A DNA stretch of 64,000 nt from Methanotrichaceae archaeon. Lineage in GTDB: Archaea; Halobacteriota; Methanosarcinia; Methanotrichales; Methanotrichaceae. Position numbers and translations under genes: made by a program. The notes under the pieces are model-generated. The model made no database searches. It was not told the origin of the DNA and saw only the letters and a list, made by a program, of their open reading frames with translations. Each line of letters starts with the position of its first letter. Position 1 is the stretch's first letter. The DNA lies in NCBI GenBank assembly GCA_963748825.1, contig CAVVKN010000023.1, positions 224,001 to 288,000 on the forward strand, in the 5' to 3' direction. Positions 1 through 64,000 of this stretch are shown here, piece by piece.

Positions 1-22
1 ACGCAAGATAGATGCAGTCGTC

Positions 23-1198
23 ATGTTTTGGGTTTTGACTTTGAGTTTTGGGGTCCGTCTTCAGAGAACACTAGCCAGTCTGAAACGAAGTTATGAGAAA
101 GAAGCTCACGAGAAATTAAGCGATAGTAGCTGGTATTACCGCTTTACTCCAGAACTCGTTGCTTTTCTCAAAGCATGCGTTATTCATGGAATTGAATACC
201 TTGCCAAAGAACAAAGCCATAATTTTAACAAAAAATTAGTAAAGTTCCAAGATGTATTGATTCAGGATAGTACGATAGTTCGGCTTCATACAAGTCTGGC
301 CAAACTCTATCCGGCTGCTCGATCCAAAGGAGAAGCTGCCGGCCTTAAGATCGCGGTTCTTGTCAGTGCAGTTGGAAACACCCCGGAAAGCATTTCTATA
401 TACAAAGAACGCACTAATGAGCTTAAGACCATCAGAGTCGGCCCCTGGATAAAAGGGAAAATTTTGCTTATCGATCTTGGTTTCTATAAATATCAACTAT
501 TTGCAAGAATAGCTGAGAACGGTGGATTTTTTGTCTCTCGATCAAAGGATAACTCAAATCCGTTAATTATAAAGGTAAATCGAGCCTGGAGAGGCCAGAG
601 CATAGATGTGTGCGGGACATACCTCCAAGATGTATTGCCGAAGCTTCAAAGACAAATTTTAGATGTAGATGTTGAAGTCTCCTTTAAGCGCAGAGCCTAC
701 AACGGAGTAAGAAGACCGGATACACATCGATTTCGTCTTGTTGCGATCTACAATGACGAAGATGAGAAATATCATACATATATTACTAATATTAATTCAG
801 ATATTCTTGAGCATGAAGATATCGGAAAGCTTTACGGAGCTCGGTGGGATATCGAATTGATGTTTAAAGAGCTGAAGAGCAGGTACGCACTTGATGCCCT
901 TGGTACAAAAAATCCTCAGATAATTGAAGCTTTTATTTGGGTTGCTATTTTAACGCTTCTTGTTAGCAGGAGAACATATTTCAATGTGAGAAAAATTCAT
1001 AAAGGTAAAAATATAGTGAGATTTACTCAGCTTAGGTGGAGCATTATTTTCGCAGAAAATGCGGATGATCAGCTAACGCTCCTTCTGCGATATATGGGAA
1101 TAACAAGGACTTTGGAAACTATAGCAGGGGTTTATGATAGTCAAGCCCTTGATCCGCACGTCAACCGTGAACGCTTTAGAGCTGAGTGGTGGGCTTAA
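23..1198 (+). mobile_element. IS4-family (ISH8-like) DDE transposase, 5' end probably outside the window
   Basis: IQDST, LIDLGFY and Y-x-x-R-W-x-I-E-x-x-F-K-x-x-K motifs typical of IS4; AT-rich. Confidence 0.9.
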
Positions 1199-1211
1199 CC
1201 GATGACCAATG
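1194..1211. repeat. Probable right terminal inverted repeat of the IS4 element
   Basis: CTTAACCGATGACCAATG overlaps the transposase stop and ends in ATG (CAT terminus); left partner not in window. Confidence 0.5.
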
Positions 1212-1292
1212 TATAAGAGTATTAATATCGTATCCATCCTCAGTATACCTATAAATGTAAGATAGGATAGACTTAATTTTGAAGGTGATTAA

Positions 1293-2000
1293 TTGAGGGA
1301 GACTATCTTATTAATTGTTCTAATCTGCTGCACGACTCTCTGTTTCAATACCATTGCTCAAAGCGTTCCAGAAAAGGCTGCCCAACCAATGAGTTTCAGC
1401 GCTCAGGATACAATTGAGAAAACTGTTAAGCAAGTAAGTGCCGCAGCATCCGCATCCACAACCGGCCCCAAAGTGGCCCTAACTGTTCTAAAGCAGGATA
1501 GCGGGATGAATTTTTCTGATATGAACTATACATTGTTCTCGGCGGTAAGTGAGTTCGGATTGGCTGGCGTGGGAATAGGAGAAGTTGTAAAGTTCAACGC
1601 GCCCAAGCTCGAGTGGAAGCTTAAAGGGGTGCAGATACTGGGATGGAGCGGATTCAATAATACTACGAAGCAATTCCCTGCCGATAGAATGTTCCTTGTT
1701 GAAATTAGGGACAGTAACGGAGATTTGCTTTACAGATTCAACGATATTCAGAATATTTACTATGCATCCGCTACTGGACCAGTAGCTCATAAATTTGACG
1801 TACCAGCTTTGCCGGTGATTGGAGACTTTTTTGTAGTCTTCTATGACAGAGCTTCGATGGGCCTCGGAATGGAATTGAATAATGCAACTGGAAATTCTTA
1901 CTTTATCGTAAACGGTCAGCTGATTCCTGCCGAATTCAAGAATGCGAAAACAAATGAGACCCAAAAGGTCAACTGGTTGATCCGGGCTGTTGGCGAGTAA
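1293..2000 (+). CDS. Secreted hypothetical protein
   Basis: Signal-peptide-like N-terminus, AGGTGA RBS upstream; domain shared with 54242..55507. Confidence 0.75.
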   Translation: MRETILLIVLICCTTLCFNTIAQSVPEKAAQPMSFSAQDTIEKTVKQVSAAASASTTGPKVALTVLKQDSGMNFSDMNYTLFSAVSEFGLAGVGIGEVVKFNAPKLEWKLKGVQILGWSGFNNTTKQFPADRMFLVEIRDSNGDLLYRFNDIQNIYYASATGPVAHKFDVPALPVIGDFFVVFYDRASMGLGMELNNATGNSYFIVNGQLIPAEFKNAKTNETQKVNWLIRAVGE

Positions 2001-2117
2001 AAGAATAATCGATATGCTGCTGCAGTTTATGCAAAATACATACTAGTTTTTCAAAGCGGCAGCTATTTTTTTATTAGATATATCTAAAATTTTTTATTGG
2101 AAGTCCCACTCCACCCT

Positions 2118-2246
2118 CGCGGCCATCTAGCCCTCCTTGGCCGATCTCGGGACGTCTTCGCAAAGGAGGCGAGGCCGTGCACAGTGGCTCCAGCACTCTC
2201 CGCATTGTCCGCACTACGGGCGGGAGCTGATATTCATGGAGAATGA
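2118..2246 (+). pseudogene. Degenerate internal fragment of an nnr (carbohydrate kinase domain) gene
   Basis: Translates RGHLALLGR...PCTVAPALSALSALRAGADI, matching EGDLWLMGR...PYTGAPALSAMAALRAGADI of the nnr gene downstream. Confidence 0.65.
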
Positions 2247-2289
2247 CGGTGCCACCCTGGCCTGCATGGTCATGGCCGGAAGAGTACTC

Positions 2290-2367
2290 GGATAAGGACG
2301 AGACGGAAAATCCTGCTTTCCTTAAGGTTTTAATGACCTCCTGTGAGGAAAGAGATGGAAACTTCAT
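2290..2367 (-). pseudogene. hicA: HicA toxin N-terminal remnant
   Basis: MKFPSLSSQEVIKTLRKAGF is a HicA-type start coupled to the hicB stop; GSH motif and remainder missing. Confidence 0.7.
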
Positions 2368-2612
2368 TAGGCTGATACCTCGATCAAGGCCGTGAACTTG
2401 TGCGCCGAGGTCAAGGCTGCATCCAAATCATCTCGCATCCCGAGCTCTCTTGCATTTTCCAGATAAAGCTCCAGGGCTTCCTTCAGATTGCTCAGGGCCT
2501 CCTGCGATGTGTCTCCACAGCTTGCGATCCCCGTTTCAGGAGATTTGGCTACCCATACGCACTCCTCTTCCCACAGCGTAGCAGTTAGATTAAGCTTCTT
2601 CATTTTCATCAA
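2367..2612 (-). CDS. hicB: HicB-family antitoxin
   Basis: WVAKSPETGIASCGDTSQEALSNLKEALELYLE motif; GAGG RBS. Confidence 0.85.
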   Translation of the reverse strand: MMKMKKLNLTATLWEEECVWVAKSPETGIASCGDTSQEALSNLKEALELYLENARELGMRDDLDAALTSAHKFTALIEVSA

Positions 2613-2866
2613 CCTCGGATCTACTTGAAAATCCGCACTGATTTAATAATGGTCTAACCTCATTAATCCTTGTATGTCAAGCTGCGTCAGATTTTATTCC
2701 AAACTCATATGTGCCAAGAATTCGCGATCTTCTCAACCAGGTACGCGAAGACTTTGCAGCTAAAAAGAAACCGGGATTTGCTCTCAGCCAATGAACTTGT
2801 ATGGGGTGACTTCCTCACCAGCCCAAAGGATAGGAGCTTTATGTTATCACTCTCTATCCTATTTCT

Positions 2867-4265
2867 ATGAGAACCATTTCTGCAGAAGAGATGGCTGCCA
2901 TCGATACCAATTGCAGATACTTTGGCTTGCTACCTCTTCAGCTCATGGAAAATGCAGGTGCAGCTCTAGCTCGAGAGGTTACGGCCAGAGCCAAGGGAAG
3001 AGAGGATCGCCATCGTCGCCGGCCGCGGCAATAACGGCGGCGATGCCTTTGTCGCCGCCCGCCATCTGGTCGGCTTTGATGTAACCGTTTATCTCCTGGG
3101 CCGATCCAGGGATATCGCCACTGAGGAGGCAAAACGGAATTGGGAGATTTTAGAGCGACTGGGCTATGACCTGCACGAGATAAAGGACATATCTGAACTG
3201 TCCTTGGAAAAATGCGACCTGATATTGGATGCCATCTTCGGCACGGGCGTGCGCGGCGCCGTCTTGGGCCTGGAAGCCATGGCCATAGATGCCATCAACT
3301 CTTCCGGAAGGCCAGTGATCTCGGTCGATGTTCCCAGCGGACTAGGAACCAACAAGGTCGTGAGGGCTGACACCACCGTGACCTTTCACCGGCCCAAGCC
3401 GGACATGCCCGGCAATGTTATTGTAGCGGATATAGGCATACCACCTGCGGCAGAGTTCTTCGTAGGAGAGGGCGATCTGTGGCTAATGGGAAGAAGGGCC
3501 CTGGAAAGCCACAAGGGCGATTCTGGACGGATACTGGTGATTGGCGGCGGGCCATACACCGGTGCGCCGGCACTCTCGGCCATGGCCGCACTGCGCGCGG
3601 GTGCGGACATTGTCACTGTGGCCGCGCCGAAGACTGCGGCAAGGACCATCTCAGGCTATTCTCCCAACCTGATCGTTCAGGAGCTATCGGCAGATCACCT
3701 CTGTCCCGAGGACATAACAGTTCTCAAGGAGCAGATTGCCAGGCATGATGTGGTGGTCATGGGCATGGGACTGGGAAGGCATCCAGAGACGATGGAGGCA
3801 TTGGCCGAGATTATCCCACTCTGCAAGAAGACGGTTATTGATGCCGATGCCCTGCAGCCGGATCTGCCTTTGCAGGGCATTGTCACGCCCCATGCGGGAG
3901 AATTCAAGAGAATCAGCGGCCTCTCTCTGGTCGATCTGGACTACAGAGAGAGGGTGGAGCCGCTCAAAGAATATGCCCGCAAAAAAGGCCTGGTGGTCCT
4001 GCTCAAAGGCAAAGTCGATCTGATCTCAGATGGAGAGGTGGTGCGAGCCAATACCACAGGAAATCCAGGCATGACAGTGGGCGGAACGGGGGACGTCCTG
4101 GCGGGAATTACGGCCGCGTTTTACGCTCGAACCTCCGCTTTGCGGGCAGCGACGGCAGCAGCCTTTGTCAATGGCAGAGCAGGCGATCTGGTCTATCCAG
4201 AGAAAGATTTCGGCATGGTTGCCACGGACGTGATCGAGAAGATCCCCCAGGCTATGAGGCTGTGA
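2867..4265 (+). CDS. nnr: Bifunctional NAD(P)HX epimerase/dehydratase, with a frameshift near 3000
   Basis: ATG 2867 MRTISAEEMAAID..LMENAG; GRGNNGGD in the next frame; D..FGTG, SVDVPSG, TPHAGEF and GGTGDVLAG motifs. Confidence 0.9.
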
Positions 4266-4269
4266 GATC

Positions 4270-4737
4270 TTGGCAAAAGATGAGAAGCTTGCCGGAATGG
4301 TGGATATCACGGAAAAGCCGGCCGTTTTCAGAAAGGCCACAGCCACGGGATCGATCCGGCTTCAAGAAGCCACTGTTGAGGCCATAAAGATGGGTCAGGT
4401 AAAGAAGGGGGACGTTCTCACCACCGCCCGACTGGCCGCCATCCTGGCAGTCAAGGACACGCCTCGTTTGATTCCCCTCTGCCATCCTATTCCCATCACC
4501 GGGCTGGAGGTGAACTTCGAGATTGAGGAGAGGCGGGTCAGGGCTACAGTCACAGTGACTTCAGAGGGAAAGACGGGTGTGGAGATGGAAGCACTGACAG
4601 GTGTAGCGGTCGCACTGCTGAACGTTTGGGATATGGTCAAGTACCTGGAGAAGGACGAGACGGGCAACTATCCGGAGACGGAGATAGAAACGATCCGGGT
4701 GATAGAAAAGAGGAAGGGAGAACCAATTCGTTCATAG
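4270..4737 (+). CDS. moaC: Cyclic pyranopterin monophosphate synthase
   Basis: MVDITEK, LIPLCHP and KTGVEMEAL motifs. Confidence 0.95.
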   Translation: MAKDEKLAGMVDITEKPAVFRKATATGSIRLQEATVEAIKMGQVKKGDVLTTARLAAILAVKDTPRLIPLCHPIPITGLEVNFEIEERRVRATVTVTSEGKTGVEMEALTGVAVALLNVWDMVKYLEKDETGNYPETEIETIRVIEKRKGEPIRS

Positions 4738-4807
4738 GATGCACCATAATCTCCCTGATCCAATTCCCATGATCATGAGCGGTTCAAGCCAGAGATTGGC
4801 ATAACGC

Positions 4808-6142
4808 TCAGACTTTGATCCCAAACTCCGGCAGCCTCTCCCTTGCCGCCTCGCGGGCCTGCTGGTGCTCTCGCAGGAAGCTTTCGATCCTCTCCGCCAC
4901 ATCCTTCTTGCAAGTTCCGCACATGCGCCTGCCCGAGCGGCATTGTGCATCCAGCTCCAGCAGTTCTTTGTCGTCCTGGGAGAGATGGAAGACCAGAAAC
5001 TCGTAGATAGAGCACTTATCCGGCTCGCCTCCCAGCTTCTTTTGCTCGGCCAGGCTCTGCCTGCCACCCGTAATGGCCCGCATGATCTTCTTGCCTGCCT
5101 CTTTGGGATCTTCCGTGAGAGCAATGTGGCTCTCCGGCTTGGAGGAGGACATCTTGCCGCCGGTCAGGCCGGTCATGAACCGGTGGTAGATGGAGGCAGG
5201 CGGTATGAAGCCGTAATGCCCATGCTCAATTTCTAATTTTATTATGAGCCGGTCGATTGCTTCCAAGAGAGCACCTGAGACAAGGCCATCCCTATCTTGA
5301 ATCTCAGTGACATCGATGTGCTCCTCGTACCGCTTCACCCTTCCCAACCCCATTTCCTTCAAAGCAAACTCCGCTGCCTGCATCAGCTCCGGACTGGCCG
5401 CTTTGCCCCGGATGCTGATGTAATCTTTGCGCAGCTCCACCAGAAACTTTCTCATGCGGTAGGCGAGGTCGCGTGTGAGCTTTATATGGGGATCTTGATC
5501 GGCCCCTACCGGGATGACGACTGGCTTGGGTCCGCCGAATTCCTCTAATTGAGGATGAAGGATGTCTGCGCTCTGGGCCATGACGCTCTCCATGTGAGAG
5601 ATATGGGTCTCGCCGGAAAATCCGTAGATAGCACTGACCTCGGAGAAGTTGGCCTCTCTGCCCAGCTCAAAGGCCAGATTCCTCATTTTATAGTTCTCCG
5701 ACTGGAAGTAGATATGGCTGTTTTCTTTTGGCTCAAAGCCCAGGGCGATGAGGCTGAGGAGATACTCGTTAATGCCTAGGATTCTGCATTTCTCCCAGCT
5801 TATGCCCCGCACGGCATGAGCTTCCATATCGGCGATAGCTGCAAAAGCGTCCCCTCCCTGCTGCTGGTGCCAGATGATCTCGTTCATGACCATCATGTGT
5901 CCAAAATGAGCTCTGCCGGAGGGCATGAAGCCGCTCATGACGGCAAAGGGCTCATGCCTTTGCATGGCACGAAGAACTGAGTCGTAGTTTCTGTGGCCGA
6001 AGATGATCTTGCGCGCCATGTAGGGATGAGGCTCTTTAAGCTCGGGAAGGATATCGTCAAAGCTCGAAATGCCAAACTCCAGAAAGAGCTTGGTGTAATC
6101 GTCTACATGAACAGCGCCCCAGGGATCAAGCTTCAATTCCAT
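4808..6142 (-). CDS. trpS: Tryptophanyl-tRNA synthetase
   Basis: PSGRAHFGH (HIGH-like), PVGADQDPH and KMSSS motifs. Confidence 0.95.
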   Translation of the reverse strand: MELKLDPWGAVHVDDYTKLFLEFGISSFDDILPELKEPHPYMARKIIFGHRNYDSVLRAMQRHEPFAVMSGFMPSGRAHFGHMMVMNEIIWHQQQGGDAFAAIADMEAHAVRGISWEKCRILGINEYLLSLIALGFEPKENSHIYFQSENYKMRNLAFELGREANFSEVSAIYGFSGETHISHMESVMAQSADILHPQLEEFGGPKPVVIPVGADQDPHIKLTRDLAYRMRKFLVELRKDYISIRGKAASPELMQAAEFALKEMGLGRVKRYEEHIDVTEIQDRDGLVSGALLEAIDRLIIKLEIEHGHYGFIPPASIYHRFMTGLTGGKMSSSKPESHIALTEDPKEAGKKIMRAITGGRQSLAEQKKLGGEPDKCSIYEFLVFHLSQDDKELLELDAQCRSGRRMCGTCKKDVAERIESFLREHQQAREAARERLPEFGIKV

Positions 6143-6210
6143 GGCCCAAGGGAGTGAAAACGATGATATATCTATCTTCTCATTGCTATTTTGAGGCTAG
6201 ATCTGCCATG

Positions 6211-6306
6211 GATCGTGATGAGATAATTGGCTGGCGTTTTAGTCGTTGTCTAATGCTTGCGATCATGGTCAATCCAACACAGGGATAGGTTTCGGACAAA
6301 TTAGCG
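6211..6306. repeat. ~95-bp dispersed repeat, copy 1
   Basis: Core CTAATGCTTGCGATCATGGTCAATCCAAC...TTTCGGACAAA recurs at ~55531-55626. Confidence 0.75.
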
Positions 6307-6471
6307 CTCTGTGCCTGCGGTGGTGGTAGTATCGTCAGCTATCTGTCATAACAAGCAGCTAACGACGTTTCAATTGCAGAATCCACAGAGTTCACAGAAG
6401 AACGCACAACGAGAAAAACTAACAACTATGAAACGATAGTAACTTGAGGTTAGCCACGGGAGATTGCGAAG
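6304..6471. repeat. REP/MITE-like palindromic repeat (CTCTGTG...CACAGAG family), copy A, degenerate
   Basis: Colinear similarity to 18197-18391, including the CTAACAACT..AGTAAC..TAGCCACGGGA..GCGAAG tail. Confidence 0.75.
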
Positions 6472-6817
6472 TGACAGAATTTTCGAGCTTGAACAACGGA
6501 AATCACAGGGCATCATTACATAAAAGATCCGTGTTAACCGGCATATATAAAAAATAATAATTATTATGTTTTTTGATATTTTTACTTATTTTACAATTTT
6601 AGAATTTGTGTGGTTTGTCCCCCCTTACGAATGAGCAGAAGAATTCCATTTTTCTGGATCTATGAATTAGAATAGATATTATCATCACGCTGAATGAATA
6701 TCTTCACGCAGTTGCATATTTATAGCATAATCTTAAGGCAAAAACAATAAGTAGTCGAGAAATAAACTATTTATATCATAGGGTATTTCTTATACCTAAA
6801 AATAGAATGAGGTCATT

Positions 6818-7213
6818 ATGAGACAATTCTCTGTAAAAGTTCTGGATGATGCCGACAGGGAGTTCGTAGAAGTTCTGCGAGAACTCAGCATTCCCAGAAA
6901 TGTGGCCAGTATGATCACCTACCTAGCCAATGTGGAGGAAGCCACCTCTCGGGAGATAGAGATAGGCTCGAACCTGCGTCAACCAGAGGTGAGCATTGCT
7001 ATGCGCACGCTGCGCAATAACAACTGGGTGGAGGAAAGAGAGATCAAGAAGGACGGAAAAGGCCGGCCCATGAAGGTCTACAGGCTTACTATATCCTTAG
7101 ATGAGATCATAAAGCACTTTGAGGATGAGAAGCGAAAAGAGTCGGCTAAGACCCAGGAGAGCATCGAGAAGCTCAAGGAACTAAGTAGGGGCTTGAGCGT
7201 AACGCCTTCATAA
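6818..7213 (+). CDS. Winged-helix transcriptional regulator
   Basis: TSREIEIGSNLRQPEVSIAMRTL...GKGRP HTH-wing; GAGGT RBS; AT-rich promoter upstream. Confidence 0.85.
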   Translation: MRQFSVKVLDDADREFVEVLRELSIPRNVASMITYLANVEEATSREIEIGSNLRQPEVSIAMRTLRNNNWVEEREIKKDGKGRPMKVYRLTISLDEIIKHFEDEKRKESAKTQESIEKLKELSRGLSVTPS

Positions 7214-7406
7214 TGCAAAGCTGATGAGATGGCAAAAAATGCAGCCCATCTCTTCATAGCTTTGCAGTGGGGCCTTATGCCAGTTCGACCTGGAAAATAA
7301 AGACAAGATATATTTTGGCCAGTCAAACGCGTTCCCTTGATTTGGCACATTGCCAGGACCGCTTTGAGCGTTAGGCCCCCAGATTGAATCCTTTGCGCAA
7401 AAGGAT

Positions 7407-7529
7407 TTATTTCTCTTCTTCTCCCCTACCCCGGAGGTCATCGAGGTTATCTTCCATGAGCTTCTTGCTTTTGGTCTCTTCCTTTTTGCCACCCTTTCTC
7501 TCTGTATTTCTTTTCTTAAAATCAGCCAA
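7407..7529 (-). CDS. Small (40 aa) highly charged protein, not in the ORF track
   Basis: TTG start 5 nt after AGGTGA; MADFKKRNTERKGGKKEETKSKKLMEDNLDDLRGRGEEEK. Confidence 0.5.
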   Translation of the reverse strand: MADFKKRNTERKGGKKEETKSKKLMEDNLDDLRGRGEEEK

Positions 7530-7579
7530 GAATCTCACCTATATCTCATCAACTCAGGGAACTGTAATTAACCTTTCCA

Positions 7580-8500
7580 TCATTCTTCCATCACGGCCAA
7601 ATAGGCCCACTGGTCATAAATTCCTTTGGAGTCACGATTATCGATTACCCTGCCCTTCCAGCCAGCATCCCCAAGGGCCTTCGCGATGAGTTCCGCTTCT
7701 TTTTGCGTGTAAACGGTAAATAAGACCCTCTTTTTCGCGAGGCTGGAGGCTTTGAGGAGAATGTCCCTCCAGAGAGGCCAGTTGAAATCATCTATCAGCC
7801 CCACCATGAATCCCAGAACGGTATGGAAAGACCGGGCTGGAAAGATGCAGGGCAAAAGCCTGGCATCCAGGACGAAGCAGCTCTGGGAATCCAGAAGCTC
7901 GCTCTTTAGGGCCTGGCACAGATCACAGCGATCGGAGTCCATGGAGAGGGGACTCTGACCCAGGCGAACAAGCGCCTGTGTGGCCATGCCACTGCCGCAA
8001 CAGATCTCCAGGATACTTTCATCTCTGGGCAGTATCGGTTGCAAGAGCTGCATTAGCCTCTCGATTCTCTCTTCTACGTAAAGAGGCGCTCCTTTCAGAG
8101 AGCAGCTCTCGCAGAAAAGCTCTGCCGCCAGAGAATTGGAAAAGTATTCCGTCAGAGCCGGGAAAAAATCGGCCTCATTTGCCTGCACTGTTTTGATGAT
8201 CTTAGATCGCCATTTCTCGGAATGCCCCGACAAAATTTTTTGGGAAGAATATTTATCCGTGAGAAGCAGCCACAGCTCTGCAGGCTCGGATAAGTGCAGG
8301 GCAAAACCCAGATCTTTGACCTCGATGCAGGCATCTGCATCCAGCCCCTCCTGCAGTATCTCTGTGGTGATCGGCAGCTCCAGCAGATCTTGCCAGGACT
8401 CTTCTGCGAGAAATATACTCTCCACCTCTCCCAGGTCCAGTAGACGATTTAGTAGCACAAGACCCATTCTTTTGCTCCTGAATATCAAGCTTCTCGCCAT
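7580..8500 (-). CDS. Class I SAM-dependent methyltransferase-like protein
   Basis: ILEICCGSG motif I; start placed at ATG 8500. Confidence 0.75.
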   Translation of the reverse strand: MARSLIFRSKRMGLVLLNRLLDLGEVESIFLAEESWQDLLELPITTEILQEGLDADACIEVKDLGFALHLSEPAELWLLLTDKYSSQKILSGHSEKWRSKIIKTVQANEADFFPALTEYFSNSLAAELFCESCSLKGAPLYVEERIERLMQLLQPILPRDESILEICCGSGMATQALVRLGQSPLSMDSDRCDLCQALKSELLDSQSCFVLDARLLPCIFPARSFHTVLGFMVGLIDDFNWPLWRDILLKASSLAKKRVLFTVYTQKEAELIAKALGDAGWKGRVIDNRDSKGIYDQWAYLAVMEE

Positions 8501-8613
8501 ATACTCTTCCTTGCTTCCTTCACGACCTTCGCTGCCTTGAGGCACATACCCACTTTATGCCGCGGCAGTACCGCCGGAACAGATATATTATATTCCTGGT
8601 AAAATGGGGCTGT

Positions 8614-10611
8614 TTGAAACTGGTAGATCTGCCCGGCGTGGGCTCTCGCATAAGAGAGCGCCTCTTAGAGCAATATGGGGATGAAGAAAAAGCCTTGCAG
8701 GCGGTCTTGAACGCAGATGTGGCCGGCCTGTGCAGGGCTCTGAGCGAACGCCAGGCTCTCCTCCTGGTCCAACATGCCAAGGGTTTGAAGTATGCCGTCA
8801 CGCCCGAGCAGTTTCTGGCCACGGATGAGGCGGCCAGAATCCAACAGACGCTCATCTCCCACCTGGCGAGCTATGCACATACCGAATACGCCCGGCTCAA
8901 GATTGGTACTCTATTTGCCTCTTCTTCGGCACAGCTTTTGGCGGAGAACCGTAAGATCGCCCTGGCAGCTTCCCTGGCAGCGGAGAAGATGAAGGGGCAG
9001 GGCATGGAGGAGCTACTGAAAAAGATCCGGCCGCTCCGGGAGAAGGCGGCCGCGAGGGTTAGGGAAAGGGCGGTGGCCGCCACCTCGGCCGAGGCCTTTC
9101 AGAGGCTGAAGGCGCGGGGTCTGGACAGGCTGATAGACCTGCATCTGGCAGAGAGCCCGGCGGAGCTGATGGACCTGGCCAGAAGCTACAGCCACGTTTG
9201 CCTGGTGGGCGAGGAAATGGAAGGGCCGGCGGAGGTGGAGCTGGCCGAGTCTTTAGAAGAGTGGTATCTGGTGCCCGAGGCGGTCCTGGGATTTTATGAG
9301 GACAATTTAGAGTGTCTGCTGGCGGCAGCCCAGGCGGCCCGAAAGCTGCAGGATGCTGGAGTAGCTGGCTTTGCGGGATGGGAGAGTCTGCAAAAGCTTC
9401 TCGCCAAATTAAATGAGAGCGGGGACCACGAAGGAGAGCGGCTGGAGCGGATGGCAGCGCGACTGGGCGTGTGCGTGGGCGAGTCCGCCGCCTGGGCTAA
9501 TGAGGAGCTGAAGAAGAAGATTGAGAAGAGCTCGCTGACCCTGGGAGGCACGGACCTGCTCCTGGTCATGAGCCGGGGAGAGGGCGTGCGAGAGCTTTTG
9601 GAGGTGCAGATGAAGAGCGTCTTTGCACAGGTCCTAAAGGAGGCAAAGGCGCGCGCCGCGAGCGAGCTGGAGCTGCAGGGAGCGGAAGCGGTGTGGCTGG
9701 ACGAAATCTTCTCGGCTGAGGTATGCTACCCTCTGGAGCTGGACCGGCAGGCACTGCGCTCCTTTGAGCAGGAGCTACGAAGCCGCAGGGAAGGGCGAGG
9801 ACTGAAGGCAAGAAGAGAGAATGCGCGAGGCCTGCAGGACAAAAGGGAGGAGGCCGCTGCGCTCGTGCATTCCCTGATGGAGTTTGACTATGCCTATGCC
9901 CTGGGGCAGTTTGCCCTGGCAGAGAATCTCACTTTTCCCGAGATCGCAGAGGAGCCTTGCCTCTCCTTTGACGGAGGGCCGCCATCTCTTTTTGGACAGG
10001 CCCGATCCCGTGAGCTACTCCCTGGGAAGCGCAGATCATGCCGAAAAGGTGGCACTGCTCAGCGGTGTCAACTCGGGCGGCAAGACCACTCTCCTGGACC
10101 TGATCTCCCAGATCGTCATCCTGGCACACATGGGCCTGCCCGTGCCGGCGCGAGCCTGCCGACTTAGCCTCTTTGAGGAGTTTTACTACTTCAGCAAAAG
10201 CAGAGGTACGCTCTCTGCCGGAGCCTTCGAGACGGCCATGAAGAAGTTTGCCGTGGTGGAGAATGAGAAGAGAAAGCTGGTCCTGGCGGACGAGCTGGAG
10301 GCCATCACCGAGCCCGGAGCCTCGGCGCGCATTATCGCCTGCATGCTGGATGAGCTGAACCGGCGCGGCTGCGTGGCGTCTTCGTCAGCCACCTGGCCGA
10401 GGATGTGCGCCGCTTTGTGGAGACGCCGGTACGGGTGGACGGGATCGAGGCGGAGGGGCTGGATGAGAACAACAATTTGCGCGTTTGCAGAAGCCCGCGC
10501 TACAACTATCTGGCCAAGAGCACTCCGGAGCTGATACTGGACAGGCTGGTACGGTCCACCAAAGGGCCGGAGCGGGAGTTTTATGCCAGGCTGCTGGCGA
10601 AGTTTAAATGA
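8614..10611 (+). CDS. Archaeal MutS2-like ATPase with N-terminal HhH, frameshifts near 9970 and 10380
   Basis: LPGVG HhH; GVNSGGKTT Walker A; LAHMGLPVPA, SAGAFE and ADELE motifs across three frames. Confidence 0.85.
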
Positions 10612-10640
10612 TGCAATCTTCAAGGCCCTGGAATATTTTG

Positions 10641-10781
10641 GTCCTCAGTGAGTTCTCCGTGCGCTCTGTGCCTCTGTGGTGATAGTCCGTAACCATTTGG
10701 TTATTAGCCAGTGGCTAACGACGATTCCACCACAGAGACACCACAGAGACACCACAGTTCACAGAAGGACGCACAGAGAAC
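10641..10781. repeat. REP/MITE-like palindromic repeat, copy B
   Basis: TCCGTGCGCTCTGTGCCTCTGTGGTG...CACCACAGAGACAC..CACAGAAGGACGCACAGAG, with an internal 11-bp tandem duplication. Confidence 0.8.
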
Positions 10782-10851
10782 GCTATAAAATAGGAGAGCC
10801 AGCTTTTTTCCGTTAGGTGCTCCTTTTATATTCTAGAGACAGACTATTTTT

Positions 10852-11073
10852 ATGGAAATCTGGCAGATAGTCGTGATCTGTATTCTCATGTTTCCCCTCT
10901 TTATGATCGCCAACTATATCATCGTCAAGAAGGCGGCATCGGAGCGAAGGAGTCGCGACGATAGGATCGAGCGGGCAGTCTCCGACAGCGTGGCGGCCAG
11001 CTACGCAGACAAGGGGCTGGCCCGGCAGAGCTGGCCCAAGTACAAGGCGGAGAGGAAGAAGAGAAAGGAGTGA
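10852..11073 (+). CDS. Small single-TM hypothetical protein
   Basis: Hydrophobic N-terminal helix, charged tail, TTTTATA box upstream. Confidence 0.65.
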   Translation: MEIWQIVVICILMFPLFMIANYIIVKKAASERRSRDDRIERAVSDSVAASYADKGLARQSWPKYKAERKKRKE

Positions 11074-11590
11074 GATTTTTATTCAACTCTAAAATTTGGT
11101 CCCTCTTTTAGCGATCCATATATTCCCTGCCACGAACATCCTTTCTACTCGAAGAAACAGCAGCCGCCCATGAGCTCGTGCGCGTGTGCGTGGCCGCGCG
11201 GGTCCGGGCGGGTGCGGTTGGGCACATCCCCCCAACATGTGGACTCCGGGGCTGGTATGCCCGAGATTGGCAGAGAATGGGAGCGAGAGAGGAAAAGATG
11301 CAAAACATTTTTTTAAAATTTTTTAAAAAAAATACGCATCTGATTTTTTGTATCCTAATTGAGAACCGATCTTCCAAAAGATACTAACAGAAAAAATTAA
11401 ATAAGATATCCTTATTCAAGATACGTACCAAAGATAAGAATTGAGTTCAGGACCCCCAACGTGCCGATAAAATCTGACTCAGAACGCTCCAATCCAAGTG
11501 TGCATAAATGCATTGATGGTAAAATATATAATATATCAAAAATATATGAGGAAAATAAAACCATAAGAATCACATCATGTTTTACTGAAC

Positions 11591-14500
11591 TTGTTTATAT
11601 TGTTTTATATTATTTTCTTGCCTGCCGCTGCCTCGTCCTTGAGCATCTCTGCCCCCCCAGAGGTAGATGTCTCTGGTGAAGGTGCTTATGAAATGAATTT
11701 CATTTGCAGCGATGATGCTCGCAGCTTGTCTGCACTGCTCCAGATTCCTGCGGGATTCAGCTATACAGGAAATGCAAAGATCGTTTTGAACGGCATGCAA
11801 TCATCATGTGAGCCTTACCAGAGCGGTCAGTCTCTACAGTGGGACCTTTCCAGTGCGCTAAAATCCTGCAGACACATCATAATAAACGAATGGGAGCAAA
11901 ATCCAGAAGGCACAGACACGGCGCAAAGGAATGGATTGAGCTCTACAATCCAACTTCCCAGGCAGTCAATATCGGTGGATGGAAACTCATCGATAGCTAC
12001 TATGGGAAGTCTGTTTCCATTCCCCTGGGCACAGTTATCGTGCCTGATGGCTATCAACTTCTCACCTGGACCAATGGCTCTTTGATCAACTCCCAAACAA
12101 CCTACATTTCACTCTTGGATTCTGCGGGACGAGTGGTGGACTGCACATCAGGAGGCCAAAGATGAAGCGAATGACTAATTTCTGCTGGGCGCGCAATCCC
12201 AATGGCAAAGATCTGGACAGCGATCTGGATTGGAAATTTCAGGCGGCAACTCCAGGAAGTTCTAATGGCGGAAGCTCTGCCGATATTTATGCAGGTGAGT
12301 CTCTGCGTTTGCAGTTCAATCTCACAGCCGGCTGCAGCGCACCCAGCCAGGCGCAGTTATCGGCGGAGATACTCTCCTCGGCAGGCAAAATTTCAGCTCC
12401 AGCTCTTCCCTTAAACATCAACAGGGCAAACTTGAGCCTTTCCGCCTCGCCGGATCGATTCGATATCGCCAAGGGCGATGAGATCGCCTGGACCATTCTG
12501 CTGGAAAACGACGGCGATGGAACTGCCTACGGCGTCATTGTCAATGTCACATTGGATCAGGGCTTGCAGCTTGTAGACATAGATTCACCGAAAAAAGCAC
12601 TGAATTGGAGCTATGCATCCCTTGCACCAGGCCAGACGGAGCAGATCATCCTCAAGGCCAGAGTGGTAGAAACCCAGGGCAGCTACTCCAGCACCTTTCA
12701 AGCCCGTTGGGGCTCTGGTCCCTGCCAGGAGATCGACCAGCTATCAAAGCTAGGGGCGAGAACCGCCCTTAGAAAGCAGCCCGACCAGCCACGCGGCCTG
12801 GCCGTGGGCGAAACCTTCGGCTTTGAAATCTCTGCCGACCTGCCCAAAGGAGCCCGCGACCTGTGGATCAACGACAGCATTCCCCAGGGGCAGATCTACA
12901 AAGGAAGCAGCCTGTCCGTGCAGGGCCCGGGCTTGCAGCGCGAGCTGGTAGCCGCAAATTCCGACGGCTCCCAGCAGATCTGCTGGTTCTTTGGAGACGT
13001 CGGTCCCGCTCAGACGATCGAGATCCTTTACAACTGCCTCCTGACAAACGTGCCCGAGAACCAGGATGGCACGATCCTGGGAGGGACAACATCTTCCATG
13101 ATCTGGATGGATGGCCTGACCCGCAAGACCGACGCCGACGAGGCAGGGGCTCTGACTGTGATCGAGCCCGAGCTGGTGCTGGAGATGCAATCCATCCGGC
13201 CCTTTGCTGCCCCGGACGAAAGAGGCTCCTTCACCCTGGCCCTCTACCACTCCGCCCAGAGCCATGCACCTGCGTTTGACGTGGATCTGCAGGCCCTCCT
13301 GCCCGCGGGAATGACCTACGAGCCGGGCTCGGCAGTGCTCCTGGCAGGACCCGCCGCCGCTTTTGATGCGGAAAGCCTCAGGTGGCACTTTGACGCCATC
13401 GACCTGGACTGGAACGCTGGCAAAAAGGCGCTCTTCCGCTTCAATGCAACCACCCATGCCGCGCCAGGCGATCAGATCGATGGACGCGCCCTCGTTACCT
13501 GGACCAGCCTCCCCGGCGAGAGCGCAGAGGAGCGCACGGGCGCAGGAGGATGCAACGACTACCTGCGAGAAGCCTCGGCTCGAGTGGGTGTCATGAACCT
13601 AACCTTGACCAAGACCGCAGACCCAGATCCAGTCCAGGTGGGCGAGCTTCTCACCTACACCCTCACCTACGAGAACCAGGGGACCGGCGTGGCCCACAAC
13701 GTCAACATCACCGACGAACTGGACCGGAGAGTTACCCTCATCACCGCCAATCCGGCCCCATTCAGCAACAACACCCAGAGCATTACCTGGACCATACCGC
13801 CTCTTGAGCAGGACGGCCCGCATGCCATTGCCCTGCAGGTGCGTGTAAAGGAGGATCTGCCTGACAAAGCCCTGCTGCAAAATCGCTTCACCATCAATTG
13901 CAGTGAGCTGGAGCCGAAATCGAGCAGCATCTACACACAGGTCCAGAATGGAACACGTCTATCCGTCAACAAGACGGCGCTACAAAAGGCGGTGCGCCGG
14001 GGCGAGGAGGTGAGCTACATCATAAAGGTCTGCAACATCGGTGGGCAGCCTGCTACTAACGTCACCGTACGCGATGTCTTTGAGTCCTCCGTAGAACTCA
14101 TCTCAGCCTGGCCGGAGATGGCTGAGGACGGTGTCTGGCGGTTCGAGAGCCTGGGCGTCGGACAATGCATAGAGATGGGCCTGACTGTCCGAGTTCCCAG
14201 AACAGACGTCCTGTACCAGAGCCAGCAGAATGTCACGGGCCAGGGCTTCGTCCGATCCTACCGGGGCTACAGCACCTCGCGGCTGCCCGCTCTTCTCAAT
14301 AACCGCGTCTACGTATCCTCAGACCAAATGCAGCTCTCTGCATCGGCGCAGGTGAAAATCCTGGCCGAGAAGGGGACGGAGCTATCCCTGCGCGAGCACG
14401 GCAGCGGGGATTACATAAGCCAGGAAGATCTGCGCTTTTTCACCACCAACAAATCCATCAGGCTGGAGAGAAGCGTGAGGGCGATCTATCATCCCGCGAC

Positions 14501-15843
14501 AATTTCTCTGCCCGGAAACAGCTCGCAGAAAGTCTCCTGCCTCTGGCACGAGGAGCTGCGGGCCAAGAACGGCATCACCAACACTTCCTTTGAAGAATCG
14601 TATCGATATTCCTCCAGCCTGAACAGCGAGAGCCTCCTTGATCTGGATGAAAACCAGTCGAAGATGCATATAAAGTCCGATTTCCAGGGATTGGCCCACC
14701 TGGGAACGCTGAAGCTGCCAGCGCCGGGGCGCGAAGGAGATATCTTTTCTGTAGAGGACTATGCAGGCAGCTTTCAGGTCTCGGAGAGCATCCACGATCT
14801 GGGCCAGGGCCTGATGGTGGGCCGCTCCGTCTCCGGCCGTGGCTATGTGGCCAAAGACGCGCTGGCCCAGGGGCAGAGGAGCTATGAGTCGGGAACGGGG
14901 GCCTATCGGTCTGTTGAGCAGAGGGACACATTTTCCGGTTTTATGGCCAAGGATCTGGATGCATCTCACAACAGCATAAGCCACAAAGTCACGCCTCGCA
15001 CATTTCTGAACATATCTCAAAAGTGGTCGGAGGGAATGCGGTCGCGCACCTCTACCAGCCTCATCGCCGAGGAGTACTCCAGTGCCACTCGGCTGAAGAA
15101 GAAAGCGACTGCGGCGAGTCCCAGGGAGCTGGTGAGCGAGGCCAACTTTTCCGGTACAGCGAAGCTGCGCACCACTGTGGGCAAGAACGGAACCCTTGCG
15201 GTGGACCGGGATGAGACGCTCATGGGCGACTACGAAGTAAAGCGAAGGATCATGCTCTCCAGCGCCGCCAAATACGACCAGCCGCACCTTTATCTTCGCA
15301 AAGACGGAAAGCAAGTCAAGGACGTGGCCGCGTATACTATCACCATCACCAATGACGGCAACGCCGCCATTGGGCCGCTCTTTCTGCAAGACCTCTTCCC
15401 GCCCGGGGCCAGGTTCCTCAACGCCACCCTGCGGCCCAACCAGATCGACGAGAACAGCTCCAACTGGACACTGCTGCATCTTTCCATCGGCGATACATTA
15501 AGAATCGGGATCAACTTGAATGTGGAAAAATGCGAGGGCGATATCATCAACCGGGCTTTCGTCATGGGCAACTGCAGCTTCGGGCAGGTGGCCGCGCAAA
15601 ACCAGTCGGTCATCTTCCGGGAGTACCTGGGATGCTGCCCATCGGAAGAGCGGCCCACACGAGCAGAGGCTGACGCTCCAGGAATAAGCTGCGCCTGCTG
15701 GGAGACAGGAGAGCGCCAACGAGACCGACTATTTGGACTCGACGCAGATGAAAATGCAGTGGGATAATGCGGACGAAGAGGATGGGGCCTGCCCCTTGAG
15801 CTGCCCGTCGCTTGAGGATGCTCATGCCCCCGTGCATAGCTGA
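11591..15843 (+). CDS. Large secreted surface protein with a lamin-tail-like domain and multiple DUF11 repeats, frameshifts near 11920, 12160 and 15710
   Basis: Signal peptide; IIINEWEQNP/EWIELYNP LTD signature; repeated LTKTADPDPV..GE.LTYT...N.G...A.NV.ITD.L units. Confidence 0.8.
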
Positions 15844-15919
15844 AATTATCCTCTAATTCGATAGGAAGTTAGAAGTAGATGCAAGATACAATTATAATCA
15901 TCAATGAGGTGAAATTCAT

Positions 15920-16153
15920 ATGGAACCCAGGATCCTGAAGATCGGTGAGAAGGTAACCGGCAGATACAGGGACATGGAGATGGGCAAGAGCAAGAAATTC
16001 TTCCGCGTCAAACTGGACAATGAGGAGTTTTATCTGCCCAAAGATGTGGGCAATTCCCTGCTTGTGAGCCACCAGAAGGGCTACGATAGATTCACAATCC
16101 AGCGCCAGTTGGATGTCTATGAAATCCATCCCCACCTGCTGGATACTGACTAG
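15920..16153 (+). CDS. Small hypothetical protein
   Basis: GAGGTGA RBS; 77-aa ORF with normal codon style. Confidence 0.7.
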   Translation: MEPRILKIGEKVTGRYRDMEMGKSKKFFRVKLDNEEFYLPKDVGNSLLVSHQKGYDRFTIQRQLDVYEIHPHLLDTD

Positions 16154-16180
16154 ATCGAGTATCGAATTGGCAGATCTAAA

Positions 16181-16308
16181 GGTGTGCTTTCGCGCTCGAC
16201 CGTGCCGGAGGGCCCTCCCCAGCAGTTGGGCGATACGAGAACGATCGCTAAACTTACTGGGAAGTAGAATCTGAGGGGAGGCTTAAGTACGCTCAAGCTG
16301 CCCACCCC
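16181..16308 (-). ncRNA. Candidate structured small RNA (~128 nt)
   Basis: GC-rich island in AT-rich DNA with several stems whose G-U pairs work on the minus strand. Confidence 0.4.
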
Positions 16309-16688
16309 GTTATTTTCTTCTATTTTCTATTTTCTTCAAAGATGAAACATATTTGAAATATGTTAAATGTTTTTATTAACTCACGTATTTTTATCAGAGC
16401 ATGAGGGGCAGGCATTGTCCCGAATCCTTTTTTGCGTATTAGACCGTTCCGCCAGCAGAATCAAGAGCAAACTGGCCATACAAAGCACCGAAAAGACGGC
16501 TAAAATCAGCTTCATGCTCTGCAGAAATGCCGGGTCAAGGCTGATACCATGAACGGAGCTAGGAAGGAGCCGCCTGCAGAAATCATCAGAATATTTCGTT
16601 TGGCTGGAGATGAAGCCATATGTGGCATTTCACCGATTGCGAACCTAGCCGAGTGGATTGCCCTTTGGGGGGCAATTCGAAATCCTCT

Positions 16689-17213
16689 TTAGTCAATGAG
16701 CAGATTCTCCTGCATATCAGATGCCAGAGCAAGTAAGCTAACATACTGCATCATGGTTTCGCGGACTTCGTTCATGGCCTTATTGAACTCCCCATATCTG
16801 GCCCACTTTTTCTCATGTTCCTGAGGGGAATCGGATCCCTTCTTGCTCCGTTCATACTCCGCAAGCAGAGGATGCCATTTCATCATGAACGGCCTCAATA
16901 TTAAATCTAGGACTTTAATGGATAGATATGCAAAGGACAACTGTCCTTCGACTCTAGGACGTGCAACAGAGGGACCATACTTTCGCAAGATTTCCCTTGT
17001 TGCATCGAAGATCTTGTAAAGAGATGATAGACTGATCCTCAGCAAGCCCATCTCTGGTTTCACATAGGCCACAGGAATACGGGTCACTATCTCGACGTAC
17101 ATGTCCCAGGCTGCCATCCGCTCATTTTCTGTCGGGTCCCAGATTCCCTCGATAATTTTCGTTAGCCCATCGTGAGAATAAGATATTGATACATTGTAAG
17201 CCGATTCAATCAT
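16689..17213 (-). CDS. Conserved hypothetical protein
   Basis: 174-aa ORF; ER.AAW..YVE..TR...GLLR..LSSLY..F...REILR..GP pattern resembles bacterial hypothetical proteins. Confidence 0.7.
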   Translation of the reverse strand: MIESAYNVSISYSHDGLTKIIEGIWDPTENERMAAWDMYVEIVTRIPVAYVKPEMGLLRISLSSLYKIFDATREILRKYGPSVARPRVEGQLSFAYLSIKVLDLILRPFMMKWHPLLAEYERSKKGSDSPQEHEKKWARYGEFNKAMNEVRETMMQYVSLLALASDMQENLLID

Positions 17214-17479
17214 TTTAATGCATCCGCTATAACATCTGCAATTTTGGTAAATTAACTTTATCCCGGAAATTTGAGATTATATAATCAGATCTGCTGGCCT
17301 GCGGATTGCAATAAATTCGGGAACTTGAGGACGTGGATTTAAGAGAGCTTGCCATCCGTCGCAGGTTGAGCAGAATGAACTATTCGCGAAGAGTTGCAGA
17401 AGCATCGACTGTAAAAGGCATATCAGAAATGCGGCTTGCCCCTCAAGAATCTCTCTAGATGTCTTATCGGATAAGAAAG

Positions 17480-17564
17480 CGCCGAGGGTGGGATTCGAAC
17501 CCACGATCTCCGGAGGAGAACAGGTTTAGCAAACCTGCGCCTTACCAGGCTAGGCAACCTCGAC
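17480..17564 (-). tRNA. tRNA-Ser(GCT)
   Basis: Anticodon arm CAGGT-TTGCTAA-ACCTG, long variable arm, GGTTCGAATCC T-arm, G discriminator. Confidence 0.95.
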
Positions 17565-17648
17565 TTACCTCAGGGACTTGACCTTTGGGCTATTTAAATT
17601 CTGCGTTTGCCGCCCCGGCAAAAGTATCGAATTCCTTTTCCAGCAGCA

Positions 17649-18029
17649 TCACGTTACGCACACCAGCAGGTCCTTGCTGGTGATTATCCCTACCAGTGCC
17701 CCTTCCGTCATCACCGGAAGCCTTCTGATGTTGTGCTCTCGCATCAGCCTCGCCGCCTCCCGGGTGGAGGCATCAAGGTCAATGGTGACAAGCGGCCCAG
17801 GCGTCATGATCTCCGCGACCGCCACCGCCGCCGGGTCCCGGCCCTCCGCAAATACCTTGAGGAAGATCTGGCTGGTGGTAACGATCCCTAAGCCCTCCTT
17901 GAGAAGGCCGTCCCTGGCCACCAGCACGCAACCCTTCTTCTCAGCCACCATCCTTTTTATGGCCTCCAACACCGTGGCCTCCGGGCTCACAGTTGCAATG
18001 GGATAGCTCATCAGATCTCGAACCTTCAT
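17649..18029 (-). CDS. CBS-domain pair protein
   Basis: MKVRDLMS..IATV; HNIRRLPV...LVGIIT..D. Confidence 0.9.
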   Translation of the reverse strand: MKVRDLMSYPIATVSPEATVLEAIKRMVAEKKGCVLVARDGLLKEGLGIVTTSQIFLKVFAEGRDPAAVAVAEIMTPGPLVTIDLDASTREAARLMREHNIRRLPVMTEGALVGIITSKDLLVCVT

Positions 18030-18196
18030 AGCCGCCACGATCCATTATAGACAGATCTTATAATTGCGATTATTAGCTGATAAATATGATCCATTTCCTG
18101 TGACGCTTTCTGAGAATAAAAATGAACCCATGTGCAAATGATTCCATTGCCCGGCCAAAAAAGGGCTCATCGAGGTATTGAGTGGGTAATAATAAA

Positions 18197-18391
18197 GTCC
18201 TCTGTGAGTCCTCCGTGCGCTCTGTGTCTCCGTGGTGGTGTTTCGTATTCGAAAACCATTTGGCTATAACCAGTGGCTAACAACGTTTCAACCACAGAGG
18301 CACAGAGTTCACAGAGTACGCACAGAGCGACTAACTAACAACTGGAAAACCATAGTAACCGAGGGTAGCCACGGGAAAATGGCGAAGAGCC
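18197..18391. repeat. REP/MITE-like palindromic repeat, copy C (most complete)
   Basis: CTCTGTG-rich left arm and CACAGAG-rich right arm; ends ATGGCGAAGAGCC. Confidence 0.8.
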
Positions 18392-18414
18392 AAAAAAAGG
18401 ACGGGAAGCACCTT

Positions 18415-20037
18415 TCAGAGCTCTCCCCATTGCAGCTCCAGCCCTACGGCCGGCTGCTCCAGCCCGAAGCTCTTCAAGACCTGTGGATGCAGCTCTCCGA
18501 AGCAGCCAATCTTCCGACCCCCGACCAGGATATCCCCGCCCCTGCCAGGCATAAGCGCTCCGTCCTGGGAAGGAGCGATCTCAGCCTTTATGGCCAGCTC
18601 CCGCAGCACGCCGTCGACCACCGACCGAATCTCCGAGAAATTCGCGCTGCTATGAATGGATGCCGCAGCCAAATGCATGCGGGTCTTCTTCTCCACCACC
18701 ACGTCCCCGGCGGCAAATATCCTCTGGGGCAGAGGATGGTGCTGGTTCATGGCGAAGATCTCCAGAAGGCTGGAGAGAAGCGAGGTGCGCAGGATTGTGT
18801 GCAGCTCGCTGATGGGGTGCAGCACGGCAACCGCGCCGGCGCCCTCAGGCGAGCGCCTCATCCACAGGAAATGCACCTTCTCATTGGTCAGGGTGAAGGG
18901 CATGGTCTCCAAATAACCGAGGCCTGCCATTACCTCGCGAATCTCCGCCTTACGAACCTCAGAAGGATGAGCCCGGCCTACAGTCACCGTCTGGGGAAGC
19001 TTGGCATCCAGCCGGTCAAAACCGTAGGCTTTGGCCGCGTCCTCGAAGATGTCCCAGGAGTGCATTATGTCCGCCCGGTAGGCTGGAACCAACACCCTCA
19101 CCTCGCTGCCATTCGCGATTGCACCAAAGCGCATCCTCTCCAGACACTCCGCCAGCTCCAGGGCCGTCAGATCAAAGCCTATGAGCCGGTTGGCCTCCTC
19201 TGCTCTCACCGTCCAGGCAGAAGGCTGCAGATTAGGAGAGACGAAATCGCCCTCGCTCCTCTTGACCAGAACGCTCTCTATCCTGCCGCCCCTCTCCGCC
19301 AGGGAGGTTACTACTATGTTCAGGGCTTTGTGCACCATGCCGTCCATTCCCGTGACGTCGATGAACAGATCCTCTGTCTCTTCCGTGACGCTGGTCAGCT
19401 CGCCATTGATGATGGGCGGGAAGGAAAGCACCTGATTTTTGGAATCCACGATGAGCGGATAGCGCGGGCAACCTTGCAGGATATGGCCGTAACCCTTGCC
19501 CTTGGGGTGCTTTTGCAGGATCTCCTGCATGCTCATCTCCTCAGCAAAGTCCAGGGGCACGAACTTTCGGGCCGGATCCTCCCCGAAGTAGCGGAAGGGC
19601 GGCGTGACGCGAGATAGGTCATGCACGCCGATGGCCACCTTGCGCCTGTTTCTGCCTAATCCCCAGTGCAGATCCTCTTGCAGGCCCATGAGCGACTCAA
19701 TGGCCTCGCTGGTGAACGATAGGCCCCGCACTACGGCGCAGCCGATGATGGGGCGCACCGATTTTACCGACTCCTCTACCTGCAGGACGATCGGCCCTTC
19801 CTCGATTGGATACTCCACCAGCCCCGTCTTGATGCCGAGGAATCCCTGCATGGCCCTGGCCACGCCCTCAGCACTGTAGAGATCGGGCCGATCCGGGAAG
19901 AACTCCACATCCACGTGCTCCTCCTCCGCCCTCTTTCCAATGTCTGCACCCATCATGGCCAGCCTGCTCATGATGGTATCGCGAGAGGCTCCAATCAGCC
20001 TCTCCATGTCCTCATAATAAAGTCTAACAACCGGCAT
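18415..20037 (-). CDS. pheT: Phenylalanyl-tRNA synthetase beta subunit
   Basis: MPVV start; PDRPDLYSAEGVARA and PAYRADIMHSWDIFED motifs. Confidence 0.95.
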   Translation of the reverse strand: MPVVRLYYEDMERLIGASRDTIMSRLAMMGADIGKRAEEEHVDVEFFPDRPDLYSAEGVARAMQGFLGIKTGLVEYPIEEGPIVLQVEESVKSVRPIIGCAVVRGLSFTSEAIESLMGLQEDLHWGLGRNRRKVAIGVHDLSRVTPPFRYFGEDPARKFVPLDFAEEMSMQEILQKHPKGKGYGHILQGCPRYPLIVDSKNQVLSFPPIINGELTSVTEETEDLFIDVTGMDGMVHKALNIVVTSLAERGGRIESVLVKRSEGDFVSPNLQPSAWTVRAEEANRLIGFDLTALELAECLERMRFGAIANGSEVRVLVPAYRADIMHSWDIFEDAAKAYGFDRLDAKLPQTVTVGRAHPSEVRKAEIREVMAGLGYLETMPFTLTNEKVHFLWMRRSPEGAGAVAVLHPISELHTILRTSLLSSLLEIFAMNQHHPLPQRIFAAGDVVVEKKTRMHLAAASIHSSANFSEIRSVVDGVLRELAIKAEIAPSQDGALMPGRGGDILVGGRKIGCFGELHPQVLKSFGLEQPAVGLELQWGEL

Positions 20038-20047
20038 GATCAATCCC

Positions 20048-21533
20048 TCAAAGCTTGATGGAAACAGGCGTTTCACGCAGCCACTGCACATCCGACTGAT
20101 AGAGCAGCCGCAGGTCCTTGAGCCCCAGTTTAAGCATGGCCACCCGTGAGACTCCCAGGCCCCAGGCCAGCACGGGATGCTCAATGCCGAAGGGCGCCGT
20201 GACCTCTTTTCGGAAGACTCCGGCACCACCCAGCTCCACCCATCCCAGTCCGTCTATGAAGACCTCCGGCTCGACAGAGGGCTCCGTGTAGGGGAAGTAG
20301 CCCGGCCGGAAGCGGACCTCCTCAAAGCCCATCTTGGCATAAAACTCCTTCAAGATGCCCAGAAGATGAGAGAAAGTCACGTCCCTGTCCATTACGATGC
20401 CTTCCAATTGCTCGAACTCCGGGGTGTGCGTGGCGTCTATGGCCTCACGACGGTAGACGCGATCTATGCCGAAGGCCTTGACCGGCGGCTCGGGGTGGTC
20501 GGCCAGATACTTGATAGTCACTCCCGTGGTGTGCGTGCGCAGCACCTCCTGGCGGGCCACCTCCGGCTTCCAGCATCCGCCCCAGCCTGTGCTCTCGGCT
20601 CCCCGGCCGCATTCATGCATCTCTTTGACGCGGGTAAAGTCGGGAATATCCGCCAGGCTGTCCAGATAGAAGGTGTCCTGCATCTCCCGAGCGGGATGGT
20701 CCTGAGGCTGGAAGAGCGCATCGAAGTTCCAGAAGCTGGACTGCACTATCTGGCCCTTGATCTCCACAAAGCCCATCTCCAGCATGATCTCCCGCATGAA
20801 ATCGATGAGCCTCTGGTAGGGGTGCTTCTTGCCGGGGAAGATCCGATCGGCTGCGAGGGTGACGTCGTAAGGACGGGCGCGATAGTACGAGCCCCTATAA
20901 TCCAAATATAAGACCCCGTCCTTTTCCATCCACTGGCCGGTCTTAATCATATCGGATGTAAGGGGCGGCATCTCCTGAGCCGCGGTCTCGTCCATTCCGC
21001 CAGACGCGCATTTTTCCCCTTCCTCTGTGATCTCATACCGCCACTCTTTGCTCTTGCTGGAAGCTAACCAGCCCCCGTCTCTTAAGATCGGCCAGGCCCT
21101 TTTTGTCCAGATCTGCGCTGCTCTTGGGTCCAGCCAGCAGTTTTTCCAGTATCTCCTCATCCAAGCCCCTCGGGGCAGAGCCCAGCGGCTTGATCTCGCC
21201 TGCCTGAATGGTCGCCCAGCCCTTCTTGCTCAGCCACCCAAGACCAATCTTATGGGCCGGATCCTTCAGCTCGGACATAGGCTTGCCTGAGCCCAGTGAC
21301 ATGAGCAGATTTCTCTCCGGAAGGCCCTCTTGGGCGTACTTTCTGCCTTCTTCTGTCAGTGAGAATGATCTCTTCTACTGATTTGTCACCTTGACGAGGC
21401 CCTGCTCGCCCAAAGCATCCGCTGAGGCTCGCACCGCCTCTACTTTCATCCCCAGCTTTTCGGCAATGCTCTGAGGATCTGAGTCTCCTTCAGATATCGC
21501 TTTCAGAACTTTGACATCATTTTCTGATAACAT
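20048..21533 (-). CDS. pheS: Phenylalanyl-tRNA synthetase alpha subunit, with an in-frame TAG at 21375-21377 and a frameshift near 21060
   Basis: [10 protein letters not shown] start; LTEEG..YA.EGLPER; [15 protein letters not shown] and YFPYTEPS motifs. Confidence 0.92.
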
Positions 21534-21780
21534 ATTATCATCCCATAGCCGAGCTGAATTCAGGGCAACGCTATTCTTGCCCTGCCGCCCTCCCATCAAA
21601 AGAAAGAAAAGACCAGGTGCCCGAAGATGCCTGAAGCTAGCCTCTTCGGCTTTAAAAGCCTGATTTGGTGATTGACAAATGAACATTTAGCAGTCTTTCC
21701 AGGCACGTTTTTTTCGGTTAGATTTATGATTTATAAACCTGTCGAATAACAGAAAAATAAAGAGGAAAAAGAGAATGTAG

Positions 21781-22497
21781 TCACTTCTTCCAGGCATCGC
21801 TCTCCAGCTCATCCAGGGCCCCCATGACACCATCCACTGCCATCTGGAAGAACTGCTTCCCTTTCTCCATCGAGGCTGGCTCTGGATTGCCCATGATGCC
21901 GTTTCCCATGAGGTGGCGCACATCCTTCATGATCAGGAACTGCGGTCTTTTCGGAAAGTGCTCTGCCGGCTTTCCCTTGACCAGGTCAGGACGAATGACC
22001 ATCATGAGCGAGGTCTCCATCTCCCCGGCATGCCCATCATGCGCTGTCTCAACGGCCTTGGTATCAATCAGATCGAATAAAGACACCAGGCTCACATGGA
22101 AATCACGCTCTTCCACGGCCATCTGACAGGCCTCCTCTAGAGCCGCCATGTGCTGCCCACCCGCATGGCCCGTCAGAATCATCACCCTGGCAAAGCCGCT
22201 ATCGGCAAATGATATCAGCAAATCCTTGGCGAAGGCACGCAGGGCATCATGCCCCACGGTGATGGTGCCGGGAAAGCCCCGCGTGCTTCGGCAGACTCCG
22301 TAATGCAGGGGCGGGGCCAGGAAGACGTGGCGCTCTTTTGCGACAGCGCGCGCCACCTCCATGGCCTGGATGGTATCCGTCATCGTGGGCAGATGCGGTC
22401 CGTGCTCCTCGGTTGCTCCCACAGGCAGGATCACAGTTTGCGTTTCCTTAAGTCCTGCAACGATCTGCGGCCAACTCATCTCTTCCAGGAGCTTCAT
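21781..22497 (-). CDS. Creatininase/ArfB-family amidohydrolase
   Basis: PVGATEEHGPHLP..TD, GHAGG and HAGEMETS motifs. Confidence 0.85.
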   Translation of the reverse strand: MKLLEEMSWPQIVAGLKETQTVILPVGATEEHGPHLPTMTDTIQAMEVARAVAKERHVFLAPPLHYGVCRSTRGFPGTITVGHDALRAFAKDLLISFADSGFARVMILTGHAGGQHMAALEEACQMAVEERDFHVSLVSLFDLIDTKAVETAHDGHAGEMETSLMMVIRPDLVKGKPAEHFPKRPQFLIMKDVRHLMGNGIMGNPEPASMEKGKQFFQMAVDGVMGALDELESDAWKK

Positions 22498-25286
22498 ATG
22501 GTGATAACAGCTCCGGAAAGGACGTACTCCTCTGGCACCTTCAACTCGTAGACTTTGTCACCCACAGACAACTGGTAAGCACTCATGGGCTTGGTATCGA
22601 AATTAGTGCCGCCAACAATGCTACCTTCTGTGGAGTAAGGGAGCACCAGGGTGAACCGGCCGTCTGCATCGCTGGTGTTGGACTGCTGGTAGACGAAAGC
22701 CCGGTTCTGATTGGTCATTACGGGAACTGCAGCTACAACTCTAGTTCCTGCCGGCGCATTTCCGCTTATCACCACGCCCGGCACGTGCTCGAAGACCTTG
22801 ACGAGCTTCTGACCGGCAGTTATAGTATTCTCGGACTCATGCACCAGCCGGTAATGCTGCAGAGCGTCGAGCGGGAAGGCAGAGCTAGCAGGGCTCATGG
22901 CTGCGATCTCGGCATTGTCCCCCTTATTTCGGCTCTCGTTGATGAACGCCTCCAGCTCGGAGCGATTGCGGGTGATCATGGGCGCCTCGGTAAGCACGGG
23001 AACCGTAACTCCATTTCCCGCATCCCTGGCACGATAGGCCAATCCTACACCCATATCTCCGGCAGTCTCGGTTCCGTCGAAGAAGTACATGCGAGCCGCC
23101 ATGGACTTGAAATAAGACTCGCGCCAGATCTGCACCGGCACCCAACTGTCTCCTTGCTGCTGGTAGACCCCAGCCATGTACTTGGAAGTGGGAATGTTGC
23201 TCCAGGCCGCCATGGCATGGAACTTGCCTACCGCCATGGGCTGATCGATCATCACGTACTTGGTGTTCATATATTGCGAACGGTTTAGATCAAGGTCTGC
23301 CAGCACCTTTTCCGCCTGGCTCTCATTCTCAGCTAAGAAGAAGGGTGAGGAACCGGGAACATTCTTGGTGACGCTGCCAATTCCCTGCTGGAAAGGATTG
23401 GCATTGGGAAGCCTATGGCCCACACATTCGATGAGGTGTCCGTAATCCCACCAGGACATAATACCGTAAGCTGTATCCGGATAGGCGTACTTGCCGCCGA
23501 CGGGCTGCACATATTTCTCATAAAGGTCCATACCGGGCTCTGGCGTATTGTTCTGCAGCCATGCCGTTGAGGTCAGCCAATCAGAATCCGGGCCGCCGGC
23601 GCTTTGAGCGTATACTATGCTCCAGCTAAGACTTGGCAAGATGATAAACGAAAATATCAAAATTGCCGCCAGGATGATCTTGAGATTTGAGGTGATCAGC
23701 TTGACCGGATCCTTGGCAACATCCAGGTCCAGATCCGTGATGCCGAACCTCTGAAGTAGCCAAGTTACCAAAAAGCCGGTGAGAATGGCTACGTTTATCG
23801 CGTAATAGTAGGTGAATCTGTTCTGGGCGAGAGCCATGATGAGGATCATCAAAGACCAGGTCAAGATCAATATTTCAGCGGGCTTTTGGAACTTGACATT
23901 TCTGGTGATGAGCAATATCAACGCTATCAGGGCTAATGTGAATGTGGTAAACAGGATAGCAAGGGTCTCGGGCAGGCGGAAGATAGCTGTAGGATCGGGA
24001 CTGTAGCCTATGCCCGGAAACGATGTGATGATACTGGCGAAAGAAAACTGTCCCCCGCTGGAGAACAATGCCGATGCCTCACCAACCGTTGCAGCGCCAC
24101 CTGTCTTCTGCTGAAATATACTTAAACCGGCCAGGAGCGGCCTGGTGAACTGAGGAAGGGCAAAGTAAAGTATGGTCGTGCCTAAGGCCGCCAATCCCGC
24201 CAATGCACCTGGATAGTAGTAGCTCTCGAATCCCTTTTCTCGGATGAACCTGGACAGGACAGAGAAGAAGATGACTGCAACCACGCCCAGGAGAAGTATG
24301 GTGGGCTGGAAGAGACTGTAGAGGTAATGGTTGAAGCCGTAGTATGAATCGACAAATGGGAGAACCAGCAGCGTGGCCACGATAAAAGTTATTGCACCGG
24401 AAAGCCCCAGGTATTCCACGTTCTTTCCCCGGATGTGGTCAAAGATGCTCTGCATCATGATGAAGAGCAGAATTATTCCCTCAAAGAGAAATCCGGATGA
24501 CCAGGCATCGATGTAAAGGCCGAGAGAAACGCCAGCCAGAGCAGAATAGAGGAGCGGCATCTTAAATGCGGACCAGTTCCTCTGCACCGACGCAAAGCTC
24601 ATGCTCTTTCCGGAGTGTAGGGAAAGGAGCAGGAACATCATGGTGAGACTGCTAAACAGTATCTCTGCCGCGTGGTGATCTGTAAAACCCAGGGTGGTGC
24701 GGCTTAAGACCTGGCCGGGAAGCACGGCTATGACCAGTGCCGAGACCAGGCCGCAGCTCTTGCCGTATAGCTCCCTTCCGATGAAGTAGACAGGGAAGAC
24801 CAGGAGTGCGCCAAGGACTGCGGGCAAGAAAGCGCCCACTACCTCAATCAGATGATTGCTGGGCTGGCCCAGGCCGAAGATGTAGGAGAATATGGTAATG
24901 GCCCAGCTCACAAAAGGACCGAAGTGCAGCGGCGTTCCGTGCGGGAAATAAGTCATGGGATCAAACCATAATCTCTGCAGGTTGATCACAGTGCCTTTGG
25001 CCAGCATCATATGATACCAGGCATCGGTCTCGCTGCTGAAGATTACGCTACTGCCCGAGAAGACTCGGTCCCAGGGAACAATGGCGCGCAGATAAAATGA
25101 GAAGAGTGCCGCCACTATCAATCCTGCATATAGATATAAATCGCTACTCTGCCAAATGCCCGCCTTGCGCACCGCATTGGCCTTCTTTCCCAGGGGGACG
25201 GACGAGGCCTCCCGCGGCTTTGCCTCTTTTGGCATCACCGGGGTTTTTTTGCCACTGTCACCCTTATCTACAGATCTCTTAGACAT
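22494..25286 (-). CDS. aglB: Oligosaccharyltransferase
   Basis: Multi-TM N-terminal half; DAWYH, DHHAAE, TVGE, SWWDYGH and NPFQ motifs. Confidence 0.95.
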   Translation of the reverse strand: MSKRSVDKGDSGKKTPVMPKEAKPREASSVPLGKKANAVRKAGIWQSSDLYLYAGLIVAALFSFYLRAIVPWDRVFSGSSVIFSSETDAWYHMMLAKGTVINLQRLWFDPMTYFPHGTPLHFGPFVSWAITIFSYIFGLGQPSNHLIEVVGAFLPAVLGALLVFPVYFIGRELYGKSCGLVSALVIAVLPGQVLSRTTLGFTDHHAAEILFSSLTMMFLLLSLHSGKSMSFASVQRNWSAFKMPLLYSALAGVSLGLYIDAWSSGFLFEGIILLFIMMQSIFDHIRGKNVEYLGLSGAITFIVATLLVLPFVDSYYGFNHYLYSLFQPTILLLGVVAVIFFSVLSRFIREKGFESYYYPGALAGLAALGTTILYFALPQFTRPLLAGLSIFQQKTGGAATVGEASALFSSGGQFSFASIITSFPGIGYSPDPTAIFRLPETLAILFTTFTLALIALILLITRNVKFQKPAEILILTWSLMILIMALAQNRFTYYYAINVAILTGFLVTWLLQRFGITDLDLDVAKDPVKLITSNLKIILAAILIFSFIILPSLSWSIVYAQSAGGPDSDWLTSTAWLQNNTPEPGMDLYEKYVQPVGGKYAYPDTAYGIMSWWDYGHLIECVGHRLPNANPFQQGIGSVTKNVPGSSPFFLAENESQAEKVLADLDLNRSQYMNTKYVMIDQPMAVGKFHAMAAWSNIPTSKYMAGVYQQQGDSWVPVQIWRESYFKSMAARMYFFDGTETAGDMGVGLAYRARDAGNGVTVPVLTEAPMITRNRSELEAFINESRNKGDNAEIAAMSPASSAFPLDALQHYRLVHESENTITAGQKLVKVFEHVPGVVISGNAPAGTRVVAAVPVMTNQNRAFVYQQSNTSDADGRFTLVLPYSTEGSIVGGTNFDTKPMSAYQLSVGDKVYELKVPEEYVLSGAVITI

Positions 25287-25676
25287 TATGGCCAAGAAAC
25301 AGTTCTATCCTCATAAACGTTTTGAATCGTGTCAGGCATGCTCGCGATAGACGCACTCCTTTTTCCGGGATATTTTTGCCAGCCGCTCGTTTTTGCATTG
25401 CCGGGAGGGACCCGGCTTTTCCTTCCGAGTACCCCCTTCCGGCATTCTTTCGTGCCTTGTCGCAGCAGCTTTACACCGCAGGATCTTTTCATTCACCTGT
25501 TGACGGCCGCGTCTTTTGTAATATGCAGAACCGTTTCAAGGCAAGCAACGGGGCACGCCTTCACATCCAACCGCGACGGTTTCCTGCTTGCAGAATATAT
25601 ATATTATCTAAACGCGATCCTAGTTGATACCCCTTATAACGCAATGCTTAGGGAGATAAATTGGAGATTGATCATT

Positions 25677-26129
25677 ATGGAAAAGATACAAGACGTAAAG
25701 GGCCTAGGCGGGATGCTGAACGGATTTAGGGATCTGGTGAAAGATGACAAGAAGATCGTCTTCATTGGCTCACCAGGATTTTGCACTCCATTTGCCCTAT
25801 TTCTGGGCTATCCGGTAAGAGAAAAGGATCTGGCCTTTCTGCCCGGCTTAAATATGGATAAAGCACGACGCATCGTAGCCACTGATTATGGAATGGAGCT
25901 GGAGAGTGCGGCAAGTGCGGAAGCGGATGTTGTTGTAATCCTGGGAGGCATGGCCATGCCCAAGATCGGCGTCAAGCCCGGGGAGATGAAGGAATTTCTC
26001 AGCAAAATGAAATACAAGAAGCTCGTAGGCGTATGCTTCATGTCCATCTTTGAGAAGGCGGGATGGTGTCAGGCCCTGCCCTTCGACTTCGTCATGAACG
26101 TGACACTCGAAGGGGAAATATCTCGGTGA
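25677..26129 (+). CDS. DUF2124-family protein (methanogen-associated)
   Basis: FIGSPGFCTPFA, GGMAMP and GVCFMSIF motifs; GGAG RBS before ATG 25677. Confidence 0.8.
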   Translation: MEKIQDVKGLGGMLNGFRDLVKDDKKIVFIGSPGFCTPFALFLGYPVREKDLAFLPGLNMDKARRIVATDYGMELESAASAEADVVVILGGMAMPKIGVKPGEMKEFLSKMKYKKLVGVCFMSIFEKAGWCQALPFDFVMNVTLEGEISR

Positions 26130-26242
26130 CGACTCCACGCCAATGAATTGGCGAGGATTTGCCCCGTTTTAATTCCAACGACAATTATCCGGCCAAGAAT
26201 AAGGCGGATGCTAGAAAACCTTTTTTTAAAAAATTAAGAAAA

Positions 26243-26316
26243 TGGGCCCGACGCGATTTGAACGCGTGACCTCACGGTTATCAGCCGTGCGCTCAACCTG
26301 GCTAAGCTACGGGCCC
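26243..26316 (-). tRNA. tRNA-Ile(GAT)
   Basis: GGGCCCG acceptor stem, anticodon arm CACGG-CTGATAA-CCGTG, GTTCAAATC T-loop. Confidence 0.95.
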
Positions 26317-26531
26317 GATCCGCACTTTGCATTGATGATCCCATTAATAACTGTTTCCCTTCTAAAGCCCCTAGATTGGCATATAGCCCTGAGCCCAAAT
26401 GGGGGATGCGTACACTTTTTATCAGCAAAAAAGACACCATCCGATTCAGTTCTGCCCACTCTGCTTCAAGGCATAGCGTGGCTCTTCGACAGCCTTAAAT
26501 CAAGGCAAGAATGATTCTAACCATGGTACTT

Positions 26532-26912
26532 ATGGACACTCCCACAAAAGAAAGCACAGAAAATTTGGAAGGACTTTACGACCTGGCGATCCCCCTGAGC
26601 ATGCCTGTATCAGTAATCCGCGAGATAGTGGAGAATTTTGAGCTGGACCTGATCCGCCGTCTGGCCAAGATGGATATGACGGGAGAAGTGATGGACAGAG
26701 AGATCCTGGTGCTGAGAGGAGACATGGAGACTGTCAAGGCCGCCGAGAAGTACATGTTCGAAGCCCTGGACAGAAAATTGGCGGATTGGAACAAGAAAGA
26801 TCGAGAAGAAAAGTACAAGAAGTACTATGAGGAGCAGGCCGCCGCCAGGATGAAGGAGCTTAAGGAAAATCCTGAAGCTGCGAAAAACTGGGACACGACT
26901 GCGACCCAATAG
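26532..26912 (+). CDS. Hypothetical protein
   Basis: Clean ORF with typical codon usage. Confidence 0.7.
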   Translation: MDTPTKESTENLEGLYDLAIPLSMPVSVIREIVENFELDLIRRLAKMDMTGEVMDREILVLRGDMETVKAAEKYMFEALDRKLADWNKKDREEKYKKYYEEQAAARMKELKENPEAAKNWDTTATQ

Positions 26913-26925
26913 CTTCTAAACAAAA

Positions 26926-27273
26926 TCAGTCGATCATCACCCATTTGTTCTTTCCTTCCCAAAGTTTCAAGGAAAGCAGCCTGACGGCAGTGCCGTCCAT
27001 ATCGTTTTTCAGCCGATCCGATATCCATTGGGCGATCGTCTCTGCTGTGGGATTTGGCAAAATATCATTCAAGTAGCCGTGGTCTAGATCCTGCAATGCT
27101 CCTGCAATGATTTTCTTTAGCTGATAGAAATCCATGACAAAGCCGTCGTCTCCAACATCGCCCTCCACCACAATCTCCACCTGGTAGGTGTGGCCGTGCA
27201 GATTGGCGCACTTGCCCTGGTAGCCGGGCAGGCTGTGAGCAGCATCAAACTCCGTGACTAATCCGAGCTTCAT
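26926..27273 (-). CDS. queD: 6-carboxytetrahydropterin synthase
   Basis: FDAAH, C..LHGHTY, DH..LN and NPTAE motifs. Confidence 0.93.
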   Translation of the reverse strand: MKLGLVTEFDAAHSLPGYQGKCANLHGHTYQVEIVVEGDVGDDGFVMDFYQLKKIIAGALQDLDHGYLNDILPNPTAETIAQWISDRLKNDMDGTAVRLLSLKLWEGKNKWVMID

Positions 27274-27440
27274 TCCTGGGCGCGCCCCCTGCGTCGATCA
27301 ATCTCATCTAATTGATCCAGCATCTTTCTTAGAGCTGATCTTATGGCGTCTGAGAGGCTTACGAACTTCTTTGCGTCGCCTACGTGCGCCTGGACATCAT
27401 CTACGATGTGCTGAGGTATTTCCACTGTGACCTTGGGCAT
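27270..27440 (-). CDS. Ribbon-helix-helix (CopG-like) protein
   Basis: MPKVTVEIP...FVSLSDAIRSALR; overlaps the queD start (ATGA). Confidence 0.8.
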   Translation of the reverse strand: MPKVTVEIPQHIVDDVQAHVGDAKKFVSLSDAIRSALRKMLDQLDEIDRRRGRAQE

Positions 27441-27557
27441 AGAATCCTCTGATTTATCTTGCATATCTTTCCGGATATTCCTGTGGTATGGCCAGGAGAA
27501 TATCATATTAATAGCTTATGCGTTCCTGCAATTAAGGCCGCCTTAAAACCCACAATT

Positions 27558-28361
27558 TCATTCTACACAGTTTACGGCATCTTCAGGCGCGCCTGCCAGC
27601 TCCGTTAGGGCCTGAGCCTCCATGAAATGTAGCTTGGCAGGGACAATCAGGATATGCAAGGGTCCGCCAAAGTCATAGCTTTGCAGACGCACTAGAAGAT
27701 CCGCCTTCACCGCAGCATCATCCGAGCCCGCCCGGGCAATGCCTATGCCCACAACTTCATCCAGGACCTTCTCACCTACGTCATCCTGCATCTCCAGGAG
27801 AAGCGCTGCACCTTCGTTTACAGTCATATATCTCTCAACGGAATCGCTCTGGATATCCAGGAAGAGCATGGTATGCAAATTGCGGTCAAGGTTCTCCTTT
27901 AGTACCTGGTAGGGCGTCTGGGCAATGATTCGCTTGCCCCTGGAGATGTAAGGAAAGGGAATGGTAGTGGACCTGCCGAAGCGGTAGTTTTGCAGGCCGC
28001 AAAGCCCCGATACAGCGGTGACGATGGAAGAGGAGTGAATCACCTGCGTCTTTATCCCCATCTTAGCCGCTCGCAGCCGCAGGTCCAGATGAGTGGTGGA
28101 GACCATGGCATCGCCCCCCACCAGGAAGGCCACGTCCTTATCCAGGGCATCCTCCATCCAGGAGGGGTCCACTTCCACCTGCTGGCGGGAGAGAAGGCTG
28201 ATCTTGCGGCCATAGAATGCCTCCAGCTTCTCATGAGTTGCGCCCATCAGCCGGGAGGTGTAAAACTCAGCATAAACCATGTCAGCCGCGCGAACCGCAT
28301 CAAGGCCTTTGACGGAGATATCCCGCTCGTCGTAGAGCCCAAGACCAATGAAGATGAGCAT
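27558..28361 (-). CDS. dph5: Diphthine synthase
   Basis: [25 protein letters not shown] and HTMLFLDI motifs. Confidence 0.95.
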
Positions 28362-28445
28362 AGCAATTTCCTCATTTTTCCAGTTTATAAACGCTACCAC
28401 TTATCTTTCGTCAAGTCTATATTCCATACCACCGCAAATAAGGGC

Positions 28446-29096
28446 ATGATTGGCAGGGCAACTCAGGTGGTGGATTGCAGGGAGAGCATGGGCCTGGCCA
28501 AGGGTGGCGGGCTGGCCCAGAGGGGCACGCTCTCTGAGGCGACAAAGCCGGATGTGATCGCCATAGCCATGTCTCCAGGGCGGCGTCACATTACCAAACC
28601 CGTTTGCGAGATGACCTATGGGCTGCGCCGGGAGGGCATTCAGACCAGCGTGCTGGTTTTGGAGGCAGGAACAGGACTTCCGGAGAGCTTTCCCCAGGCT
28701 TCGCGAGGCTACGGCCCCACCTTCGGGCTGAACGAAAGAGAGCTGCAACAGGTGGCGCGCCATAAGATTGCCGTTCTGCATCTGGGAAACGTGCGCTCGC
28801 ACGTCATCCACAAGGCCAAAGAGATTTTGGCGCAGGTAGATATTCCCGTGGTAGTGGTAGCGCAGTGTCCCATGGATATGGAGGATTTTGCCAAAGAGGG
28901 CATCAAGACGCGCACCGTCAAGCCGGCCCACCAGAAGACGGAAACAAAAGGCGAGGTAGTGGATATCGTCACCGGCATAACCCGCGGTGCCACCTGTACC
29001 AGAGTTAAGCTCAACACGCTGGCCAAGGTTTTAAACAAGCATCTGGCGGAGATCAATGCCCGAGAGGCCGATGCGGCCTTGAAAAAGAAGAAATAG
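28446..29096 (+). CDS. mcrC: Methyl-coenzyme M reductase operon protein C
   Basis: MIGRATQVVDCRESMGLAKGGGLAQRGT and MSPGRRHITKPVCE motifs. Confidence 0.93.
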   Translation: MIGRATQVVDCRESMGLAKGGGLAQRGTLSEATKPDVIAIAMSPGRRHITKPVCEMTYGLRREGIQTSVLVLEAGTGLPESFPQASRGYGPTFGLNERELQQVARHKIAVLHLGNVRSHVIHKAKEILAQVDIPVVVVAQCPMDMEDFAKEGIKTRTVKPAHQKTETKGEVVDIVTGITRGATCTRVKLNTLAKVLNKHLAEINAREADAALKKKK

Positions 29097-29257
29097 AGAG
29101 TGGGCTCATCTCGGCATCTTTTGGATATCCTAAAAACTCTGGGCCAAGATCAGAACATTCCGGTTCAGCGGCGGCGATACGCCATCCGCGGGAACCGGTT
29201 GTTAGCTGACCGTTTTTTTTTCGCCGCCCTGTTAGAAGCCCTCGAAGACGTTTTATG

Positions 29258-31692
<2,435 letters not shown>

Positions 31693-31718
31693 CATATATT
31701 CATCGTAAAAAACCGGTA

Positions 31719-31748
31719 ATTATGTGCGGGGGATGAGGTTCCCGCACA
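31719..31748. repeat. Palindromic element, inverted partner of 34110-34145
   Basis: ATTATGTGCGGGGGATGAGGTTCCCGCA versus reverse complement ATTACGTGCGGGGGGATGAGACCCCCGCA. Confidence 0.7.
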
Positions 31749-31871
31749 AAAATAATCAATTTAACTTTTCTTTAGGTAAATTTAGTTTTTTAACCAACCT
31801 TAAATAATATATCTAAGTATGCTACTTTTGGTGATGAATTTGGGGCTTGCTGATGATGCTGAGTCGAGAAA

Positions 31872-32918
31872 ATGTTAGCTGCAGTTTTAAAGGCCCCCGG
31901 ACTCATTGAGCTTGAGGAGGTGCCGGACGCGGAGTGCCCAAAAGGCGGAGCCCTTCTAGAGGTAAAGGCCTGCGCTGTATGCGGCACGGACATCAAAATG
32001 CTGCAGCATGGCCACAAAGACCTTGCTTATCCGCGCATTCTGGGGCATGAGATAGTTGGCAGGATCATCGAGATCGATCGTGACTCGAGTCTGACAGAAG
32101 GTGATCTAGTACAGGTCTGGCCCGGGATTACCTGTGGCAAATGCCGTCCCTGTCAACGAGGAGAAGATAATCGCTGCCATGAGATGAATATTCTGGGATT
32201 TAACCAAGATGGTGGCTTTGCCAAGCTTCTAGCTCTCCCTGGGCAGTGCGTCTCCAAAGGATTAAATCTGTTGCCTAATGGCGCTGATCCTTGTATTTCC
32301 GCCTTGGCCGAGCCTCTGGCATGCTGCATAAATGGCCAGGAGATGGCCAGAGTTTCGAAAGGAGATTTTGTTTTGATCTTGGGTGCAGGTCCCATCGGCT
32401 GTCTCCATGCTCTTTTAGCAGAACTCTCTGGTGCTGAGAAGATAATAATTGTAGAAAAAATACCGGAGCGCATACTACAGATAAGTAAACACTGCAGAGT
32501 CGATGCAATAAGCTCCGACACAATTGATCCTGGTGAATCTTTTGCAGGTGTTATTCTAGAGAAAACTGGTGGTGCGGGCGTAGATGTAATCCTGACTGCA
32601 TCTCCTGAATTTAGAATCGACAACAATCTTCACAAGTTGCTCGCTCCCGGCGGAAGGATCTGCATATTCTCCGGGCCGAGGCCGGGAAACTATGAAGAGC
32701 TAATTAGTCTACGATCGATACACTATCGAGAGCAGACGATTACGGGATCCTACGGCTGCTCCAGTCAGCAGAATAGAAAGGCTGCGGAACTATTGACCAC
32801 AGGGATGATCAACGCAGATTGGATCATAACAAAAAAGACACACATTTCTGGCATTCAGGATGCATTGAGCCATTCTTCAAAAAGAAGCGGTTTAAAATCG
32901 GTCGTATATGGAATTTAG
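31872..32918 (+). CDS. Zinc-dependent medium-chain dehydrogenase
   Basis: VCGTD, LGHE, C..C..C.......C structural Zn site, GAGPIG. Confidence 0.92.
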   Translation: MLAAVLKAPGLIELEEVPDAECPKGGALLEVKACAVCGTDIKMLQHGHKDLAYPRILGHEIVGRIIEIDRDSSLTEGDLVQVWPGITCGKCRPCQRGEDNRCHEMNILGFNQDGGFAKLLALPGQCVSKGLNLLPNGADPCISALAEPLACCINGQEMARVSKGDFVLILGAGPIGCLHALLAELSGAEKIIIVEKIPERILQISKHCRVDAISSDTIDPGESFAGVILEKTGGAGVDVILTASPEFRIDNNLHKLLAPGGRICIFSGPRPGNYEELISLRSIHYREQTITGSYGCSSQQNRKAAELLTTGMINADWIITKKTHISGIQDALSHSSKRSGLKSVVYGI

Positions 32919-32928
32919 GTGTTTTAAG

Positions 32929-34041
32929 ATGGAAGAAGATTTGAGATACTTCGGAAGCAAAGTTGATGCACTGATAAAAGGCCAGAACCTCACCCGAGCG
33001 GAAGCAAATGATCTATTCAGCAGGATACTAAACAATGAGCAGCCTGACTTGCAGCAAGGTGCTTTCCTGGCGGCCATTACCGCCAAAGGTGCAACTCCTC
33101 AAGAGATTGCTGGCATCTGGGAAGCTATCTATGAATTAGATACCATAAAGGTCCACCCGGATGTGAGCGGTCCTTTAACGGAAAACTGTGGCACAGGCAT
33201 GGATTCCATCAAGACTTTCAATATCAGCACGGCCGCATCAATAGTAGCTGCATCTGACGGCATAATAATGGCTAAGCACGGAGCTAGGGCAATAACCTCC
33301 AGATGCGGAGCTGTCGACATCCTAGAAACGCTTGGATTGGACGTGGAGTGCGATGTCTCGCTGGTCAAGAGGAGCATAGAACAAGCTGGCATAGGCATTT
33401 TCAACGGCATGAGTGGCAAAGTGCATCCCCAGGCTCTCTACAGGATTTTATCTCAGATCAGATTCGGGACGGTCCTCAACATCGCAGGGTCTCTCGCCAA
33501 TCCGGCTCTACCTTCCTACGGCGTTCGTGGAGTCTACTCCAGAGAGATGGTTCTTCCCATAGCTCTGGCCATGAAGGAGATTGGCTACAAACGGGCTTTG
33601 GTGATGCACGGTCGGAGTGCTGACAGCTCCCGAGGGATGGATGAACTTTCCACTCTTGGTTCCTCTTATGTGGCGGAGATAGATGAGGATGGAGAGATCC
33701 ATGAGTACACAATCATCTTAGAGGGACTTGGTGTGAAGAAAGGAGATGAAGCATCTATCCTTTATCAATCAGATCGGACCGCGGAAGCAATAAGCCTTCT
33801 AAGAGTCCTCTCTGGAAAAGATAAAAGCCACAGGAGCGAGATAGTATGCCTTAATGCAGCACCTTTGCTTCATATCACCGGGCATGCTGAGAGCCTCAAA
33901 GATGGGGTGGACAAGGCTAGAGAGATCATAGATAGCGATAGACCCATAAGAAAGTTGAAAGCCTGGGTGAAGCAGCAGAACTCGGAACCCGGAGAGCGGC
34001 TTGAGAAACTAGATGAGATGCTTGCATTGGCCTTGTCCTGA
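32929..34041 (+). CDS. Anthranilate phosphoribosyltransferase-like (TrpD family, divergent)
   Basis: CGTGMD..KTFNISTAA, KHGAR, GMDE and LNAA motifs. Confidence 0.85.
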   Translation: MEEDLRYFGSKVDALIKGQNLTRAEANDLFSRILNNEQPDLQQGAFLAAITAKGATPQEIAGIWEAIYELDTIKVHPDVSGPLTENCGTGMDSIKTFNISTAASIVAASDGIIMAKHGARAITSRCGAVDILETLGLDVECDVSLVKRSIEQAGIGIFNGMSGKVHPQALYRILSQIRFGTVLNIAGSLANPALPSYGVRGVYSREMVLPIALAMKEIGYKRALVMHGRSADSSRGMDELSTLGSSYVAEIDEDGEIHEYTIILEGLGVKKGDEASILYQSDRTAEAISLLRVLSGKDKSHRSEIVCLNAAPLLHITGHAESLKDGVDKAREIIDSDRPIRKLKAWVKQQNSEPGERLEKLDEMLALALS

Positions 34042-34109
34042 GTTGTGTAACCTGTAGTCCCTTCCCTTCAATTTCGATGTGGCCTAACGATGTGGGTTCT
34101 GAAAATGAG

Positions 34110-34145
34110 ATTACTTGCGGGGGTCTCATCCCCCCGCACGTAATC
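34110..34145. repeat. Palindromic element, inverted partner of 31719-31748
   Basis: ATTACTTGCGGGGGTCTCATCCCCCCGCACGTAAT hairpin. Confidence 0.7.
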
Positions 34146-34451
34146 GTAGATACGGAATCCATACTTAGCGGGGCACGAAGAAGGTGCACGTATTCACAGG
34201 CGAGCGGGTGCAGGTGGACAAGCCCAAGGGCGCGCCGGCCTGGATGCCCGACAAGATCTGGAAGCCAATGGTTAAGAAGGTGGGCACAGAGACGCTGGAA
34301 GAGCTTTGAAGGCTCGCCTCGCTCGCTACAGGTCCCGGCATGGCCTCTGCCGCAGCAGATGTATCTTAGATACCGAGCCCCCCGTTGGTCCTCTCAGCGA
34401 AGCGTGAGTTTCTTTCAGTCTACCAGGGCCTTAGAAAGGAGGCTGCATCAG

Positions 34452-34672
34452 AGCCCCTCCCCCTCAGCAGTATCGTATCTTGAGTCCGTCGCCCCGGCGG
34501 CTTGTCCAAGGCTCGCCGATAAAAAGGACCGGCAGCCAGGCTGATTATGGTTGCGCCGCAGCAGCGGGAAGCCCCCGTAGGGCCGCAGCCTTAATCTGCC
34601 TGGCTGACGAGCAGAAGGCGAGCCTGGTGCCGCTGGGGACGGACCTGACGATACTGCTGAGGTCCTGGGGCT
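34452..34672 (+). other. ~220-nt rod-shaped imperfect hairpin (structured RNA or ssDNA element)
   Basis: Nested stems including a perfect 15 bp (34462-34476/34648-34662) and two 9-bp stems; G-T wobbles on the + strand. Confidence 0.8.
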
Positions 34673-34829
34673 AAAGCCGGTCTGGCTCGTGCTCCTGGCC
34701 CTTGGACATTCGATATCATTGAAAGGAAGGTCTATCAGCCCGTAAAGCTCGTAGACCAAACAGAAACATGGAGTGAACCCCTCCGAGTGGACAATGAGTT
34801 AAGCAACATCAACTCATGGAGGGAAGTAC

Positions 34830-35159
34830 ATGAAAAAGACGAGGCGGCGCTACGACCGAGCATTCAAGATATCAGTAGTAGCTGAACTTGAGAGTGGCAA
34901 ACCTCTCGCTCAGATCGCCCGCGAGCATAGCATCCATCCGGCCCTGCCATCTCGGTGGAGAGAAGAGCTGGCCGAGAATCCCGAAAAAGCATTTAGCGGC
35001 AATGGAAATCAGTATAAAGACCAGGCAAGGATTGCAGAACTTGAGAGGCTGCTAGGCCAAGCTCATGCCGAGATCGATCTTTTAAAAAAAGCCTTCGCCA
35101 TGACCCAAAAGAAGGTCCGGGAGGAGAGATTAAAACCGACACTGAGGGACGGTACATGA
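34830..35159 (+). CDS. IS3 transposase OrfA
   Basis: RRRYDRAFK HTH start, leucine zipper, A7G slippery site at 35084-35091 with the -1 frame open into orfB. Confidence 0.9.
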   Translation: MKKTRRRYDRAFKISVVAELESGKPLAQIAREHSIHPALPSRWREELAENPEKAFSGNGNQYKDQARIAELERLLGQAHAEIDLLKKAFAMTQKKVREERLKPTLRDGT

Positions 35160-36025
35160 CTATCCAGGATGCCCAATCAGGCGGCCTTCAGTTGCCAATA
35201 TCTCAATCCTGTCAATCACTCGAAGTGAGTCGCAGCGGCTACTACAAATGGCGGGTACAACCAAAAAGGGTTCCATATGTGAATATGGATCTGAAGAACC
35301 AGATTCAAGAGATCGCTCTGGAATTTACTGGCTATGGTTACAGGAGGATGACGGCAGAACTCCGATACAGGGGCTATGTCGTTAACCACAAACGCGTGCT
35401 GGACCTGATGCGACAGGATAACCTTCTGTGCCTGAAGAAGAGATTCAAGCCGATAACGACTGATTCCAGTCATGGACTTCCTGTATATCCAAACCTTCTG
35501 AAGAACATAAAGATAACCGGACTGAACCAGGCCTGGGTCTCAGATATCACATACGTCCAGTTGCTGCATGAGCACATCTATCTCGCGGTGATCCTGGATC
35601 TCTACAGCAGAAAATGCATCGGCTGGGAGCTGAGCAGAAACATTGACCACCGACTGGCTATGAATGCTCTGGCTAAGGCATTAGAAAATCGATGGCCAGA
35701 AGCTGCTCAAGGACTTGTTCATCATTCTGATCAGGGCGTTCAATACGCATCCAAATATTATGTAGATTGTCTTAAAAAGCACAACATCCTGGTTAGCATG
35801 TCTAGAAAAGGAAATCCATACGATAATGCGTTTGCAGAGAGCTTTATCAAAACCCTGAAGGTCGAGGAGGTATATCTGAATGAGTACGGAACGTTTGAAG
35901 AGGCTTATAGAAACATATGGCATTTTATCGAGAAAGTTTACAACAGGAAGAGGCTGCATTCTGCCCTTGGCTATAGATCTCCAGAACAGTTCGAAATGGG
36001 GGTTGCTTTAAGTACTGTTGCTTAA
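35156..36025 (+). CDS. IS3 transposase OrfB (DDE)
   Basis: YGYRR, WVSDITY, HHSDQGVQY, DNAFAESF and RLHSALGY motifs. Confidence 0.93.
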   Translation: MTIQDAQSGGLQLPISQSCQSLEVSRSGYYKWRVQPKRVPYVNMDLKNQIQEIALEFTGYGYRRMTAELRYRGYVVNHKRVLDLMRQDNLLCLKKRFKPITTDSSHGLPVYPNLLKNIKITGLNQAWVSDITYVQLLHEHIYLAVILDLYSRKCIGWELSRNIDHRLAMNALAKALENRWPEAAQGLVHHSDQGVQYASKYYVDCLKKHNILVSMSRKGNPYDNAFAESFIKTLKVEEVYLNEYGTFEEAYRNIWHFIEKVYNRKRLHSALGYRSPEQFEMGVALSTVA

Positions 36026-36051
36026 CTAACTGTCTACTATCAGGGGTTCTA

Positions 36052-36876
36052 AAGAGAGAACTAGAAGAAGAACGCTTGAAGATAGAGGAACCTGAAAGAT
36101 ACATTCAGATGAAACAGGAAGAGGAGCAATCAAAGAAAGAACAAAAAGAGAAACAAGAAGAGAATTTAAAAAGGATACGAGCAGAATATTTAAAGAAGAA
36201 ACAGGAAGAGGAGCGCTTAAAGAACGAACCGGAGCGCCTAAAAAGGGAACGAGAAGAATGGCGCTTAGAGATAGAACAAACAAAAGAGCGCCTAAAAAGG
36301 GAACGAGAAGAATGGCGCTTAAAGAAAGAACAAGAAGAAGAAGAAAAGCGCTTGAAGATAGAAGAACCTGAAAGATACTTCAAGATGAAACAGGTACTAG
36401 AAGAACGCTTGAAGATAGAAGAACCTGAAAGATACTTTAAGCCGAAACTGGAAGAGGAGCGCTTAAAGAGGATGCGAGAAGAATATTTAAAAAGGAAACA
36501 AGACGAGAATTCAAAGCGGGAACAGGAAGTAGAGCGCTTAAAAAGGATGCGAGAAGAATATTTAAAGTGGAAACAAGAAGAGAATTCAAAGCGGGAACAG
36601 GAAGTTGAGCGCTTAAAGAGGAATCAAGAAGAGTATTTAATGCGGCAACAAGAAGAGAATTTAAAGAAGAAACAGGAAGAAGAGCTAATAAAGGAACAAG
36701 AAGAGGAGCGCTTAAAAAAGGAACGAGAAGAAGAGCGCCTGAAGATAGAGGAACCTGAAAGATACTTCAAGATGAAACAGGAAGATGAGCGCTTAAAGAA
36801 TGAGCGAGTACGATGTGTCCCCTTTTATAACACGAAAGATGAAGACCAGATAATGGCGCTTTTTCGGGATGCTTAA
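36052..36876 (+). pseudogene. 5'-truncated Glu/Lys/Arg-rich repeat (coiled-coil) ORF
   Basis: Repeated EEERLKIEEPERYF and ERLKRMREEYL units; frame is open up to the IS3 right end. Confidence 0.65.
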
Positions 36877-37060
36877 ACCCAGGCATCGACATAGTTGGGA
36901 TCTAGCGTGAGAGTCTTGTCGAAGCACTTGATTGCTGAATCGTAAACCCTTTCATTAGAATAGGCAACGCCCTTATTGTGCAATCTTCTGCGGTCTGCTG
37001 ACATTGTGCTGATGTCATCACTACGAGCAGAAGGACGAAAGCGGCAGATATCAATCTCAT
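36873..37060 (-). pseudogene. Secreted TPR protein remnant
   Basis: Signal peptide ...SAQCQQTAED, then after a frameshift HNKGVAY...YDSAIKCFDKTLTLDPNYVDAW, one TPR before a stop. Confidence 0.7.
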
Positions 37061-37277
37061 GAGATCGAGGAAGTGCTTAAAGAAGATATGTTTGTCGGGT
37101 TCTGAATTTCCTTGATGCATCTGCTTCATCTCGCATCTATAATAGCCACTTGAAGCCTCTATACAGTTCACGTTCCCCGTTAAATTTTTATTTTTATCGC
37201 AATACCCCGATGCTTGCTGCGCGGGTACGCCGTCGTTTCACTTTGTGAGAAGTTTGAGTCTCAGCGAGCAAACCCCC

Positions 37278-40200
37278 CTATTTCCCCCAGGCCTTCTCCA
37301 CCAGCCCCCATCCCCTGTCCCTGGTGTAGCTCTGCAAGACCTCCTGCACCAGAACCATGAACTGCTCCTGAGTCAAGCTAAGCTGTGCTGCCAGCCTCTC
37401 CACCAGCGGCTCGACATTCTTCACATCATCGCTCTTGATGCTCCTCAAGACTATGGCAGCCAGCGCCATGAGCCGCAGACCTTCCTGCATCTTATCCTGC
37501 TGCACGGCCAGTGCTCCGAGCTGGAAGAAGGCTCCCGCCTCGCCGGGTCTATCGGCCAGCTCTTGATTGATCCGCAGGGCTTTCTGGAAGCTTTCTACCG
37601 CCGTCTCTTTCTCTCCTGCCTGGGAATGGATCATGCCGAGGCTGTGCCAAATTGCGGCCTCGCCGGCCCGGTCGCCCATCTCCTGAAAAAGCGGCAGAGC
37701 CCTGGCATACTCCGCTCCTGCCTGCGGGAAGTCGCCCTTCTCCAGATCGAGGCTGGCCAGGTTAAAGAGAGCAAAAGCAGCGCCCTTCCTGTCTCCGGCT
37801 TCCTCCAGCAGCCCCTGTGATCTCACGATTCTCTGGCGCGCACCGTCATAATCACACCTGCTCATATCCAGGCGGCCCATCTCCTGCAAAGCCGCAGCCT
37901 CGCCCTTCTTATCTCCCAGGATCAACATGATCTCTACAATCTTTTGCAGCTTCTCGGCAGCAGCCACATTCTCGCCTTTTATCATGTCAAGGGAGGCTAA
38001 GCTGCTCAGGCTGGCCGCCTCACCCGAGGGGTCGCAGGCGTTATGAAATGCATCAGCAGCCTTTTGCAGGCTAACTCTTGCCAGGTCGTACTTTTCCTGG
38101 TGCATGAGGGCCGTGCCCTGGCCGTGGTAGGCAGCAGCGTCCGGGGCGATTTGCAGTGCCCGACCGTACCACTCGGCTGCTTTTCTGTATTCGCCCTGAT
38201 CCAGATGGGCCTTTGCGATCCAGAGCAGCGGGTACTGACGATTGCTTGTCCAGATCCAGTAGTTCCTGATTAAGCCTTATCAGCTCATAGTAGTAGCCGC
38301 GTCTCTGCAGATAGCCGCTGATGCGGGCCGTCACATTGATGGCACTGCCTAGATCCTCCGCCGCCAGATAGTGACCGCGCGCTTCCAGCAAGACGTCCAA
38401 GCGGGAGAGCCCCAGCTCTGCAGAGCGCCCGGCCTCGGCCAGGTTTCTAAGAAATTGGCCGGCCGCCTTTTGCGCGGCGTGCTTATCCTCCGAACCTAGA
38501 GCCGCCAGAAGTGAGGCACGAATGGTTGAGGGCAGCGCCCACAGCGTTCCCGCGGCGTACGCTAACGAGAGAAACTGCCACGCGCGCCGCGTTGGCTTTT
38601 GCCTGATCTTGCGTCAGGCCCAAGACGGCTGCCAGGCCGTCTGGGCTCATGGCAATGTTGTAGACCGCAGCCTGAGAGAGGGCATGAGCGGAGGCAGAGT
38701 CCAGGCGAGAGATGAGCTTGGCCAACGGGTCTTCATTGGCAGCGAGATCTCCCAGGCCCAGGGCTTTACCTGTTTGGGCCAGGCGAGCCGGATGGCCCGA
38801 AGCGGCAGTTGTAGTGCGCGGCAAGAGCGGCATAGGTGATCTCGCCTTTTTTATAGCGATCCGCCAGGCCCCCGTCCCGGAGAAGATATCTAATGAATGA
38901 CGCCTGGCCCAGGCCCTCCAGCTTCCACTGCCAGGCGCGGGCCGGCAAGGTCAGAGCATCAGCAGGCATTGCCCTGCAGGTGATGATGGCGCGCCCGGCA
39001 GTCATGCCTTTTAGCATCTGCAAGTAGAACTCGGCCAGATCCGGGTCGGAAATCTTTGCCGGTCTTGCCGTCCAGGTCCAGGCCGTCCCAAACCATCAGA
39101 ATGCGAGAGGCTTTCAGCACTTCCAGCCAGCTCTTTAGCCGCTCCCTGACAGAGCGCAGCGGGTCTTTGAGGCTTTTTGCCGCGGCCTCTTCACCCATTT
39201 TGCTCAAATGGCCCACGGCTGCCTCCAGAAGCCGGGCGGAAGTTATGCGGTTATGCGGCGAGCTGTAAATGGGCAGAACGCTGTAGCCCGGCCCCAGCAG
39301 GCGGACGAGATGAGCAGCAAGCGCGCTCTTGCCGCTGCCGTCTGGGCCGGTGATGATCAGAGTCTGCACACCACCTTCTCGCAGGGCGGGAATGAGGCGC
39401 TGCAAATCCCGCCTCCGGTCCACAAAACACTCCGCCCGGCCTTCTGTCAGTCCCGGCAGGGCGAGCAGCTCCCGGCAGAGTGGGACCAGCGGCTCTGCAG
39501 CTCTCTTTTGGGAGTCGTAGATCTTCTGGCTGATCATAGATCGAGTACAACGCAGGAACTGAAACAGGTTCCTGAGCAAAAGCCGCAGAAATCTCCCGGC
39601 GCACGGTTAGAAGCGCTTCATCCATTGATTGGCCGGCGGCCAGGGCCCGGTACAGGGGCTTGGCGGCAGAGGCAGGCGCATTCCAGGCCACGGCCAGAGG
39701 AATGCTCTCCGCCAGGCTCTGGCAGAGCAGATGAAGAGCTGAAGGCTGCTCGCTCTGGCCGCTCAGGATTATGCCCGCAATGCCGGAGCCCTTCAGGGCA
39801 GCGGCCAGCATCCTCTGCGAATCGCAAATCGGCCCGGCCCGCCGTTCCCTGCATAGAAAATGCCGCCCTGCCTCCGGACACTTTTCCCTGGACGGACAGG
39901 TGCAGCAGATGGGGCCCGAAGGTCTCTACCTGTTCCAACAGCTCCTCCCAGGTGCCGTCCTCGCTGATGGCGAGAGTCATATCCAAACCCTCTGATACCT
40001 CCAGGATCGACTGCTCTTCCACTTCATAGTCCAGAGGCTCGGCAGCTAAAAAAAGTACCCGCAAAGGCCCCGGCGCCAGCGTGGTCGTGGAAGCAATCGG
40101 ACCGTCCGCGGTTCTGGGCAGGCGAATGATGCTGCACTCTTCACTGCCGCCCGGCTGACTGGAAAGAGGGAGCAGCTCCCAGGGAAGCTGCAGCACCTCC

Positions 40201-40506
40201 GGGATGGACGAGGCAACCGTCAGTCGTGCACCTGGCTGAACCATGGCACTGAAATCCTGCCAGCCAGCCTCCAGGAAAAGATGAAATAATCCGTCACGGA
40301 GGATGGGCAGATAGCTTTTGGCTGCCGCCTTGCCCGTGCCCTGCAAAAGAGAGAAGTACTGAGATGTCATCTCTTGAACCTGCTGAAGTCTGAACCGGCG
40401 TGAGGGTTCTCTCCGCTACGATATTGCCCTCGATTTGGATTTTATAGGCAAAGGTCCTGGCGGCGGCAGTTCCCGCCTCCCATACTGTGATTGTGATATT
40501 TTGCAT
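37278..40506 (-). CDS. CHAT-like domain + STAND P-loop NTPase + TPR protein, multiple frameshifts
   Basis: LPWELL/PLRVLF (CHAT); FVDRRRDL, GPDGSGKS and ILMVWDGLD (STAND); C-terminal GDRxGEA-type TPRs. Confidence 0.75.
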
Positions 40507-40543
40507 TTTTGTTTGTCCTCCTATTTTATTATTAAGATCATAT

Positions 40544-41437
40544 CTATTTCAAGGCGGTCCGGGCCTTCTTCTCGCAATAGTCCTTGGGCTCCAGATGCAC
40601 GACCACATCCCTGACCCCAGAGACCCTGCTCTTTATCATGCTCTCCACATCTTCGCCCACTTTATGAGCATCATCTATGGAAAGCGACGAATCCACACCA
40701 ATATGCAGATCCACATAGATCTCCGCTGCCATGCCGCGGGTGCGAACGCCGTGACAGGTGCAAACGCCCTTTACTGACTTCACCAGATCGACTATCAAGT
40801 TTTCTTCGACCAGAGCTTTATCCAGCAAGACCTTGGAGCTGTCTTTTACAATTTCCAGGCCAGTTAATAGGATCAGGCCGCAGATAAGCAGAGCTATGAC
40901 CGGATCGGCCAGAGGATAGCCCATATTGACGGCAAATAGTCCCAGAATGACGCCAAGGGATGCGAAAATGTCGCTTCGCGTATGCAGGGAATCTGCTACC
41001 AGGATGCTGCTCTTCAGCCTCTTGCCCAGGATATATTCGTAAGCCGAGACGCCGATATTTATGAGCAGGGTTATGCCCATAACCGCGAAAGACAGCTCGG
41101 TTATCTGGGGTAGGGAATGGCTATTCAGGCGATTTACGGCCGCCAGGACCAGTTGAATCGAGCTGGCAAATAGCAGCACGGCTATCCCCAGAGAGGCAAA
41201 TGTTTCAAACTTGGCATGGCCGTAGGGATATTCCTTGTTGGGAGGGCGGGCCGCCAGGGAGATGCCAACCATGCCGATGATGTTGGATAAGCCGTCGAAG
41301 AGAGAATGCAGGCCGTCTGCGCTCATGCTGAGCGAATTGGTGAGAAGGCCATAGCCCAACTTGGCCAATGCGGTGGCTATGTTAATTACGAATATTATTA
41401 TCAGGATGCGCCGAACCGTCTCATAATAGGCCATCAC
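40544..41437 (-). CDS. Cation diffusion facilitator transporter
   Basis: ADGLHSLFD, YPYGHAKFE, ADSLHTRSD and VVVHLEP motifs. Confidence 0.92.
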   Translation of the reverse strand: MMAYYETVRRILIIIFVINIATALAKLGYGLLTNSLSMSADGLHSLFDGLSNIIGMVGISLAARPPNKEYPYGHAKFETFASLGIAVLLFASSIQLVLAAVNRLNSHSLPQITELSFAVMGITLLINIGVSAYEYILGKRLKSSILVADSLHTRSDIFASLGVILGLFAVNMGYPLADPVIALLICGLILLTGLEIVKDSSKVLLDKALVEENLIVDLVKSVKGVCTCHGVRTRGMAAEIYVDLHIGVDSSLSIDDAHKVGEDVESMIKSRVSGVRDVVVHLEPKDYCEKKARTALK

Positions 41438-41495
41438 GATAGATATGCAGGGGAAGCGATAAATAATTATTTAGCCTGGCTGCAGAATCGCCTTC

Positions 41496-41780
41496 CTGAT
41501 CCTGAAGCGGGACAATTCTGATCTGATCGATTTTTGCCGGGAGAAGGGACTGATACTGCAGTTCATCGAGCTACTGGACCAGCGCCACCGGGGGCTTTCG
41601 GGCGACATCGACGCCATAGAGCGCCGCCTGGCCACGCGGGCGGAGCGCGTACGCACGCGGGAGATGCACCGGCGCAAGAAATACTTCCTGGATGGAGCAG
41701 AGGTTGAGGTGGTGCGGCCCATGGACAACACCGAAGTTTTGCGCCAACTGCACGCGCTTACATGTGAGCTCGGACGCCGG
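41496..41780 (+). pseudogene. moaA: Fragment of GTP 3',8-cyclase C-terminal region
   Basis: LQFIEL...MHRRKKYFLDGAEVEVVRPMDNTE, then FCANCTRL in another frame. Confidence 0.75.
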
Positions 41781-42084
41781 TTCGGCTCAATTATCCCGCT
41801 TTTTCAATCCTGGTGGCTCTCAACCGCCAACTACAAATATCTATAACGATTATATGAATAGTTTGCCGCTTCATGCCATTGAATAGGGTGGCGGGCGTGC
41901 CGTGGGCTTAACGTATCTGATGATGCTCTGATGACAAGGGTGTTTGCTTCACCATGAAGCAACATGCTGCCAGCTCCTAAAGGCTGGATGGGCTTGATCC
42001 CTTGGTACAGGAGATGCATGCCGTCGTGGCACTGCATTTGGCTACGGGCCTGTGAGGCTGATATTTCGGCGGGCTGAAAAAGTT

Positions 42085-42360
42085 GCGCGCTGTAACAGGC
42101 GCAGTAATCCGCCGGATCTCACGCTAATACACGGTCGGGGCATGAAGCGGCACAAGTCAGAAGTCGAAGGCGAGAGGGCGGGCACGAGGCCCCATGAGAA
42201 CGGGTTCCCGTAAAACGGACGCTGTGTGAGATTCCAGCGCTTGTGCCGCCTTCGAAGCCCGGTTTAAAGTCGAGCTTCGGGCAGGGTCAGGCCGTCACTT
42301 CGCGGTGATTGGCTCCTCCTAAAAGGACGCTGTGGATTGGCGCTGGCCCGCCTGGGACTT
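42085..42360 (+). ncRNA. Candidate structured non-coding tract
   Basis: GCGGCACAAG (42147-42156) pairs with CTTGTGCCGC (42240-42249); further hairpins follow; no credible ORF. Confidence 0.35.
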
Positions 42361-42822
42361 GATATCTCTTTCTCTTGATGATTTCTCTCTTGGGTGGAGA
42401 ATGGTCTTTTCTAACTTGAAGCGAAAGCCTTTTATCTCGGCAATTGACGTATAGTGTATTGGCGAAAGTCGATGGCTATTTTTCCCTCCTACATCCAATT
42501 GACTTTCTCCTCCCTCCTTCTTATCCATCTTTCATGAGATCCTACAGCATCCTGCCTCCGCTTTCTCAAAGAAAGACTTATAGCCTGACTCGTCCTTATT
42601 CTCTCCAGAACGCCAGCCATTAGGAGGAGAGAGGCAATAAGTCGGAGCTATGGGGCTTGAGGACTGGCCAGGCCCGCAGCTCCATTTATCTCATTCAGCA
42701 TAATCGATTTTATGGGCTCGCTACTTTTCTGATAGGAATGCACATTACACGCACCACGTTATACAATCATTCCAAACATTATTTATAAAACTAATAATTT
42801 AAATTTAGGAGCGACCGGATTT

Positions 42823-42996
42823 TCAGGGCTTATCTCCTGCAAGGAATCCGGGCAACTTAGACCGCATATACGCCTCTCGGCGGTGGTTGGGACTGACTTT
42901 GAGGTATATGCCCGTTGTGGCCAGGGACGACATGCCCTAGCTGGTCCTGTAGGTTGCCCACAGGTACGCCGCTATCCAGGCTCCAGACGGCGAAAA
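42823..42996 (-). pseudogene. Tyrosine recombinase C-terminal remnant
   Basis: FAVWSLDSGVP..LQDQLGH / SLATTGIYL (LGH...T..Y) split by a frameshift. Confidence 0.7.
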
Positions 42997-43220
42997 GGAA
43001 GACCTCATTACTTTTAAGCGTACGTGGTCGTCGTGCCAATGTATATGCAATGTTAGTATTATGGCCTAGAACTACTTGCTTCTTTTCAAGCAGAAGTCTA
43101 AGATGTTTATAATTGGGTAAAAATTTGAGGCTGTCATCACCACATTATCAACGAGATTAGCATTAGGTCTCCCAACACCTTTATTAATCAAGTTACCATT
43201 TCCAGAAGGAGGCTTGAATT

Positions 43221-43964
43221 ATGGAATTCCTTGACATTATGAGCATCTCACACCGCTATATGGAGATACTAAACCCTTCCACGCCTGAAAAGATCATCAA
43301 ACTTGGCAAATTACTCAAATTGAAAAAAGGAAACCGGGTCATTGACTTCGGTTGTGGTTGTGCCGGACCCCTTACTCTTTGGGCTGAGGAATTCGGTATT
43401 ACTGGTATTGGAATAGATATATCCGAGGATTTCTGCGACAGGGCTAGGCAAAAACTGGCTTCGAAAGGTTTATCGGACCGAATCGAAATCGTTTGCTCCA
43501 ATGGGGCTGATTACGTATTCGAAGAAGGGGTTTTCGATGCCGCAACATGTATTGGGTCAACGTTTATTTTTGGCGGCTGCCAGCAGACAATCCAAGTACT
43601 GAAGCGAGCTGTTCATCAGAATGGACGCCTTGGTATCGGTGAAACCCACTGGCTTAGCAATCAGGTACATCCGGTATACGCCCAAAAACAGACAACTACC
43701 CATACAGAAACGGAACTAACTCAATTTACCCGGGATGAAGGCTTTGAACTCGAATACATCATTCGTGCCAGCTACGACGACTGGGACAGGTACATTTCGG
43801 ATGGTTGGTATGGACTGATACGTTGGCTCGAAGAAAATCCCACCCACACTGACTATGAACAGGTATTCAAGCATTTCCGTACTGACCAGGATGATTATTT
43901 ACAGTTCCAACGCCAATATATGGGTTGGGCCATGTACTGCCTCGCTCCCATGAAATCTCGTTGA
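43221..43964 (+). CDS. Class I SAM-dependent methyltransferase
   Basis: VIDFGCG, GIDIS and FDAATCIG motifs; AGGAGG RBS; low GC. Confidence 0.88.
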   Translation: MEFLDIMSISHRYMEILNPSTPEKIIKLGKLLKLKKGNRVIDFGCGCAGPLTLWAEEFGITGIGIDISEDFCDRARQKLASKGLSDRIEIVCSNGADYVFEEGVFDAATCIGSTFIFGGCQQTIQVLKRAVHQNGRLGIGETHWLSNQVHPVYAQKQTTTHTETELTQFTRDEGFELEYIIRASYDDWDRYISDGWYGLIRWLEENPTHTDYEQVFKHFRTDQDDYLQFQRQYMGWAMYCLAPMKSR

Positions 43965-44467
43965 CATGTAGTCATCTATGAAAATATTTTTTATTGACAC
44001 TGCTTAGGCACACTTGTATATGCTACCACCCTAGAGCAGACGTCTTAAATTTAAGTATTTTTATATAATAATTTCCCGAATAAAATAATTTCCAGCCAAG
44101 TTTATTTGTATTGGTCTTCTAGAATATTATTTCCGCATGCTAACCATGAAACTAGCGCGTAGAACCATACTTATCGAGCAGACTGATGTTGCGCGGCGGA
44201 TTTTATTTTTGATTTTTGTCGCTATGGGTTGCGATTTTCCGATAACGGGCAATTGTCGATAAATCATTCCATGGTGTCCTAGAATGATAATTTGCCAGAA
44301 GCGAATTTGTTACCATCCAAGCCAAAAGAGAAAATTGGCTGGAAGATTTGCAGGTTATACGCACATCTCTTCTTATCGAGACGCTCTTAGATCCATGCAC
44401 TCACCGGCCAAACCAATAATCAAGCCTCTTTTAGATCCGTGCATTCACCGGCCCGAATCCATGCAGA

Positions 44468-44800
44468 TCATACGCCTCCTTCACCAGGGGCCAGCGCCAC
44501 GGTGGCGTAGATCTCCGTCGTGGACAGCCTCTTTGTGCCCCCACCCGGCTTCTGGATCATGGGCACCGGCACGCCTGGCATGAGCGCATTCACCACATGG
44601 CTGTGGGGCGTGACCTTCCTCCTGGAGAGCTTCTGCCTGGGCGAGATCTCCTGGATCCCGACCTCTTCTGCCAGGCGGCCCATGGTCCGGAGCACCGTCT
44701 TGGTGCACAGGTGTCCCGAGCTCCGGTCAGGGAAGAGCCACACCTGGCCGGGCTGCAGGCTCTCCCTGATGACCTGCAGAGTGGTCTGGCTCACCCGGGC
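44468..44800 (-). pseudogene. Tyrosine recombinase remnant
   Basis: WLFP...KVTPHSH (HxxR partly deleted)...GVPVPMIQK...STTEIY. Confidence 0.75.
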
Positions 44801-44872
44801 GGCCCCGCTTCACAGATCAGATTGCTAGAACAAGCAAGAAGCATAATAATCTTCAAAATATCTACCGGGAAT

Positions 44873-45812
44873 TCAATCCATCCCTCCTATCCTATGCTCG
44901 TACCCCCTCGCCTCCACCCGTCTCCTCTCGCCTCCTTTCTCCATCCAGATCCCCGCCTCCACCACCTCGCCAATCACCGTCAGCTCGCAAGCTCGCCGGG
45001 CAGCCTCCAGCATCTCCGGCCTGACTGTGAACACGAGCTCGAAGTCCCCGCCCGCGCTCATCACCATCTCTAGCGCCTTCTCCTGCCCCACCATCTCAGC
45101 TAGGCCCGCGGCCACAGGCAGCGCCTCCTCCTGCACCACAAAGCCCACCCGGCTCACCTCGGCGAGGTCGGAGAGTGAGAGCGCCAGCCCGTCGCTGTTG
45201 TCCATCATGGCCGTGACCGCCCGACTTTTGGCTAGGGCGCGGCCTTCCTCAAGACGCGGCTCGGGCTCCAGCAGTCGCGTGATGAAATCGCTCTCCATCC
45301 CGTGCTGCCAGGCCCACAGGCCCCCGCCCGCGCCGCCCAGCGCGCCCGTGGTGCAGAGCAGATCGCCCGACACGCGCGCCCCTCCTCCTAAGCACCAGAT
45401 CCTTCTCTACAAAGCCCAGGGCCGTGCCGGTGATGGTCAGCTCCTGGTGGCTGTCTGTGTCGCCGCCTATGATTCGTGTGCCGTAGTAAGCGGCGCAGTC
45501 TCCGAAGCCCGAGAAAAGCTCGTCGATGAAGTACAGGTCCGCCTCTGGCGGCAGGCCCGCCGCGATGAGAACGCCCGCTGGCTCTGCGCCCATGGCGGCA
45601 ATGTCGCTCAGGTTCACAGCTACCGCCATCCAGCCCATCTGCCAGGGATTCATGATATCGGGAAAGTCCGTTTTCCGGTGCAGCATGTCCGTAGTAGCTA
45701 CCAGATAGCGCTCGCCTGCATCAATCACGGCACAGTCGTCGTTCTCCACACCGCCCAGGATCTCGGAGATGCGCCGGATCAGCTCTCTCTCACCCAAAAC
45801 ATTTCCCGACAT
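44873..45812 (-). CDS. thiL: Thiamine-monophosphate kinase, frameshift near 45375
   Basis: GERELI, DDCA, NLSDIAAMGA, GGDT, D.SDGL and GGDFELVF motifs. Confidence 0.9.
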
Positions 45813-45886
45813 GAATGCCTGCCCGCCTTCTTCTTGCTGAATCGATCAGAAGGCTAATAAATTTTGAGACTATTACTATCAATACC

Positions 45887-46825
45887 ATGCCCGATTACAA
45901 AAGATTATTTATTCCTGTCCTGGCGCTCCTCCTGCTCCTGCCGCCTTCTGTTGCCGAGACACGGGTCTGCTCCGAAGGGTGCGATTACACTGCCGTCCAG
46001 GCAGCGCTCGATGCCGCCTCCCCCGATGACAAAATCGTAGTGGAGAGCGGAACCTATCGCGAATCGCTGATGATCAGCAAGAATGTAAACCTGCACGGCC
46101 TGGACACTGGCAAGGGAAAGCCCGTGCTCGCACCGGAAAACGGGCGGGTAATCCTGGCCGCCCTAGGCGGCGTCTTGCGGGGCTTTGAGATCGGCGGGCC
46201 GGTCGGCTCGGATGAATCCGGTTCAAATGCTGGCAACTGCACAATAGAAGTCGTCCTTCCCGCCGGCATTTACCTCAATGACTTTGCCGGCAAGAAGAGC
46301 GTCTGCCCGGAGGATGCCACTTCCTGGAATTCCAGTGATGGCATCAACTATCAGTTCAACAGCCGGGTGCTGCGTAGCCGCCTGGGAAACTACTGGGCTG
46401 ACTACACAGGAAAGGATGAGAATGGTGACGGAATTGGCGACCAGCCCATGGTCCTGAACGAAAAAAATATAGACTATTACCCCCTAATACTTCCTGTGGA
46501 CAGCTATCGAATACCTGATGAAAAGGAAACGAAAGTAGAGCTTATTCGCGCCAAGGTGAACGAGCCCTTCACCATCTCTTTGCCGGCCAATCCCTCTACA
46601 GGTTATGAGTGGAAGGTAGATTATGATTATGTCCTGCTCAAACAGGAGAGCGCCCAGTTTGAGAGGGCCTCCGCAGAGACAGTGCGCATGGGCGCTGGGG
46701 GAACTTCCGTCTTTGTCTTCACGCCCATCAAACCTGGCAAGAGCACCATCTACTTTGTCTATAAACGGTCCTGGGAGAATATTGTAGCCGACACGAGATC
46801 CTTCCATGTGGAGATAACTGCCTGA
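45887..46825 (+). CDS. Secreted protein with a NosD/beta-helix-like region and a C-terminal chagasin (I42) inhibitor domain
   Basis: Signal peptide; DYTAVQAALDAA; GNYWADY.G.D.NGDGIGD.P; NPSTGYEW, GAGG and YKRSWE chagasin loops. Confidence 0.85.
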   Translation: MPDYKRLFIPVLALLLLLPPSVAETRVCSEGCDYTAVQAALDAASPDDKIVVESGTYRESLMISKNVNLHGLDTGKGKPVLAPENGRVILAALGGVLRGFEIGGPVGSDESGSNAGNCTIEVVLPAGIYLNDFAGKKSVCPEDATSWNSSDGINYQFNSRVLRSRLGNYWADYTGKDENGDGIGDQPMVLNEKNIDYYPLILPVDSYRIPDEKETKVELIRAKVNEPFTISLPANPSTGYEWKVDYDYVLLKQESAQFERASAETVRMGAGGTSVFVFTPIKPGKSTIYFVYKRSWENIVADTRSFHVEITA

Positions 46826-46957
46826 GCTGACGGGCTTTTATCTCCAAAAAAATTTATAGAACTAGCTCTTAAAGTTTATCAAATAGAAATATCCCACGGG
46901 CCCTAACCGGGTGAAAGCTGCTGGTTTGAGCTTTCGGAAGAGGTGAGGTGGATCTTC

Positions 46958-47203
46958 ATGTTTGGCATATTTTCGTTTATCGGCTGGCTGATCATAGGAG
47001 CTATCATCGGCTGGATCGCAGGAAAGGTTTGGATGGGCCACGGCTTCGGCCTGATGGGAAACATAGTGGTCGGCATTGTGGGCTCCATAATTGGCGGAGC
47101 ACTCTTTGGCGGGCTCTTGGGCACGTCCGGCATAGGTGGCTGGATTACATCCATCCTGGGGGCCATTGTACTGCTAATTATTGCGGGATTTATTAAGAGA
47201 TAG
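46958..47203 (+). CDS. GlsB/YeaQ/YmgE-family membrane protein
   Basis: WLIIGAIIGWIAG...GNIVVGIVGSIIGG pattern. Confidence 0.88.
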   Translation: MFGIFSFIGWLIIGAIIGWIAGKVWMGHGFGLMGNIVVGIVGSIIGGALFGGLLGTSGIGGWITSILGAIVLLIIAGFIKR

Positions 47204-47214
47204 GGTATTTGACC

Positions 47215-47496
47215 ATGGCTGAGATAGGACGGTTAAGGAAAAACGAAACCACTGAGGTTGTGGTACAGAAGACCGAGTTTCACGGCTCAGTGGGAATAGA
47301 TGTCCGCGAGTATGTGACCAGTGAGAGATACACGGGCTGGTCCAAGAACGGAATCAGAATCCCTGTGGAGAAGTGGCAGGATTTCAAGGAGATCTTGGAC
47401 AAAGTGGACAATGCAGACAAAGCAGATAAAGTGGACAAAGCGGATAAAGTAGACAAGGTGGACACGGTTAAAAAGGTGGACAGTGCCGAAAGATGA
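47215..47496 (+). CDS. PC4/Sub1-like ssDNA-binding protein with a DK(A/V) repeat tail
   Basis: EFHG..GIDVREY......KNGIRIP..W PC4 motif. Confidence 0.8.
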   Translation: MAEIGRLRKNETTEVVVQKTEFHGSVGIDVREYVTSERYTGWSKNGIRIPVEKWQDFKEILDKVDNADKADKVDKADKVDKVDTVKKVDSAER

Positions 47497-48298
47497 TCGC
47501 GAGAGGTTTGAAGAAGACTATTGTGACTGGATCCGGCTCATGTCACGGGACGCGGCCTGCCGGCTCTCCGCCCTGCCTCTTCCCGAGCAGAAGAGAATTC
47601 TGAAGGCTTACGAGGACTTCAAAGACCCAGGCCTTGTCTTTCGCGAACTGTCCCAGGCAGAGCGAGTAAGGAGCCTGGCAGGGGAGCGAATTTCCTCCTT
47701 CATCGTAGTAGAAACAAGCTCGATCACCTTCTTTCCATCTGTCTGCAGTCATATTCCCGGCGCGCTTGATTATGCCGTGGCCATGAACAGACGACTTTTT
47801 TGCCGCAACCTGTGGTTTCCGATCATTTCTATTAACTCCGAATATATCCTTCAGAGTCCCGACCACACCCTGGCCTTCGCTCTGGAGCACGAGTTTGAGA
47901 TGAGCCGCATCTATCAGGAAATATCCTCACGCCTGAACGCGATCTCCCCTGATGAAAAACGCGATATAATGATCTCCGCTCGGGAAATCTCCCAAAAGAA
48001 GCTGACGATAACTCCAGAGGAACTGATAGAAGACGAGCGTCTCATGCATCAGCTCTCGCTGTCTTCTCCGCTTCTGCCAAAAGCCTATGCGGAAATGGCC
48101 CTGCTCCATTATCTTGAGGCAAATTTCCCCCGCCTGGAGCCCTTTGGCCAGAAAAGTGCAAGCCCCGAAGAGGAAGCCCTCGGCGAGGAGCTGGCAGAGG
48201 AGTTTTCAAGTTGGTCGGAGTTCTCGGCAAAGACCTATGAGCTTTTCGTGCGGGAGATTGCCGCCAACCAGAGAGATGCAAACCATGGCTACGCCTGA
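47483..48298 (+). CDS. Hypothetical protein
   Basis: 271-aa ORF overlapping the PC4 gene end. Confidence 0.75.
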   Translation: MPKDDRERFEEDYCDWIRLMSRDAACRLSALPLPEQKRILKAYEDFKDPGLVFRELSQAERVRSLAGERISSFIVVETSSITFFPSVCSHIPGALDYAVAMNRRLFCRNLWFPIISINSEYILQSPDHTLAFALEHEFEMSRIYQEISSRLNAISPDEKRDIMISAREISQKKLTITPEELIEDERLMHQLSLSSPLLPKAYAEMALLHYLEANFPRLEPFGQKSASPEEEALGEELAEEFSSWSEFSAKTYELFVREIAANQRDANHGYA

Positions 48299-48378
48299 AA
48301 GCCGGGACTAGCCAGGAAGTATTTATATAGTGATCACCATCAATTCCTGGTCATTACAATCCTTAAGGAGATTTCAAT

Positions 48379-49674
48379 TTGGCAAAATCCGATATCAAAT
48401 CTGAGGCTAGTTCAGATCCCAAAGCCGAGGCGAAGAAGCCTGCGGCCCCTAAACCGGAGGTCAACATCGGCATGGTGGGCCATGTCGATCACGGCAAAAC
48501 CACCCTTGTAAAGTCACTCTCAGGCGTCTGGACCGATCAGCACAGCGAGGAAGTTAAAAGGGGCATCTCCATCCGCCTGGGTTATGCAGATGCAACCTTC
48601 CGAAAATGCCCAAGCTGTCCCGAACCGGATGCTTACACCGTGGAGGAGATTTGCTCCCACTGCGGCACAGAGACACAGGTTTTGCGCACCGTTTCTTTCG
48701 TAGACTCGCCGGGCCACGAAACGCTCATGGCTACCATGCTCTGCGGAGCGGCGATCATGGACGGAGCCGTGCTGGTCATCTCAGCCAATGAGCCCTGCCC
48801 CCAGCCCCAGACCAAAGAGCACCTTATGGCCCTCAACATCACGGGCATAGACAAAATCGTGATAGTGCAAAATAAGATAGATCTCATGTCCAGAGAACAG
48901 GTAATGGAGCACTATCGCCAGATCAAGGATTTCGTAAAGGGAACTGTGGCCGAGAATGCGCCCATTGTACCTATTTCCGCCCAGCAGAACCTCAACGTCG
49001 ACATGGTCATTGAGGCCGTCGAGAAGGTCATTCCAACCCCGCCCCGAGACGTCAAAAAGCCGGCTCTTCTGAAGATTGCTCGCTCCTTCGACATCAATCG
49101 GCCGGGCGCTACCCCCGAAGCCCTTAAAGGCGGAGTCATCGGCGGCTCTCTCAGCCAGGGCGTCATGCATACGGGCGACAAGATAGAGATCTGTCCGGGT
49201 CGACTCGTGGAATACGAGGGCAGGAAACAATGGGTACCCATCCAGACCAAAGTGGTTACACTGCTGGCTGGAAAACAGGTTCAGGAAGAGATCACTCCCG
49301 GAGGCCTGATGGGCGTGGGCACTCTGCTCGACCCCATCATGACCAAGAGCGATGCTCTGGTGGGACAGGTAGCAGGAGCGCCTGGCAAGCTTCCGCCCGC
49401 GAGGTCCTCATTTACCATGAATATGCGGCTTTTGGAGCGCGTCGTTGGAGTCACGGACGAGTCTTCTGTCGAGCCCATCCACTCCAGCGAACCCTTGATG
49501 CTCAATGTCGGCACGGCCACAACCGTAGGTGTTGTAACCAGCGCTCGTGAGGGCGGCATTGTTCAGGTGCAGCTCAAGAGGCCTGTATGCGCCGACAAAG
49601 GTGAACGTGTGGCGGTTAGCAGGCGAATTGGTGCCAGATGGCGTCTCATTGGCGTTGGCACCATAACCGAGTAG
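48379..49674 (+). CDS. eif2g: Translation initiation factor 2 gamma subunit
   Basis: [23 protein letters not shown] and NKID motifs. Confidence 0.97.
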
Positions 49675-49675
49675 C

Positions 49676-50086
49676 ATGAAGGCATACATTGATACCAGTA
49701 GCGTAAAGGTCGTCCTCGATACCAACGCATTGATGGTGCCCGAGCAGTTCGGTGTGGACATCTTCAGCGAGCTCTTGCGCCTGGGGTATGCAGAGTGGCT
49801 GGTCCCGGCCTCTGTCCTGGGAGAGCTTCGCTCGCTGGCAACGCGGGCCGACAAAGGAAAAGATAAGATTGCCGCCCGCGTGGCACTGAGTCTGGCTGAG
49901 GGCTGCAATGCCGTTGGGGTGGACAATTATAATGCCGATCAGGCAATCATTGAGCTTGCCCTAGAGACGGGCGCCGCTGTCTTTACTAATGACAAAGCTT
50001 TAAAGAAAAGGTTATTTAGTAAAGGCATCACCGTAGTATACCTGCGCCAGGGGCAATATCTAGAGGCGTCGAAGAAGGAGTACTAG
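49676..50086 (+). CDS. PIN-domain protein (Fcf1/Utp24-like)
   Basis: VVLDTNAL, AD and TND motifs; conserved position after eif2g. Confidence 0.88.
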   Translation: MKAYIDTSSVKVVLDTNALMVPEQFGVDIFSELLRLGYAEWLVPASVLGELRSLATRADKGKDKIAARVALSLAEGCNAVGVDNYNADQAIIELALETGAAVFTNDKALKKRLFSKGITVVYLRQGQYLEASKKEY

Positions 50087-50662
50087 ATGTATAAGAAGAT
50101 GAAGCTTAAGGGTGTGGCCAAGATAGAACCGGATCATCTGGGTGATCCCCTCGAGGCGGCAGTGGACAAGTCACTGCGCGACAAATACGAGGCAGTAGTT
50201 GACAAGTCATTGGGAACCATCGTGGCCGTACTCGGAGCAGATGACATTGGAGAAGGTCACATCCTGGCAGGGGATGGGTCTATTTACTACGAAGTCAATT
50301 TTGATGCCCTCGTCTTTAAGCCCGAGATGCAGGAGATCATCGAAGGCGAGGTAGTGGAGATAGTTAAATTCGGAGCTTTTCTCTCCTTAGGACCATTCGA
50401 TGGCCTTCTGCACGTCAGCCAGATCACCAATGAGTATATATCTTATGATGAAAAGAACGCGCGGCTGGTCAGCAAAGAGTCGAACAAGTCCCTCGGAGAA
50501 GGAGATAAGGTTCGAGCCAGGGTTATAGCCGTAAGCCTGAATGAGAAAGAGCCTCGCGAGAGCAAGATTGGTCTTACCATGAGGCAAACAGGCCTGGGAC
50601 GGCTGGAGTGGCTAGAGGGCAATACCAATGTCGAAGTAAGTGTTGAGGCTGAGGTGAAATGA
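50087..50662 (+). CDS. rpo7: RNA polymerase subunit E' (Rpo7)
   Basis: FGAF..LGPFDGLLHVSQI S1 domain; KIGLTMRQ.GLG. Confidence 0.95.
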   Translation: MYKKMKLKGVAKIEPDHLGDPLEAAVDKSLRDKYEAVVDKSLGTIVAVLGADDIGEGHILAGDGSIYYEVNFDALVFKPEMQEIIEGEVVEIVKFGAFLSLGPFDGLLHVSQITNEYISYDEKNARLVSKESNKSLGEGDKVRARVIAVSLNEKEPRESKIGLTMRQTGLGRLEWLEGNTNVEVSVEAEVK

Positions 50663-50844
50663 CAGAGCAGGCATGCAGAGAATGTCGCAGAATCGTTGAG
50701 GGTCAGGTCTGTCCCATCTGTAATTCAGCCTCGCTCAGCAAGGACTGGAGCGGATATGTCGTGATCATCGATCCCAAGGAATCGATCCTCGCGCAAAAGC
50801 TGGAGATTACCCTTCCCGGCAGATATGCTTTGAAGGTGCGTTAG
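50659..50844 (+). CDS. spt4: Transcription elongation factor Spt4 (RpoE'')
   Basis: ACRECR..CPIC...WSG...PGRYALKVR. Confidence 0.95.
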   Translation: MTEQACRECRRIVEGQVCPICNSASLSKDWSGYVVIIDPKESILAQKLEITLPGRYALKVR

Positions 50845-50846
50845 AA

Positions 50847-51377
50847 TTGCGTCTCCTCCTTCTCCCAGATGAGTTGCGCTCTTCACTGAAAGAGCCATTA
50901 GGAAGGCTATACAAGGGAAACGGTCAAGAGTGCGTAAAGGCCATGGAAAAAGAGCTTCTTTCTGCCAAGAAAGTTGCTGCGATCGGCGATATGACTGCCT
51001 TCTATCTCTTGAAGGCATCCATAGTGCCGGATCTGTTAGTCGTGGACAATAAGACTAAGAGGATTCCGGTTTCCGATGACGTCATAGAGATGCTGGATCA
51101 CGAAAGCTATAAGATAGTAAGAGTAAAAAATCCGGCGGCAACTATCACCAAAGAGCTAATAGACCTTATATCGGAATCTCTGCATGGCACTACGCATGTT
51201 AAGATAGTAGTAGAGGGCGAAGAAGATCTGGCAACGCTTCCTGCCATCCTCTATGCGCCGCTGGGCTCAGTGGTGGTCTACGGCCAGCCCAATGAGGGAA
51301 GCGTTCTGGTTGACGTTACTCCCGAAAGGAAGCTACATATCGAAGAATTCATGAAGCGAATGATTGTGGAGGAATGA
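50847..51377 (+). CDS. GTP-dependent dephospho-CoA kinase (DUF359)
   Basis: VDNKTKR, GEEDL and YGQP motifs; conserved synteny. Confidence 0.88.
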   Translation: MRLLLLPDELRSSLKEPLGRLYKGNGQECVKAMEKELLSAKKVAAIGDMTAFYLLKASIVPDLLVVDNKTKRIPVSDDVIEMLDHESYKIVRVKNPAATITKELIDLISESLHGTTHVKIVVEGEEDLATLPAILYAPLGSVVVYGQPNEGSVLVDVTPERKLHIEEFMKRMIVEE

Positions 51378-51688
51378 AGTTGGATATTCAAGTAATAGAA
51401 GCAAAAAACAACACCATCTTGAATCGGCGGGAGCTTGTTTTCAAGGTTATTCACGATGAATCGACGCCATCCAGAAAGAGCGTTGTGGAGAGACTGGCAG
51501 CAACTCAAAACTCAAAGGTAGGCTTGGTCTATGTGGACAGCCTGAAGACAGAGTTTGGAAAGCGCGAGACCATTGGATATGCCAAGATCTACGAGACTGC
51601 TGAGAGGGCCAAGGAAATAGAGAGAGCTCATATCATTGAGCGCAATACATTCAACAAGCCACAAGAATCCAAGACGGAGGCAAGCTAG
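51374..51688 (+). CDS. rps24e: 30S ribosomal protein S24e
   Basis: N..LNRRE, TPSR, TEFG and GYAKIY motifs. Confidence 0.95.
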   Translation: MKLDIQVIEAKNNTILNRRELVFKVIHDESTPSRKSVVERLAATQNSKVGLVYVDSLKTEFGKRETIGYAKIYETAERAKEIERAHIIERNTFNKPQESKTEAS

Positions 51689-51874
51689 ATGGCTGCCAAG
51701 AAGGGTGCCAAGAAGGGCGCAGTTATGGGAGCCTCTAGATTTTATGAGGTAACCGGCGACTCTATCAAGTCCAAAAAGTCGGTCTGTCCCAGATGCGGCA
51801 ATGGCGTATTTTTGGCCAGCCATGCCGACCGGCAAAGCTGCGGCAAGTGCGGTTATACGGAGTTCAAGAAATAG
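51689..51874 (+). CDS. rps27ae: 30S ribosomal protein S27ae
   Basis: [22 protein letters not shown]. Confidence 0.95.
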
Positions 51875-51984
51875 ACCTGGGGTTACACGGGTCCTGATTA
51901 TTGGACCTGATTTTACTATTTTATTCGATTCACCTTTCGTTTCTACTGCAGGGTATCTATTTAAGGAGAAGATGCACAATTATA

Positions 51985-52851
51985 ATGGGTGTTTGTTTGG
52001 CTGAAATTGGTCTATCTACTTTCATAGCTCTTCTGGTAGCGTTTATTATCTTATCCCAGGCTATAAAGATCGTTCGAGAGTATGAACGAGTGGTCATATT
52101 TCGACTGGGGCGCTTTTCCGGAGTGAAGGGTCCAGGCATATTCTTCATCATCCCCATCATCGATCGCGTAATGCTGCTTGACCTGAGGGTCTTTACCATC
52201 GATGTGGCCAAGCAGGTGGTCATAACCAAGGATAACGTGAGCGTAGAGGTGGATGCAGTCATCTACTACCGGGTGATGGATCCCTCCCGGGCTATCATAC
52301 AGGTAGAAAATTACAAGGTTGCTACCTCTTTGCTGGCACAGACCACCTTGCGAGACGTTCTCGGACAGATTGAACTGGACGATCTGCTCTCCAAGCGCGA
52401 CGAATTGAACAAGAAGCTGCAGGATATTTTAGATCGGCACACTGATCCCTGGGGAATCAAGGTGACCGCGGTCACACTGCGGGATGTATCTCTGCCCGAA
52501 TCGATGAGAAGAGCGATTGCCAAGCAGGCCGAATCTGAAAGAGAAAAGAGGTCACGCATCATCCTGGCCGACGGCGAGTTCCTGGCCTCCAAGACCATGA
52601 CCGATGCCGCCCGGCTTTATGCGGAAGTGCCTGCCGCCCTGAAGCTGCGGGAGCTGCAGACATTGGTCGACATCGCCAGGGAGAAGACGCTCATCGTTGT
52701 CACTCCCAGTGGGGACGCCGGGGCCGGGGCTGTGGTCGGCCTGACGGCCGCTTTGAACCGGGAGCTTTCCGAGAGAGAGACATTCCGAAAAGACGAGGCT
52801 AAGAAAGATGCCTTGAGAGAAGCACAGAGCGAGGCAGGAACCAGGAGATAA
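51985..52851 (+). CDS. Stomatin/SPFH protein
   Basis: EYERVVIFRLG, ITKDNV, AQTTLR and WGIKV motifs. Confidence 0.93.
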   Translation: MGVCLAEIGLSTFIALLVAFIILSQAIKIVREYERVVIFRLGRFSGVKGPGIFFIIPIIDRVMLLDLRVFTIDVAKQVVITKDNVSVEVDAVIYYRVMDPSRAIIQVENYKVATSLLAQTTLRDVLGQIELDDLLSKRDELNKKLQDILDRHTDPWGIKVTAVTLRDVSLPESMRRAIAKQAESEREKRSRIILADGEFLASKTMTDAARLYAEVPAALKLRELQTLVDIAREKTLIVVTPSGDAGAGAVVGLTAALNRELSERETFRKDEAKKDALREAQSEAGTRR

Positions 52852-52858
52852 AAAACCG

Positions 52859-54213
52859 ATGGAGAAGAGCCTGTACTGCTCGGGATTTATGGGGAGAGCG
52901 GGCCCGTCCTCTCCTCCCTGGAGGCAGAGAGGAGCCTCCCTTTTCCTTTTATCGCTATTGCTGTTTTTATTGCCGGCGCTTCCCATCGCTTCCGCCACAT
53001 CTCCGGGCCGGTTTTGGCTGTAGAGCTGCAAGGTCCCATCACACCGGCCAGCGATGACATCGTCGGTGCTGCTTTGCAGGAGGCAGAAGCTGGCGGCTTT
53101 CAGGCTGTGATGCTCCTATTGGATACGCCGGGTGGCGGCCTGACCGAGACCTATGAGATCCTCAGGCAAATGGAAGAGACTGAGATACCCGTCATAGCCT
53201 ACGTCCATCCCGAAGGTGCAGTCGCCTGGTCGGCAGGAACGCTCATCCTGATCAGCTCCGACGTGGCGGCTATGGCGCCGCACTGCATCATCGGCTCGGC
53301 TCAGCCGGTGCGGCTCTCGGCTTTGGGCGAAGCCGAGCCCATCAACGACAGCAAGACCACCAATGCCATCGTGGCCCTGATCGAGGAGAAGGCAAGAGCT
53401 CACGGGCGAAACACGACTGCTGCCAAAGAGTTCGTAGCCTCTAATCTGAACCTGAATTCTGATGAGGCCAAAAATTATGGCGTGATCGAATACATCGCCG
53501 CCTCGCCCGAGAGCCTGGCGAGTCAGATCAACGGCAGCCGTGCCAAGAATACTACCCTGCTCACAGAGGCAGCAACGGTGCAGCTTTTTCAGCCGCCCAT
53601 AAACCTGCAGCTCTTAAGGCTCCTCTCCGATCCGACTCTGGCCGGGCTGCTCATGCTGGTGGGCCTTTATGCACTCATCTTCGGCCTATCCAGCCCCGGC
53701 ATCGGATCGGAGGCCCTGGGCGTGGTGGCTCTGGCTTTAGGGCTGATTGGACTGGGTTTCAATGTGAATATCGGAGCTGTTTTTCTGCTACTGCTTGGCC
53801 TGGGGCTGATTTTGGCGGAGCTGCACAGCCATTCCTTTGGAATTTTGGCCGTGGCCGGGCTGATATGCGTAATAGTCGGCAGCATTCTCTTTGTTCCTAC
53901 CAGCTTTCCCCAGTGGTATGTGCCGGGTAGCTACCAGCAGTCTATGGCCCTGGCCATCATCCTGCCCTCGCTGATCTTGGGCGCATTCCTGGCCTTTGCC
54001 ATTTACAAGGTAGCAAAAGCCCGGTTAGCCCCGCCGATGCTGGGCCACATTGTCGGTGAGGAGGCGCAGGCCATTGACAGGCTGGACCGGGAGGGCTACG
54101 TGCTCTTTCAGGGAGAGTACTGGCAGGCGAATGCGGAGGACACAGTAGAGAAGGGCGAGATAGTGGTGATCACCGGCAAGGATGGGGCCAGGCTGAAGGT
54201 GAAACGGCGATGA
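52859..54213 (+). CDS. nfeD: NfeD/STOPP membrane serine protease, signal peptide in another frame (indel near 53010)
   Basis: LDTPGG, AWSAG, IGSAQPV, DSK; TM region; C-terminal OB fold (GEYWQA). Confidence 0.88.
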
Positions 54214-54241
54214 GATTAGAAAGAAGTTATTCTGAAGAGGT

Positions 54242-55507
54242 ATGAAAAAGATGTGCAAGATTTGGACCATAGCCCTAATTGCCTTATTGGTGACTGTAAA
54301 TTGCGTCAGCGCCGGTATGGTAAGCCTGGCTTATGATGACGGCATTCCTGAAGACGGCGTTTGGATCGATGAACCAAATGGACATGCAGTAGTCTTCACA
54401 GCACCGACCGATAATTGGAGTCTGAACCGGTTGGCTGTTTTTGGAATGCTCGCCCCGAAGCCCAAATCAGAGCTATTTGTGGTTGAGGTCTGGGATCAGA
54501 ATCTGAGTCTTCTCTCCAGAACGACCGATAAAGCGAGTTCGTTCTTCGCTAGCAACCTATCCTGGTCTCTGATTGACATCCCGGAGGTCAAGGTATCTGG
54601 TGATTTTCTTATCACCTTCTTTGAGTTTGGCGGAGTATTTCTTGGAGTTGACACGGCCCCCTCATCCGGAAGGTCCCTATTAGTGGCCAGAAATCCCAGC
54701 AGGATACTTAATTGGAGTGTGCAAAACCATTCGCAAAACCGGACCAACTGGATGATCCAGGTGGTCGGACACTCTCCAGAGCCCGGCCTAGCCCTCGAGA
54801 TCCTCTCCGATACAGCCGGCGAAAAGAGCCCCGCAAAAATACGGGCGAAGGCTACAGACCACGATGGCAATCTCAAGAGCGCCACGCTTTACGTTGTAGA
54901 CAACAAGACCAGAGAGATCGTCTGGTCGGAAGTAAAGGAGATGAAGGGCAGCAGCTCTGAAGCGGAGTTCTCCTGGTCGGCATCCATGTCCAGGATTTCG
55001 GCAAATGGCCAGGATGATGGCGTTTTATTCGTGATCAATAATCTGGGTGTTATGGAGAATTTGAGTAGTTTGCTAGCCTACTCTGCCCCCTGCGTCCTTC
55101 TGCTGGATAAGAACGTGAACCTCACCGCCCGAGCTTATTTCGGAGAGGATGGGCAGTTTAATGCATTGATAGATGCGTATGGATTCTCTCATTACCTGTC
55201 ACAAGATGTGCTGAATATCACAGCGCCTGGCATCGATTACGAGAAGTTCGCTACGAATAATATTACCATAATCAAAGATAAGAGCAAGATCGGCTTTATC
55301 AATATGAAGGTTCCCATCAGGCAAAATGAGCAGGCATCGGAAATAATCGGGCCGATAGTGCTCTCAGGCACTCCATCTTCCAATTACGATCTCAAATTAC
55401 TGCGATCGAATGCTGGGATGGGTGAATATATTGCCATAGTCAAGGTAGAGGATCTTGCATTCAACGAATTGAGCGACATCGGGGACAGGGCAATCAGGGT
55501 GAAATGA
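54242..55507 (+). CDS. Secreted hypothetical protein
   Basis: Signal peptide; N-terminal domain resembles 1293..2000. Confidence 0.78.
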   Translation: MKKMCKIWTIALIALLVTVNCVSAGMVSLAYDDGIPEDGVWIDEPNGHAVVFTAPTDNWSLNRLAVFGMLAPKPKSELFVVEVWDQNLSLLSRTTDKASSFFASNLSWSLIDIPEVKVSGDFLITFFEFGGVFLGVDTAPSSGRSLLVARNPSRILNWSVQNHSQNRTNWMIQVVGHSPEPGLALEILSDTAGEKSPAKIRAKATDHDGNLKSATLYVVDNKTREIVWSEVKEMKGSSSEAEFSWSASMSRISANGQDDGVLFVINNLGVMENLSSLLAYSAPCVLLLDKNVNLTARAYFGEDGQFNALIDAYGFSHYLSQDVLNITAPGIDYEKFATNNITIIKDKSKIGFINMKVPIRQNEQASEIIGPIVLSGTPSSNYDLKLLRSNAGMGEYIAIVKVEDLAFNELSDIGDRAIRVK

Positions 55508-55530
55508 TTTCAGGGCTACCATCTGGTTTT

Positions 55531-55626
55531 GGTCATGATGCAATAATTGGTTGACGTTTTGATCGCCGACTAATGCTTACGATCATGGTCAATCCAACTC
55601 TGGGATTGCTTTCGGACAAATCCGCG
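55531..55626. repeat. ~95-bp dispersed repeat, copy 2
   Basis: Matches 6211-6306. Confidence 0.75.
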
Positions 55627-55845
55627 TGTTATGACGCTATGACCTTTGGCAGATCGGCAGATCTAAATTCCAACCCATAATTGATCCACTACCGAATTGC
55701 ATAATATTACAAATAAGTATCTCAAATACTGATTTTTAAATCATTAAGCAAACTCAAAAACCTTAAATAGTTTCAGTTGCCGTAGAATCTTAAAAAATTT
55801 AAAACGCCTGCGATTTTCTTGAATGGCGTTATTGGAGGAATGCGG

Positions 55846-56736
55846 ATGTTTGTATTAAAAGCTGATGAGCTTGGGCTGCAGAATGAAGGATTTATCGGCA
55901 TGGGATGGCTGCGCGAACTGCCAGACTTCAGGGATTACACCTTTAGTACACCCTCAATAAAGGCTCTACTCGGCAAGATTGATTTCCCTAAAGCGCCACC
56001 ATCATCAATAGACTTGAGGACTTGGTGCGCTCCAATTGAAAACCAGGGCCAGCTAGGATCATGTACAGCAAACGCGGGTGTGGGCTTATTCGAGTACTTT
56101 GAGAAAAAGGCCTCTAATTCATATATCGACGCATCCCGTCTATTCCTTTACAAGACCACCAGAAATCTCATGGGTCTCACTGGCGACACCGGCGCGTACC
56201 TTAGGACGACTGCGGCAGCCATGCTCCTCTTCGGAGTTCCACCGGAAAAATACTATCAATACATAATCAGCAAGTTTGATGACGAACCGACCGCATTTTT
56301 ATATGCCTTCGCCGAAAACTACAAGGCGCTTCAGTACTACCGGTACGATCCTCCGGGAACAACCAAAGCGAAGCTGTTGACTGCCATAAAAGAAAACCTC
56401 TCTGCTGGACTGCCTTCCATGTTCGGATTCACAGTCTACAGTTCAATCAGTCAGGCCGCTACATCGGGCTTGATACCATTACCGGCTAATGGCGAAAATG
56501 TGCTGGGAGGTCATGCCATAGATGCAGTAGGATACGATGACGCTAAGGTTATCACCAACGCCAATAACAATAAATCCACCAAAGGAGCCTTCTTGATCAG
56601 GAATAGCTGGGGCACAGGTTGGGGCAGCAAAGGATATGGCTGGTTGCCGTACGATTATGTCTTAAACGGCTTAGCCAGCGATTGGTGGTCACTGCTAAAA
56701 GCCGAATGGGTTGACTCCGGTATGTTCGGTATTTAG
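55846..56736 (+). CDS. Papain-family (C1A) cysteine peptidase
   Basis: NQGQLGSCTA, GGHAI and RNSWG motifs; GGAGGA RBS. Confidence 0.93.
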   Translation: MFVLKADELGLQNEGFIGMGWLRELPDFRDYTFSTPSIKALLGKIDFPKAPPSSIDLRTWCAPIENQGQLGSCTANAGVGLFEYFEKKASNSYIDASRLFLYKTTRNLMGLTGDTGAYLRTTAAAMLLFGVPPEKYYQYIISKFDDEPTAFLYAFAENYKALQYYRYDPPGTTKAKLLTAIKENLSAGLPSMFGFTVYSSISQAATSGLIPLPANGENVLGGHAIDAVGYDDAKVITNANNNKSTKGAFLIRNSWGTGWGSKGYGWLPYDYVLNGLASDWWSLLKAEWVDSGMFGI

Positions 56737-56761
56737 AAAAGATTTTTCTTATGGGATTTCA

Positions 56762-56796
56762 GGGGCGGTTTGGCTTTGCCCCGCCCCGCTTTTTTT
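56762..56796 (+). terminator. Hairpin plus T-tract between convergent genes
   Basis: GGGGCGG...CCGCCCC followed by T7. Confidence 0.55.
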
Positions 56797-57670
56797 AGCT
56801 CCTGCGGATCATGGTGCCCACGCCTTCCGTGGTGAGCAGCTCCAGCAGTATGGCGTGATGCTTTCTGCCGTCTATGATGTGGGCTTTCTCCACCCCTTCC
56901 CGCACCACGGCAACGCATGCTTCCACTTTTGGAATCATGCCGCCCTTGATGACGCCCTCCGCCACCAGACGGTCGAAGTCGGATGCCGGAAACTCGGATA
57001 TGACGCTTGCCGGGTCGTCCGGATTCATGCGCACACCCTCCACATCGGTGATGGAGAAGAGCTTCTTGGCCCGCATGGCAACAGCCACAGCTCCGGCCAC
57101 GGTGTCGGCATTGACATTCAGGTTATTGCCCTGGCCGTCAGCCGCTATTGGAGAGATGACGGGGATATAGCCCTTGCCAGCCATGATCATTAGTATCTCC
57201 GGGTCCACCTTCTCCACATCGCCTACGAATCCCAGGTCCACAGGCTCCATGCCCTCTACCTTGAGCAGTGCCTTCTTCCTGGCTTTCAGGAACATGCCGT
57301 CCTGGCCGGAAAGTCCGATGCCCTTGCCTCCGTGCTTGCTGATGAGGTTGACAAGCTCCGCATTGATGTTGCCGAGCAATACCATGCGTGCGATGCCCAG
57401 TGTCTCTCTATCGGTGACACGAAGGCCCCCCACGAACTCGGCCTTCTTGCCGAACTTCTCCATGGCCTGGGAGATCTCAGGGCCGCCGCCGTGCACAATG
57501 ATGGGATGGATGCCGATGTAGCGCAATAGCACAATGTCCTGGATGAAATCCTCCAGCACGGTGCGGTCAGACATGATCGATCCGCCGATCTTGAAGACCA
57601 TTATGCTGTCGTAGAACTCACGAATGTAAGGCAGAGCCTCAATGAGCACCTGTTCTCTCTTAGCTGTCAC
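56795..57670 (-). CDS. argB: Acetylglutamate kinase
   Basis: EALPYI, VHGGGPEI, GLRVTD, NVNAD and GGMIPK motifs. Confidence 0.95.
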   Translation of the reverse strand: MTAKREQVLIEALPYIREFYDSIMVFKIGGSIMSDRTVLEDFIQDIVLLRYIGIHPIIVHGGGPEISQAMEKFGKKAEFVGGLRVTDRETLGIARMVLLGNINAELVNLISKHGGKGIGLSGQDGMFLKARKKALLKVEGMEPVDLGFVGDVEKVDPEILMIMAGKGYIPVISPIAADGQGNNLNVNADTVAGAVAVAMRAKKLFSITDVEGVRMNPDDPASVISEFPASDFDRLVAEGVIKGGMIPKVEACVAVVREGVEKAHIIDGRKHHAILLELLTTEGVGTMIRRS

Positions 57671-57683
57671 AACTCATACCCCT

Positions 57684-59390
57684 CTATTCGATGGACATCA
57701 GCACGTCGCCCGGTGTTACGGTAGTGCCTTCTTTGATGTAGATCTCTTTTACAGTTCCATTCTTGTTGGCCAGGATGTTCTGCTCCATCTTCATGGCCTC
57801 TAAGACGGCCACTGCATCTCCCTCGGCCACCTTATCGCCCTTCTTGACCTTGTAGCGGATGATAACGCCCTGCATGGGCACGGTTAATCCATCCTTGGGT
57901 GCTTTGGGCACAGCCTCCTGGATGGTCATGCCAGCCGGGGCAACCTTGACCAGATAGGACTCCCCATCGATCTCAACATTAAGGGCAATGGGCTCTGCCT
58001 TCAGAGGAGCAGACGCCGCTGCTGCGGGCTGCTTTTTGACCAGTTGCTCTTCCACAGCCGCACCCTGCAGGAACTTAAGGGCCACCTGAGGATAGAGAGC
58101 ATAAGTGAGATAATCCTCTTCCTGTTTGGCCAATTTGAGAGCATCGACTGCTTTCTTGGCGTTTTCGTATTCAGGCGGCAGCAGATCTGCGGGGCGCACG
58201 GTAATGGGCTCCTCATCGCAAAGGACCTTCAGCCTGACCTTGGGGTCGATCATAGCAGGCGACTTTCCGTAAAGGCCCTTGACATAGTCCTTGACCTCTT
58301 TGGGGACCATCTTGTATCGATCGCCTGTGATGACATTAAGAACTGCCTGCGTGCCCACTATCTGGCTGGTGGGCGTGACCAGGGGAGGATATCCCAGGTC
58401 CTTTCGAACCTTCGGTATCTCGGCCAGCACCTCATCATACTTGTCCAATGCCTTTTGCTCAATGAGCTGGGAGACCAGATTGGAGAGCATGCCGCCCGGG
58501 ACCTGATAGATCAGGACATTGGTATCCACGCGCGCAGAGATGGCATTGAAGACCGGCGCATAGATCTCCATGATCTTCTCGAAGTACCTCTTAATCTCGG
58601 TAAGAAGCTCCAGATCCAGACCTGTGTCGTAGGACGTTCCCTGCAGCGATGCCACCAGGCTCTCTGTGGCAGGCTGAGAGCTGCCGCCGGAGAGGGGCGA
58701 CATAGCCGTATCCAGGATGTCGACTCCTGCCTGGCAGGCATGGAAGTAGCTCATCTGGGCCATGCCGCTGGTGCAGTGCGTATGGAGATTCACCGGTAGG
58801 TTGACCTCCTTTTTCACAGCCCGGATAAGGTCGTAGGCATTTTGAGGGGTTATCAGTCCGGCCATATCCTTGATGCAGATAGAGTCGCATCCGAGTTCTG
58901 AGAGCTGCACGGCAAACTGCGCAAACAGCTCATTACTATGCACAGGGCTGATGGTGTAGCTAATGCCTCCCTGAACGTGCTTTTCCATCTTTTTCGCGGC
59001 TTTGATCGATCGTTCCATGTTGCGAATGTCGTTCACGGCATCGAAGATCCTGAAGATATCAACACCATTAGTGGCCGCCTTTTGCACAAACTTGTCCACT
59101 ACATCATCGGCATAATGCCTGTATCCGACCAGGTTCTGCCCGCGAAGCAGCATCTGCATCGGTGTATTAGGCATGGCCTTCTTTAATGCCCTCAGCCTTT
59201 CCCAGGGATCTTCGTTCAGGTACCGAATGCAGGTATCGAACGTCGCTCCGCCCCATGTTTCCAACGAGAAGAAACCAACCTGGTCCATCTTCTCCGCTAT
59301 GGGTAGCATGTCCCTGGTCCTCATCCTGGTGGCCAGAAGAGACTGGTGAGCATCCCTAAAAACCGTGTCTGTAAGCTTAACCCTGCCCAT
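57684..59390 (-). CDS. pycB: Pyruvate carboxylase subunit B (carboxyltransferase + biotin carrier)
   Basis: RDAHQSL, WGGATFD, KDMAG, HTH, PGGM and AMKM motifs. Confidence 0.9.
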   Translation of the reverse strand: MGRVKLTDTVFRDAHQSLLATRMRTRDMLPIAEKMDQVGFFSLETWGGATFDTCIRYLNEDPWERLRALKKAMPNTPMQMLLRGQNLVGYRHYADDVVDKFVQKAATNGVDIFRIFDAVNDIRNMERSIKAAKKMEKHVQGGISYTISPVHSNELFAQFAVQLSELGCDSICIKDMAGLITPQNAYDLIRAVKKEVNLPVNLHTHCTSGMAQMSYFHACQAGVDILDTAMSPLSGGSSQPATESLVASLQGTSYDTGLDLELLTEIKRYFEKIMEIYAPVFNAISARVDTNVLIYQVPGGMLSNLVSQLIEQKALDKYDEVLAEIPKVRKDLGYPPLVTPTSQIVGTQAVLNVITGDRYKMVPKEVKDYVKGLYGKSPAMIDPKVRLKVLCDEEPITVRPADLLPPEYENAKKAVDALKLAKQEEDYLTYALYPQVALKFLQGAAVEEQLVKKQPAAAASAPLKAEPIALNVEIDGESYLVKVAPAGMTIQEAVPKAPKDGLTVPMQGVIIRYKVKKGDKVAEGDAVAVLEAMKMEQNILANKNGTVKEIYIKEGTTVTPGDVLMSIE

Positions 59391-59909
59391 GAAGATCTTC
59401 TCCTATACGGTCCCTCTTCTTTAAAACCCCTTCGCCTTTTGCTTTTTGATTCTCCAGCACAACCACGGATAAGCTATATAAAGCTAATGGCAAGCAGAGA
59501 ATGACAAGGGCTTTCTTATCTTATGCTACACGGCTGCTCTTTGCTCCTTTTCCAAAACGCTGCCAAGCTGTATCTAAATTGAAATCGCGAAGCTTGGTTC
59601 CACTGAAGTTACCAAATATCAAATTCTAAAAAAATAGTGGCATTTCGGTTACGGTAGGGTCATTTAGCACAATCCCTCTAGAAATTATGCAATTTTTTCT
59701 GAATTGAAGGGCTAAATTTTTAAGAATATAGCAGATATGGTCACATCTGTAAACCACATAACGGATGATACCTTTCCAGATAGTTTATGTGTGATAACTG
59801 TTAGCATTTCGCATTGAGTAATGCATTTATCAGGTCGATTCTCAGATATCTTGCCATAAGAACTGATAAACTAATTTTTAGCGGACATTTGGCATTGCCG
59901 AACTCGATT

Positions 59910-59925
59910 TGTACGGATGTGTACA
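59910..59925. promoter_or_regulatory. TGTAC-N6-GTACA palindrome upstream of a TATA-like box
   Basis: TGTACGGATGTGTACA followed by GTCTATTAATA; conserved in front of the paralog. Confidence 0.55.
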
Positions 59926-59979
59926 GTGCAAGTGTCTATTAATAATATCAATGCGTATTAATGACTGGAGTGATAAAGA

Positions 59980-60387
59980 ATGAGGCTTAGAGTTGTCAGC
60001 GCAAGAAATGAGATCCCCAATCTAAATCCCAATGAGAAGATGGTTCACCTGGCTTTTCGTGCCAGCAATGTAGATTTTCTCAATCTGATGCAAAAATGCC
60101 CCCGCCTGAGGATGATCCAGGTTCCACCTTCCTATCGCAAGACGATGTCCAATGCCATCCAGGTGTTCCTGGACATGCAGGGCATTGAGCTCTTGGAAGG
60201 AGATGTGTGGGGCCACAGAAAGGACCTGAACGAGTACTTCACCGTGGAAGGTACCACCATGGAAGAGATACGCGCCCTGGTTGCCGGAGGCACCAACATG
60301 GACGACCTGACAAGCCAGGTGCAAAAGAAGGCCAGAATCGGTCCGGAGCTCATCAAGTTCATCGCCAGAACCAAGATCACAGCTTGA
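59980..60387 (+). CDS. DUF1699-family protein, copy 1
   Basis: MRLRVVS..VHLAFR.SN..LLEGDVWGHRKD. Confidence 0.85.
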   Translation: MRLRVVSARNEIPNLNPNEKMVHLAFRASNVDFLNLMQKCPRLRMIQVPPSYRKTMSNAIQVFLDMQGIELLEGDVWGHRKDLNEYFTVEGTTMEEIRALVAGGTNMDDLTSQVQKKARIGPELIKFIARTKITA

Positions 60388-60826
60388 GACTTGAAATATG
60401 AGCCAGAACCCCCGATCTGGCTCTTCCACCGATTATTTCCTCGACTCACCCCTCTATTTTTTCTCTAATATCTTCTCTAATCCACTATATCACTACCAAC
60501 TGTGGTCCAACGGAAGTCTGCATGAGTTGAGGCTGGCACTCACAATGTTGAATTCAAAAATATTTGCCCTTTTTCGTAGCTGTGTTCTTCTCATTATTGT
60601 CAATAGTAGGCCTGAAAGATCGAAAGCTTCAGGTAAAAAATGCATTTGCCGCATTATAAGAATTAAGGGCAAACCGCAAGGCTTTGCTCTTGCCATGTTT
60701 TCTGCAGACTGCCGAGTATATTTGTCATGTTATATTTCATATTAGTCTCAGTTTTGTCAAATTTAGTACTTCAAAAGCCGTCGAGATTTGTTTTGTTAAC
60801 ATGTATATGGACGGAGGATACCGTTC

Positions 60827-60842
60827 TGTACAGATGTGTACA
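60827..60842. promoter_or_regulatory. TGTAC-N6-GTACA palindrome upstream of a TATA-like box
   Basis: TGTACAGATGTGTACA followed by GTCTATTAATA. Confidence 0.55.
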
Positions 60843-60894
60843 TCTAAAGCGTCTATTAATACAAGGAAACATTATTTAGCAAACTGGAGAATCT

Positions 60895-61302
60895 ATGAGA
60901 CTTAGAGTTGTCAGCGCAAGAAATGAGATTCCAAATCTCAACCCTAATGAAAAGACGGTCCATCTGGCTTTCCGCGCCAGCAATGTAGACTTCCTCAATC
61001 TGATGCAGAGATGCCCCAGGCTGAGGATGATTCAGGTACCTCCTTCCTACCGCAAGACCATGTCCAATGCCATCCAGGTGTTCCTGGACATGCAGGGCAT
61101 TGAACTTCTGGAAGGAGATGTTTGGGGCCACAGAAAGGATTTGGATGAGTACTTCACCGTGGACGACACCACCATGGAAGATATCCGCTCCTTGGCTGCC
61201 AGCGGTGCCAGCATGGACGAGGTAGCTAATCAGATTCAGAAGAAGGCCAGAATCGGGCCAGAGCTGATCAAGTACATCGTCAAGAGCAAGATCACAGCTT
61301 GA
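60895..61302 (+). CDS. DUF1699-family protein, copy 2
   Basis: Closely similar paralog of 59980..60387. Confidence 0.85.
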   Translation: MRLRVVSARNEIPNLNPNEKTVHLAFRASNVDFLNLMQRCPRLRMIQVPPSYRKTMSNAIQVFLDMQGIELLEGDVWGHRKDLDEYFTVDDTTMEDIRSLAASGASMDEVANQIQKKARIGPELIKYIVKSKITA

Positions 61303-61490
61303 GATTTTGAAATACGAGCCGGACTACTGATCTGGCTCCCCCCATCTATTTCGATTCTTTGTAGTTCTTTAGCAATCTCTTCTGCACCGTCCTTTCTTCA
61401 ATTATCGTTTTTTCCCTTTGGAAAAGTAAAAGAACCAGGCGGATGATGAATTGGCGGAGTAGTCACCAGGGCAATGATGTTAGGGATACT

Positions 61491-61943
61491 ATGATCAAAA
61501 AAATTATGATAGCAACGGATGGATCGGATACGAGCAAGAAGGCAGCAATGATTGGCATAGACATCGCGCACCGCGCAAACGGCAGCATCACTGCGGTCTA
61601 CGTCATGGAGATCTTGCGCCTGGCCCACCTGCCAGGATATGCGACCTTGCCGGGACTAAAAGAGAAGGTTTTAGAGCTCATGCAAGAAGAGGGGCAACAA
61701 GCAACGCAGTTCGTTGAAGATCAAGCACAGATGATGAACGTTTCCTGCCAAAAGATCGTGGCCCAGGGCAGCCCAAGTGAGGAGCTTCTCAAGGCTTCTC
61801 AAAAGCTGGGAATGGACCTCATCATCATGGGCAGCCTGGGCCGGACGGGCATAGAAAAATTTCTCCTGGGGAGCGTTGCCGAGAAAGTAGTTTTGCAGTC
61901 CACAATTCCTGTGCTCTTGATTAAAGGGGATGAGATAGGATAG
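61491..61943 (+). CDS. Universal stress protein
   Basis: KKIMIATDGS; DLIIMGSLGRTG...LGSVAEKV. Confidence 0.93.
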   Translation: MIKKIMIATDGSDTSKKAAMIGIDIAHRANGSITAVYVMEILRLAHLPGYATLPGLKEKVLELMQEEGQQATQFVEDQAQMMNVSCQKIVAQGSPSEELLKASQKLGMDLIIMGSLGRTGIEKFLLGSVAEKVVLQSTIPVLLIKGDEIG

Positions 61944-62057
61944 GTTCATCTCCTACTTCAGAAGGCAAATTGGATGCTCAATTCCTAAAAAATATTTGCG
62001 GCAGCGGCAAATCGCCCTTGCCGTCTGCCTTTACCATACAGCCAAAGGGAGATCGAT

Positions 62058-62456
62058 TTACATGCTCACGCCTGACGAGCCAAAATCGATGAAAATCCCC
62101 ACCATTTTGTTTGCTTTGAAGTATCCGTAGACAGGATAACTGCCCGGACCCGGGGTGAAATGCAGGCTACTGCCACTGTCGCTTGCGACAATTAAACCAG
62201 AGGTCACATTCAGATATCCGACGATTCGGTAGTCTGAACCAAGGCTAGGCGCACTTTGCATCTGATTGTCGCCCATTCCCATGCTCGATGCGAAGGGATC
62301 GCCGCCCACCCACGGATTTCCGATACCTTTGTTAAAGAGATTCTCTGCAACCGTTTCTACGGGACGCATCTCAACCTCGCCCACGCCAAGAGCAAGCATA
62401 GGCAGCAATAAAGCAGCTACCAGCGAGACCAATATCGCCTTTGCAAACATCTGCAT
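62058..62456 (-). CDS. Secreted hypothetical protein
   Basis: Signal peptide; AGGTGA RBS. Confidence 0.7.
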   Translation of the reverse strand: MQMFAKAILVSLVAALLLPMLALGVGEVEMRPVETVAENLFNKGIGNPWVGGDPFASSMGMGDNQMQSAPSLGSDYRIVGYLNVTSGLIVASDSGSSLHFTPGPGSYPVYGYFKANKMVGIFIDFGSSGVSM

Positions 62457-62714
62457 ATGATTTCACCTTCCTGAATATCTTTCTAATAGGATTACTTCAT
62501 TAGATTATGTATCCTAGATTATGCATTCTATATTATATTGCTTTCCCTGCAACTTTGCTACAAGATTTGAATTTACATCGAAAAATGTACTTTGAGAATG
62601 AGAAAAGAGCGAGGCGGATCTTGCCAAAAACTGCCTGGCTTTCTGGGAAAGATTTATATTGCCTTTGCGGTATTGTCAACCGAAATTCGATATTTGGTTT
62701 ACAATTCGGGAGAT

Positions 62715-64000
62715 ATGTTTACGAATCAATCCGCCATCGTAATAGTGGTTTACCTGCTGGCCACGCTGACGATTGGAGCCTGGGGGCTACGCTTGAGAGG
62801 TTTGGAGGATTTTCATCTGGCGGGCAGATGCTTGAGAAAGATCCTGCTCATAGGCACCTTCTGTGCCACGATTGTAGGGGCCTCTTCCACCATCGGCATG
62901 GCCGGCCTGGGATTTCGGAGCGGTCTGCCGGGTGCCTGGTGGATGCTCTCCGGCACCATAGGAATGCTAATCCTGTCTCTTTTTTTTGCGGAGAAGATCC
63001 GATCCAAGGGATATTATACTCTGCCGGAACTGGTTGGCTCTTTTTATGGCGAGAGGGTGAGAACTGCCGCCTCGCTTCTCATCGCCGTCTCCTGGGTTGG
63101 AGTGATTGCTGTGCAGATAGCAGCCGCTGGCAAGGTCCTCGGCGCCATATTTGGAGGAGACGGCACCATATTTATGATTGCCTGCACTCTGGTATTCGTT
63201 CTCTACACAGTGCACGGAGGGCAAAGCTCAGTAGTGAGAACCGATCTGGTGCAGTTTCTAATAATAATAACGGGAATGGTTGTCCTATTTTTTGCGGCGC
63301 TCAGTTCCGCTGGCAGCGGCCCTATTTTAAGCCAGAGCTTTCCCACATCGGCTCAAATGGGCGGATGGAAAGTATTATCCATGATAATAGTAGTGGGCTC
63401 TGCCTATCTGGTCGGCCCGGATATGTACTCGCGCCTGCTTTCCGCCTCCAGCCCCAGAGACGCAAAGATTTCGGCATTGATCGCGGCCATCATCCTCTTA
63501 CCGCTGGCATTTATCATCACATCTCTCGGCGTGTTCTGCCGGTCTCTTTATCCTGCCTCCCCCTCGGAGGGGGCCATCTTATCGCTCATGACTGGACTTC
63601 TCTCGCCTGGAATGGTGGGACTGGTAGCTGCGGCTCTTCTGGCGGCCTTTATGTCCTCGGCGGACACGAGCCTCATGACCGTGACATCCATCCTCACCTT
63701 CGATATCTACAAAAAGGCAAGACCCCAGGTAAGCCCAGCCCATCTGATGAAGATCTCCCGGATCATGGTCGTGCTCATTGGATCCTGTGCCCTCCTCCTG
63801 GCAATCTCGTTGCCCGGCATTATCAAGACCTTGCTCATCGCCTATACTGTATTTACCAGCGGCCTGCTCCTGCCAACAGTTGCCGGATTTTATAAAGAAA
63901 GGCTGGGCCTGACCTCGGGCGGAGCGCTCTGTGCGCTCGTGGGAGGAGGAACAACTGCCCTATTCCTGGGTCAAAGCTATCCACTGCTGGGCATGGCCGT
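62715..64000 (+). CDS. Sodium:solute symporter family protein, runs off the window end
   Basis: Frame from ATG 62715: DFHLAGR, YTLPEL, YTVHGG..SVVRTD..Q and AAFMSSADT; absent from the ORF track because there is no stop in the window. Confidence 0.88.
   Translation, partial: MFTNQSAIVIVVYLLATLTIGAWGLRLRGLEDFHLAGRCLRKILLIGTFCATIVGASSTIGMAGLGFRSGLPGAWWMLSGTIGMLILSLFFAEKIRSKGYYTLPELVGSFYGERVRTAASLLIAVSWVGVIAVQIAAAGKVLGAIFGGDGTIFMIACTLVFVLYTVHGGQSSVVRTDLVQFLIIITGMVVLFFAALSSAGSGPILSQSFPTSAQMGGWKVLSMIIVVGSAYLVGPDMYSRLLSASSPRDAKISALIAAIILLPLAFIITSLGVFCRSLYPASPSEGAILSLMTGLLSPGMVGLVAAALLAAFMSSADTSLMTVTSILTFDIYKKARPQVSPAHLMKISRIMVVLIGSCALLLAISLPGIIKTLLIAYTVFTSGLLLPTVAGFYKERLGLTSGGALCALVGGGTTALFLGQSYPLLGMA

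What the first reader, a model, noticed from the sequence alone, without database searches (positions are those of the whole stretch)
34452..34672. ~220-nt rod with a central purine-rich bubble and forked tip: promoter-mimic architecture in an archaeal island
Seen: nested stems 34452-57/34667-72, 34462-76/34648-62 (15 bp perfect), 34484-501/34629-44 and 34509-17/34617-25; then an unpaired bubble (GATAAAAAGGACCGG opposite ACGAGCAGAA); then 34533-41/34598-606 and 34543-55/34584-96; and two apical mini-hairpins (CCGC/GCGG, GCCC/GGGC). G-T wobbles indicate the + strand. The arms differ in every loop, so it is not a simple inverted duplication. Established: stem-bubble-stem rods are the design of bacterial 6S RNA and of ssDNA promoters/origins (Frpo, ssoA); I know of no archaeal 6S RNA. 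Inference: an RNA-polymerase decoy RNA or single-strand origin carried on a mobile element.
Basis: partly seen in the sequence, partly recalled or inferred. Interest (0 to 1): 0.78.

Follow-up and report, generated by a model that had tools for sequence, protein, structure and literature searches.

The report
Conserved giant hairpin in methanogen mobilome
A 220-base stretch that can fold back on itself into a long rod is real and belongs to a family carried by viruses and plasmids of acetate-using methanogens, where it more likely acts as a DNA signal (probably for starting replication) than as a decoy RNA.

Summary
The rod at 34452-34672 is real: it folds far better than shuffles as RNA or DNA on either strand (z -8.4 to -10.1). 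It is one of at least 79 distinct copies found only in Methanotrichaceae genomes, their proviruses and related metagenome contigs. Stems differ between copies but stay paired: 42 of 55 pairs show changes on both sides, against 17-24 in slid controls. The forked apex is strongly conserved. G.T wobbles are about as common on one strand as on the other (168 vs 169; 160 vs 119 on a model-fitted alignment). That is unusual for a structured RNA and fits a DNA palindrome. The rod is the core of a roughly 370-nt non-coding module. This module sits in head-tailed proviruses beside an ArdC anti-restriction operon and an integrase, in ParA-bearing elements, and in a circular 7-kb Prim-Pol plasmid. My best reading (about 0.4) is a hairpin or cruciform cis-element for replication start or priming, like the pRN1 stem-loop origin or bacterial sso/ssi. 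A mobile-element ncRNA remains possible (about 0.22), because metatranscriptome contigs cover the rod. A 6S-like decoy is not supported. The function is untested.

The parts
34167..34308 (+). C-terminal fragment of an MC1 chromatin-protein gene (pseudogene remnant) directly upstream of the module
   Evidence: Translation. Pfam PF05854 MC1, E 2.7e-12, profile positions 58-96 of 96 only. The syntenic copy in L019 carries a frameshift and a stop.
34340..34451 (+). Conserved 5' flank of the module, with an upstream direct repeat (U, about 34355-34383) of the left base of the rod plus conserved boxes (TAGATMC, CCAGGGC, GAGGCTGC)
   Evidence: Alignments. U lies 98-122 nt upstream of the left base in most copies and co-varies with it (in the window U is degenerate, 10 of 16).
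34452..34672 (.). The rod: a 221-nt imperfect palindrome with an asymmetric A-rich internal loop and a forked apex
   Evidence: fold and z-scores. (covariation). Model R3 scores 178.1 bits at 34473-34656.
34533..34606 (.). Inner stems plus forked apex, the most sequence-conserved part of the family; it carries one GATY site on each arm
   Evidence: Invariant and near-invariant columns of A2 and A3. Helix 6 is 91.4% paired with 3 never-varying pairs. Weak BLAST hits in other genomes match only here. This conservation is partly by construction, because many copies were retrieved with an apex pattern.
34673..34710 (+). Conserved 3' tail of the module (its TGGGGYYAAAGCCGG motif starts inside the last stem of the rod); homology to the uninterrupted relatives stops at 34710
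34711..41815 (.). About 7.1 kb present in the window but absent from uninterrupted relatives (L167, L172, L198). It splits the conserved non-coding block and is not part of the element.
34768..36052 (+). IS3-family insertion sequence (orfA 34830-35159, orfB 35156-36025) nested in that insertion; not part of the element
   Evidence: ORFs. L201 matches 34393-34767 and resumes at 36053. The IS3 family name is my reading of the ORFs; no family search was run.
41816..42726 (+). Continuation of the conserved non-coding block that follows the rod in relatives; no ORF of 80 aa or more, role unknown
   Evidence: No Rfam match. RNA fold z -2.73.

Best explanation
The rod is the core of a conserved non-coding cis-module of mobile genetic elements of the methanogen family Methanotrichaceae (Methanothrix/Methanosaeta). 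I propose that it works at the DNA level, as an extruded hairpin or cruciform or as a hairpin in a single-stranded intermediate. It most likely marks where replication or complementary-strand priming of the element starts. The conserved forked apex and the A-rich internal loop would be the part read by a factor common to all carriers, presumably a host factor. The lineage-specific repeats at the base (AGCA-N4-CG, present as an upstream direct copy, at the left base and inverted at the right base) would be read by an element-specific protein. Shown: the structure, its covariation, the lack of strand bias, the restriction to mobile elements, and the fixed position next to the ArdC operon, ParA and integrase. 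Inferred: the DNA-level action and any role in replication or priming.
For: 1. Structure under selection. On the MAFFT alignment A2 (67 copies, 45 pairs), 89.6% of cells pair, against 30.7-43.7% in slid controls. 21 pairs change on both sides against 10-13, and 0 of 500 shuffles reach the observed values. On the model-fitted alignment A4 (80 distinct rows, 55 pairs), 84.5% pair against 29.9-47.0%. 42 pairs change on both sides against 17-24, 369 cells against 67-95, and 0 of 500 shuffles match.
2. Each copy's arms match each other better than the arms of other copies. Own-arm complementarity is 0.71, cross-copy 0.60 and left-to-left 0.55 in 400 distant pairs; own exceeds cross in 95%.
3. No strand asymmetry. 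G.T-type mismatches number 168 on the + strand and 169 on the - strand. GU vs AC cells are 107 vs 86 on A2 and 160 vs 119 on A4, which even leans to the + strand. Both strands fold as DNA with z -10.07 and -8.38.
4. Carriers are mobile elements of different kinds. G083 and G085 are IMG/VR records with terminase, portal and major head protein. Neighbouring genes include ArdC (PF08401 + PF18818), a tyrosine integrase and ParA. L228 is a 6,992-bp circle (127-nt terminal overlap) whose only recognisable replication gene is a Prim-Pol (PF09250), and it keeps a rod with the same apex but entirely different paired stems.
5. Patchy distribution. 22 of 59 genomes of the genus carry it. In a class-wide sample, 24 of 74 genomes of the family and 0 of 76 of other families do.
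6. The ArdC operon has its own TATA box and operator-like repeats about 350 nt from the rod, so the rod is neither its promoter nor its 5' UTR.
7. The U/L/R repeats co-vary three ways at a fixed spacing, as iteron-like protein sites do.
8. Precedents. The pRN1 origin is a roughly 100-nt stem-loop whose stem integrity, not sequence, is needed, on a Prim-Pol replicon (PMC4234260, abstract and passages). Bacterial sso elements are 168-340 nt, depend on structure and are shared between plasmids and ICEs (PMC4595007, passages).
Against: There is no direct evidence of replication or priming.
- No replication initiator was recognised near the rod in the two proviruses: Pfam found none among 10 ORFs, and Prim-Pol is absent from G083-G085, 0 of 3 records.
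- The host oriC next to cdc6 carries classic TTCCAGTGGAAA origin boxes, and the module has no such dyad, so recruitment of host Orc1/Cdc6 is not supported.
- Head-tailed viruses deliver double-stranded DNA, so a single-strand signal is not obviously needed.
- In 7 loci two different rods in inverted orientation flank the ArdC operon 2.4-3.0 kb apart, which is not a classic origin layout.
- In L228 the rod lies about 2 kb from the Prim-Pol gene, and a smaller inverted repeat (35-nt arms) lies nearer.
- Contigs from RNA libraries cover the rod, and the + strand folds better than the - strand in 57 of 67 copies (mean 6.3 kcal/mol). An RNA role is therefore not excluded.
Confidence: 0.4

Rival explanations
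1. The module encodes a structured non-coding RNA of the mobile elements (regulatory, anti-defence or decoy). The rod would be its main domain, and a 6S-like RNA-polymerase decoy is one sub-case.
For: Contigs from three metatranscriptome studies cover the rod. X2 record 15 is 341 nt and spans 34433-34707 at depth 10.6; X3 records 22 and 23 and X5 record 29 also cover it. The neighbouring stretch 33900-34069 has no cover in any of the 4 runs. The + strand is more stable in 57 of 67 copies. The apex is a conserved multi-helix tip, as in many RNAs. In three loci (L021, L016, L025) a known RNA motif, DUF3800-X, lies about 400-550 nt downstream on the same strand.
Against: G.U is not favoured over A.C (168 vs 169, 107 vs 86, 160 vs 119), whereas from general knowledge real structured RNAs tolerate G.U far more than A.C. 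No Rfam family matches. I did not recognise a conserved promoter upstream, and the 5' flank has conserved boxes but no consensus fold. Contigs cannot show strand, ends or level, DNA carry-over is possible, and the 'silent' control stretch is not conserved in relatives. For the 6S sub-case the element is patchy, multi-copy and on mobile elements, and archaea have no sigma factor for such a mimic to target (general knowledge).
Confidence: 0.22
2. The rod is a DNA site for another transaction of the element: a partition centromere for the neighbouring ParA, a multimer-resolution or recombination site for the neighbouring tyrosine recombinase (folded like integron attC or the CTX phage attP hairpin), or a boundary of the ArdC cassette.
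For: ParA is the divergent neighbour at 8 rods. A tyrosine integrase lies about 1.1 kb downstream, in the same direction, at 11 rods. Two inverted rods bracket the ArdC operon in 7 loci. Direct plus inverted co-varying repeats resemble arm-type or centromere repeats. Many copies are truncated or rearranged exactly inside the rod (L005 by an IS21-like element, L016, L018, L023, and internal deletions in L019 and L022).
Against: In provirus G083 the rod is about 5 kb inside the element, not at its junction with the host idsA gene, so it is not that integrase's attP. In attC-type sites the base of the stem is conserved and the tip varies; here it is the reverse (recalled comparison; alignments). 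L228 has a rod but neither ParA nor a recombinase among its ORFs. The two rods flanking the operon are different subtypes, so they are poor partners for inversion or excision.
Confidence: 0.15
3. The rod is an archaeal counterpart of Frpo/ssi: a hairpin formed in single-stranded DNA that acts as a promoter or primer-start for early expression of the ArdC anti-restriction operon.
For: The geometry fits. The main rod type sits 5' of the ArdC operon in a fixed orientation (28 of 34 first-gene ORFs are on the opposite strand). The strand carrying the canonical rod is the template strand of the operon. ArdC has an N-terminal ArdC domain (PF08401), which in bacteria binds ssDNA (the function is recalled). 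In bacteria Frpo hairpins sit upstream of leading-region anti-defence genes (PMC11541004, passages).
Against: The operon has its own ordinary TATA promoter 350 nt away. By eye I saw no conserved TATA/BRE-like box in the stem or loop across subfamilies; only the window type has TTTTTAT on the complement. The carriers identified are head-tailed proviruses and a Prim-Pol plasmid, and no conjugation genes were looked for or seen. Rods also occur with ParA or alone, without ArdC; G000 has no ArdC.
Confidence: 0.1
4. The rod is a selfish palindromic repeat (MITE-like) or a decaying inverted duplication with no function.
For: There are several copies and remnants per genome: in G000 at C23, C9, C11, C6 (two places) and C22. 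IS elements and deletions hit the rod.
Against: The apex, not the termini, is the conserved part. Copies within one genome are only about 70-87% alike. Copies sit at syntenic places inside element modules, not at random sites. Relatives lacking the centre show internal deletions, not clean empty sites. Stems keep pairing through compensatory change over deep divergence, which neutral decay would not do. Target-site duplications were not examined.
Confidence: 0.06

Closest known systems
Stem-loop replication origin of the pRN plasmid family (Sulfolobus pRN1)
   Same: Both are an extended stem-loop in non-coding DNA of a small archaeal plasmid that encodes a Prim-Pol replicase. In both, stem integrity is conserved while stem sequence is not (PMC4234260). 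L228, L208 and L213 carry both a Prim-Pol gene and a rod.
   Different: The rod is twice as long (220-240 vs about 100 nt). It has a strongly sequence-conserved forked apex and an internal loop. It lies about 2 kb from the Prim-Pol gene in L228 rather than directly downstream. It also occurs in proviruses where no Prim-Pol was found (0 of 3 records). No replication test exists.
Single-strand origins (sso) and single-strand initiation signals (ssi) of bacterial rolling-circle plasmids, ICEs and IncQ plasmids
   Same: These are 168-340-nt highly structured non-coding modules whose function depends on folding. They are swapped between unrelated mobile elements and are read by host enzymes (PMC4595007). 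The paired, oppositely oriented ssiA/ssiB of IncQ (recalled) echo the two inverted rods.
   Different: No rolling-circle Rep or relaxase was seen. An sso is strictly strand-specific, whereas here no strand bias is visible. The host is an archaeon, where no sso or ssi has been defined to my knowledge (recalled, not searched).
Frpo single-stranded DNA promoters in plasmid leading regions
   Same: Both are a large imperfect hairpin with an internal mismatch region placed upstream of anti-defence genes on the template strand (PMC11541004).
   Different: Frpo carries sigma-70 -35/-10 boxes, which archaea do not use. The ArdC operon has its own TATA promoter. The carriers are proviruses and plasmids with no shown ssDNA transfer.
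Bacterial 6S RNA
   Same: Both are a rod of about 200 nt with an internal bubble.
   Different: There is no Rfam match. The element is not a single housekeeping gene. It shows no RNA-type wobble bias, it sits on mobile elements, and its bubble is small and asymmetric.
Folded single-strand recombination sites (integron attC, CTX phage attP forked hairpin); compared from memory
   Same: Both are an imperfect hairpin with unpaired bases, next to a tyrosine recombinase gene, with structure conserved more than sequence.
   Different: Here the tip is conserved and the base varies. The rod stays intact inside integrated proviruses and is not at their ends.

Membership tests
6S RNA | Matches the curated 6S covariance models | tested here: not met
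   Rfam gathering scan of the window found 2 tRNAs only. The E-value scan of 34000-35000 gave only chance-level hits and none to 6S.
6S RNA | Single conserved chromosomal housekeeping gene | tested here: not met
   22 of 59 genomes of the genus match. G000 has 6 model matches, one of them the reverse strand of the window copy. Copies sit in proviruses and plasmids.
6S RNA | Acts as RNA of one strand (G.U tolerated, A.C avoided) | tested here: not met
   168 vs 169; 107 vs 86; 160 vs 119.
6S RNA | Large central bubble that mimics an open promoter and binds RNA polymerase | not testable with these tools
   An asymmetric internal loop is conserved in position (pair 76/197 is unpaired in 73 of 79 rows with letters there). 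Binding cannot be tested here.
Frpo / ssi single-strand promoter | Hairpin upstream of early anti-defence genes, on their template strand | tested here: met
   The rod lies 5' of the ArdC operon in a fixed orientation. This shows geometry only.
Frpo / ssi single-strand promoter | Promoter boxes formed within the stem | tested here: not met
   I saw no conserved TATA/BRE-like box in the stem or loop across subfamilies in A2/A3 by eye. The operon's TATA box lies 350 nt away.
Frpo / ssi single-strand promoter | Carrier enters cells as single-stranded DNA (relaxase, type IV secretion) | not tested
   No search for conjugation genes was run. The carriers identified are head-tailed proviruses and a Prim-Pol plasmid.
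Rolling-circle sso | Sits on a replicon with a HUH Rep and a double-strand origin | tested here: not met
   The three ORFs of L228 submitted to Pfam and PHROGs gave a Prim-Pol, a small wHTH-like protein and an unknown. No Rep was found.
Rolling-circle sso | 150-350-nt non-coding module, structure conserved more than sequence | tested here: met
pRN1-type stem-loop origin | Replicon encodes a Prim-Pol replicase | tested here: inconclusive
   Met in L228, L208 and L213. Not found in G083-G085 (0 of 3 records).
pRN1-type stem-loop origin | Extended stem-loop whose pairing, not sequence, is kept | tested here: met
   42 of 55 pairs have changes on both sides. L228 has different stems and the same apex.
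pRN1-type stem-loop origin | Required in cis for replication | not testable with these tools
   This needs plasmid genetics.
MITE / palindromic repeat element | Conserved termini, many near-identical copies at unrelated sites | tested here: not met
   The apex is the conserved part. Copies in G000 are about 70-87% alike. Neighbourhoods are syntenic.
MITE / palindromic repeat element | Target-site duplications and precise empty sites | not tested
   Only internal deletions were seen in L019 and L022. No systematic search for target-site duplications was made.

The most novel reading that the evidence does not exclude
The rod is a host-factor-recruiting DNA hairpin shared by unrelated archaeal mobile elements (tailed viruses, ParA elements, Prim-Pol plasmids). 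It would be the first single-strand initiation or promoter signal (an sso/ssi/Frpo analogue) described in Archaea. It would fire on one strand to prime replication or to launch early expression of the ArdC anti-restriction operon.
Probability: 0.15. Interest if true: 0.85.

Novelty: new variant of a known kind. Interest (0 to 1): 0.6.

Why it matters
Cis-acting signals of archaeal viruses and plasmids are almost unknown outside a few Sulfolobus and haloarchaeal models. Methanothrix, a globally important acetoclastic methanogen, has few genetic tools, to my knowledge. This family has at least 79 distinct copies with deep compensatory change and a conserved tip. It gives a concrete, testable candidate for how these elements start replication or priming, and a possible building block for a shuttle vector. 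It also warns against reading every long covarying rod as an RNA: here covariation is strong while the wobble test argues for DNA. If the element turns out to be transcribed and functional as RNA, it would be a new large RNA class of archaeal mobile elements.

Tried and rejected
Rfam. Neither the window (gathering) nor the region (E-value mode) matched anything relevant. Ten related loci gave only DUF3800-X in 3 of them.

Annotated collections. Distant blastn of 34330-34720 found nothing in 'plasmids' or 'phages'.

Coding potential. A frame reading through the apex is open in several copies, but apex length differs by numbers that are not multiples of three (20, 18, 14 and 13 nt), so I rejected coding.

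Host origin boxes. The cdc6-linked oriC has TTCCAGTGGAAA boxes. The module's TTCCAGGGC box lacks the dyad, so I rejected it as a match.

DUF3800 remnant in 41817-42726. tblastn gave nothing below E 2.7.

GC skew of the L228 circle. All genes lie on one strand, so the skew is uninformative.

Alignments and structures.
- A joint MAFFT alignment of left arms and reverse-complemented right arms misaligned bulges and was dropped; I used pairwise arm alignments instead.
- The RNAalifold consensus used by the model builder caught only 21-26 pairs (R1 and R2). I therefore gave a 55-pair structure derived from the window's fold (R3). That alignment leans to the structure.
- The 5' flank has no convincing consensus fold.

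RNA libraries. The shares of sampled words were small (0.03-0.09). Laid contigs show presence only, and parts without cover prove nothing.

Literature. Searches for a prior description of this element listed nothing relevant (listings and abstract starts only).

Full report
THE OBSERVATION. The fold has an outer 6-bp stem, a perfect 15-bp stem, two further stems, an asymmetric purine-rich internal loop, two inner stems and a tip forked into two mini-hairpins. It is far more stable than dinucleotide shuffles. As RNA the + strand gives -141.5 kcal/mol (z -10.13) and the - strand -134.4 (z -8.55). As DNA the z-scores are -10.07 and -8.38. No Rfam family matches it.

WHAT SURROUNDS IT IN THE WINDOW. 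Directly upstream (34167-34308) lies the C-terminal fragment of an MC1 chromatin-protein gene. Downstream lies an insertion sequence at 34768-36052 whose two overlapping ORFs I read as IS3-family. A metagenome relative (L201) lacks this insertion sequence. Compared with uninterrupted relatives (L167, L172, L198), everything from 34711 to 41815 is an insertion. The conserved non-coding sequence that normally follows the rod resumes at 41816-42726. The window copy therefore sits in a rearranged remnant. The rod itself is intact and is among the best-scoring copies (178.1 bits).

A FAMILY, AND WHERE IT LIVES.
- In the window's genome (G000), BLAST and model searches find further copies or remnants on contigs C9 (right half only, cut by an IS21-like element), C11, C6 and C22.
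- In the genus, 16 of 59 genomes match by BLAST and 22 of 59 match with a covariance model (14 of 30 high-quality genomes).
- In a class-wide sample of 151 genomes, 24 of 74 genomes of the same family match and 0 of 76 of the other four families do.
- Pattern scans of public collections, confirmed by BLAST, add copies. The listed titles read Methanothrix, Methanosaeta or Methanotrichaceae for L035, L037, L061, L086 and L094. L116, L144 and L149 lay beyond the rows listed, so I did not see their titles. The many other genome-contig hits of that loose pattern were chance matches in GC-rich bacteria.
- Four of 11 IMG/VR contigs were confirmed as copies.
- A stricter pattern found 68 metagenome stretches.
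- Locus L020 of the same genus is identical to a record titled Methanothrix sp., which names the genus.

STRUCTURE IS CONSERVED, SEQUENCE OF THE STEMS IS NOT. All full copies fold as rods of 220-240 nt. On a MAFFT alignment of 67 distinct copies with a 45-pair structure, 89.6% of cells pair, against 30.7-43.7% when partners are slid. 21 pairs change on both sides against 10-13, and no shuffle of 500 reaches the observed values. After re-alignment to a 55-pair model (93 matches, 80 distinct rows), 84.5% pair against 29.9-47.0%. 42 of 55 pairs change on both sides against 17-24, and 369 cells against 67-95. That alignment leans toward the structure. Pairwise, a copy's left arm matches its own right arm (0.71) better than the right arm of a distant copy (0.60), while left arms of distant copies are only 0.55 alike. 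The tip, with one GATY site on each arm, is the most conserved part. Part of that conservation is by construction, because many copies were fished with a tip pattern. However, the weakest BLAST hits in other genomes also match only there.

WHICH STRAND, RNA OR DNA? I tested this three ways.
- Aligning each left arm to the reverse complement of its right arm gives 168 mismatches that are G.T on the + strand and 169 that are G.T on the - strand. The window copy gives 2 and 2.
- On alignment A2, G.U cells number 107 and A.C cells 86.
- On the model-fitted A4, which favours the + strand, the counts are 160 and 119. 22 pairs have at least two G.U rows and 18 have at least two A.C rows.

From general knowledge, a functional RNA shows a large excess of G.U over A.C. 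Near symmetry is what a DNA palindrome gives. The + strand does fold better in 57 of 67 copies (mean 6.3 kcal/mol). I attribute this to purine-rich loops rather than wobble pairs; that attribution is an inference.

THE ROD IS PART OF A LARGER MODULE. About 100-120 nt upstream of the rod's left base there is a direct repeat of that base (AGCA-N4-CG followed by TAGATCC), and the right base is its inverted copy. The variable four letters change together in all three places from subfamily to subfamily: GTAT, TTAT, TTTG, TGTG, TTTT, TTGT, TATC and CATC. The own-copy match is 11.05 of 16 against 9.41 for motifs of unlike copies (n = 57). Between the repeat and the rod lie conserved boxes but no consensus fold. 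A short conserved motif (TGGGGYYAAAGCCGG) follows the rod.

NEIGHBOURS. I scanned 80 rod-bearing loci and clustered their ORFs. The script did not print the number of rods; a near-identical scan counted 84. The recurrent neighbours are these:
- On the 5' side, a divergently transcribed operon at 25 rods. It encodes a 179-282-aa protein without a Pfam match, sometimes a 99-aa protein, ArdC (PF08401 + PF18818), and a 132-169-aa protein.
- On the 5' side, ParA at 8 rods of the window's subtype.
- On the 3' side, a tyrosine integrase at 11 rods, about 1.1 kb away and in the same direction.
- On the 3' side, a DUF3800 gene at 5 rods.

The ArdC operon has its own promoter region (tandem GCTAGC repeats and TTTATATA about 60 nt before the start codon), some 350 nt from the rod. 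The rod is therefore neither that promoter nor the 5' UTR. In 7 loci (L035, L154, L162, L186, L191, L223, L230) a second rod, of another subtype and inverted, lies beyond the operon's end, 2.4-3.0 kb from the first.

CARRIERS. The carriers are mobile elements of different kinds. IMG/VR records G083 (classed as a provirus and ending at the host idsA gene) and G085 carry terminase large subunit, portal and major head protein genes. L228 is a 6,992-bp circle (127-nt terminal overlap) with three sizeable genes, one of them a Prim-Pol. Its rod has the family tip on completely different, well-paired stems. Prim-Pol homologues also lie on L208 and L213 but not on G083-G085 (0 of 3 records).

EXPRESSION. 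One search found RNA-library runs holding small parts of the stretch. Laid on the window, contigs of three metatranscriptome studies cover the rod: X2 with a 341-nt contig over 34433-34707 at depth 10.6, X3 with two contigs, and X5 with one. The stretch 33900-34069 has no cover in any of the four runs. These are contigs, so they show no strand, ends or level. DNA carry-over is possible, and the uncovered stretch is not conserved in relatives, so it is a poor control. I take this as a hint of transcription, not proof.

INTERPRETATION. The data fit a cis-acting DNA hairpin or cruciform module of mobile elements better than a structured RNA. Five points support this: strong selection for pairing without strand bias; a tip conserved across carriers that share no replication genes, which suggests a common (host) reader; lineage-specific co-varying repeats at the base, which suggest an element-specific binder; retention in a minimal 7-kb Prim-Pol plasmid; and restriction to mobile elements.

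The closest precedents are two. The first is the pRN1 stem-loop origin, where stem integrity is needed on a Prim-Pol replicon (PMC4234260, abstract and passages). The second is bacterial sso/ssi modules, which are 168-340 nt, depend on structure and are shared among plasmids and ICEs (PMC4595007, passages). I therefore commit to 'replication start or priming signal' at about 0.4.

Several results weigh against this reading. No initiator gene was recognised next to the rod in the proviruses. Host origin boxes are absent from the module. Tailed viruses inject double-stranded DNA. The two-rod layout is unusual for an origin. RNA-library contigs exist.

RIVALS.
- A mobile-element ncRNA (0.22).
- Another DNA transaction site such as a centromere, resolution site or cassette boundary (0.15).
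- An Frpo-like single-strand promoter for the ArdC operon (0.10). Its geometry fits, but no promoter boxes are conserved and no ssDNA stage is known.
- A selfish palindromic repeat (0.06).

NOVELTY. No curated RNA family, annotated plasmid or phage record, or paper I could find describes this element. It is best filed as a new variant of a known kind, the hairpin-type cis signal of a mobile element, in a lineage where none is known. Its function remains untested.

Noticed in passing
window 34167-34308; L019 1025-1313: MC1 chromatin-protein gene remnants sit just upstream of the module. The window keeps only the C-terminal 41 codons. The syntenic L019 copy is full-length but has a frameshift and an in-frame stop. 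An MC1-like stretch also lies on virus record G085 (L162 360-502).
   Followed up: partly
window 34768-36052: An insertion sequence with two overlapping ORFs, read by me as IS3-family. It is absent from the otherwise 94%-identical metagenome contig L201, so it is a recent insertion.
   Followed up: partly
window 36076-36876: An ORF of 266 aa made almost entirely of EEERLK/KEQEE-type repeats, with internal DNA repeats. Part of it is shared with L201.
   Followed up: no
window 41816-42726: About 900 nt with no ORF of 80 aa or more, conserved at 75-92% in L019, L022, L167, L172, L194 and L198, where it directly follows the rod. No Rfam match; RNA fold z -2.73. Role unknown.
   Followed up: partly
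L021 2261-2332, L016 2016-2087, L025 1059-1130: The Rfam motif DUF3800-X (75.5 bits) lies on the rod's strand, about 400-550 nt downstream of the rod or its remnant. It is convergent with a DUF3800 gene.
   Followed up: partly
L154 about 12400-12470; L162 about 4770-4830; L236 about 12500-12530: The promoter region of the ArdC operon has 5-6 tandem GCTAGC (or AAGGTT) repeats immediately before a TTTATATA-like box, which looks like an operator array.
   Followed up: no
L228 (whole, 6,992-bp circle): A complete small circular element with a 679-aa Prim-Pol protein, a 91-aa wHTH-like protein and a 302-aa protein of no known family, plus about 2.7 kb of GC-rich non-coding DNA that holds the rod and a 35-bp-arm inverted repeat at 5774-5871.
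   Followed up: partly
G000 C9:228224-228353 (L002/L005/L234): A second copy of the window-type rod is cut in its middle by an IS21-like element (an IstB-like ORF end abuts the break). L016 and L018 have the word ATAGATATCTG just before their break points inside the rod. This suggests that another element inserts there.
   Followed up: no
L235 13657-19000 and L236 1-3506 (G083 13657-22506): Provirus G083 carries a block of very large ORFs (700, 337 and 1,914 aa), followed by a PD-(D/E)XK protein, a cytosine-methyltransferase-like ORF and a Vsr-like ORF. This may be a defence or anti-defence island. The two of these ORFs submitted (700 and 337 aa) had no Pfam match; the 1,914-aa ORF was not submitted.
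   Followed up: partly
window 44468-44794 (- strand): A short ORF resembling the C-terminal part of a tyrosine recombinase, probably an integrase remnant of the decayed element.
   Followed up: no
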